Assembly (NCBI GenBank): GCA_964016885.1
Contig: OZ024741.1
Location: 339,078,001-339,142,000, forward strand
DNA from: Eledone cirrhosa
Lineage: Eukaryota
Direction of reading: 5' to 3'
Length of the DNA: 64,000 nucleotides
Shown here: piece by piece, positions 1 to 64,000 of the stretch
Position numbering within the stretch: the first letter of the stretch is position 1
How the letters are laid out: the number at the start of each line of letters is the position of its first letter
Translations under genes and position numbers: made by a program
The notes under the pieces: generated by a model
Databases searched by the model: none
What the model saw: the letters and a program-made list of their open reading frames with translations, nothing else
Told to the model about the DNA's origin: nothing

Positions 1-3000
1 TAATATAGCAGAGTTAGGGTGGGGGTGAGGTAATACAGTTATAATATAGCAGATGTAGGGGGGGGGGTGAGGCGATACAGTTATAATATGACAGAGATAG
101 GGTGGGGTGAGGTAATACAGTTATAATATGACAGAGATAGGGTGGGGTGAGGTAATACAGTTATAATATGGCAGAGGTAGGGTGGGGCTGAGGCAATACA
201 GTTATAATATGACAGAGATAGGATGGGGGTGAGGTAATACAGTTATAATATAGCAGATGTAGGATGGGGGTGAGGTAATATAGTTATAATATAGCAGATG
301 TAGGGTGGGGGTGAGGCGATACAGTTATAATATGACAGAGATAGGGTGGGGTGAGGTAATACAGTTATAATATGACAGAGGTAGGGTTGGGGTGAGGTAA
401 TACAGTTATAATATGACAGAGGTAGGGTTGGGGTGAGGTAATACAGTTATAATATGACAGAGGTAGGGTGGGGGTGAGGTAATACAGTTATAATATGACA
501 GAGGTAGGGTGGGGGTGAGGTAATACAGTTATAATATGACAGAGGTAGGGTGGGGGTGAGGTAATACAGTTATAATATGACAGAGATAGGGTGGGGTGAG
601 GTAATACAGTTATAATATGACAGAGGTAGGGTTGGGGTGAGGTAATACAGTTATAATATGACAGAGATAGGGTGGGGTGAGGTAATACAGTTATAATATG
701 ACAGAGATAGGGTGGGGTGAGGTAATACAGTTATAATATGGCAGAGGTAGGGTGGGGGTGAGGTAATACAGTTATAATATGACAGAGATAGGGTGGGGGT
801 GAGGTAATACAGTTATAATATGACAGAGGTAGGGTGGGGGTGAGGTAATACAGTTATAATATGACAGAGATAGGGTGGGGGTGAGGTAATACAGTTATAA
901 TATGGCAGAGGTAGGGTGGGGGTGAGGTAATACAGTTATAATATGACAGAGATAGGGTGGGGTGAGGTAATACAGTTATAATATGACAGAGGTAGGGTGG
1001 GGGTGAGGTAATACAGTTATAATATGACAGAGATAGGGTGGGGGTGAGGTAATACAGTTATAATATGACAGAGATAGGGTGGGGGTGAGGTAATACAGTT
1101 ATAATATGGCAGAGGTAGGGTGGGGGTGAGGTAATACAGTTATATTATGACAGAGATAGGGTGGGTGTGAGGTAATACAGTTATAATATGGCAGAGGTAG
1201 GGTGGGGGTGAGGTAATACAGTTATAATATGGCAGAGATTGGGTGGGGTGAGGTAATACAGTTATAATATGACAGAGATAGGGTGGGGTGAGGTAATACA
1301 GTTATAATATGACAGAGATAGGGTGGGGGTGAGGTAATACAGTTATAATATGGCAGAGGTAGGGTGGGGGTGAGGTAATACAGTTATAATATGACAGAGA
1401 TAGGGTGGGGGTGAGGTAATACAGTTATAATATGGCAGAGTTAGGGTGGGGTGAGGTAATACAGTTATAATATGGCAGAGGTAGGGTGGGGGTGAGGTAA
1501 TACAGTTATAATATGGCAGAGATAGGGTGGGGGTGAGGTAATACAGTTATAATATAGCAGATGTAGGGTGGGGGTGAGGCGATACAGTTATAATATGACA
1601 GAGATAGGGTGGGGTGAGGTAATACAGTTATAATATGGCAGAGGTAGGGTGGGGTGAGGTAATACAGTTATAATATGACAGAGATAGGGTGGGGGTGAGG
1701 TAATACAGTTATAATATGGCAGAGGTAGGGTGGGGTGAGGTAATACAGTTATAATATGGCAGAGGTAGGGTGGGGCTGAGGCAATACAGTTATAATATGA
1801 CAGAGGTAGGGTGGGGTGAGGTAATACAGTTATAATATGGCAGAGGTAGGGTGGGGGTGAGGTAATACAGTTATAATATGGCAGAGTTAGGGTGGGGTGA
1901 GGTAATACAGTTATAATATGGCAGAGGTAGGGTGGGGGTGAGGTAATACAGTTATAATATGACAGAGATAGGGTGGGGGTGAGGTAATACAGTTATAATA
2001 TAGCAGATGTAGGGTGGGGGTGAGGCGATACAGTTATAATATGACAGAGATAGGGTGGGGTGAGGTAATACAGTTATAATATGGCAGAGGTAGGGTGGGG
2101 TGAGGTAATACAGTTATAATATGACAGAGATAGGGTGGGGGTGAGGTAATACAGTTATAATATGGCAGAGGTAGGGTGGGGTGAGGTAATACAGTTATAA
2201 TATGGCAGAGGTAGGGTGGGGCTGAGGCAATACAGTTATAATATGACAGAGGTAGGGTGGGGTGAGGTAATACAGTTATAATATTGCAGAGGTAGGGTGG
2301 GGGTGAGGTAATACAGTTATAATATGGCAGAGGTAGGGTGGGGGTGAGGTAATACAGTTATAATATGACAGAGGTAGGGTTGGGGTGAGGTAATACAGTT
2401 ATAATATGGCAGAGATAGGGTGGGGTGAGGTAATACAGTTATAATATGGCAGAGATAGGGTGGGGTGAGGTAATACAGTTATAATATGGCAGAGGTAGGG
2501 TGGGGGTGAGGTAATACAGTTATAATATGACAGAGGTAGGGTGGGGGTGAGGTAATACAGTTATAATATGGCAGAGGTAGGGTGGGGGTGAGGTAATACA
2601 GTTATAATATGACAGAGGTAGGGTGGGGGTGAGGTAATACAGTTATAATATGGCAGAGATAGGGTGGGGGTGAGGTAATACAGTTATAATATGGCAGAGA
2701 TAGGGTGGGGTGAGGTAATACAGTTATAATATGGCAGAGGTAGGGTGGGGTGAGGTAATACAGTTATAATATGGCAGAGGTAGGGTGGGGGTGAGGTAAT
2801 ACAGTTATAATATGGCAGAGGTAGGGTGGGGTGAGGTAATACAGTTATAATATGGCAGAGGTAGGGTGGGGGTGAGGTAATACAGTTATAATATGGCAGA
2901 GGTAGGGTGGGGGTGAGGTAATACAGTTATAATATGGCAGAGGTAGGGTGGGTTTGAGGTAATACAGTTATAATATGGCAGAGGTAGGGTGGGGTGAGGT

Positions 3001-3862
3001 AATACAGTTATAATATGGCAGAGGTAGGGTGGGGGTGAGGTAATACAGTTATAATATGGCAGAGGTAGGGTGGGGTGAGGTAATACAGTTATAATATGGC
3101 AGAGGTAGGGTGGGGTGAGGTAATACAGTTATAATATGACAGAGATAGGGTGGGGTGAGGTAATACAGTTATAATATGACAGAGATAGGGTGGGGTGAGG
3201 TAATACAGTTATAATATGGCAGAGGTAGGGTGGGGGTGAGGTAATACAGTTATAATATTGCAGAGGTAGGGTGGGGTGAGGTAATACAGTTATAATATGG
3301 CAGAGGTAGGGTGGGGTGAGGTAATACAGTTATAATATGACAGAGGTAGGGTGGGGTGAGGTAATACAGTTATAATATGACAGAGATAGGGTGGGGTAAG
3401 GTAATACAGTTATAATATGGCAGAGGTAGGGTGGGGTGAGGTAATACAGTTATAATATGACAGAGGTAGGGTGGGGTGAGGTAATACAGTTATAATATGG
3501 CAGAGGTAGGGTGGGGGTGAGGTAATACAGTTATAATATGGCAGAGGTAGGGTGGGGTGAGGTAATACAGTTATAATATGACAGAGGTAGGGTGGGGTGA
3601 GGTAATACAGTTATAATATGACAGAGATAGGGTGGGGTGAGGTAATACAGTTATAATATGGCAGAGGTAGGGTGGGGTGAGGTAATACAGTTATAATATG
3701 ACAGAGATAGGGTGGGGTGAGGTAATACAGTTATAATATGGCAGAGGTAGGGTGGGGTGAGGTAATACAGTTATAATATGACAGAGGTAGGGTGGGGTGA
3801 GGTAATACAGTTATAATATGACAGAGGTAGGGTGGGGTGAGGTAATACAGTTATAATATGGC
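1..3862 (+). repeat. 40-41 bp G-rich minisatellite, ~95 copies, runs off the left edge
   Basis: Unit GAGGTAATACAGTTATAATATG(A/G)CAGAG(A/G)TAGGGTGGG(G)GT repeated head-to-tail with few variants. Confidence 0.98.
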
Positions 3863-3954
3863 TGGGGACAGACTCAGCCACCAATTCCGGCCAACATAGA
3901 TAAATGGAGATTAAAAATAATCATCCCTTATCATAATCATTTATCTCATTATTG

Positions 3955-4385
3955 TCACAACCAACATCACCACCATCACCACCAACACCACCATCACCAC
4001 TACCAACAACAACACCACTACCATCACTACCATCACCACCATCAACACCAACAACACCACTACCATCACTACCATCATCACCACCACCAACACCACCACT
4101 AATAGTACCACCATTACCTCCACTACCACAACCATCACTACAACCACGCCATCACCATCACCACCAATAGTACCACCATTACCTCCAATACCATCACCCT
4201 CACCACTAATACCCCAACCAGCATCACCACTACCACCACCACTACTACAGTACCATGGACCAACACCACCAACACCATCACCACCTCCAACATAATCATC
4301 AGCAGATCAGTGATTTCATGACCATCAACATCCAGTCCCTCCTAACACCACCACCACCACCACCACCACCACCACCACCACCACA
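3955..4385 (+). repeat. Degenerate (CAC/CCA/CAT)n trinucleotide tracts
   Basis: Seen directly; explains the low-complexity ORFs 3941-4170. Confidence 0.9.
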
Positions 4386-4586
4386 ATGACAACTCCCACA
4401 TGGATGTGTGAGCAGCCATAATGAAACATAACTATATACACACACACATAGATAGATAGATAGATAGATATACACATATATATAGATATAGATAGATATA
4501 CATACACACATATATATACACATACATATATACACACACACTCACATATATATATATATGTGTGTGTGTGTACATGTCTGTATAGT

Positions 4587-4618
<32 letters not shown>

Positions 4619-5015
4619 CACACATACAGTACCACCCCCTGCTCCCTCCACCCACCACCATTGCCATTATAGACAGAAAAGATAGATGTATGGAAGCTGC
4701 AGATATAAAAATGCCTGAGTGGACAGACAATTGCCAACCACACCCCATCAGACCATCATAACTGTTGACCTGTCTCCCAGGCAGGCGGCCACTAGCTTGA
4801 ACTCCTGCCAAATGTGTTTGTAGGACACTCTACTCTGTGTATGTATATATATATATATATAGAGAGAGAGAGATAGCTATATATGTGTGTATGTATGTGT
4901 GTGAGTGTGTATATATATCATCATTTAACATCCGCTTTCCCTGCTAGCAAGGGATATATATATATACACATATATATAATATATGTGTATATATATATAT
5001 GTATGCATATATGTA

Positions 5016-5073
<58 letters not shown>

Positions 5074-5326
5074 CATATATATAAACATATATATATATAT
5101 ATATATATATATTTCGTTTCTGAATTTGTTTAGCAAGATTCTTTATCTGAAATCGTGTGTTGAAACCGATATTGTTATACTTTGGGAGGGTCATGTTGCC
5201 AATAAGAAACACACGCACCAGTAACTTTCACTTCAGTTTATTATATATTTATAAATTTACAAATTTATAAATTTATAAATTTCTGGTTGGTTGGTTGGTT
5301 CCACCACCAGATAGTTGTTTATATAT

Positions 5327-5371
5327 AGTCATAGTCCTTTCGTCACACACTCTGTGACCTCTTCAGTGACT
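5327..5371 (-). ncRNA. Hammerhead ribozyme (inverted-arm copy of the Penelope HHR)
   Basis: Reverse complement of 8455-8499. Confidence 0.8.
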
Positions 5372-5968
5372 GGGGATTCCTTTCTTTGTTTCTGTGCCTC
5401 TCCTTTGTTCTGTCCTACGCCATTTTGTTTCTGTGTGTGTGTTGTGTGCTCAGTCTGCGTATGCGCCACATCCGGGTGTCTGTGTGTGTTTATGTTCATT
5501 TATCTATTTGTTTATTTATTTATTTATTTACATGTTACTGGTTGGTTGTTTGTTCTATGTGTGTGTGTGTTTTCATTTTGTCCTTAATTGTAAGTTGTGA
5601 TGTTGTTGTTCCACTCATATTTTCTATTTAATTTTGGTTGTAATTCTTTTATGTTTATTGCCTCTGTAATTTGTCTAAACATTGCATCTTTTCTGTGTGT
5701 AGATTCTATTTTTATTTCTATGTTCTCTAATTTACCCTTGTGTTCTATCTTAGCATGTTGGTAGAGTACAGATGATTCTTTATTATCTTGAAGGTCTCGC
5801 CAGTGTTCATTTATCCGTTCCCCTATACTACGAGCTGTCTCACCTATGTACACTATATTTTTGTCTCTACATTGTCATTCAGTACATCTTACACTACATT
5901 TCTAGTTTTACAGTTAATATGGGGGCTTATTTTACAGGTTATACATTTCTTATCTATACATGAGGGTC

Positions 5969-8242
5969 GATGAACAAACAGAAGCACAATTTAGTATAGC
6001 TAGATCCGAACTTAGAAATATTATAGAACAGTATAGCAAGAAGCATAATAGAATGGAGGCCCAGCAACTGGGAGAAAAATCTGCAAATGGCTTGCGTAAG
6101 CTCATGCAGCGCTCATGTAATGGAGAGATAGCATGCTTTCCAACAGACAAGTCTGGCAGAATGTCGGTCGACAGCCTGCCAAACTACATCCAGGCAATGC
6201 AACCCACATCACTAACACAAGAGAGGTAACACCACAGGAGCATGAGGATAGAGAAAAAGCCCTCAATGCCCATATGGTGATGTGGACGAATATAATGCAG
6301 CCCAACAAAAGGACTGCCAACAACTTCCAGGCCTGGAACAATGACGTGCCGGCGTTGTATGGGCTTCGAAAAGACCATAAAACGGGCTGTGAGACCCTGT
6401 CACGGGACCACCAACACGGCCAGTCTGTCTAGCTAACATTGCTAGTAACTACAGACTGTCCTACTTCCTCTCCCTGATCATACGCCCCATCATTGAAATG
6501 TCCCCAGATGTATGTGACAGCACGGAAGACCACCTCAGCAGAATCGGCGTGAGTAACCGATCTGGGGACCTAACAAACTGCATAATAGGCAGTATGGATG
6601 TTGTGTCCCTGTATCCATCTATTGACGTGGATTTTGCTGTGGAGAAATGCGTAGAAATGATCAGTGAGAGCAAGGTTGAGTTCCGTGTGATTGATACCAG
6701 TGAGCTGGGACTTCTACTTAAGCTTACCTATAATAATAGTTACCTAGACACATATGACCTTAGCAACCTGTGCCCTACAAGACCAGCAAGAGGCAGACCA
6801 CCTACCATTACCTCAATGGCCAAGAAAACCCACACAGATAGATGGAACGGGTGGACCAGAGCCATACGGACACCCGAAAACCACGATGAACTGAAGAAAA
6901 TGATTGCACATGCGGTAGGGGCCAGCATAAAACTAACCCTTAAGGAACATATGTTCAAATTTAATGGAAAAACATATGCCCAAGAGGAAGGAGCAGCCAT
7001 TGGTATTAGCATTGCAGGCGACATAGCTAACTTATTCATGGTATGGTGGGACAGTAGACTTAAACTTAAACTTAAAGAACAATTAGAAGACCCCTTAACC
7101 CTGATAATGTACTCCCGCTACGTAGATGATATAAACATCGTAGTTAAGACACCCCCACTAGAGAACAGTCAGGAACTAGAGAAAAACACAATGGAAAGCA
7201 TTCAGCAAATAGCAAACTCCATCCACCAGAGCATTAGAGTTACTATAGACTACCCAAGTAGACACCCCAACCATCGATTACCTGTACTAGACACAGAGCT
7301 CTGGTTAGATACAATTAACAACAAAAAACAAATCCTCCATTCCCATTATGCCAAACCCATGACTTCCAAACATCTGATCCACCGAAACTCGGCCATTTCG
7401 GACTATACCAAAATCAACATACTGATTGCGGATTTGGTACGGGTGATGAGAAATGTGTCCCGCATGTGTAACCCCGAAGAACTAGAGAGACACATACAAC
7501 ACTTCATCCACCGTATGCAGTTCTCTGGCTACAATCAGAGAGATAGAATCAGAGTGTATAGAGGAGCCAGAACCAAATGGGAAAAAATGGTAAATAATGA
7601 CATAAATGGGACCTGCCCCTTGTATAGGAGCAAATTTTGGAATAGAATAGAAAGAACTAGGAACAAGGCTAATAGAATAAACTCATGGTATGATAGCAAT
7701 AAATACCAGAGTGTAATGTTCATCGATACAACCCCTAGAGGCGAACTAGCCTACAAATTTAGAAGGGCCCTAAATAAACATAAACTCAATATTAAGATAG
7801 TAGAAAGACCAGGTACCTCTGTAAAAACATTTATTAGCAAGACATACCCTTTTCAAAGACCCTCATGTATAGATAAGAAATGTATAACCTGTAAAATAAG
7901 CCCCCATATTAACTGTAAAACTAGAAATGTAGTGTAAGATGTACTGAATGACAATGTAGAGACAAAAATATAGTGTACATAGGTGAGACAGCTCGTAGTA
8001 TAGGGGAACGGATAAATGAACACTGGCGAGACCTTCAAGATAATAAAGAATCATCTGTACTCTACCAACATGCTAAGATAGAACACAAGGGTAAATTAGA
8101 GAACATAGAAATAAAAATAGAATCTACACACAGAAAAGATGCAATGTTTAGACAAATTACAGAGGCAATAAACATAAAAGAATTACAACCAAAATTAAAT
8201 AGAAAATATGAGTGGAACAACAACATCACAACTTACAATTAA
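5969..8242 (+). pseudogene. Penelope-like RT + Cys linker + GIY-YIG endonuclease, frameshifted
   Basis: RT motifs TDKSG, LYGLRKDHK, PTRPVC, GSMDVVSLYPSI, QEEGAAIG, YSRYVDD, LPVLD. Linker CIDKKCITC..NCKTRNVV; endonuclease YIGETAR..ERINEH..LYQH..RQITEAINI..PKLN. Frameshifts near 6205, 6393 and 7935. Confidence 0.93.
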
Positions 8243-8454
8243 GGACAAAATGAAAACACACACACACATAGAACAAACAACCAACCAGTAACATGTAAAT
8301 AAATAAATAAATAAACAAATAGATAAATGAACATAAACACACACAGACACCCGGATGTGGCGCATACGCAGACTGAGCACACAACACACACACAGAAACA
8401 AAATGGCGTAGGACAGAACAAAGGAGAGGCACAGAAACAAAGAAAGGAATCCCC

Positions 8455-8499
8455 AGTCACTGAAGAGGTCACAGAGTGTGTGACGAAAGGACTATGACT
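8455..8499 (+). ncRNA. Type I minimal hammerhead ribozyme in the Penelope 3' region
   Basis: AGTCA-CTGAAGA-g-GTCACA gagtg TGTGAC-GAAA-GGAC-TA-TGACT: stem I AGTCA/TGACT, 6-bp stem II, minimal stem III. Confidence 0.82.
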
Positions 8500-8657
8500 A
8501 TATATAAACAACTATCTGGTGGTGGAACCAACCAACCAACCAGAAATTTATAAATTTATAAATTTGTAAATTTATAAATATATAATAAACTGAAGTGAAA
8601 GTTACTGGTGCGTGTGTTTCTTATTGGCAACATGACCCTCCCAAAGTATAACAATAT

Positions 8658-8686
8658 ATATATATATATATACATACATATATATA

Positions 8687-8756
<70 letters not shown>

Positions 8757-8797
8757 AATATATATAAATATATACATATATATATATAAATATATAC

Positions 8798-8828
<31 letters not shown>

Positions 8829-8931
8829 AATATATATAAATATATACATATATATATATAAATATATACATATATATAAACATATATAAATATATACATA
8901 TATATACATATATATAAATATATACATATAT

Positions 8932-8988
<57 letters not shown>

Positions 8989-9091
8989 TACATATATATA
9001 TATACATACATGTATATACATACATACATATATATATATACATACATGTATATACATACATACATATATATATATACATACATATATATAT

Positions 9092-9122
<31 letters not shown>

Positions 9123-9192
9123 AATAATATATATATATACATATATATCTATATATACATACACATATATATATATACATATATATATATAT
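8658..9192. repeat. (TA)n-rich microsatellite
   Basis: Seen directly; separates the Penelope element from the retrozyme array. Confidence 0.95.
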
Positions 9193-9358
9193 ATTAGAAA
9201 TTGGAATAAATGCTCTGAAATAGCGATATATATATGAATATAGACATAGAATATTCGAAAATATTCTGTATGTTTATAATAAACATTTTGAAGACCTAAT
9301 CGCTATAGAATAGAATACGTCACGTATTACAATTAGATTCTCGATAAAAGCAAGGGAA

Positions 9359-9401
9359 GTAATCTACGCGTTTCATTCTTGTTAGAATTCATCAGGACTA
9401 C
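9359..9401 (-). ncRNA. Type I hammerhead ribozyme, inverted copy
   Basis: Reverse complement of 9717-9759. Confidence 0.9.
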
Positions 9402-9716
9402 ATATCCAGTGCTTTTATCGAGCTAACAAGAATGAAACGCGTAGATTACTTCCCTTGCTTTTATCGAGAATCTAATTGTAATACGTGACGTATTCTATTC
9501 TATAGCGATTAGGTCTTCAAAATGTTTATTATAAACATACAGAATATTTTCGAATATTCTATGTCTATATTCATATATATATCGCTATTTCAGAGCATTT
9601 ATTCCAATTTCTAATTTCTGCCGGACCGGCAACCGCTCTTTCAAACCAGTTCCTGTACACAGCTAAGTATTCTATAAGTCTCTAGCTGTGTCATTCTCGA
9701 TAAAAGCACTGGATAT

Positions 9717-9759
9717 GTAGTCCTGATGAATTCTAACAAGAATGAAACGCGTAGATTAC
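9717..9759 (+). ncRNA. Type I hammerhead ribozyme (first of 7 complete copies, repeating every 310 bp to 11577-11619)
   Basis: GTAGTC-CTGATGA-ATTC taacaa GAAT-GAAA-CGCG-TA-GATTAC; predicted cleavage after GUA at 9753. Stem I is extended by a 16-bp helix, 9693-9708 with 9766-9781. Confidence 0.93.
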
Positions 9760-11867
9760 TTCCCTTGCTTTTATCGAGAATCTAATTGTAATACGTGACG
9801 TATTCTATTCTATAGCGATTAGGTCTTCAAAATGTTTATTATAAACATACAGAATATTTTCGAATATTCTATGTCTATATTCATATATATATCGCTATTT
9901 CAGAGCATTTATTCCAATTTCTAATTTCTGCCGGACCGGCAACCGCTCTTTCAAACCAGTTCCTGTACACAGCTAAGTATTCTATAAGTCTCTAGCTGTG
10001 TCATTCTCGATAAAAGCACTGGATATGTAGTCCTGATGAATTCTAACAAGAATGAAACGCGTAGATTACTTCCCTTGCTTTTATCGAGAATCTAATTGTA
10101 ATACGTGACGTATTCTATTCTATAGCGATTAGGTCTTCAAAATGTTTATTATAAACATACAGAATATTTTCGAATATTCTATGTCTATATTCATATATAT
10201 ATCGCTATTTCAGAGCATTTATTCCAATTTCTAATTTCTGCCGGACCGGCAACCGCTCTTTCAAACCAGTTCCTGTACACAGCTAAGTATTCTATAAGTC
10301 TCTAGCTGTGTCATTCTCGATAAAAGCACTGGATATGTAGTCCTGATGAATTCTAACAAGAATGAAACGCGTAGATTACTTCCCTTGCTTTTATCGAGAA
10401 TCTAATTGTAATACGTGACGTATTCTATTCTATAGCGATTAGGTCTTCAAAATGTTTATTATAAACATACAGAATATTTTCGAATATTCTATGTCTATAT
10501 TCATATATATATCGCTATTTCAGAGCATTTATTCCAATTTCTAATTTCTGCCGGACCGGCAACCGCTCTTTCAAACCAGTTCCTGTACACAGCTAAGTAT
10601 TCTATAAGTCTCTAGCTGTGTCATTCTCGATAAAAGCACTGGATATGTAGTCCTGATGAATTCTAACAAGAATGAAACGCGTAGATTACTTCCCTTGCTT
10701 TTATCGAGAATCTAATTGTAATACGTGACGTATTCTATTCTATAGCGATTAGGTCTTCAAAATGTTTATTATAAACATACAGAATATTTTCGAATATTCT
10801 ATGTCTATATTCATATATATATCGCTATTTCAGAGCATTTATTCCAATTTCTAATTTCTGCCGGACCGGCAACCGCTCTTTCAAACCAGTTCCTGTACAC
10901 AGCTAAGTATTCTATAAGTCTCTAGCTGTGTCATTCTCGATAAAAGCACTGGATATGTAGTCCTGATGAATTCTAACAAGAATGAAACGCGTAGATTACT
11001 TCCCTTGCTTTTATCGAGAATCTAATTGTAATACGTGACGTATTCTATTCTATAGCGATTAGGTCTTCAAAATGTTTATTATAAACATACAGAATATTTT
11101 CGAATATTCTATGTCTATATTCATATATATATCGCTATTTCAGAGCATTTATTCCAATTTCTAATTTCTGCCGGACCGGCAACCGCTCTTTCAAACCAGT
11201 TCCTGTACACAGCTAAGTATTCTATAAGTCTCTAGCTGTGTCATTCTCGATAAAAGCACTGGATATGTAGTCCTGATGAATTCTAACAAGAATGAAACGC
11301 GTAGATTACTTCCCTTGCTTTTATCGAGAATCTAATTGTAATACGTGACGTATTCTATTCTATAGCGATTAGGTCTTCAAAATGTTTATTATAAACATAC
11401 AGAATATTTTCGAATATTCTATGTCTATATTCATATATATATCGCTATTTCAGAGCATTTATTCCAATTTCTAATTTCTGCCGGACCGGCAACCGCTCTT
11501 TCAAACCAGTTCCTGTACACAGCTAAGTATTCTATAAGTCTCTAGCTGTGTCATTCTCGATAAAAGCACTGGATATGTAGTCCTGATGAATTCTAACAAG
11601 AATGAAACGCGTAGATTACTTCCCTTGCTTTTATCGAGAATCTAATTGTAATACGTGACGTATTCTATTCTATAGCGATTAGGTCTTCAAAATGTTTATT
11701 ATAAACATACAGAATATTTTCGAATATTCTATGTCTATATTCATATATATATATATATATATGTGTGTATAATATCTTGCATGTGTGCGTTTGTGTAGCT
11801 TTTGTGTATAAGTGTGCTGTATCTGTATGAATTGCACTGTATTTGTGTGCATTCTATATTTGCCCTA

Positions 11868-11928
11868 AGTGTGTGTGTGTGTGTTAGTGTGTGAGTGTGC
11901 GAGTGAGTGAGTGTGTGTATGTGTGTGT

Positions 11929-11981
<53 letters not shown>

Positions 11982-12170
11982 TGAGTGTGTGTGAGTGTGT
12001 GTCTGTATGTGTGTGTGTGAGTGAGTGTGTGTGTGTGTGAGTGTGTGTGTGTGTGTGTGAGTGAGTGTGTGTGAGTGAGTGTGTGTCTGTATGTGTGTGT
12101 GTGAGTGAGTGTGTGTGTGTGTGTGTGTATGTGTGTGTGTGAGTGTGTGTGTGTGTGTGAGAGTGTGTGT
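11868..12170 (+). repeat. (GT)n/(GAGT) microsatellite
   Basis: Seen directly. Confidence 0.95.
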
Positions 12171-12725
12171 TTCATGGGGATGACAAGAAGGAGAGGTGTT
12201 GGTGCAGTCAAGTTTATGTGAGGACCCACAGAATGAAGATGATGATGGTGATGGTGGTGGCGGTGGAGGGGATGACGACGATGATGGTGATGATGATGAT
12301 GATGGTGATAGGTAAGATGGTGGTAGTAATGGTAATGATGATGGTGCTGTTGATGATGGGTTTATGTTCATTTATCTATTTGTTTATTTGATGGTGCTGT
12401 TGATGATGGTGGTGGTGGTGGTGATATTTGGCAGTGGGTATCAGTTGTGGCAGGAAGTGTGATGATGATGATGATGATGATTAATAATAAAATAATAAAC
12501 CTCATCATTTTCTATAAGGTTTTTGCAGAATTCATATACATATTCATAATAGATAGACATACATACGCACACACACACATATTCATACATATGTGTGTAT
12601 GTGTGTGAGTGTGTACTCAAACAGCATCCCCACAGACTAATGACTGAAATAAATGTATAAAAGAAATATATATCATATATATATATATCATATATATATA
12701 CATATATTAATATATATATATATAA

Positions 12726-13028
12726 GGGTGATGTGTTGTGTCCTGGAGCAAGACACTTTATTTCACATTGCTCCAGTTTACTCAGCTGTAGAAATGAGAT
12801 AATAGGACTGGGGTCCCTATCATTCCACTATAAAGTGTACGTGGAGGTGCCACGGAAAAAAAAGCACCCAGCCCACACTATAAAGTGTACGTGGAGGTGC
12901 CACGGAAATAAAGCACCCAGCACTCACTGTAAATGAGGTTGGTGTTAGGAAGGGCATCCAGCTGTAGAAATCAAGCCAGAATCAGTTCCCGTCCCACCCT
13001 TACAAGCAGGGAAAAGCGGACGTAAAAT
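12726..13028 (+). mobile_element. SINE family A (RTE-tailed), 5'-truncated, with ~44-bp internal duplication
   Basis: Matches the reverse complement of the copies at 42551-42897 and 52137-52470. Confidence 0.85.
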
Positions 13029-13043
13029 ATTTATTGCGTATTG

Positions 13044-13124
13044 ACCTGTTATTCGCGTTTCGCAGAGGATTGGCTCAAGGAGTTATGGACCCAACTTCAT
13101 TATAGATCTGCTCCTCAGACTGGT
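13044..13124 (-). ncRNA. Degenerate type I hammerhead with long stem II
   Basis: Minus strand: ACCAGT-CTGAGGA-GCAGA...TCTGC-GAAA-CGCGAA-TA-ACAGGT; one stem I mismatch, imperfect stem III. Confidence 0.6.
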
Positions 13125-13151
13125 GATGCGACAAAACAAAATATATATTTG

Positions 13152-13206
<55 letters not shown>

Positions 13207-13231
13207 TTATATATATATAATATATATATAT

Positions 13232-15383
13232 TCAAAAGTTAAACAAGGTTCAATGAATACATCAAAGAACGAGTTTTACAATAGATTGGAAGCACTCAAC
13301 TGAAAGGTTTTCCAGAGTTATTAATATTAATTCAAAATATTAACAAAATAGATATTCTTGTGAGCAATTATATTTTATTATACATATTTAAGAGGTACTG
13401 ACTTAAGTTCAACAGTACGTCCTCATCAGATAAAATAAGATGAAGCATGACATACCCTGACATAATAGATGGTTAATATTCAGTCAAGGTAGTGATTAAC
13501 TTATGACAAAACTCAATATTTATACCCTAATATTGAGAACATGAGATAACATAATACGAACAATAGAGAGGGTGCATGTAATACAGCTTAAAAAATACAT
13601 GGCATCAATATAACAGTTATAAAATTTTTTTTAAAAACTACTGGAGAAAGAGGAGGGGAAGGAAAGCATAGAGTAAGGAACAGTTGATGTGATAATATAT
13701 TTAGTAGGTGGCTTGAAAAAACAGATGAAAGATGATTAAAGAGGGAGAGAGACAAAGGGGAGTAATTTATGTTCAAGTTTATATACAGATTTCCAGATAT
13801 GCAACACATATCTATTTAATATAGTTGGCCGTTAATTTTCAAAATATTTAATTTAAGTTATTTCAGAGTAATGAATAATATTTTAGGTTTTAAATTTTAG
13901 GTTTTAAAAGTTAATAGGTATTTGTATTAATATTATAATTATGTTTAATTTCTAAAATTCAAATGTTATGAAAACAAATTTAAAGGATTTACGAAACACG
14001 AGAAAGAAAATAATGCTTTTATACCCTCATGAAGGTAATCTTTACCAAAATTATTTATAATAATGACAACAGTTTATATAATATAATTTATAAAATACTT
14101 ATAGTTATAATTATTAAAGAATTTATTGTTAAATAGTTTGAGTGCCTAAAGGATCAACCGGCCTTATAACTAAACTTAAAGAAGTCCGAATTTTTAATTA
14201 TATATATGTGTGTTGATAAAAAAATACAAGGATTATAGTTTATTATTTGTTTATAATTGAAGTGATACATAATATAATACAATAATACAATAATACAATA
14301 TAGTAAATAAGTTACTGAAAATATTGTTCAAAACATATATATAGTTAAAAAATATTGTTAAAAAATATTGCTAAAGCATTAATGTTTTATATCAATTATT
14401 TTCATTTAGTTGATATATACTATAAACATATAAGTCAAAACTATATGAGTCCTAATGATAGGGGCTAGATACAAAATAAATATACAAATAAAAGAAAATG
14501 AATTGTTTGCGAAACTTATAGATGCCCAATATTAAAAATATGTTATAAATGTAATAGGGTTTTAATATAGTGTACAAAAGATACATCTAAAATATTTTAG
14601 CGAATGTGATATAAAGCGGAGCTAAATGTTTGAAAAAGCCGAAGGTAATCTAAATTTAATTAAAATAAAATAAAATAAAATAAGTTAAATTAAATTATAT
14701 TATATTAAGTAAAAATCATTATATAAGTTCAAACTTCCAGGGAAAATCAAACACTTATAACAATATAGAGTCATTTGAGTGTCTAAATTATTTATAAATG
14801 TAACTACGATTATGTTATTACACTAGATAAAGATATTTGTACAACTATAGAGAGATATTATTATAGGCATTAATGAAACGGTATACATTTAATAAAAAAT
14901 AATAATTATAATCATTATTAGTAATGCTATAATTATAGTTTTACCTCCAGTTCAGTGGAGAGATAGACCAATATTTGTCGGCTATTATGGTTTGTTATAT
15001 TTATACTTAGATATATATAAAAAAAATAAATGCAAATCTAACTTTCTGAGTCACCAAAAACATACTCAAAATGAGTAGAATATGTAAAATATGCAAACGC
15101 ATGAGTGATCCACAGTTCAATTATAATCAGTAAATTTACAAGTTAAATATCCAAACTATATATTTAAAACAGGGTAAAACAATATTAGGGTATAAATATT
15201 GAGTTTTGTCATAAGTTAATCCCTACCTTGACTGAATCTTAACCATCTGCTATGTCAGGGTATGTCATGCATCATCTTATTTTATCTGATGAGGACGTAC
15301 TGTTGAACTTAACTCAGTACCTCTGAAATATGTATAATAAAATATAATTGATCACAAGAATATCTATTTTGTTAATATTTTGA

Positions 15384-15388
<5 letters not shown>
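13232..15388 (+). mobile_element. AT-rich Penelope-type element with ~205-bp inverted arms containing a hammerhead
   Basis: ~13329-13535 is the near reverse complement of ~15180-15386; (TA)n flanks; interior has no intact ORF. Confidence 0.75.
15278..15344 (+). ncRNA. Type I hammerhead ribozyme (mutated inverted copy at 13371-13437)
   Basis: TATTTTAT-CTGATGA-ggacGTACTG...CAGTACctct-GAAA-TATGTA-TA-ATAAAATA; 8-bp stem I. Confidence 0.8.
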
Positions 15389-15453
<65 letters not shown>

Positions 15454-15458
<5 letters not shown>

Positions 15459-15664
15459 AACGAGTAGGACCCCGACGGCTGAGCTCAAGCCGTTTCGACG
15501 GCTAATTCTGGACTAAAAAAAGAGCCCAGTCAAGAATTAGCCGCCGAAACGGCTTGAACTCAGCCGTCGGGGTCCTACTCGTTCCTATTACCCACTCTAC
15601 TACCCTAAGTATTGAGTACTTTGGTGCGTTATGGTCCACCTGGTTCCTTACCACATTTCCTCCG

Positions 15665-15668
<4 letters not shown>
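15454..15668. mobile_element. Short fold-back insertion in (TA)n with ~60-bp GC-rich inverted arms
   Basis: 15454-~15515 is the reverse complement of ~15528-15588 with 2-3 mismatches; the right arm continues to ~15668. Confidence 0.7.
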
Positions 15669-15715
<47 letters not shown>

Positions 15716-15718
<3 letters not shown>

Positions 15719-16468
15719 GTATATATAGTGTATTTTGCAATACACTGTATGCTTAATTAAAAGCATTTTGAAGACTTTACACTATTGTTTTAAAGTAGTG
15801 ACTATGTCACTTACTTCTATTTTCAGCAACAAGAGGAGATAAGCTGACAGAGCTCTGTTTTGTACTGTTGGTACTTATCAAAGCCTAGCACTCCTCCTGT
15901 TTGCTGAAAATTATGAATGTTGGATTCTTATAGAATTCCAGTAATAATCAGGAACTGATTATACAGAGCGGTTGCCGGCCCAGCAAAAATGTTCAGCAAA
16001 CAGGAGTGCTAGGCTTTTATAAGTACCAACAGTACGAAACAGAGCCCTGTCAGCTTATCTCCCCTTGTTTGCTGATCGAAGTAAGTGACATAGTCATTAT
16101 TTTAAAACAATAGCGTAAGGTCTTCAAAATGCTTTTAATTAAGCATACAGTGTATTGCAAAATACACTATATATACATTCATATATATATCGCTATTTCA
16201 GAGCACCAATTCTAATTTTCGATTTTTGCTGGACCGGCAACCGCTCTGTATAATCAGTTCCTGATTATTAATGGAATTCTATAAGAATCCAACATTCATA
16301 ATTTTCAGCAAACAGGAGAAGTGCAAGGCTTTGATAAGTACCAACAGTACGAAAGAGAGCTCTATCAGCTTATCTCCACTTGTTTGCTGAAAATAGAAGT
16401 AAATGACATATATACACTCTATATACATTCATATATATATCGCTATTTCAGAGCACCAATTCTAATTT
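15716..16468 (+). mobile_element. Retrozyme sister family (~312-bp monomer): inverted partial copy plus ~1.5 direct monomers
   Basis: Shares TATATATATCGCTATTTCAGAGCA, GGACCGGCAACCGCTCT and GGTCTTCAAAATG with the 310-bp array. TTCAGCAAACAGGAG recurs at 15992 and 16304. Three HHR-like motifs. Confidence 0.85.
16326..16371 (+). ncRNA. Hammerhead variant with UUGAUAA core (U3-A8); other copies at 16011-16056 (+) and 15841-15886 (-)
   Basis: Consensus of the 3 copies: AGGCT-TTGATAA-GTAC caaca GTAC-GAAA-CAGAGCTCTG-TC-AGCTT. Confidence 0.78.
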
Positions 16469-16665
16469 TATATATATATATATATATAGATATAGATATA
16501 ATATATATATATATACATAGATATAAAATATATATATATATATATACATAACCCTTGCAAGCATGGAAAAGCGGATGTAAAATGATTATGATGATATATA
16601 TATATATACATAGATTTAATATATATATATATACATAGATTTAATATATATATATATATACATAG

Positions 16666-16728
<63 letters not shown>

Positions 16729-16740
16729 AAATAGAACTTT

Positions 16741-16774
<34 letters not shown>

Positions 16775-16853
16775 AAAGTTCTATTTAAAATTGTTGGGAT
16801 ACAACAAGTAAATATTTTTATAACTGATATAAAGCACTCGACAATATATATTG

Positions 16854-16918
16854 TATTTTGTCTGATGAAGGCATACCATAATTTAATGTGGTATCCCTGA
16901 GATATGTATAATGAAATA
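16854..16918 (+). ncRNA. Degenerate hammerhead (GAAA->GAGA), related to the 15278 family
   Basis: TATTTTGT-CTGATGA-AGGcATACCATA...TGTGGTATcCCT-GAGA-TATGTA-TA-ATGAAATA. Confidence 0.7.
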
Positions 16919-17038
16919 AATATGGTTTTATAAATATAGTTTCCATTTATTAATATCGTATATATATATATATATATAAGTTGGAATAGAATGAAACGAA
17001 ATTTCATTTCTCACTCTTAGTACGGCACTTACTTAAAT

Positions 17039-17091
17039 GTAAGTATGTATGTATACGTACATACATATATGTATACAGACGTACAGTAGCA

Positions 17092-17181
<90 letters not shown>

Positions 17182-17801
17182 CATACAGGTACACATATAT
17201 ATATGTACGTATCAGTTTAGCGGACGTTTATTATAACGCTCGCTTTGTCCGTTTGTAAACAAACTGACAGCCTGATTTATGCCGTACGGTGTTAAGGCAA
17301 CCTCGTCACCTTTTTGTTCAACACTGACACAGGAACGATGTACTAGTTTCAAGCTTGTTAGCTATCGTCAGCACCGTATACCCTTCTGCCAGATGGTTGA
17401 ACGTTCGAAAGTATATACTTTCCTTATGAAAATTAACGGCTGAGCAGCCTAATTTGCATATCGAGTGAGTTCAGTCGGCCAGGCGCACCGAAAACGATAA
17501 GTTGGAAAAGAATGAAGGGTATACGGTGCTGACGATAGCTAACAAGCTTGAAACGAGTACATCGTTCCTGTGTCAGTGTTGAACAAAAAGGTGACGTGGT
17601 TGCCTTAACACCGTACGGCATAAATCAGGCTGTCAGTTTGTTTACAAACGGACAAAGCGAGCGTTATAATAAACGTCCGCTAAACTGATACGTACATATA
17701 TATATGTGTACCTGTATGTATATATATATATATATATATATATGCATCCATGTTACTGTACGTCTGTATACATATATGTATGTACGTATACATACATACT
17801 T

Positions 17802-17803
<2 letters not shown>
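17039..17803. mobile_element. Fold-back hammerhead element (arms ~17039-17386 and ~17514-17803)
   Basis: Near-perfect inverted arms in a (TA)n context; a third copy of the arm lies at ~41562-41850. Confidence 0.82.
17523..17565 (+). ncRNA. Type I hammerhead ribozyme (inverted copy at 17335-17377)
   Basis: ACGGTG-CTGACGA-tAGCT aaca AGCTt-GAAA-C(G/T)AG-TA-CATCGT; the minus copies have palindromic CTAG. Confidence 0.85.
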
Positions 17804-17870
<67 letters not shown>

Positions 17871-17903
17871 AAAGAATAGAGGTGTAACACACAAGTTATT
17901 ATA

Positions 17904-18648
17904 TATTGGTAAACGGAATAGAAAATGCTGACAAATTGTTCACAGTTGAAAAATGGTTTAATTAGGAATAAAAGAGTATTAGTGATTGTATGGGTTAGTA
18001 TTCAGTTGTGGTTTTAAGTTTTTAAGTTTTTACCGGTTGCGCATTTCTAAATGCTTTTCAAAAATAATTTTGAGATAGAGTGTCCGTGCTGTTTGCTCTG
18101 ATCTGATTAGTTTTGGGAATTCTACCTGTTTTTATGTTAAAAAAATGGCTCCAGCGTTATTTTTGTGTTGCAAAAATGCTTGTGGTCAAAACAATTTTGA
18201 TTGGTCGGTAGAGGTCATGTGAATGTAAAAAGTTGATTTTGCGCCAAGACTGTTTTTATGTTAAAATGTTAGAAAAGTGGCTCCAGCAATCTGGACACTC
18301 ACACACACCTTGGTCTTATGCCAATACTATATATCATTTCACACCTTTTATTATTAATGTTTTTGATGTTCTTTTGAGAGAATCGTTTTTACTGAAAATA
18401 TCGAATAATGTACACCATTTTTACCAGTATCACAAAAATACTGGTCCCCCCCCCCCCCCACACATATATATATACACACACACATACACACGCGTACATT
18501 AACATACAAAGAGACATACACACACACACACACACACACTTCTCCGTATAAGACAAGGGCTGAAAAATATCTTTTAACATGTTAAAATATCCCCCACACA
18601 CGTACAGACACATTCCTACTGACCATCCCTCTACCACGAATTACTCTG

Positions 18649-18721
<73 letters not shown>

Positions 18722-19192
18722 TCTTAATAGGCATTTGAACTGTCAGCAGGCTGACCATTATCACAACAACGAACCTCTTTACTACTACTACACACACACA
18801 TACACACATATTTGTCTTGAAAGACTTATTTTTCAGTGACTTCTCAATCAGCCGAGACAAACCTACATTTGGCGCAAAATCAATTTTTAACATTCACATG
18901 ACCTCTACCGACCAATCAAAATTGTTTTGACCACAAGAATTTTTTCATACATCTGGAGCCACATTTTTTTACATAAAACAGGTAAAATTTCCAAAACTAA
19001 TCAGATTAAAGCAAACATCACGGGCGCTCTATCTCAAAATTATTTTTGAAAAGCATTAGAAATGCGCAACCGGTAAAACTTAAAACCAAAACTGAATACT
19101 AACCAATACTATTACTAATTTTTACTTATTCCTAATTAAACTATTTTTCACTGGGAACAATTTGTCAGCATTTTCTTTTCCTTTTACCAATA
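17904..19192. mobile_element. Element with diverged ~330-bp inverted arms (~17904-18247 and ~18868-19192) in (TA)n; unclassified dispersed family
   Basis: Arms align as reverse complements with scattered mismatches and indels. Related pieces at ~35580-35645 and, more weakly, ~41880-42030 and ~31500-31690. Confidence 0.65.
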
Positions 19193-19214
19193 TATATATA
19201 TATACATAGATATA

Positions 19215-19283
<69 letters not shown>

Positions 19284-19287
<4 letters not shown>

Positions 19288-19868
19288 AAAATGAGCGGAA
19301 CAAGTAATCATCAAACAATTTTTTAAATAAATTAAAAAACGATTTAAATATTCACCTGTTCTATTGCCGTTACCGACGGTTTCACTAATCAAAAGATTGG
19401 AAATTCAGAGAATTTCCAATGGAAAGAATTTAGATCTTCAGACAGCTATTTTCGTACTATAAGGGTATAAAGCATCATAGTTAATATTTCGCTTCCTGCC
19501 CGTTGCATGCGGTCAAGCCGTTAAAGTGACTCGCACACAAAAATAGGCCATTAGTAAAAGCGGGATATTATAAACTTGTTGATCATGCCGCTAAAAATAG
19601 CAGCGCGATACAACGTTTTGTTCTCTACATATAGGAGAACAATTATAAAAAGGTATGGATATTCCAACAGGCACTAAGTACCTACAGAAATATGCATGGT
19701 GTTTATAATAGTTGTAGTTCGATGGTACTAATTTGAGATACCAGAACTATAAAAATGAGCGGAACAAGTAATCATCAAACAATCTTTTAAATAAATTAAA
19801 AAACGATTTAAATATTCACCTGTTCTATTGCCGTTACCGACGGTTTCACTAATCAAAAGATTGGAAAT
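19284..19868 (-). mobile_element. Hammerhead element with ~120-bp direct terminal repeats (period ~464 bp)
   Basis: 19284-19404 is repeated at 19748-19868; HHR on the minus strand; (TA)n flanks. Confidence 0.78.
19366..19446 (-). ncRNA. Type I hammerhead with extended stem II
   Basis: Minus strand: GCTGT-CTGAAGA-tCTAA..ATTGGAAATTC tct GAATTTCCAAT..TTAGt-GAAA-CCGTCGG-TA-ACGGC. Confidence 0.8.
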
Positions 19869-19988
19869 ATTTTTTATATCGATGTATATATTTATATATA
19901 TTTTTATATCTATGTATATATATATACATATATATATATATATTTTATATCTATATATATATATATACATATATATATATTTTATATC

Positions 19989-20019
<31 letters not shown>

Positions 20020-20020
20020 C

Positions 20021-20055
20021 TAAACCGATGCTAGCATGGAAGATAGACGTTAAAC

Positions 20056-20097
<42 letters not shown>

Positions 20098-20229
20098 ATA
20101 TGTATATATATATAGATATAATATATATACATACATATATATATCATCATCGTTTAACGTCTATCTTCCACGCTAGCATGGGTTTAGACGGGAATTATCC
20201 CACTTGAAGCAAGATTGGTTGTCTCGCTC

Positions 20230-20230
<1 letters not shown>
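20021..20230. mobile_element. Two RTE 3'-terminal stubs in inverted orientation around (TA)n
   Basis: CATGGAAGATAGACGTTAAAC(GAT)n and its reverse complement; matches the RTE 3' ends elsewhere in the window. Confidence 0.8.
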
Positions 20231-20827
<597 letters not shown>

Positions 20828-21717
20828 CATATATATGTTAACACATGCACATACACATATACACACATAAAAATACATTAAAATACTGATTACATAAATA
20901 GTACAAAAAATAACATTAGTTAAAAAAAATTTCACTAAAGACAAAATCCTAAATAATAAACCCTATATAAAAATTGTCTTGTCACATGTCATGCATGTTT
21001 GCTTTCTTATATCATACATATAGCAGTTCAGGGCGTTTACTTTCATCATGTGTTAGTTCCTTATTCACTTAAAATTGACATGCATTGCCTGAAGCATGTT
21101 TGTTTAAGGAAGGTGTTCCTAAATTGATAAGCAATCTGCTTTAGAAATCTTAAAACTAATTTTTTTTTCACTTTGTTATATTTTTTTTTTATGTTTTTAT
21201 TTTATTTTTATTTTATTTTAATTTTATTTTTATTTTAATTTTATTTTATTTTTATTTTTATTTTATTTTATTTTAATTTTATTTTAATTTTATTTTAATT
21301 TTTATTTTATTTTTATTTTATTTTTATTTCTATTTTTCTGTGTCGCAGTTCCAGTTGTTCGTGTGTGTATATTTTATTTTGGTATTGTAAAAGAAAAAAA
21401 ATTGTATTCCATGTTCCTTGTTTGTGTTTGTTGGTGACGTGATATGATATGATGTTGTTGATTATTTTGGTAACAGCAGCGAAGTGGTAGAGGTTGATAG
21501 AACATTAAATAAAATACTCTGAAATATCTATTCTTCTTACATGCTCTCTGAGTTCAAATCTTATTGAGGTCATCTTCATCTTTCATCCTTTTGATTTTAA
21601 TAAATAAAGAACCGTTTCAATATTGAGGGTTGATTATAATTATTGATGATGGTGTTAATGGTGGTGATGGTATTGATTATGAAGGTGATGATGATTGTGA
21701 TAATGGTGATGATGGTG

Positions 21718-21895
21718 TTGGCAGTATCGGTAGAGGGTCGGACACTATGCTTTGACGCATAGAGTTACGGCCCTTGCCATTCTGAGTTCAAATCCCGCTG
21801 AGGTTGACTTTGCCTTTCATCCTTACGGGGTCGATAAAATAAAGTACCAGTAATATACTGGGTAATTTGCTGGCCTTGTGCTTAAAGTAGAAACA

Positions 21896-21931
<36 letters not shown>

Positions 21932-22243
21932 AGGGAGGTAGATTGGTAGTTTTGGTAGAGCGTCGGACATCATGCTTCGCGGCAGAGAGTATGGCCCTTT
22001 ATGTTCTGAGTTCAAATCCCGCTGAGGTTAACTTTGCCTTTCATCCTTACTAGGTCGATAATATAAAGTACCAGTAATGCACTGGGGCCGATTTAACTGA
22101 CTTTCCCCTCCCCCAAAATTGTTGGCCTTGTGCCTATAGTAGAAATCATTATTATTTTTATGATGATTACGGGGTCGATAAAATAAAGTACCAGTAATGC
22201 ACTGGAATAATTGCTGGCCTTGTGCCAAAAATAGAAACAATTA
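21718..22243 (+). mobile_element. SINE family B cluster: two near-full copies plus a 3' fragment, (ATT)n tails
   Basis: A-box-like TGGCAGTATCGG/TGGTAGTTTTGG, B box GAGTTCAAATCC, body GTCGATAAAATAAAGTACCAGT; an older copy lies at ~21480-21630. Confidence 0.82.
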
Positions 22244-22519
22244 TGATGATGATAATGATGATGATGATGATGATAATGTTGATGGTGACAATAATGATAA
22301 TGATGATGACGATGAAGATGATGATGGTGGTGATGATGATAATGATGGTGATGGCGACGATGATGATGATGATGATGACGATGGTGATAATATTTATGGT
22401 TCAGATCTACAGTTCCGTATGGCTGCTTTCTATCTGGTCAATGAAATCAGATCCCCTCCAAATTTGAATTGGAATTCCTTAAACACATCCTTATGGAAAT
22501 ACTGTGACTTTTATTTGGT

Positions 22520-23350
22520 AAGGTGTGCTAGAAAACTTTATTTGCTGATCTGAAATGGATTCCAATTTAAAACCAAAGTCCTCTCATATCTTAAACTTTG
22601 ATGCCTTTACTGTCACTGCTGTGACTTTTTGCACCTGTTGATACTGCTAATGCAAGAAGGAGGACTTATTTCCAAACCACGCTTTATTAACCTCCTTCTT
22701 TGCTCAAATAACATCTTTGACCACTTGATTGAACCAAGGTGTCCTCATGCCACCTGGCACCACACCAAGATACTTTTGCCTGCAGTATTTAACAGCTGCA
22801 ACAGAAACTGCCAAGCTGAACAGTCTTCACTCTGTTTCAACGTCCTCAGTTTACTCAGAGAGTACTCTGAATTTGAATGCAATAAAATCTGCATACCTGG
22901 TCCTAACTTCCTTATAGCTAGCGCTTCCCACTTTATCCTATAGATGATGTAGGACCTACCAGTTTTGTGGGCTTTCTTTGCTTTAGTCTCAGGCTGCAGA
23001 TAACTTGATGGTGATCAGTTGACACCTCAGCCCTTCTCTTAACACAAACATCCAGCACAGAATCGAAGAGAACAGAGACAATAACAAAAATAAATTATTG
23101 ATCCTTAGGCCGGATTGCCCTTATGCTATGTATATTTCTTATACCATGTATATGTCTCTGTGCTGGAAGAAGGTGTTCATAATAGAGAGCCATTACTAGG
23201 ACAAAAGTCTAATAAGACCTCCATTCATATTTAGATTGGGATCCCTGTTCCTTCGATGTCAAGTGGTCTGCGCCTTGAAGTCTCCTATTAGGATATATGA
23301 TTCAGTCTTAACTACATATAATGCTTCAGTGACTACATCATGGAATTATG
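22520..23350 (-). mobile_element. Decayed RTE-clade LINE fragment: APE endonuclease and linker
   Basis: Manual minus-strand translation gives ILIGDFKAQ (~23270-23295), DFCPSNG..IMNTFFQHRD, VLDVCVKRRAEVSTDHHQV, RIKWEAL and RTPWFNQVVKD, with stops and frameshifts. Confidence 0.8.
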
Positions 23351-23712
23351 TTGAGGAAACCCTGAAAATATGTAGCCGCTAGCATCTGGCCACCTCCGCT
23401 AGCTCCTGCTCCTTGTCCTTGGGATAGGTAACCTTTGTGTTTCCTTTCCACACATTTCAGGACTGGTTGCAGGCCCATCACAATTTCTCATAGTGTTATA
23501 TGGGGACTGCAATATATTTTTCAAACAGACCCCTCTACCTAAGGCCTGAACTTGCCCCTAGTTACCCTGCATGAAGGACAATGTGGTATGAAGTCTTTTA
23601 TTGTGTCTAAACATATTGCAGTGTTTTGCTGGTTTTATTCGTGCCAGTCACCAATTTGGTACTTTTCTCAGACTGATGAAGCACACAGATATATATGCAT
23701 ATACATATGCAC

Positions 23713-23785
<73 letters not shown>

Positions 23786-23807
23786 CATACATATATATAT
23801 ACACATA

Positions 23808-23919
<112 letters not shown>

Positions 23920-24173
23920 TATATATATATACATACATATACATACACATAAACATACACACACACACACATATATATACACATAAACATTTATACATAT
24001 GTAGGTATTCACAGACGCACGCACACACACACACCTAAACACACCTACACACACACAGTCTACCCCTCCCGCCATACATTGATCATGTCTTAAATAATGA
24101 ATGTATTGAAGGTTTGTTTCTTTATCATCACAATCTCATAGATTCTTTAATGGTCACTTGTATATATTAATAT

Positions 24174-24564
24174 GTTGTTGTTGCTATTGTTGGTATTGTT
24201 GCTGTTGTTGTTGTTGGTATTGTTGCTGTTGTTGTTGTTGTGCTATTTTTGGTATTGTTGCTGTTGTTGTTGTTGGTATTGTTGCTATTGTTGGTATTGT
24301 TGCTGTTGTTGTTGTGCTATTGTTGGTATTGTTGCTGTTGTTGTTGTGCTATTGTTGGTATTGTTGCTGTTGTTGTTGTGCTATTGTTGGTATTGTTGCT
24401 GTTGTTGTTGTTGGTATTGTTGGTATTGTTGCTGTTGTTGTTGTTGCTATTGTTGGTATTGTTGGTTTTGTTGTTGTTGCTATTGTTGGTATTGTTGCTG
24501 TTGTTGTTGTTGCTATTGTTGGTATTGTTGCTGTTGTTGTTGTTGCTATTGTTGGTATTGTTGC

Positions 24565-24597
<33 letters not shown>

Positions 24598-25479
24598 GCT
24601 ATTGTTGGTATTGTTGCTGTTGTTGTTGTTGGTATTGTTGCTATTGTTGCTGTTGTTGTTGTTGGTATTGTTGCTGTTGTTGTTGTTGGTATTGTTGTTG
24701 TTGTTGTTGTTGTTGTTGCTATTGTTGCTGTTGTTGGTGTTGTTGGTATTGTTGCTGTTGTTGTTGTTGGTATTGTTGTTGCTGTTGTTGTTGTTGTTGC
24801 TATTGTTGCTGTTGTTGGTGTTGTTGGTATTGTTGCTGTTGTTGGTGTTGTTGGTAATGGTGCTGCTGTAGTTATTGTTGATGTTGTTGCTGTTGTTTTT
24901 GTAGGTGCTGTTGGTGTTGGTGTTGTTGTTGTTGTTACTGTTGTTGTTGGTGTTGTTGTTACTGTTGTTGTTGGTGTTGTTGTTGTTACTGTTGTTGTTG
25001 ATGTTGTTGTTGTTGTTACTGTTGTTGTTGGTGTTGTTGTTGTTACTGTTGTTGTTGGTGTTGTTGTTGGTATTGTTGTTGATGTTGTTGTTGTTGTTGT
25101 TGTCGTTGTTGTTGTTGCTGTTGCTGTTGTTGTTGCTGCTGCTGCTATTGTTGGTATTGCTGATGTTGTTGCTGTTGTTTTTGTTGTTGATATTGTTGTT
25201 GTTGTTGTTGTTACTGTTGTTGTTACTGTTGTTGTTACTGTTGTTGTTACTGTTGTTGCTGCTATTGTTATTGTTGTTGTTGGCACTGTTGTTTATGTTG
25301 TTGCTACTGTTGTTGTTGTTACTGTTAATGTTGTTGGTGCTGTTGATGTTGTTATTGTTGATGTCGTTGCTGCTACTGTTGTTGTTGTTGTTGATGTTGT
25401 TGCTGTTGTTTGTAGTTGCTGTTGTTGCTGCAGTTATTGTTGATGTTGTTGCTGTTTTTTGTGGTAGTTCTTGTTGTTT

Positions 25480-25480
<1 letters not shown>
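24174..25480 (+). repeat. (GTT)n-based degenerate trinucleotide array
   Basis: Seen directly. Confidence 0.95.
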
Positions 25481-25522
<42 letters not shown>

Positions 25523-25681
25523 CAGCAGTAGTAGTAGTAGTAGTGGTAGTGGTAGTGGTAGTAGTAGTAGTAGTAGTAGCAGCAGCAGAAGCAGTAGTAG
25601 TAGTAGTAGTAGTAGGAGCAGTATAGTAGTACTGATAGCAGCAGTAGTAGTAGTAGTAGTAGTAGCAGTAGCAGGAGCAGC

Positions 25682-25716
<35 letters not shown>

Positions 25717-25771
25717 CAGCAGTAGTAGTAGTAGTAGCAGCAGCAGTAGCAGTAGTAGTAGTAGTAGCAGC

Positions 25772-25806
<35 letters not shown>

Positions 25807-25828
25807 CAGTAGTAGTAGTAGTAGCAGC

Positions 25829-25863
<35 letters not shown>

Positions 25864-25891
25864 TGGTAGTAGTAGTAGTAGTAGTAATAGT

Positions 25892-25929
<38 letters not shown>

Positions 25930-26031
25930 TAGTAGTAGCAGTATAGTAGTACTAATAGCAGCAGCAGTAGTAGTAGTAGTAGCAGTAGCAGTAGCAGTAG
26001 TAGTAGTAGTAGTAGTAGCAACAGAAGCAGC

Positions 26032-26066
<35 letters not shown>

Positions 26067-26094
26067 CAGCAGTAGTAGCAGTAGTAGTAGTAGT

Positions 26095-26153
<59 letters not shown>

Positions 26154-26224
26154 CAGCAGCAGTAGTAGTAGTAGTAATAGTAGCAATAGCAGCAGCAGTA
26201 GTAGTAGTAGTAGTGGGTAGTAGT

Positions 26225-26258
<34 letters not shown>

Positions 26259-26279
26259 ATAGTAGTAGTAGTAGCAGTG

Positions 26280-26342
<63 letters not shown>

Positions 26343-26714
26343 ATAGCAGCAGTAGTAGTAGTAGTAGTAGTGGTAGTAGTAGTAATAATAATAGCAGCAG
26401 TAGTAGTAATAGTAGTAGCAGCAGTAGTAGTAGTAGTAGTAGCAGCAGCACTAGTAGTGGTAGTAGTAGTAGTAGTAGTAGTAGTAGCAGTAGTAGTAGT
26501 AGTAGCAGCAGTAGTAGTAGTATTAGTGGTAGTGGTAGTAGTAGTAGTAGTAATAATAGCAGCAGTAGTAGTAATAGTAGTAGCAGCAGTAGTAGTAGTA
26601 GTAGTAGCAGCAGTAGCAGCACTAGTAGTAGTAGTAGTAGTAGTAGTAGTAGCAATAGTAGTAGTAGTAGCAGCAGTAGTAGTAGTAGTATTAGTGGTAG
26701 TGGTAGTGGTAGTG

Positions 26715-26754
<40 letters not shown>

Positions 26755-26775
26755 CTGCAGCAGCAGCAGCAGCAC

Positions 26776-26811
<36 letters not shown>

Positions 26812-27101
26812 CAGCAGCAGTAGTAGTAGTAGTGGGTAGTAGAAGCAGTAGCAGCAGTAGCAGCAGCAGCAGTAGTAGTAGTAGTAGTAGCAGCAGCAGT
26901 AGTAGTAGTAGTAGTAGTAGAAGTAGAAGCAGCAGTAGCAGAAGTAGTAGTAGTAGCAGCAGTAGCAGCAGTAGTATTAGTAGTAGTAGCAGCAGTAGTA
27001 GTAGCAGTGGTAGTAGTAGTAGTAGTAGTAGTAGTAGCAGTAGCAGCAGTAGTATTAGTAGTAGTAGTAGTAGCAGCAGCAGTAGTAGCAGTAGTAGTAG
27101 C

Positions 27102-27139
<38 letters not shown>

Positions 27140-27159
27140 CAGTAGTAGTAGTAGTAGCT

Positions 27160-27190
<31 letters not shown>

Positions 27191-27225
27191 CAGCAGTAGT
27201 AGTAGTATTAGTGGTAGTGGTAGTG

Positions 27226-27258
<33 letters not shown>

Positions 27259-27294
27259 ATAGCAGCAGTAGTACTAGTAGTATTAGTGGTAGTG

Positions 27295-27334
<40 letters not shown>

Positions 27335-27401
27335 CAGCAGCAGTAGTAGTAGTAGTAGCAGTAGCAGTAGCAGTAGTAGTAGTAGTAGCAACAGTAGCAG
27401 C

Positions 27402-27436
<35 letters not shown>

Positions 27437-27488
27437 CAGCAGTAGTAGTAGTAGTAGCAGCAGTAGTAGCAGTAGTAGTCGTAGTAGC

Positions 27489-27535
<47 letters not shown>

Positions 27536-27615
27536 CAGCAGCAGTAGTAGTAGTAGTAGTAATAGTAGCAATAGCAGCAGCAGCAGTAGTAGTAGTAGTG
27601 GGTAGTAGTAGCAGT

Positions 27616-27653
<38 letters not shown>

Positions 27654-27774
27654 TAGTAGCAGCAGCAGTAGTAGTAGTAGTAGTAGAAGTAGCAGCAGCA
27701 GTAGCAGTAGTAGTAGTAGTAGTAGCAGCAGTAGCAGCAGTAGTATTAGTAGTAGTAGCAGCAGTAGTAGTAGC

Positions 27775-27820
<46 letters not shown>

Positions 27821-27998
27821 ATAGCAGCAGTAGTAGTAGTAGTAGTGGTAGTAGTAGTAGTAATAATAGCAGCAGTAGTAGTAATAGTAGTAGCAGCAGT
27901 AGTAGTAGTAGTAGCAGCAGTAGTAGTAGAATTGTATTAGTGGTAGTGGTAGTGGTAGTAGTAGTAGTAGTAGTAGTAGTAGCATCAGTAGTAGTAGC

Positions 27999-28042
<44 letters not shown>

Positions 28043-28060
28043 CAGCAGCAGCAGCAGCAC

Positions 28061-28105
<45 letters not shown>

Positions 28106-28393
28106 CAGTAGTAGTAGTAGTGGGTAGTAGTAGCAGTAGCAGCAGTAGCAGCAGTAGTAGTAGTAGTAGTAGTAGCAGCAGCAGTAGTAGTAGTAGTAGT
28201 AGAAGTAGCAGCAGCAGTAGCAGAAGTATTAGTAGTAGTAGCAGCAGTAGTAGTAGCAGAAGTAGTAGTAGTAGCAGCAGTAGCAGCAGTAGTATTAGTA
28301 GTAGTAGCAGCAGTAGTAGTAGCAGAAGTAGTAGTAGTAGCAGCAGTAGCAGCAGTAGTATTAGTAGTAGTAGCAGCAGTAGTAGTAGCAGTG

Positions 28394-28424
<31 letters not shown>

Positions 28425-28488
28425 CAGTAGCAGCAGTAGTATTAGTAGTAGTAGTAGTAGCAGCAGCAGTAGTAGCAGTAGTAGTAGC

Positions 28489-28538
<50 letters not shown>

Positions 28539-28540
28539 CT

Positions 28541-28583
<43 letters not shown>

Positions 28584-28681
28584 CAGCAGTAGTAGTAGTA
28601 TTAGTGGTAGTGGTAGTGGTAGTAGTAGTAGTAGTAGTAGTAGTAATAGCAGCAGTAGTAGTAGTAGTATTAGTGGTAGTG

Positions 28682-28718
<37 letters not shown>

Positions 28719-28782
28719 CAGCAGCAGTAGTAGTAGTAGTAGTAGCAGTAGCAGTAGTAGTAGTAGTAGCAACAGTAGCAGC

Positions 28783-28829
<47 letters not shown>

Positions 28830-28890
28830 CAGCAGTAGTAGTAGTAGTAGCAGCAGTAGCAGCAGTAGTAGCAGTAGTAGTAGTAGTAGC

Positions 28891-28928
<38 letters not shown>

Positions 28929-29001
28929 CAGCAGCAGTAGTAGTAGTAGTAGTAATAGTAGCAATAGCAGCAGCAGTAGTAGTAGTAGTGGGTAGTAGTA
29001 G

Positions 29002-29046
<45 letters not shown>

Positions 29047-29136
29047 TAGTAGCAGCAGTAGTAGTAGTAGTAGTAGAAGTAGCAGCAGCAGTAGCAGTAG
29101 TAGTAGTAGTAGTAGCAGCAGTAGCAGCAGTAGTAT

Positions 29137-29168
<32 letters not shown>

Positions 29169-29195
29169 ATAGCAGCAGTAGTAGTAGTAGCAGTG

Positions 29196-29243
<48 letters not shown>

Positions 29244-29395
29244 ATAGCAGCAGTAGTAGTAGTAGCAGTGGTAGTAGTAGTAATAGTAGTAGCAGCAGTA
29301 GTAGTAGTAGTAGCAGCAGTAGTAGTAGTAGTATTAGTGGTAGTGATAGTGGTAGTAGTAGTAGTAGTAGTAGTAGTAGCAGCAGTAGTAGTAGC

Positions 29396-29447
<52 letters not shown>

Positions 29448-29569
29448 ATAGCAGCAGTAGTAGTAGTAGTAGTAGCAGAGCAGCAGCACTAGTAGTAGTA
29501 GTAGTAGTAGTAGCAGTAGTAGTAGTAGTAGCAGCAGTAGTAGTAGTAGTATTAGTGGTAGTGGTAGTG

Positions 29570-29606
<37 letters not shown>

Positions 29607-29805
29607 AACTAGCAGCAGCAGTAGTAGTAGTAGTATCAGTAGTAGCAGTAGTAGTAGTAGTAGCAGCAGCAGTAGTAGTAGTAGTAGCAGTAGTAGCAGT
29701 AGTAGTATTAGTGGTAGTGGTAGTGGTAGTAGTAGTAGCAGTAGCAGCAGTAGTATTAGTAGTAGTAGTAGTAGTAGCAGCAGCAGTAGTAGCAGTAGTA
29801 GTAGC

Positions 29806-29849
<44 letters not shown>

Positions 29850-29917
29850 CAGTAGTAGCAGTAGTAGTAGTACTAGTAGCAGTAGTAGCAGTAGTAGTAT
29901 TAGTGGTAGTGGTAGTG

Positions 29918-29951
<34 letters not shown>

Positions 29952-30667
29952 CAGTAGTAGTAGCAGTAGTAGCAGTAGTAGTAGTAGTAGCAGCAGCAGT
30001 AGTAGTAGTAGTAGCAGTAGTAGTAGTAGTAGTAGTAGTAGCAGCAGCAGTAGTAGTAGTAGTAGCAGTAGTAGCAGTAGTAGTATTAGTGGTAGTGGTA
30101 GTGGTAGTAGTAGTAGTAGTAGTAGTAGTAGAACTAGCAGCAGCAGTAGTAGTAGTAGTAGTAGCAGTAGCAGTAGTAGCAGTAGTAGTAGCAGTAGTAG
30201 TAGTAGTAGTAGTAGTAGCAGTAGTAGTAGTAGTAGTAGTAGCAGCAGTAGTAGTAGTAGTAGTAGTAGTAGCAGTAGTAGCAGTAGTAGTAGTAGTAGC
30301 AGCAGCAGTAGTATTAGTATTAGTAGTAGTAGCAGTAGCAGCAGTAGTATTAGTAGTAGTAGTAGTAGTAGCAGCAGCAGTAGTAGCAGTAGTAGTAGCA
30401 GTAGTAGTAGTAGTAGTAGTATCAGTAGTAGTAGTAGTAGTAGCAGCAGCAGTAGTAGTAGTAGTAGCAGTAGTAGCAGTAGTAGTAGTAGCTGTAGTAG
30501 TAGCAGTAGTAGCAGTAGTAGTAGCAGCAGCAGCAGTAGTAGCAGTAGTAGTAGCAGTAGTAGTAGTAGTAGTAGTAGTATCAGTAGTAGCAGTAGTAGT
30601 AGTAGTAGCAGCAGCAGTAGTAGTAGTAGTAGCAGTAGTTGCAGTAGTAGTAGTAGTGGGTAGTAGT

Positions 30668-30726
<59 letters not shown>

Positions 30727-30784
30727 CAGCAGCAGTAGTATTAGTAGTAGTAGTAGTAGTAGCAGTAGTAGCAGTAGTAGTAGC

Positions 30785-30828
<44 letters not shown>

Positions 30829-30875
30829 CAGTAGTAGTAGCAGCAGCAGTAGTAGTAGTAGTAGCAGTAGTAGTA
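25481..30875 (+). repeat. 5.4-kb (AGT/AGC)n array with higher-order duplication
   Basis: Rare marker GTGGGTAGT recurs at ~26213, 26832, 27598, 28120, 28988 and 30656. Confidence 0.95.
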
Positions 30876-30961
30876 TTTGTCGGTGGTGTTACAGCTCTGC
30901 AAATTTGCATATAGAAACCCTTGATATCTGAGACATCTTGATGAGAAACAGAATATATTAA

Positions 30962-31294
30962 AGACAGATACACAGTCACACACACAGGTAGACACACATA
31001 CACAGTCACACACACAGGTAGACACACACAGATAGACACACGCACACAGGTAGACACACACAGATAGACACGCACAGATAGACACTCACAGTCACCACAC
31101 AGTCACACACACAGTCACACACACAGATAGACACACAGTCACACACACACAGATAGACGACACACAGTCACACACACAGATAGACACACACACACAGTCA
31201 CACACAAACACATACAGACACTGACACATACACTAACATGGACACACAGATAGACACACACAGTTACATACACACACAGTCACACTCAGTCACA

Positions 31295-31327
<33 letters not shown>

Positions 31328-31455
31328 GAGCACAGGCACATACAAATGCATATAAGCACACTGACACAGACACAAATACAAACACACGTACAGAGACACA
31401 CAGACACACACAGACATACATGCACACAAACAGACTTACACACTCAGACACACAT
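30962..31455 (+). repeat. (CA)n-rich degenerate microsatellite
   Basis: Seen directly. Confidence 0.9.
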
Positions 31456-31699
31456 ATATATATAAGAAAATGAGGTTTATTTTAATAAAAACCGAGATAT
31501 CTTACAGGGGTGAAAGTATAAGGAAAAGAAATCGAAAATGCAACTGGAGTTTTTTTAAGAATATTTATTTATTTCCTTTACCGGTTTCACAGTTTTTATA
31601 CTTTTCAAAAGTAGAATTGAGATGGAGGGTTTGTGGTTTCTCTCGCATCTGGTTCGTGTTTGAAAGTTCTTTCTATTTTAAGAGTGGCTAGAATTGCTT

Positions 31700-31882
31700 G
31701 CATAGCTAATATCGGTAGAGGGTCGGACGCCATGCTTTGACGCATAGAGTTACGGCCCTTGCCATTCTGAGTTCAAATCCCGCCGAGGTTAACTTTGCCT
31801 TTCATCCTTATGGGGTCGATAAAATAAAGTACCAGTAATACACTGGGTAATTGCTGGCCTTGTGCCAAAAGTAGAAACAATT
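31700..31882 (+). mobile_element. SINE family B copy
   Basis: Near-identical to 21718-21900. Confidence 0.82.
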
Positions 31883-31902
31883 ATATACATACATACATAC
31901 AT

Positions 31903-31903
<1 letters not shown>

Positions 31904-31950
<47 letters not shown>

Positions 31951-32597
31951 GTTTAATGTCTATCTTCCACGCTAGCATGGGTTTAGACAGGAATTGTCCC
32001 ACTCAAGGCAAGATTGGTCGTCTCGCTCGTATAGGACTGTCTGGCAGGTTTTCTACGTCTGGATGCCCTTCCTAACACCAACCACGTTTACAGTGTGGAC
32101 TGGGAGGTTTTTATCGTGTTACCTACACGGCCACATTACAGTGTGGACTGTGTGTTTTTTTGTTGTGACATCTACACGGCCTCATTCATTTAAGACTGGT
32201 TGTTGTGGTACCAACATAACTTAACAAAGAAAGGGGTGGTGTTAATGGCGGTGGGGTGGAGTAGGGGTAGTCGGATGAGGGTGTATATTTAGTTAAGAGT
32301 TGCCTACTGACTGTAGGTTTCGTTTTGTACATAGGCAAGGCGGGTCTTCTGTATGACTGTGTAGCGCCAAAGATCTTGGTCCAGTGACATTGTCTTAGAG
32401 AGATGTAAATGTGTAAGGTCGGAATTTATCAAATCGTCCCAGGTTTTTCTGGGTCTGCCTACTCCGTAACTTCCATCAATTTTGATCGCCCTGCACTTTT
32501 TTATACAGCTGTCGTCTTTCATGCGCATCACGTGACCATACCAACGCAGTCTTCTCTCGAGTAAACAGCATCTGATCCCTCTAATTCCTAATTTCTC
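31904..32597 (-). mobile_element. RTE LINE 3' fragment
   Basis: RRLRWYGHVMRM..GRPRKTW, 3' UTR and (GAT)n tail; microsatellite flanks. Confidence 0.92.
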
Positions 32598-33179
32598 ATA
32601 TATATATATTAGGGTGGCCCTTATTTTTGAACTTTCTAAAGGTTTACCTCCCACCCCCTATCTTGTTTCAATTAATAAAAAAACAATTTATACAAAACTT
32701 TAGTTCAAGAGGATAATTGCAAGGCGACTCTCATCGACTGAAATTTTGAAGCTTTCGCCTGGAAAGTCATTTTATGAGATAAACATTTTTTATCTCTTAT
32801 ATAATTTTCTCTTAAATTAAAAACTTGTTCAGACTTATTCTTGGTATTAGAAGGGTAAGTGACAATAAATATAATACGGAAGGCAGCTTGCAAAGCTGGG
32901 GACAGAGCACCGGTATAGGGCAAACACCTATTTTTCGCTGTGGGAACAGCAAAATTTTAACTTTCGGAAAATTACCTATTAAACATATATCCATATGTGG
33001 TTGACAGCTGAGAGAAATGAGTACTCGGTATTGAGTAATATATATATACATGCACATATATATATGATGTGTATATACTCTCCTTACTATCCTTACTATC
33101 CTTACTATCCTTGCTTTCATATTTCTTCTTGCTCCCCTTTTCTCATTGTATTTGTATATAAACAAGTACATAGATAGAA

Positions 33180-33510
33180 GAAAGTGAGAGTAAGGAGAAA
33201 AGGAGAGTAAGGAGAAAAGGAGAGCAAAGAGAGCAATGAGAAAAGGAGAGCAAGGAGATCAATGAGAAAAGGAGAGCAAGGAGAGCAAGGATAAAGGGAG
33301 AGCAAGGCGAAAAGGAGAGCAAGGAGATCAAGGAGAGCAATGAGAGCAAGGAGAAAAGGAGAGCAAGGAGAGGAAGGAGAAAAGGAGAACAAGGAGAGTA
33401 ATGAGAAAAGGAGAGCAAGGAGTTCAAGGATAAAAGGAGAGCAAGGATAAAAGGAGATCAAGGAGAGGAAGGAGAGCAAGGAGAGCAATGAGAAAAGGAG
33501 AGCAAGGAAA
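33180..33510 (+). repeat. Purine-rich 9-bp-based minisatellite (GGAGAGCAA/GGAGAAAA)
   Basis: Seen directly. Confidence 0.9.
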
Positions 33511-33927
33511 GGTTAAGGCAAATTTTGCTCAAGTTATGCTAGAAGCAGACAAAAGTGAAGAAGAAGAAAATAAATCAACTGAAGCGGTACATTCTGCACC
33601 AAAATGCCTTCTTCCTTTACAAACATTGAGTTTTCGTCTTTTGTAACTCCTGGTACAAAATCTTTATCCACGTGATTTTCTATCAGCACCGATTTCCTCG
33701 ATAAAGACGCTTCAACATGAAAAGATGATCCTGGTTACAAAGTGGACTTGAAAAACTTGAGAAGACAGTTGTGAATGATGTTGCAGAAAGAGGTGTCAAA
33801 CTCATTCAGGATTACAATTACATTCTCACAAATGATGAAACTGAGAAACAATTTGTTTTACAGATCATTACCGAAAATCGTAAGACATACCCAACTGCCA
33901 CTAAATCCTCTCTTATGCAAAAATAAT

Positions 33928-34111
33928 TGTTTCTACTTTAGGCACAAGGCCAGCAATTACCCAGTGCATTACTGGTACTTTATTTTATCGACCCCGTAAG
34001 GATGAAAGGCAAAGTCAACCTCGGCGGGATTTGAACTCAGATCGTAAAGGTACGTAACTATGCTGGAAAGCATGGCGTCCGACCCTCTACCGATACTGCC
34101 AATCCACCGCC
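33928..34111 (-). mobile_element. SINE family B copy with target-site duplication
   Basis: CTTATGCAAAAATAAT at 33912-33927 and 34112-34127. Confidence 0.88.
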
Positions 34112-35019
34112 CTTATGCAAAAATAATGTTCAATATTCAGTGTTTAGTGTTCACATTACGTTTTTGATTCAATAGAAATTATTGTTGTAAACAAAAATGT
34201 GTTTCTCTTATAGAAGTTGTGTGCTTTATTAAGAAAACCTAATATTTCTTAAGTTTTTCATGTTATTTCATGAATTTTTCAAATTAACTATTGGTAAATT
34301 TGATTCGGAACGTTTTTAAACATTTGCTGGGGTTGCCTGGATGTGTCCACATAAATTTCTCTAAGAAGAGAAAATAAAATGGTCGAGATAGGGAACAGTA
34401 TATCGCTTTTGAACAGAATTAATCATTGCGTATAGTATGTTCTAACTTCAAGGCGTTTGAGGGTCACCTAACAATTATTTGATTGAGCTAAAATTTTGCA
34501 CACCCCGTGGTTTTGTTAATACAAACGCTAAATTACATACTTACATCTGTAAAAACAATAGAAACATCACTTACACAGCCACTAACACATACATATACAC
34601 ACACATACGTACACTCTCACACACAAAAAAATCACCTATACATACCCACCTGTAGACACACTCATTAAACACACAAGCAATAATACAAACACACTCACAT
34701 ATATAGAAATTACATAAAAAGCCTGACGCACACCAAAAAACTATAACCTCACAGACATACACACACACATACATATCAGTGTGCACACTTTACTTTATAA
34801 GACTTTGGGTTACACAGACAGAAGCCACGCACATCAACCAATTTCTTCCCTTCGACACACTCACACACAGCCACACCCATGCCACTCCCTTACCGTTCAA
34901 ACAGTTCCCCCAGGCCGGACTTTTCATCCACCTTTCCTTATTAACAATTTTTATTTTAACTTCCTTCCCTAACCTTCTCACACTACTCATACATGTATCT
35001 GTTCTTTTCTTCTCCAAAC

Positions 35020-35055
35020 TTTCCTGAAGAAGGACTTCTGTCAGAAATGTTGAAA
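35020..35055 (+). ncRNA. Decayed minimal hammerhead
   Basis: TTTC-CTGAAGA-aGGAC ttct GTCa-GAAA-TG-TT-GAAA; stem II and stem III closing pairs are damaged. Confidence 0.45.
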
Positions 35056-35142
35056 CCTCCTCCACTTCCACCAAACATGAACCTAATATAACTGAGTAAA
35101 ATTGCCTCCTGTGTTATGTTTGTTTCATTTATTAGCTATATA

Positions 35143-35185
<43 letters not shown>

Positions 35186-35670
35186 ATGCGTGCGTGTGTG
35201 AGTATGTGTGTGTTATGTGTGTCTGGGATATCAGTCACTCCGCTTCAGTACTGATTTGGTCTATGTAGTCTCATGTATATATATATACATATATATACGA
35301 TATCGTATATCTACTCCAAAACTTGTTGAGTGCTTTATATCAGTTATAAAATATTTACTCGTTGTAACCCAACAATTTTAAATAAAACTTTTGCATATAT
35401 ACATATATATATATATGAATAAATTTAGTCCTTCATCAGTGATCTTCCAACCTTCATTGGTATTTCATCGCTTTAAAGACCATATACCTCCGGTTGGTGC
35501 GAGCAACGGCTAAAGAAAGTCGTTGGGACATGTAAATAAGGGGAACGAGCAAGACAGTAAACAATCAAAGATGGTAATGCAACGAGGAAAAGAAAATGCT
35601 GACAAATTTTTCCCAGTGAAAAATAGTTTAATTAGGAATAAGTATAAGTGTTTGTATATCCTTTAAATTT

Positions 35671-35740
<70 letters not shown>

Positions 35741-35961
35741 AAATTTAAAGGATATACAAACATTTTTTCCCCATATATCTAGTTGAGAAACAACTAGTTT
35801 TATGTAGATATATATAGAACAACAAATAATAAATGTACTCACTTAAGGAAAGAATGAAGCCAACATTGCCTAAAGTTCACTTATACAGTCGCTTCATGAA
35901 CATTCCAGAACATGATTCTTATAACCAATTTAATGATTGAGCTCAATCATTAATTATTGAT

Positions 35962-36008
35962 CTTAGTCATATGTATCATTAAGACCAACGAACTCATTCA
36001 TCAGTAAG
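35962..36008 (-). ncRNA. Decayed hammerhead
   Basis: Minus strand: CTTA-CTGATGA-atgag..cttaat-GATA-CATATG-AC-TAAG; two core substitutions. Confidence 0.4.
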
Positions 36009-36022
36009 TGATTAAAGTCTTA

Positions 36023-36088
<66 letters not shown>

Positions 36089-36134
36089 TCCCTTCTGTAA
36101 GACATTAATTTAACACCACGCAGATTTATTTAAA

Positions 36135-37122
36135 CATAACCACCACTACCACCACTACTGCTACTAACAATACTACTACAGCCACAACCACAACCACCAC
36201 CACCACTACTGCTACCATCAATAATACCACCATAACCACCAACACAACCACAGCCACCACAACTACCACAGCCACCACACCCACCACCACAACCACCAAT
36301 GCCACAACCACCACCACCACTACTGCTACCATCAATAATACCACCACAAAACCACCAACACGACCACAACCGCCACAACCACCACTACCAACATCACCAC
36401 CACCACAACCACCACCACAACCACCAATGCCACAACCACCACCACTACCAACATCGCCACCACCACAACCACCAACACAACCACAATCGCCTCAACCACC
36501 ACCACCACAACCACCACCACAACCACCCACCACAACCACCAATGCCACAACCACCACCACCACTACTGCTACCATCATTAATATCACCATAACCACCAAC
36601 ATGACCACAGCCATCACAACCACCACCACCAACATCACCACAGTCACCAATGCCAAAACCATCAACACCACTACAGCCACCAATAGCACAATAACCAAAA
36701 CCACCACCACCACCTCCAACAAGACAACCACCAACACCACAACTACCAACACAACTACAGCCACGAATACCACCACCACTACTAGCACCACCACCACCTC
36801 CAACATCACAACCACCAACAACACAACCACCAACACAACTATAGCCACGAATACCACCACAACTACTAGCACCACCAAAACCACCACCACCTCCAACATC
36901 ACAACCACCAACAACACAACCACCAACACATCTACAGCCACGAATACCACCACCACCACCACTACTAGCACCACCAAAACCACCACCACCTCCAACATCA
37001 CAACCACCAACAACACAACCACCAACACAACTATAGCCACGAATACCACCACCACTACCACCACTACTAGCACCACCTAAACAACCACCACCAACACCAC
37101 CACAACCACTAATCACCAACAT
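36135..37122 (+). repeat. (ACC/AAC)n degenerate array with ~90-100 bp sub-repeats
   Basis: AGCCACGAATACCACC recurs at ~36759, 36843, 36936 and 37035. Confidence 0.9.
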
Positions 37123-37503
37123 TACTTCCCCTCTTCATCAATACCACTACCAATAGTACCATTGGTTCTGTTAGTCATGGAAGACATTGTTTCAGTGTGT
37201 GAAGACTCCATATAAAATGTTGGTTCCATATAAAATATTTGGCACCATTTTGGCTGTTTACTTTCACTAAACTGTTTCACTTGGAAATAGTTTTCACAGG
37301 TTTTCTCATCTTGTTGTTTTTGTTGTTGTTGTTCTTCTTATTGGATTATATTTTTGGTTTTTGTACATGGGTTTATGTGTGTGTGTGTGTGTGTACAAGC
37401 ACACACAATCACATATATATTTGTCTATATATACATATATTCATGTAAATATTATGTCTGTGTATATTATGTGTGTCTGTGTATACATATACATATATAT
37501 GAA

Positions 37504-37580
<77 letters not shown>

Positions 37581-37696
37581 ATATATATATATGTATTCAT
37601 TTGCAGTTGACGGTTGAGAGGAAAGAGTACTCAATACCGAAGTAGAGTTTTAATATTCATTTTATTAGGGCTGAATAGTGACTCTCTATTCAACCG

Positions 37697-37732
<36 letters not shown>

Positions 37733-37765
<33 letters not shown>

Positions 37766-40035
37766 GTTTAACGTCCGTGTTCCACGCTTGCATGGGTTTG
37801 GACGGGGGTTTTCCCACTTGAGGCAAGAGTGGTTATCTTGCTCGCATAGGACTATCTGGCAGGTTTTCTACAGCTGGATGCCCTTCCTAACACCAACCAC
37901 ATTTACAGTGTGGGGCTGGGAGGTTTTTACCGTGTTGCCTACACGGCCACATTACAGCGTGAACTGTGTGTTTTTTTATCGTGACACCTACACGATCTCA
38001 TTTGTTTCGGCCTGGATGTTGTGGCACCAACATAACTTTACATTGAAAGGGGCGGTGTGGATGGGGTGGGGGTGGTGGGACGGGGGTGTATTTTGTTAGA
38101 GATGCCTACTGACTGTAGTAGGTTTTACTTCGTATTTAGGTAAGGCGGGTCTTCTCTATTACTGAGTACCGCCAAAGGTCTCGGTCCAGTGACATTGTCT
38201 TGGTGAGGTGTAAGTGTGTGAGGTCGGAATTTATCAGCTCGTCCCAGGTTTTTCTGGGTCTGCCTATTCCGTGGCTACCGTCTATCTTTATTGCCCTGCA
38301 TGCGCATCACGTGACCATACCAACGTAGCCTTCTCTCGAGTAAACAACATCTGATCCCTCTTATTTCTAATTTTTTCTTTAGTTCGTTTATGCTTTGCCG
38401 TTCACGTATATTACTATTACACATCCAGCGGAGCATGCAAGCTTCGTTTCTCTCTAGTCTGCGTATATCCTCTGCACACAATGCCCAGGTCTCACTGCCA
38501 TGCCACATTGCTGTTCGTATGCAGGCATCGTACAACCTGCCTTTCATTTTTAGGGAGAACCCTTTAGCGGCTAATAGCGGTATAAGCTCTCTGAACTTTT
38601 TCCATCCAGTTCTGACTCTAGCTACTGTACTTTCAGAGCACCCTCCACCACTGCTGATTTTGTCACCCAGGTAACGGAAGCTGTCCACTATTTCTATAGA
38701 ACCCTCTGCGCAGTTGAAAGAGCTAGTATTTTGTGGGCACTTGCTGCTACTTATTGCCCCAGAGCACCGGCCACATGTAAAATCTATGTTCTTAGTTAGC
38801 TTACCTGTGATCCCACTACATCTTTTATGCACCCATACTTTCCATTTGGGACACAAAATGGAGTTTCTACCTACGCCTTTTCTACACACTGAGCATGGCC
38901 ACTTCCCGGAGGGGACCGCCGCCTTATTTTCTTTCTTACAAACTAGAACTTTAGTCTTAGCCAGGTTAATTTTAAGGCCTTTTGATTCTAGGCCGTGCTT
39001 CCATGTTTGGAATTTCTTCTCTAGCTCGGCCAATGATTCAGCTATGAGCGTTAGATCATCTGCGTATAGGAGTTCCCATGGGCAGCCGGTCTTGAACTCC
39101 ACTGTTATAGCCTGGAGGGCAATAATAAATAGTAGGGGGCTAAGAACAGAGCCCTGATGAACACCAACTTTTACGCTAAACTCTTCACTATATTCGTTGT
39201 TAATTCTAACCTTGCTGACTGTTTCTTTATACATGGCTTGTATAGCTCTCACAAGCCATTCATCAACACCTAGTTTTCTGAGAGCCCACCAGATAATGGG
39301 GCATGGGATTCTGTCAAAGGCTTTCTCCAAGTCAACAAAAGCTAAGTATAGGGGTTTACTTTTAGCTAGGTACTTCTCCTGTAGTTGTCGTACAATGAAA
39401 AGAGCGCCTGTGGTACTTTTACCTGACACAAACCCGAACTGCATTTCATCTAGCTAAATTCGCTCACTGATTAGTTGTGCTATTACTTTTTCTGTGACCT
39501 TCATGACCTGGTCAATTAATTTAATGCCTCTATAGTTTCCCCTATCTAGGGAATCTCCTTTACCCTTGTAGCAGTTAACGATGCTGCTGCTATGCCAGTC
39601 CGCGGTACAACCCCATTCAGTATGACTTGGTTTACTATCCGGGTGACCATAGTGTGTCCTACTGTTCCAGATGCTTTCAGCATTTCAGCAACTATTTCCG
39701 AAGGCCCAGCCACCTTACCCGTCTTCATATCTTTGATTGCCTTACTTATTATACTACCTTCGACTAACACTGCTGGTCCCTCTATTGGGTCGATGTGGGG
39801 GAGACTGTCTTTCTCCCATTTATTCTCCTCATTTAGTAGCCTTTCATAGTGACACTTCCAAGCTACCTTCTTATCAGCGTCGGTGATGGCAAGTACGCCG
39901 TCATCATTAAGTACACACTTCTCCCCGACAATATCACGGTTTTCCTTGACACATTGCCTAGCAATCCTGAACACCTCACGTTTTTGGTCCTCGCGTTGTA
40001 GAACATGCTTGAACTTTCTTTCCTCTGCTTCCCTT

Positions 40036-40037
<2 letters not shown>
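37733..40037 (-). mobile_element. RTE LINE, 5'-truncated, frameshifted
   Basis: ORFs 39546-39974 and 38275-39444 (FVDLEKAFD, GVHQGSVLSP, LYADD, RYLG); (GAT)n tail; (TA)n flanks. Confidence 0.95.
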
Positions 40038-40087
<50 letters not shown>

Positions 40088-40221
40088 CATATTTACAATG
40101 ATTTTTTCTGTTAGATTGGGTTGCTTGCGTTGTACCTGCTTATACAATGTTACTGAACACAGTTTCTAAATTCTATCTACATTACATCTTGTAATGGTAA
40201 TCACTCATATTTGTGTGTGTA

Positions 40222-40462
40222 TCATCATCACCATTTTACGTCTATTCTTCCACGCTATCATGGGTTAGACGGGTTGCCCTGTTGTGGGCAGTGCTAGGTT
40301 GGGTGAACTGATTTTGGCTTGATTTCTACAGCTGGATGCCCTTTCTAACACCAACCTAATTTACAGTGAGTGCTGGGTGCTTTTTTACCGTGGCGCCTAC
40401 ACGGCCACTTTACAGTGTGAGCTGGGTGCTTTTTTACTGTGGCGCCTACACGACCACTTTAC
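40222..40462 (-). mobile_element. 3' part of an RTE-tailed SINE (family A-related) with ~50-bp internal tandem duplication
   Basis: GATTTCTACAGCTGGATGCCCT..CACCAACC block plus RTE-type 3' end. Confidence 0.7.
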
Positions 40463-40648
40463 ATGGACAAGATTTGTTTCATTTGTGAGATGATTTCTTA
40501 TGAATGAAACAGTTCTAGTCATTTCTATAATAAAATAATATATATATATACACACATACACATATATACACATATATGAATATATATGTATGTATATATA
40601 AATATATATATGTATATATATATATGTGTATATATATATATATATATA

Positions 40649-41365
40649 TTTTATATGCCCCACCATTTGCAACGGGCAGCCTATTATTATCATATTTACA
40701 CATAATTTTTCTTCTGCTGCCACTCGTCTGTTCGTTTTTACCCTTTCTAGCAGTCTCTCTCTCTGTTAGCCTCCTCCTCAACTTTCACTCACTCACTCTC
40801 TGTCACTACCTCTCCTCCTCGTCTTTCCTCCTCCTCCTTCAAGTTTGACCTGTGTGTAATTCTTTTCTCGCGCGGTCTTGACCAAGCTGGTATGGAAATT
40901 TTTTTCTCTCTCTCTCTTTCATCTGCGACTTCACAAAACTTATGTTTACCGAATTCGTAGACCAGACCCCTTTATCTTCTTCTTCTTCTTCTTCTTCTTC
41001 TTCTTCTTCTTCTTCTCTCTTTTTTCCCCCCCGTCAGACTTGTGCGAAATTCTTTCCTTGCTCACATTTCAACCAGGTTTGATTGTCTTTTGTCTCTTGT
41101 TCACGATTTCACCGAGTTTATATTCATAGAGATCTGGGACTTGTCTATTTCTTCTCACTTACCGTTGCTTAAACCTTTTTGTTTGTTACCCTGGCGTCCC
41201 CTTTGTTTACGTGTCCCAACAACTTTTTTTAGCCGTTGTTCGCACCAACCTGAGGCATATGGCCCTTAAAGCGATGAAATGCCTGGGACGGTTGGAGGGT
41301 CACTGATGAAGGACTTACCTTTTTATATGCCCCACCATTTGCAACGGGCAGCCTATTATTATCAT

Positions 41366-41366
<1 letters not shown>
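40649..41366 (+). mobile_element. (TA)n-embedded element with 45-bp direct terminal repeats and hammerhead remnants
   Basis: TTTTATATGCCCCACCATTTGCAACGGGCAGCCTATTATTATCAT occurs at ~40649 and ~41321. 41200-41315 matches the reverse complement of ~35425-35550. Confidence 0.65.
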
Positions 41367-41415
<49 letters not shown>

Positions 41416-41417
<2 letters not shown>

Positions 41418-41531
41418 ATATAATAATATATGTAGAAATAAACACAGAAAATTCTGTGTCTAAAATTACAAGGGTAGAGAATTTTAGACACAGAATTTAC
41501 TGCGTTTATTTCTACATATATTATTATATCC
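41416..41531. repeat. ~52-bp-arm hairpin inserted in (TA)n
   Basis: GGATATAATAATATATGTAGAAATAAAC...GTTTATTTCTACATATATTATTATATCC. Confidence 0.8.
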
Positions 41532-41789
41532 ATATATATATATATATACATATATATATATGTAAGTATGTATGTATACGTACATACATATATGTATACA
41601 GACGTACAGTAGCATGTATATATATATATATATATACATACAGGCACACATATATATATGCACGTATCAGTTTACCGAACATTTATTATAATGTTCGCTT
41701 TGTTCGTTTGTAAACAAACGAACAGCCTGATTTACGCCGTACAGTGTTTAGGCAACCACGTCACCTTTTTGTTCAACACTGACACAGGA

Positions 41790-41832
41790 ACGATGTACTA
41801 GTTTCAAGCTTGTTAGCTATCGTCAGCACCGT
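41790..41832 (-). ncRNA. Type I hammerhead (17523 family)
   Basis: Minus strand: ACGGTG-CTGACGA-TAGCTAACAAGCTT-GAAA-CTAG-TA-CATCGT. Confidence 0.85.
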
Positions 41833-42519
41833 ATACTTTTCTGCCAGATGGGGCTCACATTGTTTTTTCATATATGAGTGAAATTTGGTTGGTTGATGCA
41901 GTCATGTGAATAAGCACATCCACTTTCGCGCCAGTTTGTGTTTGAGTTTCTTTTTACTTAAAAAAGTGGCTCAGAAAAGTTTTTCTTATAAATGTAATTT
42001 GATTGGTTATAAATGATATTATGACTGTCATGTGAACAAGTACATTAAATTTTGAACCCCTTTTTGGGAATTTTCTTGTAGCCATTTAGAGAATTTTGTG
42101 CCAAACAAAAGATAATGGTCAAGAAAAAAGGGATGAGGAGAATTGTTCTGGTTCAGTGAGTATGGCTGATGTGCTGAGGTGTCAAAATTCAGACTTTCTA
42201 TTGAAATAAAGAAAGTAGAGATATGTATTTTTATTTGTGTGCTGGTGTGTGTGTGTGTAGGAAAATGATTCTATTAGTAGAAATGGGGGAGGGAGTTATG
42301 TGTGTATGGGTGTTATATGTGTGTGTGTATGTGTGGGAGTATGGTTAGCATGTTAAGATGGAGAGAATATATATTTGTGTGTGTGTGTGTGTAGGAAAAT
42401 GATTCCATTAGTAGAACTAGGGGAGGGAGTTGTGTGTGTGTGGGGGGTATGGTTAGCATGTTAAGATGTTAGAGTATTAACATATGTTAAGGCTTATTTA
42501 ACTCTCGCTTTTATAGAAG

Positions 42520-42550
<31 letters not shown>

Positions 42551-42551
<1 letters not shown>

Positions 42552-42897
42552 CATCATCATCATCATCATCATCATCATTTTACGTCCGCTTTTCCCTACT
42601 TGCAAGGGTGGGACGGGAACTGATTCTGGCTTGATTTCTACAGCTGGATGCCCTTCCTAACACCAACCTCATTTACAGTGAGTGCTGGGTCCTTTTTTGC
42701 CGTGGCACCTCCACGACCACTTTACAGTGGAATGATAGGGACCCCAGTCCCTATCATCTCATTTCTACAGCTGAGTAAACTGGAGCAATGTGAAATAAAG
42801 TGTCTTGCTCAAGGACACAACACATCACCCGGTCTGAGAATTGAACTCACAACCTTGAACTCACAACCTTTCGATAACCACTAAGCCATATGCCTCC
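42551..42897 (-). mobile_element. SINE family A: tRNA head plus RTE-derived tail
   Basis: A box TGGCTTAGTGG, B box GAGTTCAATTC (locally duplicated), tail GGAAAAGCGGACGTAAAAT(GAT)n. Confidence 0.88.
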
Positions 42898-42930
42898 ATA
42901 TGTATATATGTATATATATGTATATATATG

Positions 42931-43037
<107 letters not shown>

Positions 43038-43558
43038 ACACACACACACATACACATATATATATGTATATATTCTACATATTTCTTCATTTCCATTCAT
43101 TCCATTCACGTCTGATGTAAACTATTCTCTAAATGGAGAAACACTGCTTGATTTTCTAAATCTCTCAATTGTTCGCTTTGTAATGATGATGGCTAATTAA
43201 AGTATAAATAAATTATTTTAACAGGATTCGGTTTGATGGAGGAGGAGATGCAGTTGAAGAACACTTCCTGCTATTTCATTCAATACACACACACACACAT
43301 AATGTATATACACATATATTATATATATATATTTACACACACATGCACACACACATATATATAATATATATATATATGATTATATCTGTATATACATATA
43401 TATATATATATATATATACATATATATGTATATATATATATATATATATACACATCTATTATATATAATATATGTATAATATATATAATATATCATATAT
43501 ATATATATATATATACATATATACACATATATACATATATACACATATATTATATATA

Positions 43559-43620
<62 letters not shown>

Positions 43621-44026
43621 TAAATATATATATATATAATACATATATATATAATACATATTATATGGATATATATATATATATGTATTATATATATAAA
43701 GAGAGACAGAGAGAGATAAATATACGTATATATATATATAGGCAAAAACTCAGCAGGAAACATTGTAGGGTTTAAAAGGAGATATCAGTGAAAATATGTG
43801 AAGATGAGAGCATGAGAGGTAATTAAAGGCAATGATAAATTCTTAACGGCAGGCTGGATAATAATAATAATAACAATAATAATACAATAATAATATAGTT
43901 GAACAACAAGGAGAATAAGAAGAATGGCCATTCAATTGTTGGTAATGGAAGCTATAATTCTGCCTTTTTAATTCTACATTCCAGCTCACATTATTCCTTG
44001 TTTCTATTTGATATTTTATCTATATA

Positions 44027-44170
<144 letters not shown>

Positions 44171-44499
44171 GTGGCTGCCAACTCGTTTTCGAGTACGACC
44201 ACTACTTTATATCCATGTAGGAGAACTCCTACCGATGCTCTGAACGAGTGTGACTTTTTAGTCCAGCCAGCGACTTGAAAACTCTGGTACAAACACTACA
44301 CTTGTGAGAATTATTGACACATAGTGCTGGGCCCATGGTACCATGTGACGACAAGTGCAGAGAGATCTCCAGATATAAAGCAATGACTGTGCCGTGAAGC
44401 TTTTATAGTGAGCAAAGGCACTGCACAAAGCCAGTCCCACTCTCTTAACCAAGATGATATTTACCAAAAAGAAGAACAAGTCAACATCATATATCATTG

Positions 44500-44738
44500 G
44501 ATACCATCAGAGTTGCAGGTGTTATATCACAGTTTTCCTTCTCCTAGAATTCTGCCTTGACAAAGGCTAAGGGGTCATCTCTCCCAGTGATTTTGGATGG
44601 CCATTGACTCTTAAGAGCTCTTTTGCCCTTTGACAGGTTTTGTTTTTAGTCCTGCAGGATGTCCAAAGTCACCCTCCTCACCAAGAAACCTTGGTGGGGT
44701 TGCCAGTTTAGTCGCCAACGACCCGACCATGAGACAGA
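44500..44738 (-). mobile_element. Possible 5' UTR fragment of an RTE/BovB-type LINE
   Basis: Minus-strand GTCAAGGCAG..CTAGGAGAAGGAAAACT resembles RTE 5' regions (from memory, unverified). Confidence 0.35.
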
Positions 44739-44756
44739 TTATATATATACATACAT

Positions 44757-45953
44757 AGGGAAATGGCCATGCTCAGTTTGTAGGAAAGGAGTAGGCAGAA
44801 ATTCCATTTTATGTTCCAAATGAAAAGTATGTGTACATAAAAGATGTAGTGGGATCACAGGTAAACTATCTAAGAACGCAGACTTTATATGTGGCTGATG
44901 TTCAGGTGCAATAAGTAGCAAGTGTCCACAGGATACTAGCTCCTTCTATTGCCCAGATGGTTCTATAGAAATAGTGGACACTTTCCGTTACCTAGGTAAC
45001 GAAATCAGCAATGGTGGAGGGTGTTCTGAAAGTACAGTAGCTAGAGTCAGAACAGGATGGAAAAAGTTCAGAGAGCTTATACCACTATTGGCCACTAAAG
45101 GTTTCTCTCTAAAAATAAAAGGCAGATTGTATGATGCCTGTATACGAACAGCAATGCTACATGGCAGTGAGACATGGGCATTACGTGCAGAGGACCTGTG
45201 TAGACTGGAAAGGAACGAAGCATGCATGCTCCATTGGATGTGTAATAGTAATATACATGAACGGCAAGGCATAAATGAACTAAGTGAGAAATTAAAAATA
45301 AGAGGGATCAGATGCTGTTTACTTGAGAGAAGACTACGTTGGTATGGTCATGTGATGCGCATGAAAGACGACAGCTGTATAAAAAAGTGCAGGGCGATCA
45401 AAATTGATGGTAGTTACGGAGTAGGTAGAACCAGAAAAACCTATGACGATCTGATAAATTTCGACCTTACACACTTGCGCCTCTCTAAGACAATGTCACT
45501 GGACCAAGATCTTTGGTGCTACGCAGTAATACAGAAGACCCGCCTTGCCTATGTACAAAGCGAAACCTACAGTCAGTAGGCACCTCTTAACCAATATACA
45601 CCCCAATCCACTACCCCTACCCTATCCTCCCACTCCCACCAACATCACCCTCTCTCTGTAAAGTTGGTACCACAACATCCTGTCCAAATAAATGAGATAA
45701 TGAGATCAAGATCGTGTAGGTGTCACAACCAAAAAACACACAGTCCATGCTGTAATGTGGTTGTGTAGGTAACACGGTAAAAAGTTCTCACTTCCACACT
45801 GTAAATGTGGTTGGTGTTAGGAAGAGCATCTAGCTGTAGAAAACCTGCCAGATAGTCCTATATGAGCGAGACACGGTCACCCGACCAATCTTGCCTCAAG
45901 TGGGACAACTCCCGTCTAACCCATGCTAGCGTGGAAGATGGACGTTAAACGAA

Positions 45954-45986
<33 letters not shown>
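44757..45986 (+). mobile_element. RTE LINE 3' fragment
   Basis: Begins at GKWPC; ORF 44974-45579; (GAT)n tail. Confidence 0.93.
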
Positions 45987-46032
45987 ATATATATATATAT
46001 AAATATATATACATACACATATATATATATAT

Positions 46033-48640
46033 AAACTTAAAAGCATATTACTTGATGCTTTTGATAGTAAGGAAGAGCAATTAGTGTCGTACAATATAGA
46101 GGAACAGTGGGAATTCCTGAAAGCTAACCTGCTGAAGGCGACAGATGAAACCTGTGGCTGGAGCAGGCCTATAGGCAGGAGGAGAGTAACTTGGTGGTGG
46201 AACAGTAAGGTGGAGAGGTCAATCAAGGCCAAAAAGTAGGCTTGGAAAGCATGGCGGGATGGGGGAAGTAGAGAAGACTATCAAGTGGCCAGGAGGGAAG
46301 CTAGGAGACAAGTGTACTTCGCAAGAAGGGAAGCAGAGGAAAGAAAGTTCAAGCATGTTCTCCAACACGAGGACCAAGAACGTGAGGTGTTCAGGATTGC
46401 TAGGCAATGTGTCAAGGAAAACCGTGATATTGTCGGGGAGAAATGTGTCCTAAATGATGATGGTGTACTTGCCATCACTGACGCTGATAAGAAGGTAGCT
46501 TGGAAGTGTCACTACGAAAGGCTACTAAATGAGGAGAATAATTGAGAAAAAGACAGTCTCCCCAACATCGACCCAATAGAGGGACCAGCAGTGCAAGTTG
46601 AAGGTAGTATAAGTAAGGCGATCAAAGACATGAAGACGGGCCAGGCGGCCGGGCCTTCGGAAATAGTTGCTGAAATGCTGAAAGCATCTGGAACGGTGGG
46701 ACACACTATGGTCACGCGGATAGTAAACCAAGTCATACAGAATGGGGTCGTTCCGAAGGACTGGCGTAGCAGCATCATCATTAACTGCTACAAAGGTAAA
46801 GGTGATGCCCTAGATAGGGGAAACTATAGAGGCATTAAATTAATTGACCAGGTCATGAAGATCACAGAAAAAGTAATAGTGCAACTAATCAGAGAGCGAA
46901 TTGATCTAGATGAAATGCAGTTCGGGTTTGTGTCAGGTAAAAGTACAACAGACGCTCTTTTCATTGTACGACAACTACAGGAGAAGTACCTAGCTAAAAG
47001 TAAACCCCTATACTTAGCTTTTGTTAACTTGGAGAAAGCCTTTGACAGAGTACCACCGCTCAATTATCTGGTGGGCCCTTAGAAAACTAGGTGTTGATGA
47101 TTGGTTTGTGAGAGCTATACAAGCCATGTATAAAGAAACAGTCAGCAAGGTTAGAATTAACAACGAATATAGTGAAGAGTTTAGCGTAAAAGTTGGTGTT
47201 CATCAGGGCTCCGTCCTTAGACCCCTACTATTTATTATTGCCCTTCACGCTATAACAGAGGAGTTCAAGACCGGCTGCCCATGGGAACTCTTATATGCAG
47301 ACGATCTAACACTCATAGCTGAATCAATGGCTGAACTAGAGAAGAAATTCCAAACATGGAATCATGGCCTAGAATCAAAAGGCCTTAAAGTTAACTTGTC
47401 TAAGACTAAAGTTCTAGTTTGTAGGAAGGAAAATAGGGCACCGGTCCCATCTGGGAAATGGCCATGCTCAGTGTGTAGGAAAGGAGTAGGTAGAAACTCC
47501 ATTTTATGTTCCAAATTCAAAGTATGGGTACATAAAAGATGTAGTGGGATCACAGGTAAGCTAACTAAGAATATAGATTTTATATATGGCCAGTGCTCTG
47601 GTGCAATAAGTAGCAGCAAGTGCCCACTGAATACTAACTCATTCCATTGCACAGATGGTTCTATAGAAATAGTGGACAGTTCCGTTACCTGGGTGATAAA
47701 ATCAGCAGTGGGGGAGGGTGCTCTGAAAGTACAGTAGCTAGAGTCAGAACGGGATGGAAAAAGTTCAGAGAGCTTATACCACTATTGGCCGCTAAAGGGT
47801 TCTCTCTAAAAATGAAAGGCAGGCTGTATGATGCCTGCATACGAACAGCAATGTTACATGGCAGTGAGACCTGGGCATTGTGTGCAGAGGATATACACAG
47901 ACTGGAGAGAAACGAAGCTTGCATGCTCCGCTGGATGAGTAATACTAATATATGTGAACGGCAAAGCATAAACGAACTAAGGGAGAAATTAGAAATAAGA
48001 GGGATCAGATGTTGTTTACTCGAGAGAAGACTACATTGGTATGGTCACGTGATGCGCATGAAAGACGACAGCTGTATAAAAAAGTGCAGGGCAATAAAAA
48101 TAGACGGTAGCCACGGAGTAGGCAGACCCAGAAAAACCTGGGACGAGCTGATAAATTCCGACCTCACACACTTACACCTCTCCAAGACAATGTCACTGGA
48201 CCGAGATCTTTGACGCTACACAGTAATACAGAAGACCAGCCTTGCCTAAGTACAAAGCGAAACCTACTACAGTCAGTAGGCACCTCTAACAAAATACACC
48301 CCTGTCCCACTACCCCCACCCCATCTACACCACCCCTTTCAATGTAAAGTTATGTTTGTACCACAACATCCAGCCCGAAACAAATGAGGTCGTGTAGGTG
48401 TCACGACAAAAAAACACACAGTCCACGCTGTAATGTGGCCATGTAGGTAACACGGTAAAAACCTCCCAGTTCCACACTGTAAATGTGGTTGGTGTTAGGA
48501 AGGGCATCCAGCCGTAGAAAACCCGCCAGACAATCCTATGCGAGCAAGACAACCACTCTTGCCTCAAGTGGGAAAACTCGCGTCCGAACCCATGCGAGCG
48601 TGGAATATGGACGTTAAACGAAGATGATGATGATGATGAT
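46033..48640 (+). mobile_element. RTE LINE, 5'-truncated, multiple frameshifts
   Basis: ORFs starting at 46285, 46591, 47021 and 47647 tile the linker and RT; (GAT)n tail. Confidence 0.95.
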
Positions 48641-49088
48641 ATATTTACATACACATATATGTATATATACATACATATATATATATATATAAACATATAC
48701 ATATACATATATATACATATATGCACACACACACACATATATATATATACACATACATACATATACATATATATATATATATGCATATTTATGTATATAT
48801 AGACAATGGCAAACTAACCGCATATGATGTCCTTACTGTCATCTCTTTCTTTCAATCTTTTGATGAAGGACTAACATCTGAGACAGTACTTCTCTTTTCC
48901 TACTATATCAATCAACCCCCTACTGGCTGGCTCATGTGCTTTTTTGTCACCAGCATGAGCACTTTACATGGTGGATTAGGATCTTTTGTTGTGTCACCAG
49001 CATGATCATCTGATATATATATATATATATGTATATTTATGCATTCATACATGTATATATGTATATATATATATATATGCATTCATGC

Positions 49089-49123
<35 letters not shown>

Positions 49124-49230
49124 ATATAGAAGAGCTTCTACAGGACTAGAACTGTTTCATTCGTGAGGAATCATCAGGATATATTGAGTACCTTACTTAC
49201 TGTGGTTACCTCCGATTCAACCCGGAATAA

Positions 49231-49287
<57 letters not shown>

Positions 49288-49288
<1 letters not shown>

Positions 49289-49690
49289 TATTATAAGGAT
49301 AAGGAACAAGAATTCAGTGTTTTATCATAACATATTTAATATATAATATATGTTTTGTATATGAATTCGTCCGGAGATGAATTCATATACAAAACATATC
49401 TGACGACCTTTCGATTACAGAGTCAGATTCGATCTATAATAGGTCTTGCCTTGAGGTGATCCATAGTGAAACATATGTAATATGTTATTAAATAAGTTAT
49501 GATGAAACACTGAATTCTTGTCCGTTATCCTTATAATATTATAGTCTGCTCTGCGTGAGCATCGAGTGCTCAACCGGCATACCACCTACGGACGAATTTT
49601 TTATGGAACTATACAACTATATATACATGCATATATTGGATCGTCGTAGAAGTTTTTTTTTTCTACAAATTTCATACTTGACGACCCAAT
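49288..49690 (+). mobile_element. Fold-back hammerhead element in (TA)n
   Basis: ~49288-49330 is the reverse complement of ~49497-49541; central hairpin at ~49348-49399. Confidence 0.72.
49393..49486 (+). ncRNA. Type I hammerhead with ~60-nt stem II insertion
   Basis: AACATAT-CTGACGA-(61 nt)-GAAA-CATATG-TA-ATATGTT; perfect 7-bp stem I and palindromic stem III; stem II pairing not resolved. Confidence 0.72.
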
Positions 49691-49716
49691 ATATATATGT
49701 ATATATATATATATTT

Positions 49717-51216
49717 GTTCCGAAGGACTGGCATAGCAGCATCATCGTTAACTGTTATAAGGGTAAAGGAGACGCCCTAGATAGGAGTAACTATAGAGGC
49801 ATTAAATTAATCGACCAGGTCATGAAGGTCACGGAAAGAGTAATAGCGCAGCTAATCAGAGAGAGAATTGACCTAGATGAAATGCAGTTCGGGTTTGTGT
49901 CAGGCAAAAGTACCACAGACGCTCTTTTCATAGTACGACAACTACAAGAGAAGTACCTAGCTAAAGGTAAACCCCTCTACTTAGCTTTTGTCGACTTGGA
50001 GAAAGCCTTCGACAGAGTCCCCCGCTCCATTATCTGGTGGGCTCTTAGAAAACTAGGCGTTGACGAATGGCTTGTGAGGGCTATACAAGCCATGTATAAA
50101 GAAACAGTCAGCAAGGTTAGAATTAACAACGAATATAGTGAAGAGTTTAGCGTAAAAGTCGGCGTCCATCAGGGCTCTGTTCTCAGTCCACTACTATTTA
50201 TTATTGCCCTTCAGGCCATAACAGAGGAGTTCAAGACAGGCTGCCCATGGGAACTCCTATACGCAGACGACCTGACACTCATAGCGGAATCAATGGCCGA
50301 GCTAGAGAAGAAATTCCAAACATGGAAGCACGGCCTAGAGTCAAAAGGACTTAAAATTAACCTGGCTAAGACCAAAGTACTAGTTTGTAGGAAAGAAAAC
50401 AAGGCGGCGGTCCCTTCTGGGAAATGGTCGTGCTCGGTGTGTAGGAAAGGCGTAGGTAGAAACTCCATTTTATGTCCTAAATGCAAAGTATGGGTGCATA
50501 AAAGATGTAGTGGGATCACAGGTAGGCTAACTAAGAACATAGATTTTACATGTGGCCGGTGCTCTGGTGCAATAAGTAGCAGCAAGTGCCCACAAACTAC
50601 TAGCTCTTTCAATTGCGCAGAGGGTTCTATAGAAATAGTGGACAGCTTCCGTTACCTGGGCGATAAAATCAGCAGTGGGGGAGGGTGCTCTGAAAGTACT
50701 GTAGCTAGAGTCAGAACTGGTTGGAAAAAGTTCAGAGAGCTTATACCACTATTAGCTGCTAAAGGGTTCTCACTAAAAATGAAAGGCAGGTTGTACGATG
50801 CCTGCATACGAACAGCAATGCTGCATGGCAGTGAGACCTGGGCATTGTGTGCAGAGGATATACGCAGACTAGAGAGGAACGAAGCTTGCATGCTCCGCTG
50901 GATGTGTAACAGTAATATACGTGAACGGCAAAGCATAAACGAACTAAGGAATAAATTAGAGATAAGAGGGATCAGATGTTGTTTACTCGAGAGAAGGCTA
51001 CGTTGGTATGGACACGTGATGCGCATGAAAGTCGATAGCTGTATAACAAAGTGCAGGGCAATAAAGATAGACGGTAGTCACGGAATAGGCAGACCTAGAA
51101 AAACCTGGGACGAGCTGATAAACTCCGACATCACACACTTACACCTCTCCAAGACAATGTCACTGGACCGAGACCTTTGGCGGTACTCAGTAACAGAGAA
51201 GACCCGCCTTACCTAA
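49717..51216 (+). CDS. RTE reverse transcriptase (partial, no endonuclease) with internal PHD-type finger
   Basis: NYRGIKL, QFGF, FVDLEKAFD, GVHQGSVLSP, LYADD, CSVC..CPKC..HKRC..CGRC, FRYLG, RRLRWYGHV. The ORF-track N-terminus (49555-49716) is flanking sequence. Confidence 0.85.
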   Translation, partial: VPKDWHSSIIVNCYKGKGDALDRSNYRGIKLIDQVMKVTERVIAQLIRERIDLDEMQFGFVSGKSTTDALFIVRQLQEKYLAKGKPLYLAFVDLEKAFDRVPRSIIWWALRKLGVDEWLVRAIQAMYKETVSKVRINNEYSEEFSVKVGVHQGSVLSPLLFIIALQAITEEFKTGCPWELLYADDLTLIAESMAELEKKFQTWKHGLESKGLKINLAKTKVLVCRKENKAAVPSGKWSCSVCRKGVGRNSILCPKCKVWVHKRCSGITGRLTKNIDFTCGRCSGAISSSKCPQTTSSFNCAEGSIEIVDSFRYLGDKISSGGGCSESTVARVRTGWKKFRELIPLLAAKGFSLKMKGRLYDACIRTAMLHGSETWALCAEDIRRLERNEACMLRWMCNSNIRERQSINELRNKLEIRGIRCCLLERRLRWYGHVMRMKVDSCITKCRAIKIDGSHGIGRPRKTWDELINSDITHLHLSKTMSLDRDLWRYSVTEKTRLT

Positions 51217-51608
51217 ATATATAGTAAAACCTACTCCAGCCAGTAGGCATCTCTAACAAATACACCCCGTCCCACCACCCCCACCCGATCCACACCACCC
51301 CGTTCTATGTAAAGTTATGTTGGTGCCGCGCCATCGAGGCCGAAACAAATGAGATCGTGTAGGTGTCACGACAAAAAAACACACAGTCCACGCTGTAATG
51401 TGGCCGTGTAGGCAACACGGTAAAAACCTCCCAGACCCACACTGTAAATGTGGTTGGTGTTAGGAAGGGCATCCAACTGTAGAAAACCTGCCAGACAGTC
51501 CTATGCGAGCAAGACAATCACTCTTGCCTCAAGTGGGACTACCCCCGTCCAAACCCATGCAAGCGTGGAACACGGACGTTAAACGCTGATGATGATGATG
51601 ATGATGAT
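49717..51608 (+). mobile_element. RTE LINE, 5'-truncated, RT frame still open
   Basis: Uninterrupted frame from VPKDWHSS to the stop at 51216; 3' UTR; (GAT)n tail; TA flanks. Confidence 0.96.
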
Positions 51609-51626
51609 GTATATATATATATATAT

Positions 51627-52115
51627 ATAAAATAAAGTTAAATAAAAAGTCAAATGTTTAAAATTTAGCTTCGTTTAATACTGCTATATATATTTCAGTG
51701 ACAGCCATATTTGGCTGTGACCTCTTCAGGCAGTCTGAATTAGTGTGGTATAGACAAGTACATATGTTGTTGAGGTGTATAATTTTGTCAATACTCTATG
51801 ATTCCAGTTCCTCAGTGAAATAACAACCCAACCAGGAACTGGGCATATCAGAGTATTGACAAAATTATACACCTCAACAACATAGGTACTTGTCTATACC
51901 ACACTAATTCAGACTGCCTGAAGAGATCACAGCCAAAGATGGCTGTCACCGAAATATATATAGCAGTATTAAACGAAGCTAAATTTTAAACATTTGACTT
52001 TTTATTTAACTTTATTTTACATTACTCCGGAGTAACCAAACCAACCTGTGCACTTCGTCGAGTGCTCCTGCCTGCATACTGAGGTATTGGTATACAACCA
52101 ACATATACTCAAAAT
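51627..52115 (+). mobile_element. Fold-back hammerhead element (arms ~51627-51812 and ~51834-52019)
   Basis: ~185-bp near-perfect inverted arms in (TA)n. Confidence 0.85.
51913..51967 (+). ncRNA. Type I hammerhead (inverted copy at 51680-51734)
   Basis: ACTGC-CTGAAGA-g(a/g)tcACAGCC..GGCTGTcac(c/t)-GAAA-TATATA-TA-GCAGT. Confidence 0.85.
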
Positions 52116-52136
52116 ATATATATATATATATATATA

Positions 52137-52470
52137 TCATCATCATCATTTTACGTCTGCTTTTCCCTGCTTGCAAGGGTGGGACGGAACTGATTCTGGC
52201 TTGATTTCTACAGCTGGATGCCCTTCCTAACACCAACCTCATTTACAGTGAGTGCTGGGTGCTTTTTTGTCATGGCACCTCCACGACCACTTTACAGTGG
52301 AATGATATGGACCCTAGTCCCTATCATCTCATTTCTACAGCTGAGTAAACTGGAGCAATGTGAAATAAAGTGTCTTGCTCAAGGAAACAACAAATCACCC
52401 GGTCTGAGAATTGAACTCACAACCTTTCGATTGCAAGGCCAATGCTCTAACCACTAAGCCATGTTCCTCC
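52137..52470 (-). mobile_element. SINE family A, full length
   Basis: tRNA-like head GGAGGAACATGGCTTAGTGGTTAGAGC..GAGTTCAATTCTC; RTE-type tail; (TA)n flanks. Confidence 0.9.
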
Positions 52471-52553
52471 ATATATATATATATTTATTAAAATAACAGA
52501 TTAAAGTTTAAGCAAAGAATCGCTGCTTTCACCCTTAACGGGATCTTCTGAAA

Positions 52554-52587
<34 letters not shown>

Positions 52588-52594
<7 letters not shown>

Positions 52595-52865
52595 ATACTT
52601 GGGGAGGGTCATATTGTTGTAATAGCATTGCCAGAATTAATAACAGAACACACTCACTGTTTGGTTGATTTTTGCTTCTGTATCTTTTATATCAGTTAAT
52701 TCATTCAGTCCTCAAAGTTTACCATTGACTGACCAACGGTCAAAAATACAGATATAATATAGATATAAACACATATTTATAGTCTAACAAAGTTCTTTCA
52801 TTGCACATCTGCAAGTATAACAATATTTGTTTCGACACACGATTTCATATAAAAACCTCACAATA
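52588..52865. mobile_element. Fold-back fragment related to the Penelope 3' terminus
   Basis: ATTGTTATACTTGGGGAGGGTCAT matches 5171-5194; 52813-52847 matches the reverse complement of ~5148-5182. Confidence 0.65.
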
Positions 52866-53065
52866 TATATATATATATATGTATTTTTATATTATGGAAA
52901 TTACATGGAAATGTAGTATATTCCTTCCTAGGTATTCAGAGTTTCCTGAAGCAAGCTAATGTTATTGAAGCTTCTATTCAGTGATGATTATTTAATTAAG
53001 TCCCTTTTGGATACACATAAATGCACACACACATACAGCATCTGTACATATGCACACACGCACAT

Positions 53066-53821
53066 ACATTGATAAGTAGAAGAGAGGACAATACTCTGAT
53101 TCCATCAGGGAAATGGCCATGTTCGATATGTAGGAAAGGAACTGGCATAAATTCCATAAAATGTACGCAATGCAGATTTTGGGTACACAAGAGATGTAGT
53201 GGGATAGCAGGCAAACTAACAGGTAGGAAAAATTACGTATGCAGTAGATGTACAGGGAAAGTTGGCAGTAAAATCACTGTGATAGACTCATTTTTCCAAT
53301 ACAAGTGGGTTCTATAGAAATGGTTGATAGCTTCCGGTACCTAGGTGATCAGATTAGCATGGGAGAGGGGGGGGGGTGTTCCGAGGCCATAGTATCTAGA
53401 ATAAGGACGGGTTGGAAGCAGTTTAGGGAGCTGCTTCCTCTGTTGACAAAGAAAGGTTTCTCCCTGCATACGAAAGGACAGTTATATGATGCCTGGAGAG
53501 AAATGAAGCAAGTATGCTCCATTGGATGTGCAATGTCAATGTGCGTGAAGAAGGCTGAGATGGTATGGACATGTGATGCGCATGGAGGATGACCGATGGG
53601 TGAAGAAGTGCCAGGAAATCCCAATGGAGGGAAGACGCATTAGAGGTAGACCATGATAAACATGGGCGGAGATGGTGAGAGCAGACCTCAGATCGCTGAA
53701 ACTCACCGAGGCGATGACGAAGGACCGTGACAAGTGGAGAGATGCTGTGCTGAATAGGACCCGTCCAACCCTTGCAAGCAGAGAAAAGCAGACGTAAAAT
53801 GATGATGATGATGATGATGAT
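53066..53821 (+). mobile_element. RTE LINE, second subfamily, 3' fragment with internal deletions
   Basis: SGKWPCSICRKG..CTQC..HKRC..CSRC, DSFRYLG; very short 3' end plus (GAT)n. Confidence 0.9.
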
Positions 53822-54289
53822 ACACACACACATATATATGCATATATTCACACTCACACATACACACACAAGTGAAATGCAAAGAAAAGACAAATGCAAG
53901 TGGCAACGTGCCTCTCACATCTAGGAAGCATGACAGCCATATGTAAACATAGGAAGTATGTAAACTGCATCATGTAAATTTGCCTGTTGGAGTAGGAAAC
54001 CATATGGTAACCAATTATGTAAATTTCTGTATGTAATTAATAAACAGTTGATTAGAAAGAAGTATAAAATAATGGAAGTATTTAAAATTAAAAAAATAAA
54101 TAAAAGGGGGAAAGGGAAGGGGCCAAGTTTATACTGTTGGCTTTGTGGTACATATCAGCTGAACCCGAGGACAGGATAGAGAAAGAATTGCTGTGAAGAA
54201 CAGACACAAGACACAACACCTACGGAATCAACCATTCAAACTCATTGAGCTCCTTCCTCAGGTATGAGGCACCTCTCCAGATTTTAGAG

Positions 54290-54505
54290 AGGATAACAGC
54301 AGTCTGGGGACCAAGGATACAGGAGATCTCCACAACAATAGCAATCTAAGGATCAAGGATATAGGAGGTCCCCATAGCAGCAGTTGAGGGATCAAGGATA
54401 CAATAGGTCTCCATAGCAACGGCAGTCTGGAAACCAAGGATACAGCAGATTTCCATAGCAACGGCAGTCTGGGGACAGAAAATACAGGAGGTCTCCATAG
54501 CAACT
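54290..54505 (+). repeat. 39-42 bp minisatellite, ~5 diverged copies
   Basis: GGATACAGGAGGTCTCCATAGCAACGGCAGTCTGGGGACCAA-like units. Confidence 0.8.
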
Positions 54506-54609
54506 GGTATAAATAGAAAGCAGTCGGTCAAAGCCTGGTATTTGGTTATCCATGTGTGTGCCTGTGTGTGCCATGTGTGTGAGTGTGTATATAAATAAAT
54601 GTGTGCGTG

Positions 54610-54648
<39 letters not shown>

Positions 54649-55125
54649 CTGTGTGTGTGTGTGTAAGATAAATTTAATGCAAAAATAAGTAGAATATAAT
54701 ATAGGTCTCACTGTGAAAATTTAAACAAATATGGAAAACAACCTGTCATTCATTTTGTATATAGAAAATCATAGGCCTTTGTACATGTTTCATAGATAAT
54801 TGGCTGTTCATCAGATAACCTTATTCCTTCATCTACAAACAGAGATATACTCAAAAGCTACATATATCAAACGCAAACTAGGTCTTAACTAGTAGCATGG
54901 AATGTGGACATGAGATCATGATGCTGATATGAATATATGCTGATATGAATATACATATAGAGAGAGGTAACTAGCCGAAACCACATGGACTCGCGATTGA
55001 CCCTCTACTTCACTAATATTCACACTTGACATCTTATCATGTGTCAAGTACTACTCTGATTTGTGGTCTTCCTGGTATATGTACTGTCGACACTCCGTGT
55101 GTATGTGTGTATATATATATATACA

Positions 55126-55617
55126 CACACACTTACACCTCTCTAAGACAATGTCACTGGACTGAGAGCTTTGGCGCTACGCAGTAATACAGAAGACCCG
55201 CCTTGCCTAAGTACAAAGCGAAACCTACAGTCAGTAGGCACCTCTTAACCAAATATATACCCCATCCCACTACCCCTACTCCACCCCCACCCCATCAACA
55301 CCACCCCTTCCTCTGTAAAGTTATGTTGGTACCACAACATCCAGTCCAAAATAAATGAGGTCGTGTAGGTGTCACGACAAAAAAACACACAGTCCACGCT
55401 GTAATGTGGCCATGTAGGTAACACGGTAAAAACCTCCCAGTTCCACATTGTAAACGTGGTTGGTGTTAGGAAGGGCATCCAGCCGTAGAAAACCTGCCAG
55501 ACAGTCCTATACGAGTGAGACACGGACACCTGACTAATCTTGCTTCAAGTAGGACAATTCCCGTCTAAACCCATGCTAGCATGGAAGATAGACGTTAAAC
55601 GTATGATGATGATGATG

Positions 55618-55619
<2 letters not shown>
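55126..55619 (+). mobile_element. RTE LINE 3' fragment
   Basis: Matches 48168-48640. Confidence 0.92.
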
Positions 55620-55648
<29 letters not shown>

Positions 55649-55655
55649 AAGAGAG

Positions 55656-55925
55656 AGGCACGTGGCCTAGTGGTAAGGGTGTTGGACTTACGATCATAAT
55701 GTTGTGGGTTTGATTCCTGGGTTCTGTGTTGTGTTCTTAGGCAAAGCACTTCATTTCCCGTGGCCCCAGTATACTCAGCTGAAAATGAGTACCAGCAATA
55801 GCTGGGCGTTTAGTCTTGCAATGGACTGGTATCCTGTCTTGTACTCTCAATCGCTTCATGCTATGAAACCGGGATAAGCACCGGCCAAATGAGACTTCTA
55901 GCATAAGAGAGACTTTAGACTTTAG
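55656..55925 (+). mobile_element. SINE family C (tRNA-derived)
   Basis: A box TGGCCTAGTGG, B box GGTTTGATTCC. Middle shared with family A (TGTGTTGTGTTCTTAGGCAAAGCACTT..ACTCAGCTG); different tail ..GCTTCATGCTATGAAACCGGGATAAGC..(AGACTTT)2. Confidence 0.82.
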
Positions 55926-56041
55926 ATATAAAACATATATACATATATATATATATGTGTGTCTAACTCATGCTAGCGTGGAAGATGGACGTTAAACGAA
56001 GATGATGATGATGATGATGATGATAAATATATATATGCTGA

Positions 56042-56325
56042 TTGCTACTTCTTGTCATGACCTCTGTCTTTTTTATACTAATTTTTAGCCCAAACACAGT
56101 GCATGCATTGGAAAAGCTGCCCGCTATCAATTGCATGTCCTCTACTGTACGAGTCACAAAATCTGCATTGTCACTCACTATACAGGAACTCCCTAACATG
56201 AATACCAAATATTTTGGACTTGGTGTTAAACTGTCTTGGATTAAAGACTTTGCCAGATGTCCTAATTCATAAGTATACACTGATTCTGAAGTCTTGGAAG
56301 ACATATGTCAGCAGCATGGCAAAGT
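56042..56325 (-). mobile_element. Decayed RTE/BovB-type RT fragment
   Basis: DNADFVTRTVEDMQLIAGSFSNACTVFGLKISIKKTEVM, the region downstream of the (F/Y)ADD motif. Confidence 0.75.
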
Positions 56326-56332
56326 ATGCATG

Positions 56333-56392
<60 letters not shown>

Positions 56393-56795
56393 AAAATGAC
56401 AAACTCAGAGATACGAAACAATTAATGTTCAGGCTTTGGATGAAAGAGAGAAAAAGGAATTCAGTGTATCAGACTTTAGCCCTTCATTAGGAGAGTACAT
56501 ATGTGTGTGTATATATATATATATATATATACACACACAAGCAGGATGACCCACCAAAATGTATACACACTTCAACAGCATTCTAATCAAAGTGTGTATA
56601 TATATTTTTGGGGACGGCCTCTCTATCTCTCTCTCTCTCTATATATATATACATATATATACATATATATACATATATATATATTTAATATAGAAATGGC
56701 TTCTACAGGACTAGAACTGTTTCATTCAAAGAGTATCAGGAAAGCCCTTACTGAGTACTTTACTTACTGTGGTTACCCTCGATTTATCCCGGGAT

Positions 56796-56831
<36 letters not shown>

Positions 56832-57624
56832 TAATGAAATTGTTAAAGTGTTCTATTCCATTTGAGGTTGATCAAATAAAGTATCAAACTAAGATGGTTG
56901 ATTAATAAAATTGCTATGGTATTGTAGTATTTTTCTGGCTCTTCATGTTTTGAGTTGAAATCCTGCTTTTGACCTTTTGGTTGATAAACTTTATCCTTGG
57001 TTTCCGTTAAAATTACCACCTGGTCCTTGAGTGCCTTCAGCAGAGTCTATCTATTCTGTTACAAGCATTCAGGCCAAAAATCCAATCCAGTTTGAGGACA
57101 TCTTTCTCTGCCCTCTCTCTTAGCTCTAGTACATTGTGTGCCTTGGAAAGGCACCTAGGGTCTGCACATCCTTCATTAACTAGACAGTAAAAACAAACAA
57201 CAAACAAACAAAAAACCCCTAAACATCAAAACATATGACACACACAACCTGATAATCACACCTGTCTCTTACCCATTACACACTCAGAACAATAACATAA
57301 AAACATCCTCAAACCCCTAAACATGCTATACATTATGTAAGCTAGATTTCCACTGAAAATAAGATTCTTTTTTTCCCGATCTCTCAGCTGACGAGTCACC
57401 AAGATGCAGCCATGACTGGTTCTGACCGAATTAAAGAAAAAGAGCTAGTAGCCATTGTCCCTGAACGTTTCAGCGAAAAGTCATCGATGTCCACTCATGC
57501 CGATAGTGGACATAGCAGGAATGCAGGCAACACTGAACATTATGAAGAGTTACCAGGTATATGTTGATCATCAGAATGAGACAATAGTGCTTGTGATGTA
57601 AACATAAATCTCAATGTATGAATG

Positions 57625-58130
57625 TATGTGTGTGTTTGTGTGAGTGTGTTTGTGTGTGCGTTTGTGTGTGTGTGTGAGTGTGTGAGTTTGTGTGTTTGTT
57701 TGAGTGTGTGTGTGTGTTTGAGTGTGTGATTGTGTGTTTGTGTGAGTGCGTGTTTGTGTGTGTGCGTGAGTGTGTGTTTGTGTGTGTGTGTTTGTGTGAG
57801 TGCATGTTTGTGTGTGTGTGAATGTGTATGTGTGAGTGTGTGTCTGTGTGTGTGTGTGTGAGAGTGTGTGTGTATGTGTGTTTGTGTGTATGTGTGGATG
57901 TGTACCTCTTCATACCTGAACACAGCCTATTTCTGAGAGAAAACGAGAGAGAGAGAGAGAGAGGGAGAGAGAGAGTGAGTGAGAGAGAGAATAAGAGTGA
58001 GAAAGAGTGAAAGAGAGAGTGAGAGAGAAAGAGAGAGTGAGAGAGTGAGAAAGAGAGTGAGAGAGAGAGAAAGAGAGTGGGAGAGAGAAAGAAAGTGAGA
58101 GAGAAAGAGAGTGAGAGAGAGAGAGAGTGA
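57625..58130 (+). repeat. (GT)n-rich then (GA)n-rich microsatellites
   Basis: Seen directly. Confidence 0.93.
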
Positions 58131-58195
58131 GCGGATGGTAATATCTTGTTTTGCTCTCTAGTCAATCCTTACCTAAACATAAATGACAAGAAAAG

Positions 58196-61100
58196 CAACA
58201 CCACCAACAACACCAACAACACCAACAACACCAACACCAACAACACCAACAACACCACCAACAACACCACCAACAACACCAACAACACCAACAACAACAC
58301 CAACACCAACAACACCAACACCACCAACAACACCACCAACAACACCACCAACAACACCACCAACACCAACACCAACAACACCAACAACACCACCAACAAC
58401 ACCACCAACACCACCAACAACACCACCAACAACACCACCAACAACACCAACAACACCACAAACAACACCACCAACAACACTAACAACACCAACAACACCA
58501 ACACCACCAACAACACTAACAACACCAACAACACCAACACCACCAACAACACCAACAACACCAACAACACCAACACCACCAACAACACCAACAACACCAA
58601 CACCACCAACAACACCAACAACACCAACACCACCAACAACACCAACAACACCAACACCACCAACAACACCAACACCACCAACAACACCACCAACACCACC
58701 AACAACACTAACAACACCAACAACACCAACACCACCAACAACACCAACAACACCAACACCACCAACAACACCAACAACACCAACACCACCAACAACACCA
58801 ACAACACCAACACCACCAACAACACCAACACCACCAACAACACCAACAACACCAACACCACCAACAACACCACCAACAACACCACCAACACCAACACCAA
58901 CAACACCACCAACAACACCACCAACACCACCAACAACACCACCAACAACACCACCAACAACACCAACAACACCACAAACAACACCACCAACAACACTAAC
59001 AACACCAACACCACCAACACCACCAACAACACCAACAACACCAACAACAACACCAACACCACCAACAACAGCACCACCACTAACAACAACACCAACACCA
59101 CCAACAACAGCACCACCAACACCACCAACACCACCAACAACACCAACAACACCAACAACACCAACAACAACACCAACAACACCAACAACAACACCAACAA
59201 CACCAACAACACCAACAACACCACCAACAACACCACCAACAACAACACCAACAACACCAACAACACCAACGACACCAACAACAACACCAACAACACCAAC
59301 AACAACACCAACAACAACACCAACAACACCAACAACACCAACAACACCAACAACACCACCAACAACACCACCAACAACACCAACAACACCAACAACACCA
59401 ACACCACCAACAACACCACCAACAACACCACCAACAACAACACCAACACCACCAACAACACCAACGACACCAACACCACCAACAACACCAACACCACCAA
59501 CAACACCAACACCACCAACAACACCAACAACACCAACAACACCAACACCACCAACAACACCAACAACACCAACACCACCAACAACACCAACGACACCAAC
59601 AACACCAACACCACCAACAACACCAACAACACCAACAACACCAACAACACCAACAACACCAACAACAACACCAACACCAACAACACCAACACCACCAACA
59701 ACACCAACACCACCAACAACACCAACACCACCAACAACACCAACACCACCAACAACACCAACAACACCAACACCACCAACAACACCAACAACACCAACAA
59801 CACCAACACCACCAACAACACCAACAACACCAACAACACCAACAACACCACCAACAACACCACCAACAACAACACCAACAACACCAACAACACCAACACC
59901 ACCAACAACACCACCAACAACACCACCAACAACAACACCAACACCACCAACAACACCAACGACACCAACACCACCAACAACACCAACACCACCAACAACA
60001 CCAACACCACCAACAACACCAACAACACCAACAACACCAACACCACCAACAACACCAACAACACCAACACCACCAACAACACCAACGACACCAACAACAC
60101 CAACACCACCAACAACACCAACAACACCAACAACACCAACAACACCAACAACACCAACAACAACACCAACACCAACAACACCAACACCACCAACAACACC
60201 AACACCACCAACAACACCAACACCACCAACAACACCAACACCACCAACAACACCAACAACACCAACACCACCAACAACACCAACAACACCAACAACACCA
60301 ACACCACCAACAACACCAACAACACCAACAACACCAACAACACCACCAACAACACCACCAACAACAACACCAACAACACCAACAACACCAACACCACCAA
60401 CAACACCACCAACAACAACACCAACACCACCAACAACACCAACGACACCAACACCACCAACAACACCAACACCACCAACAACACCAACACCACCAACAAC
60501 ACCAACAACACCAACAACACCAACACCACCAACAACACCAACAACACCAACACCACCAACAACACCAACGACACCAACAACACCAACACCACCAACAACA
60601 CCAACAACACCAACAACACCAACAACACCAACAACACCAACAACAACACCAACACCAACAACACCAACACCACCAACAACACCAACACCACCAACAACAC
60701 CAACACCACCAACAACACCAACACCACCAACACCAACACCACCAACAACACCAACGACACCAACAACACCAACACCACCAACAACACCAACAACACCAAC
60801 AACACCAACAACACCAACAACACCAACAACACCAACACCACCAACAACACCAACAACACCAACGACACCAACAACACCAACACCACCAACAACACCAACA
60901 CCACCAACAACACCAACAACACCAACACCACCAACAACACCAACAACACCAACAACACCAACACCACCAACAACACCAACAACACCAACAACACCAACAA
61001 CACCACCAACAACACCACCCAACAACACCAACAACACCAACAACACCAACACCACCAACAACACCACCAACAACAACACCAACACCACCAACAACACCAA

Positions 61101-62871
61101 CGACACCAACACCACCAACAACACCAACACCACCAACAACACCAACACCACCAACAACACCAACAACACCAACAACACCAACACCACCAACAACACCAAC
61201 AACACCAACACCACCAACAACACCAACGACACCAACAACACCAACACCACCAACAACACCAACAACACCAACAACACCAACAACACCAACAACACCAACA
61301 ACAACACCAACACCAACAACACCAACACCACCAACAACACCAACACCACCAACAACACCAACACCACCAACAACACCAACACCACCAACACCAACACCAC
61401 CAACAACACCAACGACACCAACAACACCAACACCACCAACAACACCAACAACACCAACAACACCAACAACACCAACAACACCAACAACAACAACACCACC
61501 AACAACACCAACACCACCAACAACACCAACACCACCAACAACACCAACACCACCAACAACACCAACAACACCAACACCACCAACAACACCAACGACACCA
61601 ACAACACCAACACCACCAACAACACCAACAACACCAACAACACCAACAACACCAACAACACCAACAACAACACCAACACCAACAACACCAACACCACCAA
61701 CAACACCAACACCACCAACAACACCAACAACACCAACACCACCAACAACACCAACAACAACACCAACACTACCAACAACAACACCAACACCACCAACAAC
61801 ACCAACACCACCAACAACACCAACAACACCAACACCACCAACAACACCACCAACAACACCACCAACAACACCACCAACAACAACACCAACACCACCAACA
61901 ACACCAACACCAACACCACCAACAACACCACCAACAACACCACCAACAACAACACCAACACCACCAACAACACCACCAACAACATTAACAACAACACCAA
62001 CAACAACACCAACACCACCAACAACAACACCAACACCACCAACAACACCAACAACAACACCACCAACAACACCACCAACAACAACACCAACACCACCAAC
62101 AACAACACCAACACCACCAACAACAACACCAACACCACCAACAACAACACCAACACCACCAACAACAACACCAACACCACCAACAACACCAACACCACCA
62201 ACAACACCACCAACAACAGCACCAACAACACCAACAACACCAACAACAACACCAACACCACCAACAACACCAACACCACCAACAACAGCACCAACAACAC
62301 CAACAACACCAACAACAACACCAACAACACCAACAACACCAACAACAACACCAACACCACCAACAACAACATCAACAACAACACCAACACCACCAACAAC
62401 AACACCATCACCACCACCAACAACAACACCAACACCACCAACAACAACACCAACAACAACACCAACACCACCAACAACAACACCAACACCACCACCAACA
62501 ACACCAACAACACCAACAACACCAACAACAACACCAACACCACCAACAACAACACCAACAACAACACCAACACCACCAACAACAGCACCACCACCAACAA
62601 CACCAACAACACCAACACCACCAACAACACCAACACCACCAACAACAGCACCACCACTAACAGCAATGTAACCAACATCACCAATACACCACCACTGCCA
62701 CTACCCCCCCCCCCCCATACCATCACAGCCACTACCTCCACCACCACCACCACCACCACCACCGCCACCACCACCACCACCACCACCACCACCACCACTG
62801 CCACTACCTCCACCACCACCACCACCACCACCACCACCACCACCAACAACAATAACAACAACAACAACAAA
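58196..62871 (+). repeat. 4.7-kb (AAC/ACC)n array with higher-order repeats
   Basis: Rare GAC triplets recur at offsets of ~495, ~483 and ~658 bp. Confidence 0.95.
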
Positions 62872-62939
62872 TGACAAATAAAGAATTTCTGAAACTATAT
62901 ATTTTGATCTTGTTAACAAGGAATGTAGGAAAGTGGTTA

Positions 62940-63572
62940 GACATACATATACATAGATACATACACATATATATATACATTCAAACACACATACAGAGAT
63001 ACATACATACATACATACATACATACATACATACATACACATACATACAAATATACAGAGATACATACACACACACACATATATATATATATATACATAT
63101 ATACACATGCACACATACATACATATACATAGATACATACTTACATACATACAAACACACACATGCATACATACATACATATACAGAAATACATACATAC
63201 ATATATACCTATACAGGAATACATACATACATACATTCACACATACATACATATACAAAGATACATATGTACATAGATATATAAACACATACATAAATAA
63301 TACAATACACACACTCACACGCACGTGTGTGTGTACATATGTGTATATGTGTCAGTGTACATGTATGTATGTATGTGTGTGTGTGTGTATGTGTGTGTGC
63401 CTGTGTATGTGTGTGTACATGTACAGGTGTGTGGGTGTGTGTACATGTCCGTGTGTGTGTATGTGTGTACGTGTGTGTGTATGAATGTGTGTGTGTGTAC
63501 ATGTGTACGTGTGCGTGTGTATGTATGAGTGTGTACATGTGTGTGTGCGTGTACGTGTGTGTGTGTGTGTGT
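62940..63572. repeat. (CATA/CA)n switching to (TG/TATG)n microsatellites
   Basis: Seen directly. Confidence 0.9.
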
Positions 63573-63719
63573 ATATTCTATATTTCTGATTTTACCGTTA
63601 AATTTTTACTTTTTTGGAATATGTGGAATTTTCCATTTTCTTTGTGTCATTTTTTTTTCAATATAAAAGCTGGTAATAAATTATATGAAATTTATGAAAA
63701 TGGAGTATTACAACAACAA

Positions 63720-63946
63720 CAATAATAATGATTCCTTATATAGGCACAAGGCCAGCAATTTTGGGGGAGGGGAAATTCGATTAAATCGACCCTACTGCGT
63801 GACTGGTACTTTATTTTATCGACTCCGTAAGGATGACAGGCAAAATTAACCTCAGCAGGATTTGAACTCAGAAGGTAAAGGGCCATAACTCTATGCTGCA
63901 AAGCATGGCATCTGACGCTCTACCGATACTGCCAGTCCACTGCGCT
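63720..63946 (-). mobile_element. SINE family B copy
   Basis: Reverse complement of the 21931-22150-type copy. Confidence 0.82.
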
Positions 63947-64000
63947 AATAATAAAAATAATAATGCTTTATTTTATAGGCCTCAAGGGGACAATACAAGA

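What the first reader, a model, noticed from the sequence alone, without database searches (positions are those of the whole stretch)
9193..11750. Homogeneous 310-bp hammerhead retrozyme array: 7 intact ribozymes plus 1 inverted, next to a Penelope element
Seen: an apparently ordinary satellite carries a complete type I hammerhead in every unit (GTAGTC-CUGAUGA-stem II-GAAA-CGCG-UA-GATTAC). It has a palindromic ACGCGU stem III and a 16-bp stem I extension. Units look identical, have no ORF, sit in (TA)n and are preceded by an inverted partial copy. Established: metazoan non-LTR retrozymes (e.g. newt satellite 2, schistosome SM-alpha) are short HHR tandem repeats that self-cleave to monomers, some of which circularise, and minimal palindromic HHRs work as dimers. 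Inference: a young insertion made by rolling-circle reverse transcription of a 310-nt circular RNA by a Penelope RT. The inverted 5' arm is the same signature as in the neighbouring Penelope copy.
Basis: partly seen in the sequence, partly recalled or inferred. Interest (0 to 1): 0.92.

Follow-up and report, generated by a model that had tools for sequence, protein, structure and literature searches.

The report
Rolling-circle hammerhead retrozyme with Penelope footprints
A 310-base repeat carrying a hammerhead ribozyme motif lies at over a thousand places in this animal genome as two back-to-back runs of near-identical copies with the fixed ends typical of Penelope jumping genes, which likely records an enzyme copying one small circular RNA round and round from both DNA strands.

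Summary
The locus is one of a very young family: 16,522 units genome-wide and at least 1,241 insertion ends. Of 105 loci mapped, 91 are two head-to-head arms, often both multimeric (up to 45 units). In 90 of the 91, one arm ends at unit position 125-139 and the other at 165-172, a Penelope-type 'tail', mostly in (TA)n. Both arms carry the same haplotype (71 of 74). Rare variants are all-or-none per locus, no unit-specific indel occurs in 944 passes over the cleavage site, and transmitted changes keep sense-strand pairing (7 of 8, against 2 of 26 sporadic). This fits target-primed, rolling-circle reverse transcription of one monomer circle from both target strands. Cleavage and circles are untested here. 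Four of 88 loci show in-register mosaics that a pure monomer circle does not explain. The neighbouring Penelope copy is broken, has a 57-nt tail and shares no sequence with the unit, so it is not shown to be the helper; no helper was found. It is a known class; I found its insertion anatomy in no paper searched.

The parts
9193..9422 (-). Inverted arm (0.74 unit). Its 3' end at unit position 172 (site B class) abuts (TA)n; its inner end is at unit position 253
9359..9401 (-). Complete 43-nt type I hammerhead motif in the inverted arm
9423..11752 (+). Forward arm of 7.5 identical 310-bp units. Inner end at unit position 290, joined bluntly to the inverted arm; 3' end in the unit's AU tract (site A)
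9717..9759 (+). First intact hammerhead (repeats every 310 nt to 11577-11619). Core CUGAUGA/GAAA, predicted cut after 9753, palindromic stem III ACGCGU
   Evidence: covariation
9693..9781 (+). Stem I with 16-bp extension around the first intact hammerhead (unit 250-265 pairing with 13-28)
9883..9925 (+). 'Tail' region of a unit (positions 130-172) between end site A (AU tract) and end site B. It starts with an 18-nt stretch invariant across related families; inferred RT initiation element
8654..9192 (.). (TA)n target tract shared with the neighbouring Penelope-like element
5111..8657 (+). Neighbouring Penelope-like element (Neptune/Nematis-type cysteine motif before GIY-YIG). It is 5'-truncated with a broken frame, an 806-nt inverted arm, a ~57-nt tail on the left end and its own different hammerhead at 8460(+)/5366(-). 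Context only, not shown to be the helper
15716..16470 (.). A copy of a homologous, older family 2 (about 316-bp unit, U3-A8 hammerhead core) with the same head-to-head, two-end architecture

Best explanation
This is one insertion of a young, non-coding hammerhead retrozyme family whose copies are two head-to-head tandem arms ending at two fixed sites in (TA)n, likely made by a Penelope-type reverse transcriptase copying a single 310-nt circular RNA from both target strands. SHOWN: the anatomy, fixed ends A (unit 125-139) and B (165-172), one haplotype per locus across both arms, all-or-none rare variants, clean passage over the cleavage site, and selection on sense-strand pairing. INFERRED steps: (1) An array is transcribed, and two neighbouring units form a dimeric hammerhead through the ACGCGU palindrome and cut after GUA. 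(2) The monomer is ligated by a host ligase. A lone circle cannot form the dimer, so it would stay closed. (3) A PLE protein binds near the invariant 18-nt tail motif and nicks both strands of a (TA)n tract. One 3'-OH primes at the AU tract (A) and the other about 35 nt downstream (B). (4) Both cDNAs run round the circle for a variable number of turns (median 3-4, up to 45) and stop at scattered phases. (5) The two cDNA ends are joined by microhomology or short fill-ins, giving the central inversion. A minority of loci likely came from longer or switched templates, and long arrays are reshuffled at DNA level afterwards. The helper PLE is unidentified.
For: ARCHITECTURE: 56 of 76 B ends have a divergent A end within 16 kb; A-A divergent pairs 1, B-B 0. 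91 of 105 loci are two-arm, 90 of them A+B, and both arms have at least 2 units in 60 of 91. Among loci picked without regard to ends, 8 of 9 and 4 of 5 are two-arm. The modal A-to-B distance matches the 30-40-bp PLE tail, which corresponds to two adjacent RT start sites, and that protein extends both target strands (PMC11167929; PMC8557442). SINGLE-UNIT TEMPLATE: arms agree at all 31 haplotype sites in 71 of 74 loci against a shuffled mean of 7.7, maximum 19. There are 37 haplotypes in 90 loci, about 1% apart, with 0.057% within loci. Variant 119G has 28 of 29 genome-wide units in 2 loci and 88T has 45 of 46 in 4 loci. 74 of 84 non-fixed sites in the arm overlap are unshared. CIRCLE RATHER THAN CUT LINEAR MONOMER: 944 passes over the cleavage junction with no unit-specific indel; inner ends within 5 nt of the cut in 4 of 182 against 5.9 expected. 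RNA STAGE: fixed stem/core substitutions keep pairing in 7 of 8 (all G-U/A-U swaps valid only on the sense strand) against 2 of 26 sporadic, Fisher p=5e-5; no fixed change hits the core. 20 of 29 pairs show two-sided change across families, including C3-G8 to U3-A8. JOINING: at least 2 nt of microhomology in 31 of 59 insert-free centres against 18% at random.
Against: No RNA, cleavage or circle was observed. 10 of 84 overlap sites in 4 of 88 loci (L061, L096, L104, L161) are shared in register from the outer ends. In L104 both arms switch haplotype after two units, which a lone monomer circle cannot give. The 45-unit arm L155 repeats a variant pattern at 27 units and L050/L051 have repeated variants, so DNA-level turnover also spreads variants. 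The donor test was weak: the lone 119G unit lies on another background, and the lone 88T unit lies on the matching but commonest background. 95 of the 105 loci were chosen by an end motif next to TA, so end and target counts are inflated. 13 loci have one arm. No helper PLE with a matching tail was found. The commonest allele has a U-U mismatch at the first stem II pair, and only 1 of 9 Xenopus retrozyme dimers cleaved in vitro. In PAc, uncleaved RNA was the dominant substrate in vitro. The covariation counts rest on few independent events, and one row (L201) is misaligned.
Confidence: 0.7

Rival explanations
1. A PLE RT copies long, uncleaved linear multimeric transcripts twice from the same two start sites. 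There is no circle; homogeneity comes from youth plus unequal crossing-over.
For: In-register mosaics in 4 of 88 loci; variant repeats in long arrays; hammerhead cleavage is dispensable for PAc insertion in vitro. Clean junctions and scattered inner ends fit this model equally well.
Against: A new variant cannot reach every unit of both inverted arms without a one-unit bottleneck, yet 17 of 34 fixed variants occur in one sampled locus and rare variants are all-or-none genome-wide. 74 of 84 overlap variants are unshared. The intact core is selected among transmitted variants.
Confidence: 0.15
2. The template is the cleaved linear monomer, and the RT jumps repeatedly from its 5' end to the same or another monomer.
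For: It also gives a one-unit bottleneck and would explain haplotype switches as in L104. One arm (L173) ends exactly at unit position 1.
Against: No unit-specific indel in 944 junction passes and no excess of inner ends at the cut. End-to-end jumps by non-LTR RTs usually add or lose bases (recalled, no call). Random monomers would mix haplotypes within arms, which is rare.
Confidence: 0.06
3. The arrays are DNA-level satellites (extrachromosomal DNA circles, fold-back synthesis or unequal exchange), and the hammerhead is a relic.
For: DNA turnover is visible in L155; two centres overlap by 16-17 nt. The 2026 preprint favours local expansion by unequal crossover.
Against: Both outer ends are fixed at two sites, one of each per locus. 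Shared variants are in register from the outer ends, not mirrored about the centre. Transmitted changes keep pairing only on the sense strand.
Confidence: 0.05
4. On the separate question of the helper: the neighbouring Neptune/Nematis-type PLE family supplies the RT and endonuclease.
For: It is very abundant and young (33,609 first-look candidates; the 84 scored are 96-100% identical), has long open frames, uses the same (TA)n target and has one-of-each ends (4 of 4 loci with both ends seen).
Against: Its tail is ~57 nt against 26-42 nt, and it has no similarity to the unit beyond TA runs and 10-11-nt words, best E 0.33. Several other PLE-like families share the same tracts.
Confidence: 0.2

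Closest known systems
Metazoan non-LTR retrozymes (coral, mussel, axolotl, newt satellite 2; Cervera & de la Pena 2020, PMC7229834; passages and Discussion read)
   Same: 150-450-bp low-GC tandem units, a type I hammerhead in each, no ORF, a weak stem III suited to dimeric cleavage. The paper proposes RT on circles by PLEs or LINEs.
   Different: There the integration step is a hypothesis; 'inverted' and 'rolling' do not occur in its main text. Here the insertions show two head-to-head multimeric arms, a PLE tail and one haplotype per locus. Conversely, circles were shown there and are not shown here.
[quoted passage not shown]
   Same: Concludes from co-occurrence and pLTR similarity that retrozymes depend on PLEs.
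   Different: Mostly vertebrates. No analysis of ends ('tail' 0, 'junction' 0 occurrences). It leans to local expansion by unequal crossover. Here no pLTR similarity to a helper was found, but the end signature is explicit.
Penelope-like elements with tail and inverted 5' copy (PAc/Poseidon, Frangieh et al. 2024, PMC11167929, parts 1-2 of 4 read; Craig et al. 2021, PMC8557442, passages read)
   Same: Two adjacent internal RT start sites giving a 30-40-bp tail at one end, extension of both target strands, an inverted truncated copy and AT-rich or microsatellite targets.
   Different: This element is non-coding and both arms are multimers of one unit. Site A lies in an AU tract complementary to the target (the terminal C131 is replaced by target T in 46 of 69 ends), whereas PAc starts at a non-homologous site.
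Non-autonomous Chlamys PLEs such as MRC1 (PMC8557442, passage read)
   Same: Non-coding PLE parasites with multicopy head-to-tail insertions.
   Different: They resemble their autonomous partners at the 3' end and belong to a clade of N-terminal-endonuclease PLEs, which that abstract says lack canonical hammerheads. The passage seen invokes no circle.

Membership tests
Metazoan non-LTR retrozyme | Tandem units of 150-450 bp, GC under 50% | tested here: met
   310 bp; GC about 0.34
Metazoan non-LTR retrozyme | Type I hammerhead motif in every unit | tested here: met
   Core and stems present in 7 + 1 copies; covariation incl. the 3-8 pair. The Rfam score is below the gathering cut-off.
Metazoan non-LTR retrozyme | Non-coding, no LTR structure, dispersed in many loci | tested here: met
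   Longest frame 59 codons; 16,522 units; 1,241 and 1,006 end motifs. PBS/PPT were not searched for separately.
Metazoan non-LTR retrozyme | Self-cleavage to monomers, as monomer or dimer | not testable with these tools
   Only indirect: selection on core and stems
Metazoan non-LTR retrozyme | Accumulation as circular RNA | not testable with these tools
   No raw RNA reads could be laid; the genomic bottleneck pattern is indirect
Metazoan non-LTR retrozyme | Target-site duplications when present | tested here: inconclusive
   Ends lie in (TA)n, where a duplication cannot be read
PLE-type insertion | 30-40-bp tail at one end only | tested here: met
   90 of 91 two-arm loci have one A end and one B end; B at 165 in 73 of 90; A junction mostly at or before 130
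PLE-type insertion | Inverted, 5'-truncated copy at the 5' end | tested here: met
   91 of 105 loci; 8 of 9 and 4 of 5 in end-blind samples
PLE-type insertion | Microsatellite / AT-rich target | tested here: met
   Both flanks TA in 77 of 91, biased by selection; also most ends of the end-blind loci
Autonomous PLE | RT plus GIY-YIG open reading frame | tested here: not met
   No ORF in the unit
pLTR derivative of an identified PLE | Sequence similarity to the terminal region of an autonomous PLE | tested here: not met
   None to the neighbouring family or to other PLE ends held. About 80 of 91 variant-context hits of the tail motif that were read all belong to retrozyme families. The search was not exhaustive.
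Minimal dimer-dependent hammerhead | Short palindromic stem III | tested here: met
   ACGCGU; 6-bp intermolecular duplex predicted; no fixed variant in it
Minimal dimer-dependent hammerhead | Cleavage much faster as a dimer | not testable with these tools
   Needs an in vitro assay

The most novel reading that the evidence does not exclude
Each insertion is a genomic record of twin, target-primed rolling-circle reverse transcription. A Penelope RT dimer starts at two adjacent sites on one ribozyme-made RNA circle, and both cDNAs chase each other round it for up to 45 turns before being joined. A natural circular RNA is thus written straight into the genome, and the 18-nt motif invariant across several families is the signal the RT recognises. 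That would give the missing integration step of animal retrozymes and a minimal substrate for PLE biochemistry.
Probability: 0.55. Interest if true: 0.85.

Novelty: new variant of a known kind. Interest (0 to 1): 0.7.

Why it matters
How animal retrozymes get back into the genome, by which enzyme and from which template, is still stated as a hypothesis in the papers read (PMC7229834 Discussion; PMC7761336 passages; the 2026 preprint). A review passage says these repeats show no conserved motif pointing to their helper. This family is young enough (0.06% within loci) and large enough (about 5 Mb) to show the footprints: a PLE tail, twin arms, a one-unit bottleneck and a conserved tail motif. 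It turns the circle-template and PLE-helper ideas into direct tests and offers a 310-nt substrate for working out how PLEs make their tandem and inverted structures.

Tried and rejected
Rfam gave no hit at gathering score. RNA evidence: no RNA holder listed, and the four runs laid are contigs and say nothing on ends or strand. The helper search tried blastn of the unit against held loci, the ends of other PLE-like fragments, a hammerhead census, the tail motif in a non-retrozyme context and distant homologues against held loci; none gave a PLE with this tail. Hydra-like ORF fragments in L244/L253 are separated from the motif by (TA)n. The donor-daughter test was negative for 119G and inconclusive for 88T. 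Fold-back about the centre was rejected because shared variants are in register from the outer ends. Assembly artefact was rejected. Alignment A1 was out of phase and not used. The stem classes used a one-base-shifted register and were redone, where 6 of 134 sporadic events equal to known haplotype alleles were dropped. Luense et al. 2017 (PMC5785218) is not held; I saw only its title in reference lists. Supplements were not read, and the model figure S9 of PMC7229834 and the preprint's tables could bear on novelty. Earlier-findings look-ups by sequence, by the long word list and by place were empty.

Full report
1. Observation. The window holds 7.5 copies of a 310-bp unit at 9423-11752 with 100% matches, preceded by an exact 230-nt inverted copy at 9193-9422, with (TA)n on both sides. 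The 43-nt hammerhead lies at 9717-9759 + 310n (seven copies) and at 9359-9401 on the minus strand; the predicted cut is after 9753. Stem I has a 16-bp extension and stem III is the palindrome ACGCGU. The unit has no frame over 59 codons and no hammerhead core on the antisense strand, and it folds better than 100 of 100 shuffles (z -4.73). Rfam gives no gathering-score hit and only a weak HH9 match (23 bits, E 0.03). Below, unit positions count from the cleavage site (1 = window 9754).

2. It is a large, very young family. In the 3.0-Gb own genome the exact hammerhead occurs 2,528 times against 0 for the control, and an internal 28-mer occurs 16,522 times, about 5 Mb. End motifs next to TA number 1,006 (site B) and 1,241 (site A). 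About 1,500 loci is my estimate. Locus majority units differ by 3.1 changes on average (37 haplotypes in 90 loci), and units within a locus depart from their majority by 0.057%. The closest named relative of the neighbouring PLE protein is from Octopus vulgaris at 69%, so the host is probably an octopod (inference).

3. Insertion anatomy. In the first 218 Mb of C1, 56 of 76 B ends have an A end in divergent orientation within 16 kb; divergent A-A pairs number 1 and B-B pairs 0. I mapped 105 loci (10 chosen by the hammerhead, 95 by an end motif): 91 have two head-to-head arms, 13 have one arm and 1 has none. Of the 91, 90 have one arm ending at A (125-139) and the other at B (165 in 73, 166-172 in 17). 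Arms have medians of 3.2 and 4.1 units and maxima of 20 and 45, and both arms have at least 2 units in 60. End-blind samples agree: 8 of 9 and 4 of 5 are two-arm. At site A the terminal C131 is replaced by target T in 46 of 69 informative ends, so the target TA run likely anneals over the RNA's AU tract; site B has only 1-3 nt of match. Inner ends are scattered (chi-square p 0.08; 4 of 182 within 5 nt of the cut against 5.9 expected). Of 88 simple centres, 45 overlap, 14 are blunt and 29 carry inserts; at least 2 nt of microhomology occurs in 31 of 59 insert-free centres against 18% at random. This is the PLE signature: a 30-40-bp tail at one end and an inverted truncated copy (PMC8557442, passages). 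In vitro the tail marks two adjacent internal RT start sites, and both target strands are extended (PMC11167929, parts 1-2 of 4).

4. One unit is the template. The two arms agree at all 31 haplotype sites in 71 of 74 loci; shuffled arms agree in 7.7 on average and at most 19 in 10,000 trials. Of 34 fixed variants, 17 occur in a single sampled locus. Two were counted genome-wide: 28 of 29 units with 119G lie in two loci (both fully fixed), and 45 of 46 with 88T lie in four loci. In the 261 units where both arms overlap in register, 74 of 84 non-fixed sites are in one arm only, as expected for changes after insertion. No unit-specific indel occurs in 944 passes over the cleavage junction. Four sporadic substitution events lie within 3 nt of it, and two one-base insertions at position 3 are fixed haplotypes of 7 loci. 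A ligated monomer circle explains all of this. A linear multimer does not explain the fixed private variants, and a cut monomer does not explain the clean junctions.

5. Results against. Ten overlap sites in 4 of 88 loci are shared in register. L061 and L161 each share one change in the outermost unit; in L104 both arms carry one haplotype for two units and another inside; L096 is mosaic in one arm. These need a longer template, a joint template switch or conversion between arms. The 45-unit arm L155 repeats a variant pattern at 27 units and has further scattered repeats, so long arrays also turn over at DNA level. The donor test failed for 119G and was uninformative for 88T. Most loci were chosen by their ends. 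Only 1 of 9 Xenopus retrozyme dimers cleaved in vitro, and PAc does not need cleavage in vitro.

6. The ribozyme is under selection as sense RNA. Among substitutions in stems and core, 7 of 8 fixed ones keep pairing, all as G-U/A-U swaps that would be mismatches on the other strand, against 2 of 26 sporadic ones (Fisher p 5e-5). No fixed change hits the core, while 6 sporadic ones do (6 of 134 sporadic events equal to haplotype alleles were dropped). The exception is a U-U at the first stem II pair in 71 loci. A homologous older family (window 15716-16470; 1,124 motif matches) and two rarer relatives align with family 1. Twenty of 29 pairs change on both sides, 93.6% of cells pair (34-47% when slid), and the core pair is C-G in 8 rows and U-A in 6 (related sequences, few independent events, one row misaligned). 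Two linker hairpins also covary, and an 18-nt stretch at the start of the tail is identical in all 9 rows. A two-base-pair stem III with a two-base loop cannot close in a monomer but forms 6 bp between two units. Cleavage in the multimer and stability of the circle would follow (inference; the axolotl case is in PMC7229834).

7. The neighbour. The element at about 5111-8657 is a PLE: an RT-like frame (RVT_1 21.3 bits, below cut-off), a GIY-YIG-like stretch in another frame, a CX4CXXC motif of the Neptune/Nematis type, an 806-nt inverted arm and its own different hammerhead. This copy is 5'-truncated and broken. Its family is abundant, with open frames over 1,200 codons whose start codon precedes the tail. 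Of 32 ends seen in 30 loci, 17 stop at the first site and 15 about 57 nt further on. The tail length differs and there is no similarity to the unit. Other PLE-like families share the same (TA)n tracts. The helper was not found.

8. Comparison and novelty. The class is known. Cervera and de la Pena showed circles and proposed RT by PLEs or LINEs (PMC7229834, passages and Discussion). A 2026 preprint argues for PLE origin from co-occurrence and pLTR similarity (parts 1-3 of 5). Reviews seen as passages: PMC7761336 and PMC11722881. In searches I found no description of retrozyme insertions as twin multimeric arms with a PLE tail, nor of locus-fixed variants as evidence for a circular template. 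Supplements were not read.

9. Verdict. A real, young non-LTR retrozyme family with unusually legible insertion footprints. The best mechanism is twin-primed rolling-circle reverse transcription of a monomer circle by an unidentified PLE (0.70). Novelty: new variant of a known kind. Interest 0.70.

Noticed in passing
window 15716-16470: Copy of homologous family 2 (about 316-bp unit) with a U3-A8 hammerhead core and a 12-nt palindromic stem III region, same two-end architecture; 1,124 motif matches genome-wide.
   Followed up: partly
window 17020-17800 and 41570-41850: Third hammerhead-bearing element (cores at 17371 -, 17529 +, 41826 -), head-to-head in (TA)n, with an octamer-like ATGCAAAT near 17452; tandem in L203. 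The octamer as an snRNA-type promoter element is recalled, not tested.
   Followed up: partly
window 51729 (-) / 51918 (+) and 49177 (-): Further hammerhead-like cores in short head-to-head elements between (TA)n runs. The genome holds many such families.
   Followed up: partly
runs X2, X3, X6 laid on window 9600-9909: Three runs of unrecorded kind, with three different organism labels, each hold the unit as one closed 340-nt contig with at most one difference from the window's minority haplotype. X1 instead shows many variants. A tandem array gives such a contig too, so this is no evidence of a circle.
   Followed up: no
L155+L156 (G000:C1:97461000-97476999): A 45-unit arm whose variant pattern recurs at a 27-unit spacing, with further scattered repeats: duplication or conversion inside a long array, or an assembly effect.
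   Followed up: partly
L104 (G000:C1:136718380-136726310): Both arms switch from one known haplotype to another after two units from their outer ends.
   Followed up: yes
L151, L099, L032, L110, L244: A second kind of PLE-like ORF (C-terminal endonuclease, Hydra-like by recall). In L151 a hammerhead-like core reading CAGAAGA lies upstream of the start codon.
   Followed up: partly
L111, L040, L167, L164: A sister PLE family of the neighbour (about 66% protein identity) with its own hammerhead and a tail of similar ~57-nt length.
   Followed up: partly
window 38275-40139, 44899-48213, 49537-51216: Several RTE-like LINE fragments, one with a 559-codon stop-to-stop frame (family name recalled).
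   Followed up: no
window 1-3862, 25480-30875, 58196-62662: Long simple satellites: 41-bp x 95, (GTA) x 1,798 and a 9-bp CAA-rich unit x 500.
   Followed up: no

Follow-up and report, generated by a model that had tools for sequence, protein, structure and literature searches.

A decayed head-to-head hammerhead repeat in Eledone cirrhosa belongs to a family with both C3-G8 and U3-A8 cores

Introduction

Natural covariation of the hammerhead core from C3-G8 to U3-A8 has been reported, and such pairs are stated to be active in vitro (Perreault 2011, PMC3088659). About 1,300 minimal U3-A8 hammerheads have been tied to the Cercyon Penelope-like elements of Schistosoma mansoni, and the idea of cleavage in multimers with protection of monomeric circles is also published there (PMC4209133). 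Animal retrozymes have been described as derived from Penelope-like elements (Li, Clavereau and Pollet 2026, 10.64898/2026.07.22.740005). Endonuclease-bearing Penelope-like elements insert into AT-rich or (TA)n sites and leave a 5'-truncated, inverted arm and a tail on one side only (PMC8557442, PMC11167929). In vitro, this tail is as long as the interval that separates two internal sites at which reverse transcription begins, and the Poseidon element inserts RNA without ribozyme cleavage (PMC11167929).

Here we describe a hammerhead repeat at positions 15705-16469 of a 64,000-nucleotide stretch of Eledone cirrhosa DNA (the window), together with its genomic family. Whereas the U3-A8 examples described in Perreault 2011 (PMC3088659) are isolated, here the switch lies within one amplifying family in which all states were counted. 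As in Cercyon (PMC4209133), there is core covariation, more than 1,000 motifs per genome, a Penelope link and a proposed activity of the dimer. Cercyon motifs, as presented in that account, are minimal, sit in pseudo-LTRs, and are mostly single and heterogeneous; the family described here differs in its 4-bp stem II, canonical-type loop II and bulge, non-coding unit, and C3-G8 sister subfamilies ~95% identical to the U3-A8 ones. Like metazoan non-LTR retrozymes (PMC7229834; 10.64898/2026.07.22.740005), the units are tandem, non-coding, ~300 bp and low in GC, with one type I hammerhead each, a palindromic stem III and a proposed dependence on Penelope (PMC7229834). Unlike the retrozymes described there, they are mostly U3-A8, have a 4-bp stem III within a 12-nt palindrome and a ~20-bp stem I extension, and form mostly short two-armed insertions rather than long arrays. 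With endonuclease-bearing Penelope-like elements, as characterised in PMC8557442 and PMC11167929, they share the inverted arm, the one-sided two-site tail and the (TA)n targets, but they have no ORF and a tail of ~27-29 nt instead of 30-40.

In a literature search that left supplements aside (those of PMC4209133 and PMC7229834 may show more U3-A8), we found no published U3-A8 retrozyme and no published within-family switch. The core swap and the element type are already published; what the present analysis adds of value is a set of matched subfamilies, a switch that happened more than once, and a series of palindromes.

Results and Discussion

The locus and its hammerheads

The locus at 15705-16469 is an inverted arm fused head-to-head to ~1.5 forward units between (TA)n tracts. 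In our genome-wide set it bears the label L001, which stands for window coordinates plus an offset of 14487. Hammerhead positions are numbered as in PMC4209133 and by general convention. The features of the locus, and of two related elements in the window, are:

5100-8654: Penelope-like element, frameshifted, with a reverse transcriptase ORF at 6393-7937 and a GIY-YIG piece at 7952-8239
9182-11752: 310-bp C3-G8 hammerhead array, 7.5 identical units (9423-11752) and a short inverted arm
15666-15715, no strand: left (TA)n target tract
15705-15990, minus strand: inverted left arm, monomer positions 235-313 and then 1-203
15820-15910, minus strand: hammerhead copy 1 and stem I extension, core U3-A9 at 15881-15875
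15988-16300, plus strand: first forward unit, 313 bp here and ~315 bp in its subfamily
15990-16077, plus strand: hammerhead copy 2, U3 at 16016, A8 at 16021, C17 at 16051
16110-16263, plus strand: conserved core outside the ribozyme, with 80% identity to the 310-bp array
16300-16469, plus strand: partial second forward unit, ~70-bp internal deletion after 16410
16302-16393, plus strand: hammerhead copy 3, U3 at 16331, A8 at 16336, C17 at 16366
16469-16771, no strand: right TA-rich tract

The 3' end of the inverted arm (monomer ~203) abuts the (TA)n tract, and the partial second unit ends at monomer 232, with a 29-nt "tail" absent from the left arm. The conserved core contains two fixed 3' end sites (monomer ~203 and 229-232) and probably serves as the recognition signal for a Penelope-type reverse transcriptase.

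U3 and A8 are present in all three hammerhead copies, as the original prediction had it, and the lesions that it named are real. Copy 1 (U3 at 15881, minus strand) carries G12A at 15861 and retains a perfect 12-nt stem III palindrome, with a predicted cut after C17 at 15846. Copy 2 has G5U at 16018 and a U-to-C change at 16046 in the stem III palindrome; in copy 3 the stem III pair 15.2-16.2 is broken (16355, 16364) and the cut site is AUC. None of the three should be fully active, in agreement with the earlier view that the locus is decaying, each copy being damaged. G5U had been called private, and is also found in L022. The GUC site then assigned to every copy occurs in two of the three, copy 3 being the exception, and the palindromic stem III holds as a consensus but not for each copy: CAGAGCUCUG is exact in one of three, and copy 2 reads CAGAGCCCUG. 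The copies differ from their subfamily majority at 6/286, 6/229 and 8/189 columns, and have no rare variants in common.

The proposed monomer length of 312 bp stems from small deletions in copy 2; core-to-core spacing at the locus is 315 bp. A retrozyme-type element related to the 310-bp array, as first suggested, is what we find, with ~154 bp of homology at 80% identity. This homology is not limited to the part outside the ribozyme, as had been stated: the two monomers are colinear throughout, ribozyme included but more diverged there. The array has the cut triplet GUA and a 6-nt palindrome as stem III. Directly left of the locus, between TA tracts, lies a 130-bp inverted-repeat element (15458-15587), the left end of which recurs beside locus L013.

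Family size and core states

We searched the genome (3.0 Gb in 1,796 contigs) with an exact pattern in which positions 3, 7 and 8 were free, using the reversed pattern as control. This gave 1,034 matches spread over many contigs, against none for the control, so the family is dispersed. Position 3:8 was a Watson-Crick pair in 994 of the 1,034, with 697 U3-A8 and 297 C3-G8; C3-A8 and U3-G8 occurred 11 times each, and other states 18 times (by subtraction). A second exact pattern with a different stem II returned 412 further matches, among the first 100 listed of which 97 were U3-A8 and none C3-G8. Both totals count ribozyme motifs rather than loci and are lower bounds. The 22 mismatched 3:8 copies (C3-A8 or U3-G8) derive from mixed backgrounds, and private mutation rates led us to expect ~32; mismatched copies are fewer than neutral decay predicts, and therefore no mismatched lineage has been amplified. 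The counts support U3-A8 as the majority state of amplified subfamilies, not damage, and bear out the original reading of it as a compensatory state (697 of 1,034, with mismatched 3:8 states never amplified). The family is not uniformly U3-A8. Because the family contains C3-G8 subfamilies, a CUGANGA search finds part of it: the warning that such searches would miss this family applies to most copies (~4/5 of those matched), but not to the 297 findable C3-G8 copies. With CUGANGA descriptors, the retrozymes of this genome are undercounted ~4-5-fold.

Intact family copies have the type I hammerhead layout (3-9 box, GAAA box, NUH site and three helices), and hairpin z-scores were -5.1 to -8.4 in all six copies folded. 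Rfam searches of the whole window and of the locus gave no hammerhead among the matches listed. An intact U-A copy aligned to HH9, with its loop II and bulge pattern, at 25 bits (E 1.6e-4; gathering score 52), and an intact C-G copy to Hammerhead_1 at 14 bits (gathering score 34); the 310-bp array, at 23 bits, is also below the Rfam hammerhead gathering score. The second U3-A8 group includes a longer array, at G000:C2:208895101-208901180, with at least 9 matches ~320 bp apart or at multiples of that distance.

For alignment we used 129 loci (140 fetched, 11 overlapping ones dropped) and 354 profile matches, of which 233 rows covering the ribozyme were kept, including 1 outgroup. Six main subfamilies account for 189 rows; the 43 rows excluded comprise 29 in small clusters and 14 in two clusters that we dropped as antisense alignment artefacts. 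Two main subfamilies are C3-G8 and four are U3-A8, the window copies belonging to one of the latter. Mean divergence from the own majority is 2.7-3.7% across the six (below 1% in 4 of 189 rows), and 2.4% (25 rows) and 2.9% (11 rows) in the second U-A group. Judged by this mean decay of 2.4-3.7%, the last burst of the family is old, and the family is older than the 310-bp array, because the 7.5 units of the latter are identical.

The subfamilies differ at 26 of 94 columns in the ribozyme hairpin (~6 of the 26 reflecting a one-base indel shift) versus 13 of 221 outside it, and of 12 core columns only 3 and 8 vary across the six majorities. Being ~95% identical, the C3-G8 and U3-A8 subfamilies provide matched natural ribozymes for kinetics. 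The commonest private changes are C>T and G>A (28 and 27 per 1,000 sites). RNA editing as a driver is at most mildly indicated, by a small excess of A>G over T>C (11.9 vs 9.0 per 1,000, p 0.008). We rejected CpG decay as the origin of U3-A8, neither base sitting in a CpG in the main subfamilies, and we discarded the lower private mutation rate in the core (2.0% vs 3.2%) as evidence because most loci were chosen by the exact core pattern. Copies shared rare variants in 156 of 977 comparisons within a locus versus 390 of 41,960 between loci, which is as expected from, and would fit, copying from one template; later conversion could do the same. One arm at L002 (1293-1787, minus strand) joins a U-A-type unit to a C-G-type unit, which suggests a template switch between subfamilies.

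The stem III palindrome and proposed cleavage by the dimer

We consider it likely that the locus is a decayed, head-to-head, non-coding hammerhead repeat of 311-324 bp units, copied in trans into (TA)n by a Penelope-type reverse transcriptase/endonuclease, with U3-A8 as a functional compensatory core that is predicted to cleave mainly as a double hammerhead in tandem transcripts. The proposed course starts from two observations: the family holds C3-G8 and U3-A8 subfamilies without any amplified mismatched state, and stems II and III and the stem I extension changed between subfamilies with their pairs kept. In the unit or circle, the 5' strand of the palindrome is predicted to pair with stem I and core bases 3-5, turning the ribozyme off; in a tandem transcript, two palindromes would form a 12-bp duplex, freeing both cores and releasing unit-length RNA. 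By analogy with other retrozymes, the released unit would be ligated into a circle; a search of sequencing runs for the sequence listed three DNA-type runs from a single study and no RNA run. Reverse transcription would then start at two fixed internal sites ~27-29 nt apart, and starts from both sides of a break would yield two outward-facing arms. The predicted folding, off in the monomer and on in the tandem, matches the published idea of multimer cleavage (PMC4209133).

Stem III in this family is 4 bp within a 12-nt palindrome. In the U-A lineage the palindrome forms a series, from CAGAGCUCUG to CAGGGCUCUG to CAGGGCCUUG to CAAGGCCUUG (33 copies in 24 loci, in an order consistent with the tree). 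Its central four bases run AGCU to GGCU to GGCC and are self-complementary throughout, with an amplified G·U intermediate found in several loci. The centre is unpaired in the monomer yet kept self-complementary, which points to the double hammerhead; if the palindrome were corrected at the DNA level, its two halves should change together. The series makes the rule "off in circles, on in multimers" directly testable. In the C3-G8 subfamilies the centre is a GA/AG mismatch, and the duplex has -12.2 instead of -20.1 kcal/mol.

Folding predictions are consistent with this picture. In the single-unit fold, the palindrome 5' strand is predicted to pair with stem I and core bases 3-5, and the hammerhead fold of the monomer lies above the ensemble by 3.4-6.8 kcal/mol in four U-A majorities, 7.5 kcal/mol in the CAAGG group and 1.6-2.0 kcal/mol in the C-G majorities. 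Of eight natural U-A units folded as circles, seven had core bases 3-5 paired, each at P>=0.94. For tandems, the double hammerhead is the minimum-energy fold in five of six majorities and within 1.4 kcal/mol of it in the sixth. Of 30 natural tandem pairs with spacings of 311-324 bp, 12 are predicted to cross-pair; nine of the 30 have perfect palindromes in both units, and eight of these nine cross-pair at P>=0.96. No cross-pairing is predicted for the pair at the locus itself, and the measure says nothing about C3-G8 pairs, which have a central G·A mismatch. For the natural L206 pair, stem III is cross-paired in the minimum-energy fold, but stem II of copy 1 is left unformed. ViennaRNA omits tertiary contacts and Mg2+, and the monomer may therefore fold correctly; in the dimer, moreover, the long local stem I extension must exchange partners, a kinetic barrier outside the model. 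On these models we lean towards cleavage that depends on the dimer.

The main alternative keeps the element and the selection on its core, but has the monomer cleave, its 4-bp stem III and the tertiary contacts between loop II and stem I beating the competing helix, with the palindrome as a by-product. Stem III is indeed longer than the 1-2 bp typical of animal hammerheads (PMC4209133), the 25-bit alignment to HH9 takes in loop II and the bulge, and the C3-G8 subfamilies are just 1.6-2.0 kcal/mol from the hammerhead fold. The off helix, too, is weakly beyond chance: a 7-pair off helix arises in 6.5% of random palindromes, and most transitions would retain such a helix. We nevertheless regard cleavage by the monomer as unlikely, since U-A monomers are predicted to lie 3.4-7.5 kcal/mol from the hammerhead fold, and since bases that are loop in the monomer stayed self-complementary through an amplified G·U.

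Although we prefer dimer cleavage, we think it less likely than not that the off switch predicted in the monomer was itself selected. It is a speculative reading that the palindromic strand is a switch, which locks the core in the unit circle and unlocks it in the tandem, and that the 3:8 pair flipped with it, possibly from U-A back to C-G, keeping the strength of the lock workable. In modelled swaps, C3-G8 with a perfect palindrome was the most locked state in six of six backgrounds, and U3-A8 relieved that lock by ~2.6-3 kcal/mol. Predicted to be over-locked by 5.5-9.8 kcal/mol, the former combination is almost absent from the genome (3 matches, 2 of them from one internal duplication at L018); U3-A8 with a mismatched palindrome has 15 scattered matches. 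This association goes back to a single evolutionary event. If true, the switch reading would be the first worked-out reason for a change of the hammerhead core pair, and would bring evidence from genomic covariation that an animal retrozyme is processed by double hammerheads. The L018 duplication (1821-1920) is 31 bp long and joins stem III to the start of the core via common CUCUG letters.

Covariation and direction of the core switch

We tested pairing on 36 real copies, which were picked with a pattern and which also supplied the structure used for scoring. Paired cells made up 94.1%, versus 38-48% with slid partners. Two-sided changes occurred in four pairs (3:8, 10.1:11.1 and two in the stem I extension), a number that does not exceed shuffles. 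Stems II and III and the stem I extension change between subfamilies with pairing kept, and stem II is also found as GCAU/AUGC. The association of 3:8 counts is linkage by descent, because there was one event inside the family. Several independent covarying pairs, together with a second switch in a sister family, give good support for selection on the structure of the ribozyme. It is these, and not the three window copies, descended from one event, that sustain the original argument from covariation to selection.

The sister family (L141-L160) is older, at 7.9% from its own majority (18 rows). Its stems differ and its palindrome is short, and U3-A8 is found in 33 of 35 exact matches, the other two being U3-C8 arms of one insertion. 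In most of its copies the basal pair of stem II (10.1:11.1) is a C·A mismatch, with a compensatory change one or two pairs deeper in the stem. Scanning 626 kb for generic hammerheads brought up the second U-A group, but the unrelated families were too few to be tallied independently.

Trees of 42 and 52 selected copies require at least two 3:8 switches when trait columns are left out. A single U-A origin was rejected without these columns (p-AU 0.0098 and 0.024) and without the whole ribozyme (p-AU 0.0008), and was not rejected with the trait columns kept (p-AU 0.17). As to direction, one tree has U-A as a derived clade (support 95/94) and two nest C-G inside U-A, as a reversion; neither alternative was rejected (p-AU 0.33 and 0.28). 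Recombination between families is a possible alternative source of the pattern. The copy counts per state indicate that these mobile hammerheads of an animal keep the 3:8 pair with its bases swapped at least twice, which argues that cleavage mattered for spread, a question left open by in vitro work on Penelope.

We regard it as very unlikely that U3-A8 is a neutral passenger, namely two AT-biased transitions in a master copy whose reverse transcription in trans did not depend on cleavage. C>T and G>A do top the private changes, the switch inside the family was a single event, and hammerhead mutants did not lower insertion by the Poseidon protein in the in vitro assays described in PMC11167929; the sharing of rare variants within loci (156/977 vs 390/41,960) moreover suggests that mutated templates may be copied. 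Against this, the other 10 core columns are invariant in the subfamily majorities in a hairpin that changes at many columns around them, no mismatched 3:8 lineage was amplified, stem changes retain pairing, and the same double change recurs in the sister family.

Insertion architecture and the proposed Penelope link

We classified 136 insertions, and in 82 of them the arms are head-to-head, so that the two 3' ends face outward. In 40 of the 82 the ends fall into two classes, one at monomer 195-206 and one at 226-237; in 5 both ends belong to the same class, and in 37 at least one end lies elsewhere. The ends of the window insertion, at monomer 203 and 232, fit this two-site pattern. Complete monomers of 311-324 bp follow one another head to tail, low in GC and with one hammerhead each; we found no ORF of at least 120 aa inside the unit, and no reverse transcriptase or GIY-YIG ORF between units.

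The Penelope-like element at 5100-8654 has a tail on one side and an inverted arm of 806 bp, and it carries minimal C3-G8 hammerheads at 5366 (minus strand) and 8460 (plus strand). It belongs to a young, abundant Penelope family (150 of 150 scored candidates at >= 97%) with open frames of up to 1,167 aa outside the window, the reverse transcriptase and GIY-YIG matches of which fall below curated cut-offs. This element and 30 relatives gave only AT-rich matches to the unit. The flanks of 80 loci, masked and read by eye, contained dispersed repeats of unrelated kinds and no shared sequence that extended the unit; Penelope fragments in the flanks of 6 of the 80 looked incidental.

A further alternative denies the units the status of an independent, non-autonomous retrozyme and takes them for truncated pseudo-LTRs, left by an autonomous Penelope-like element yet to be found. 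We consider it scarcely tenable. The tail and inverted-arm layout is the same as in autonomous Penelope-like elements, a preprint derives frog retrozymes from pLTRs (10.64898/2026.07.22.740005), and our partner search was narrow (one Penelope family), but the units are joined head to tail as complete monomers, the masked flanks share no continuation from the unit, and the window Penelope element and its 30 relatives share AT-rich matches alone.

Other repeats in the window

CUGANGA...GAAA motifs of other families lie at 17371 (minus), 17529 (plus), 41826 (minus), 49177 (minus), 51729 (minus), 51918 (plus), 54814 (minus) and 15286 (plus); several form opposed pairs, and there is a similar degenerate motif near 16862. 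LINE-type reverse transcriptase copies with an inserted PHD-finger match occupy 38275-40139, 44899-48213 and 49537-51216. Long simple arrays extend over 1-3862 (95 copies of a 41-bp satellite), 25480-30875 (5.4 kb of (GTA)n) and 58196-62662 (4.5 kb of a 9-bp repeat).
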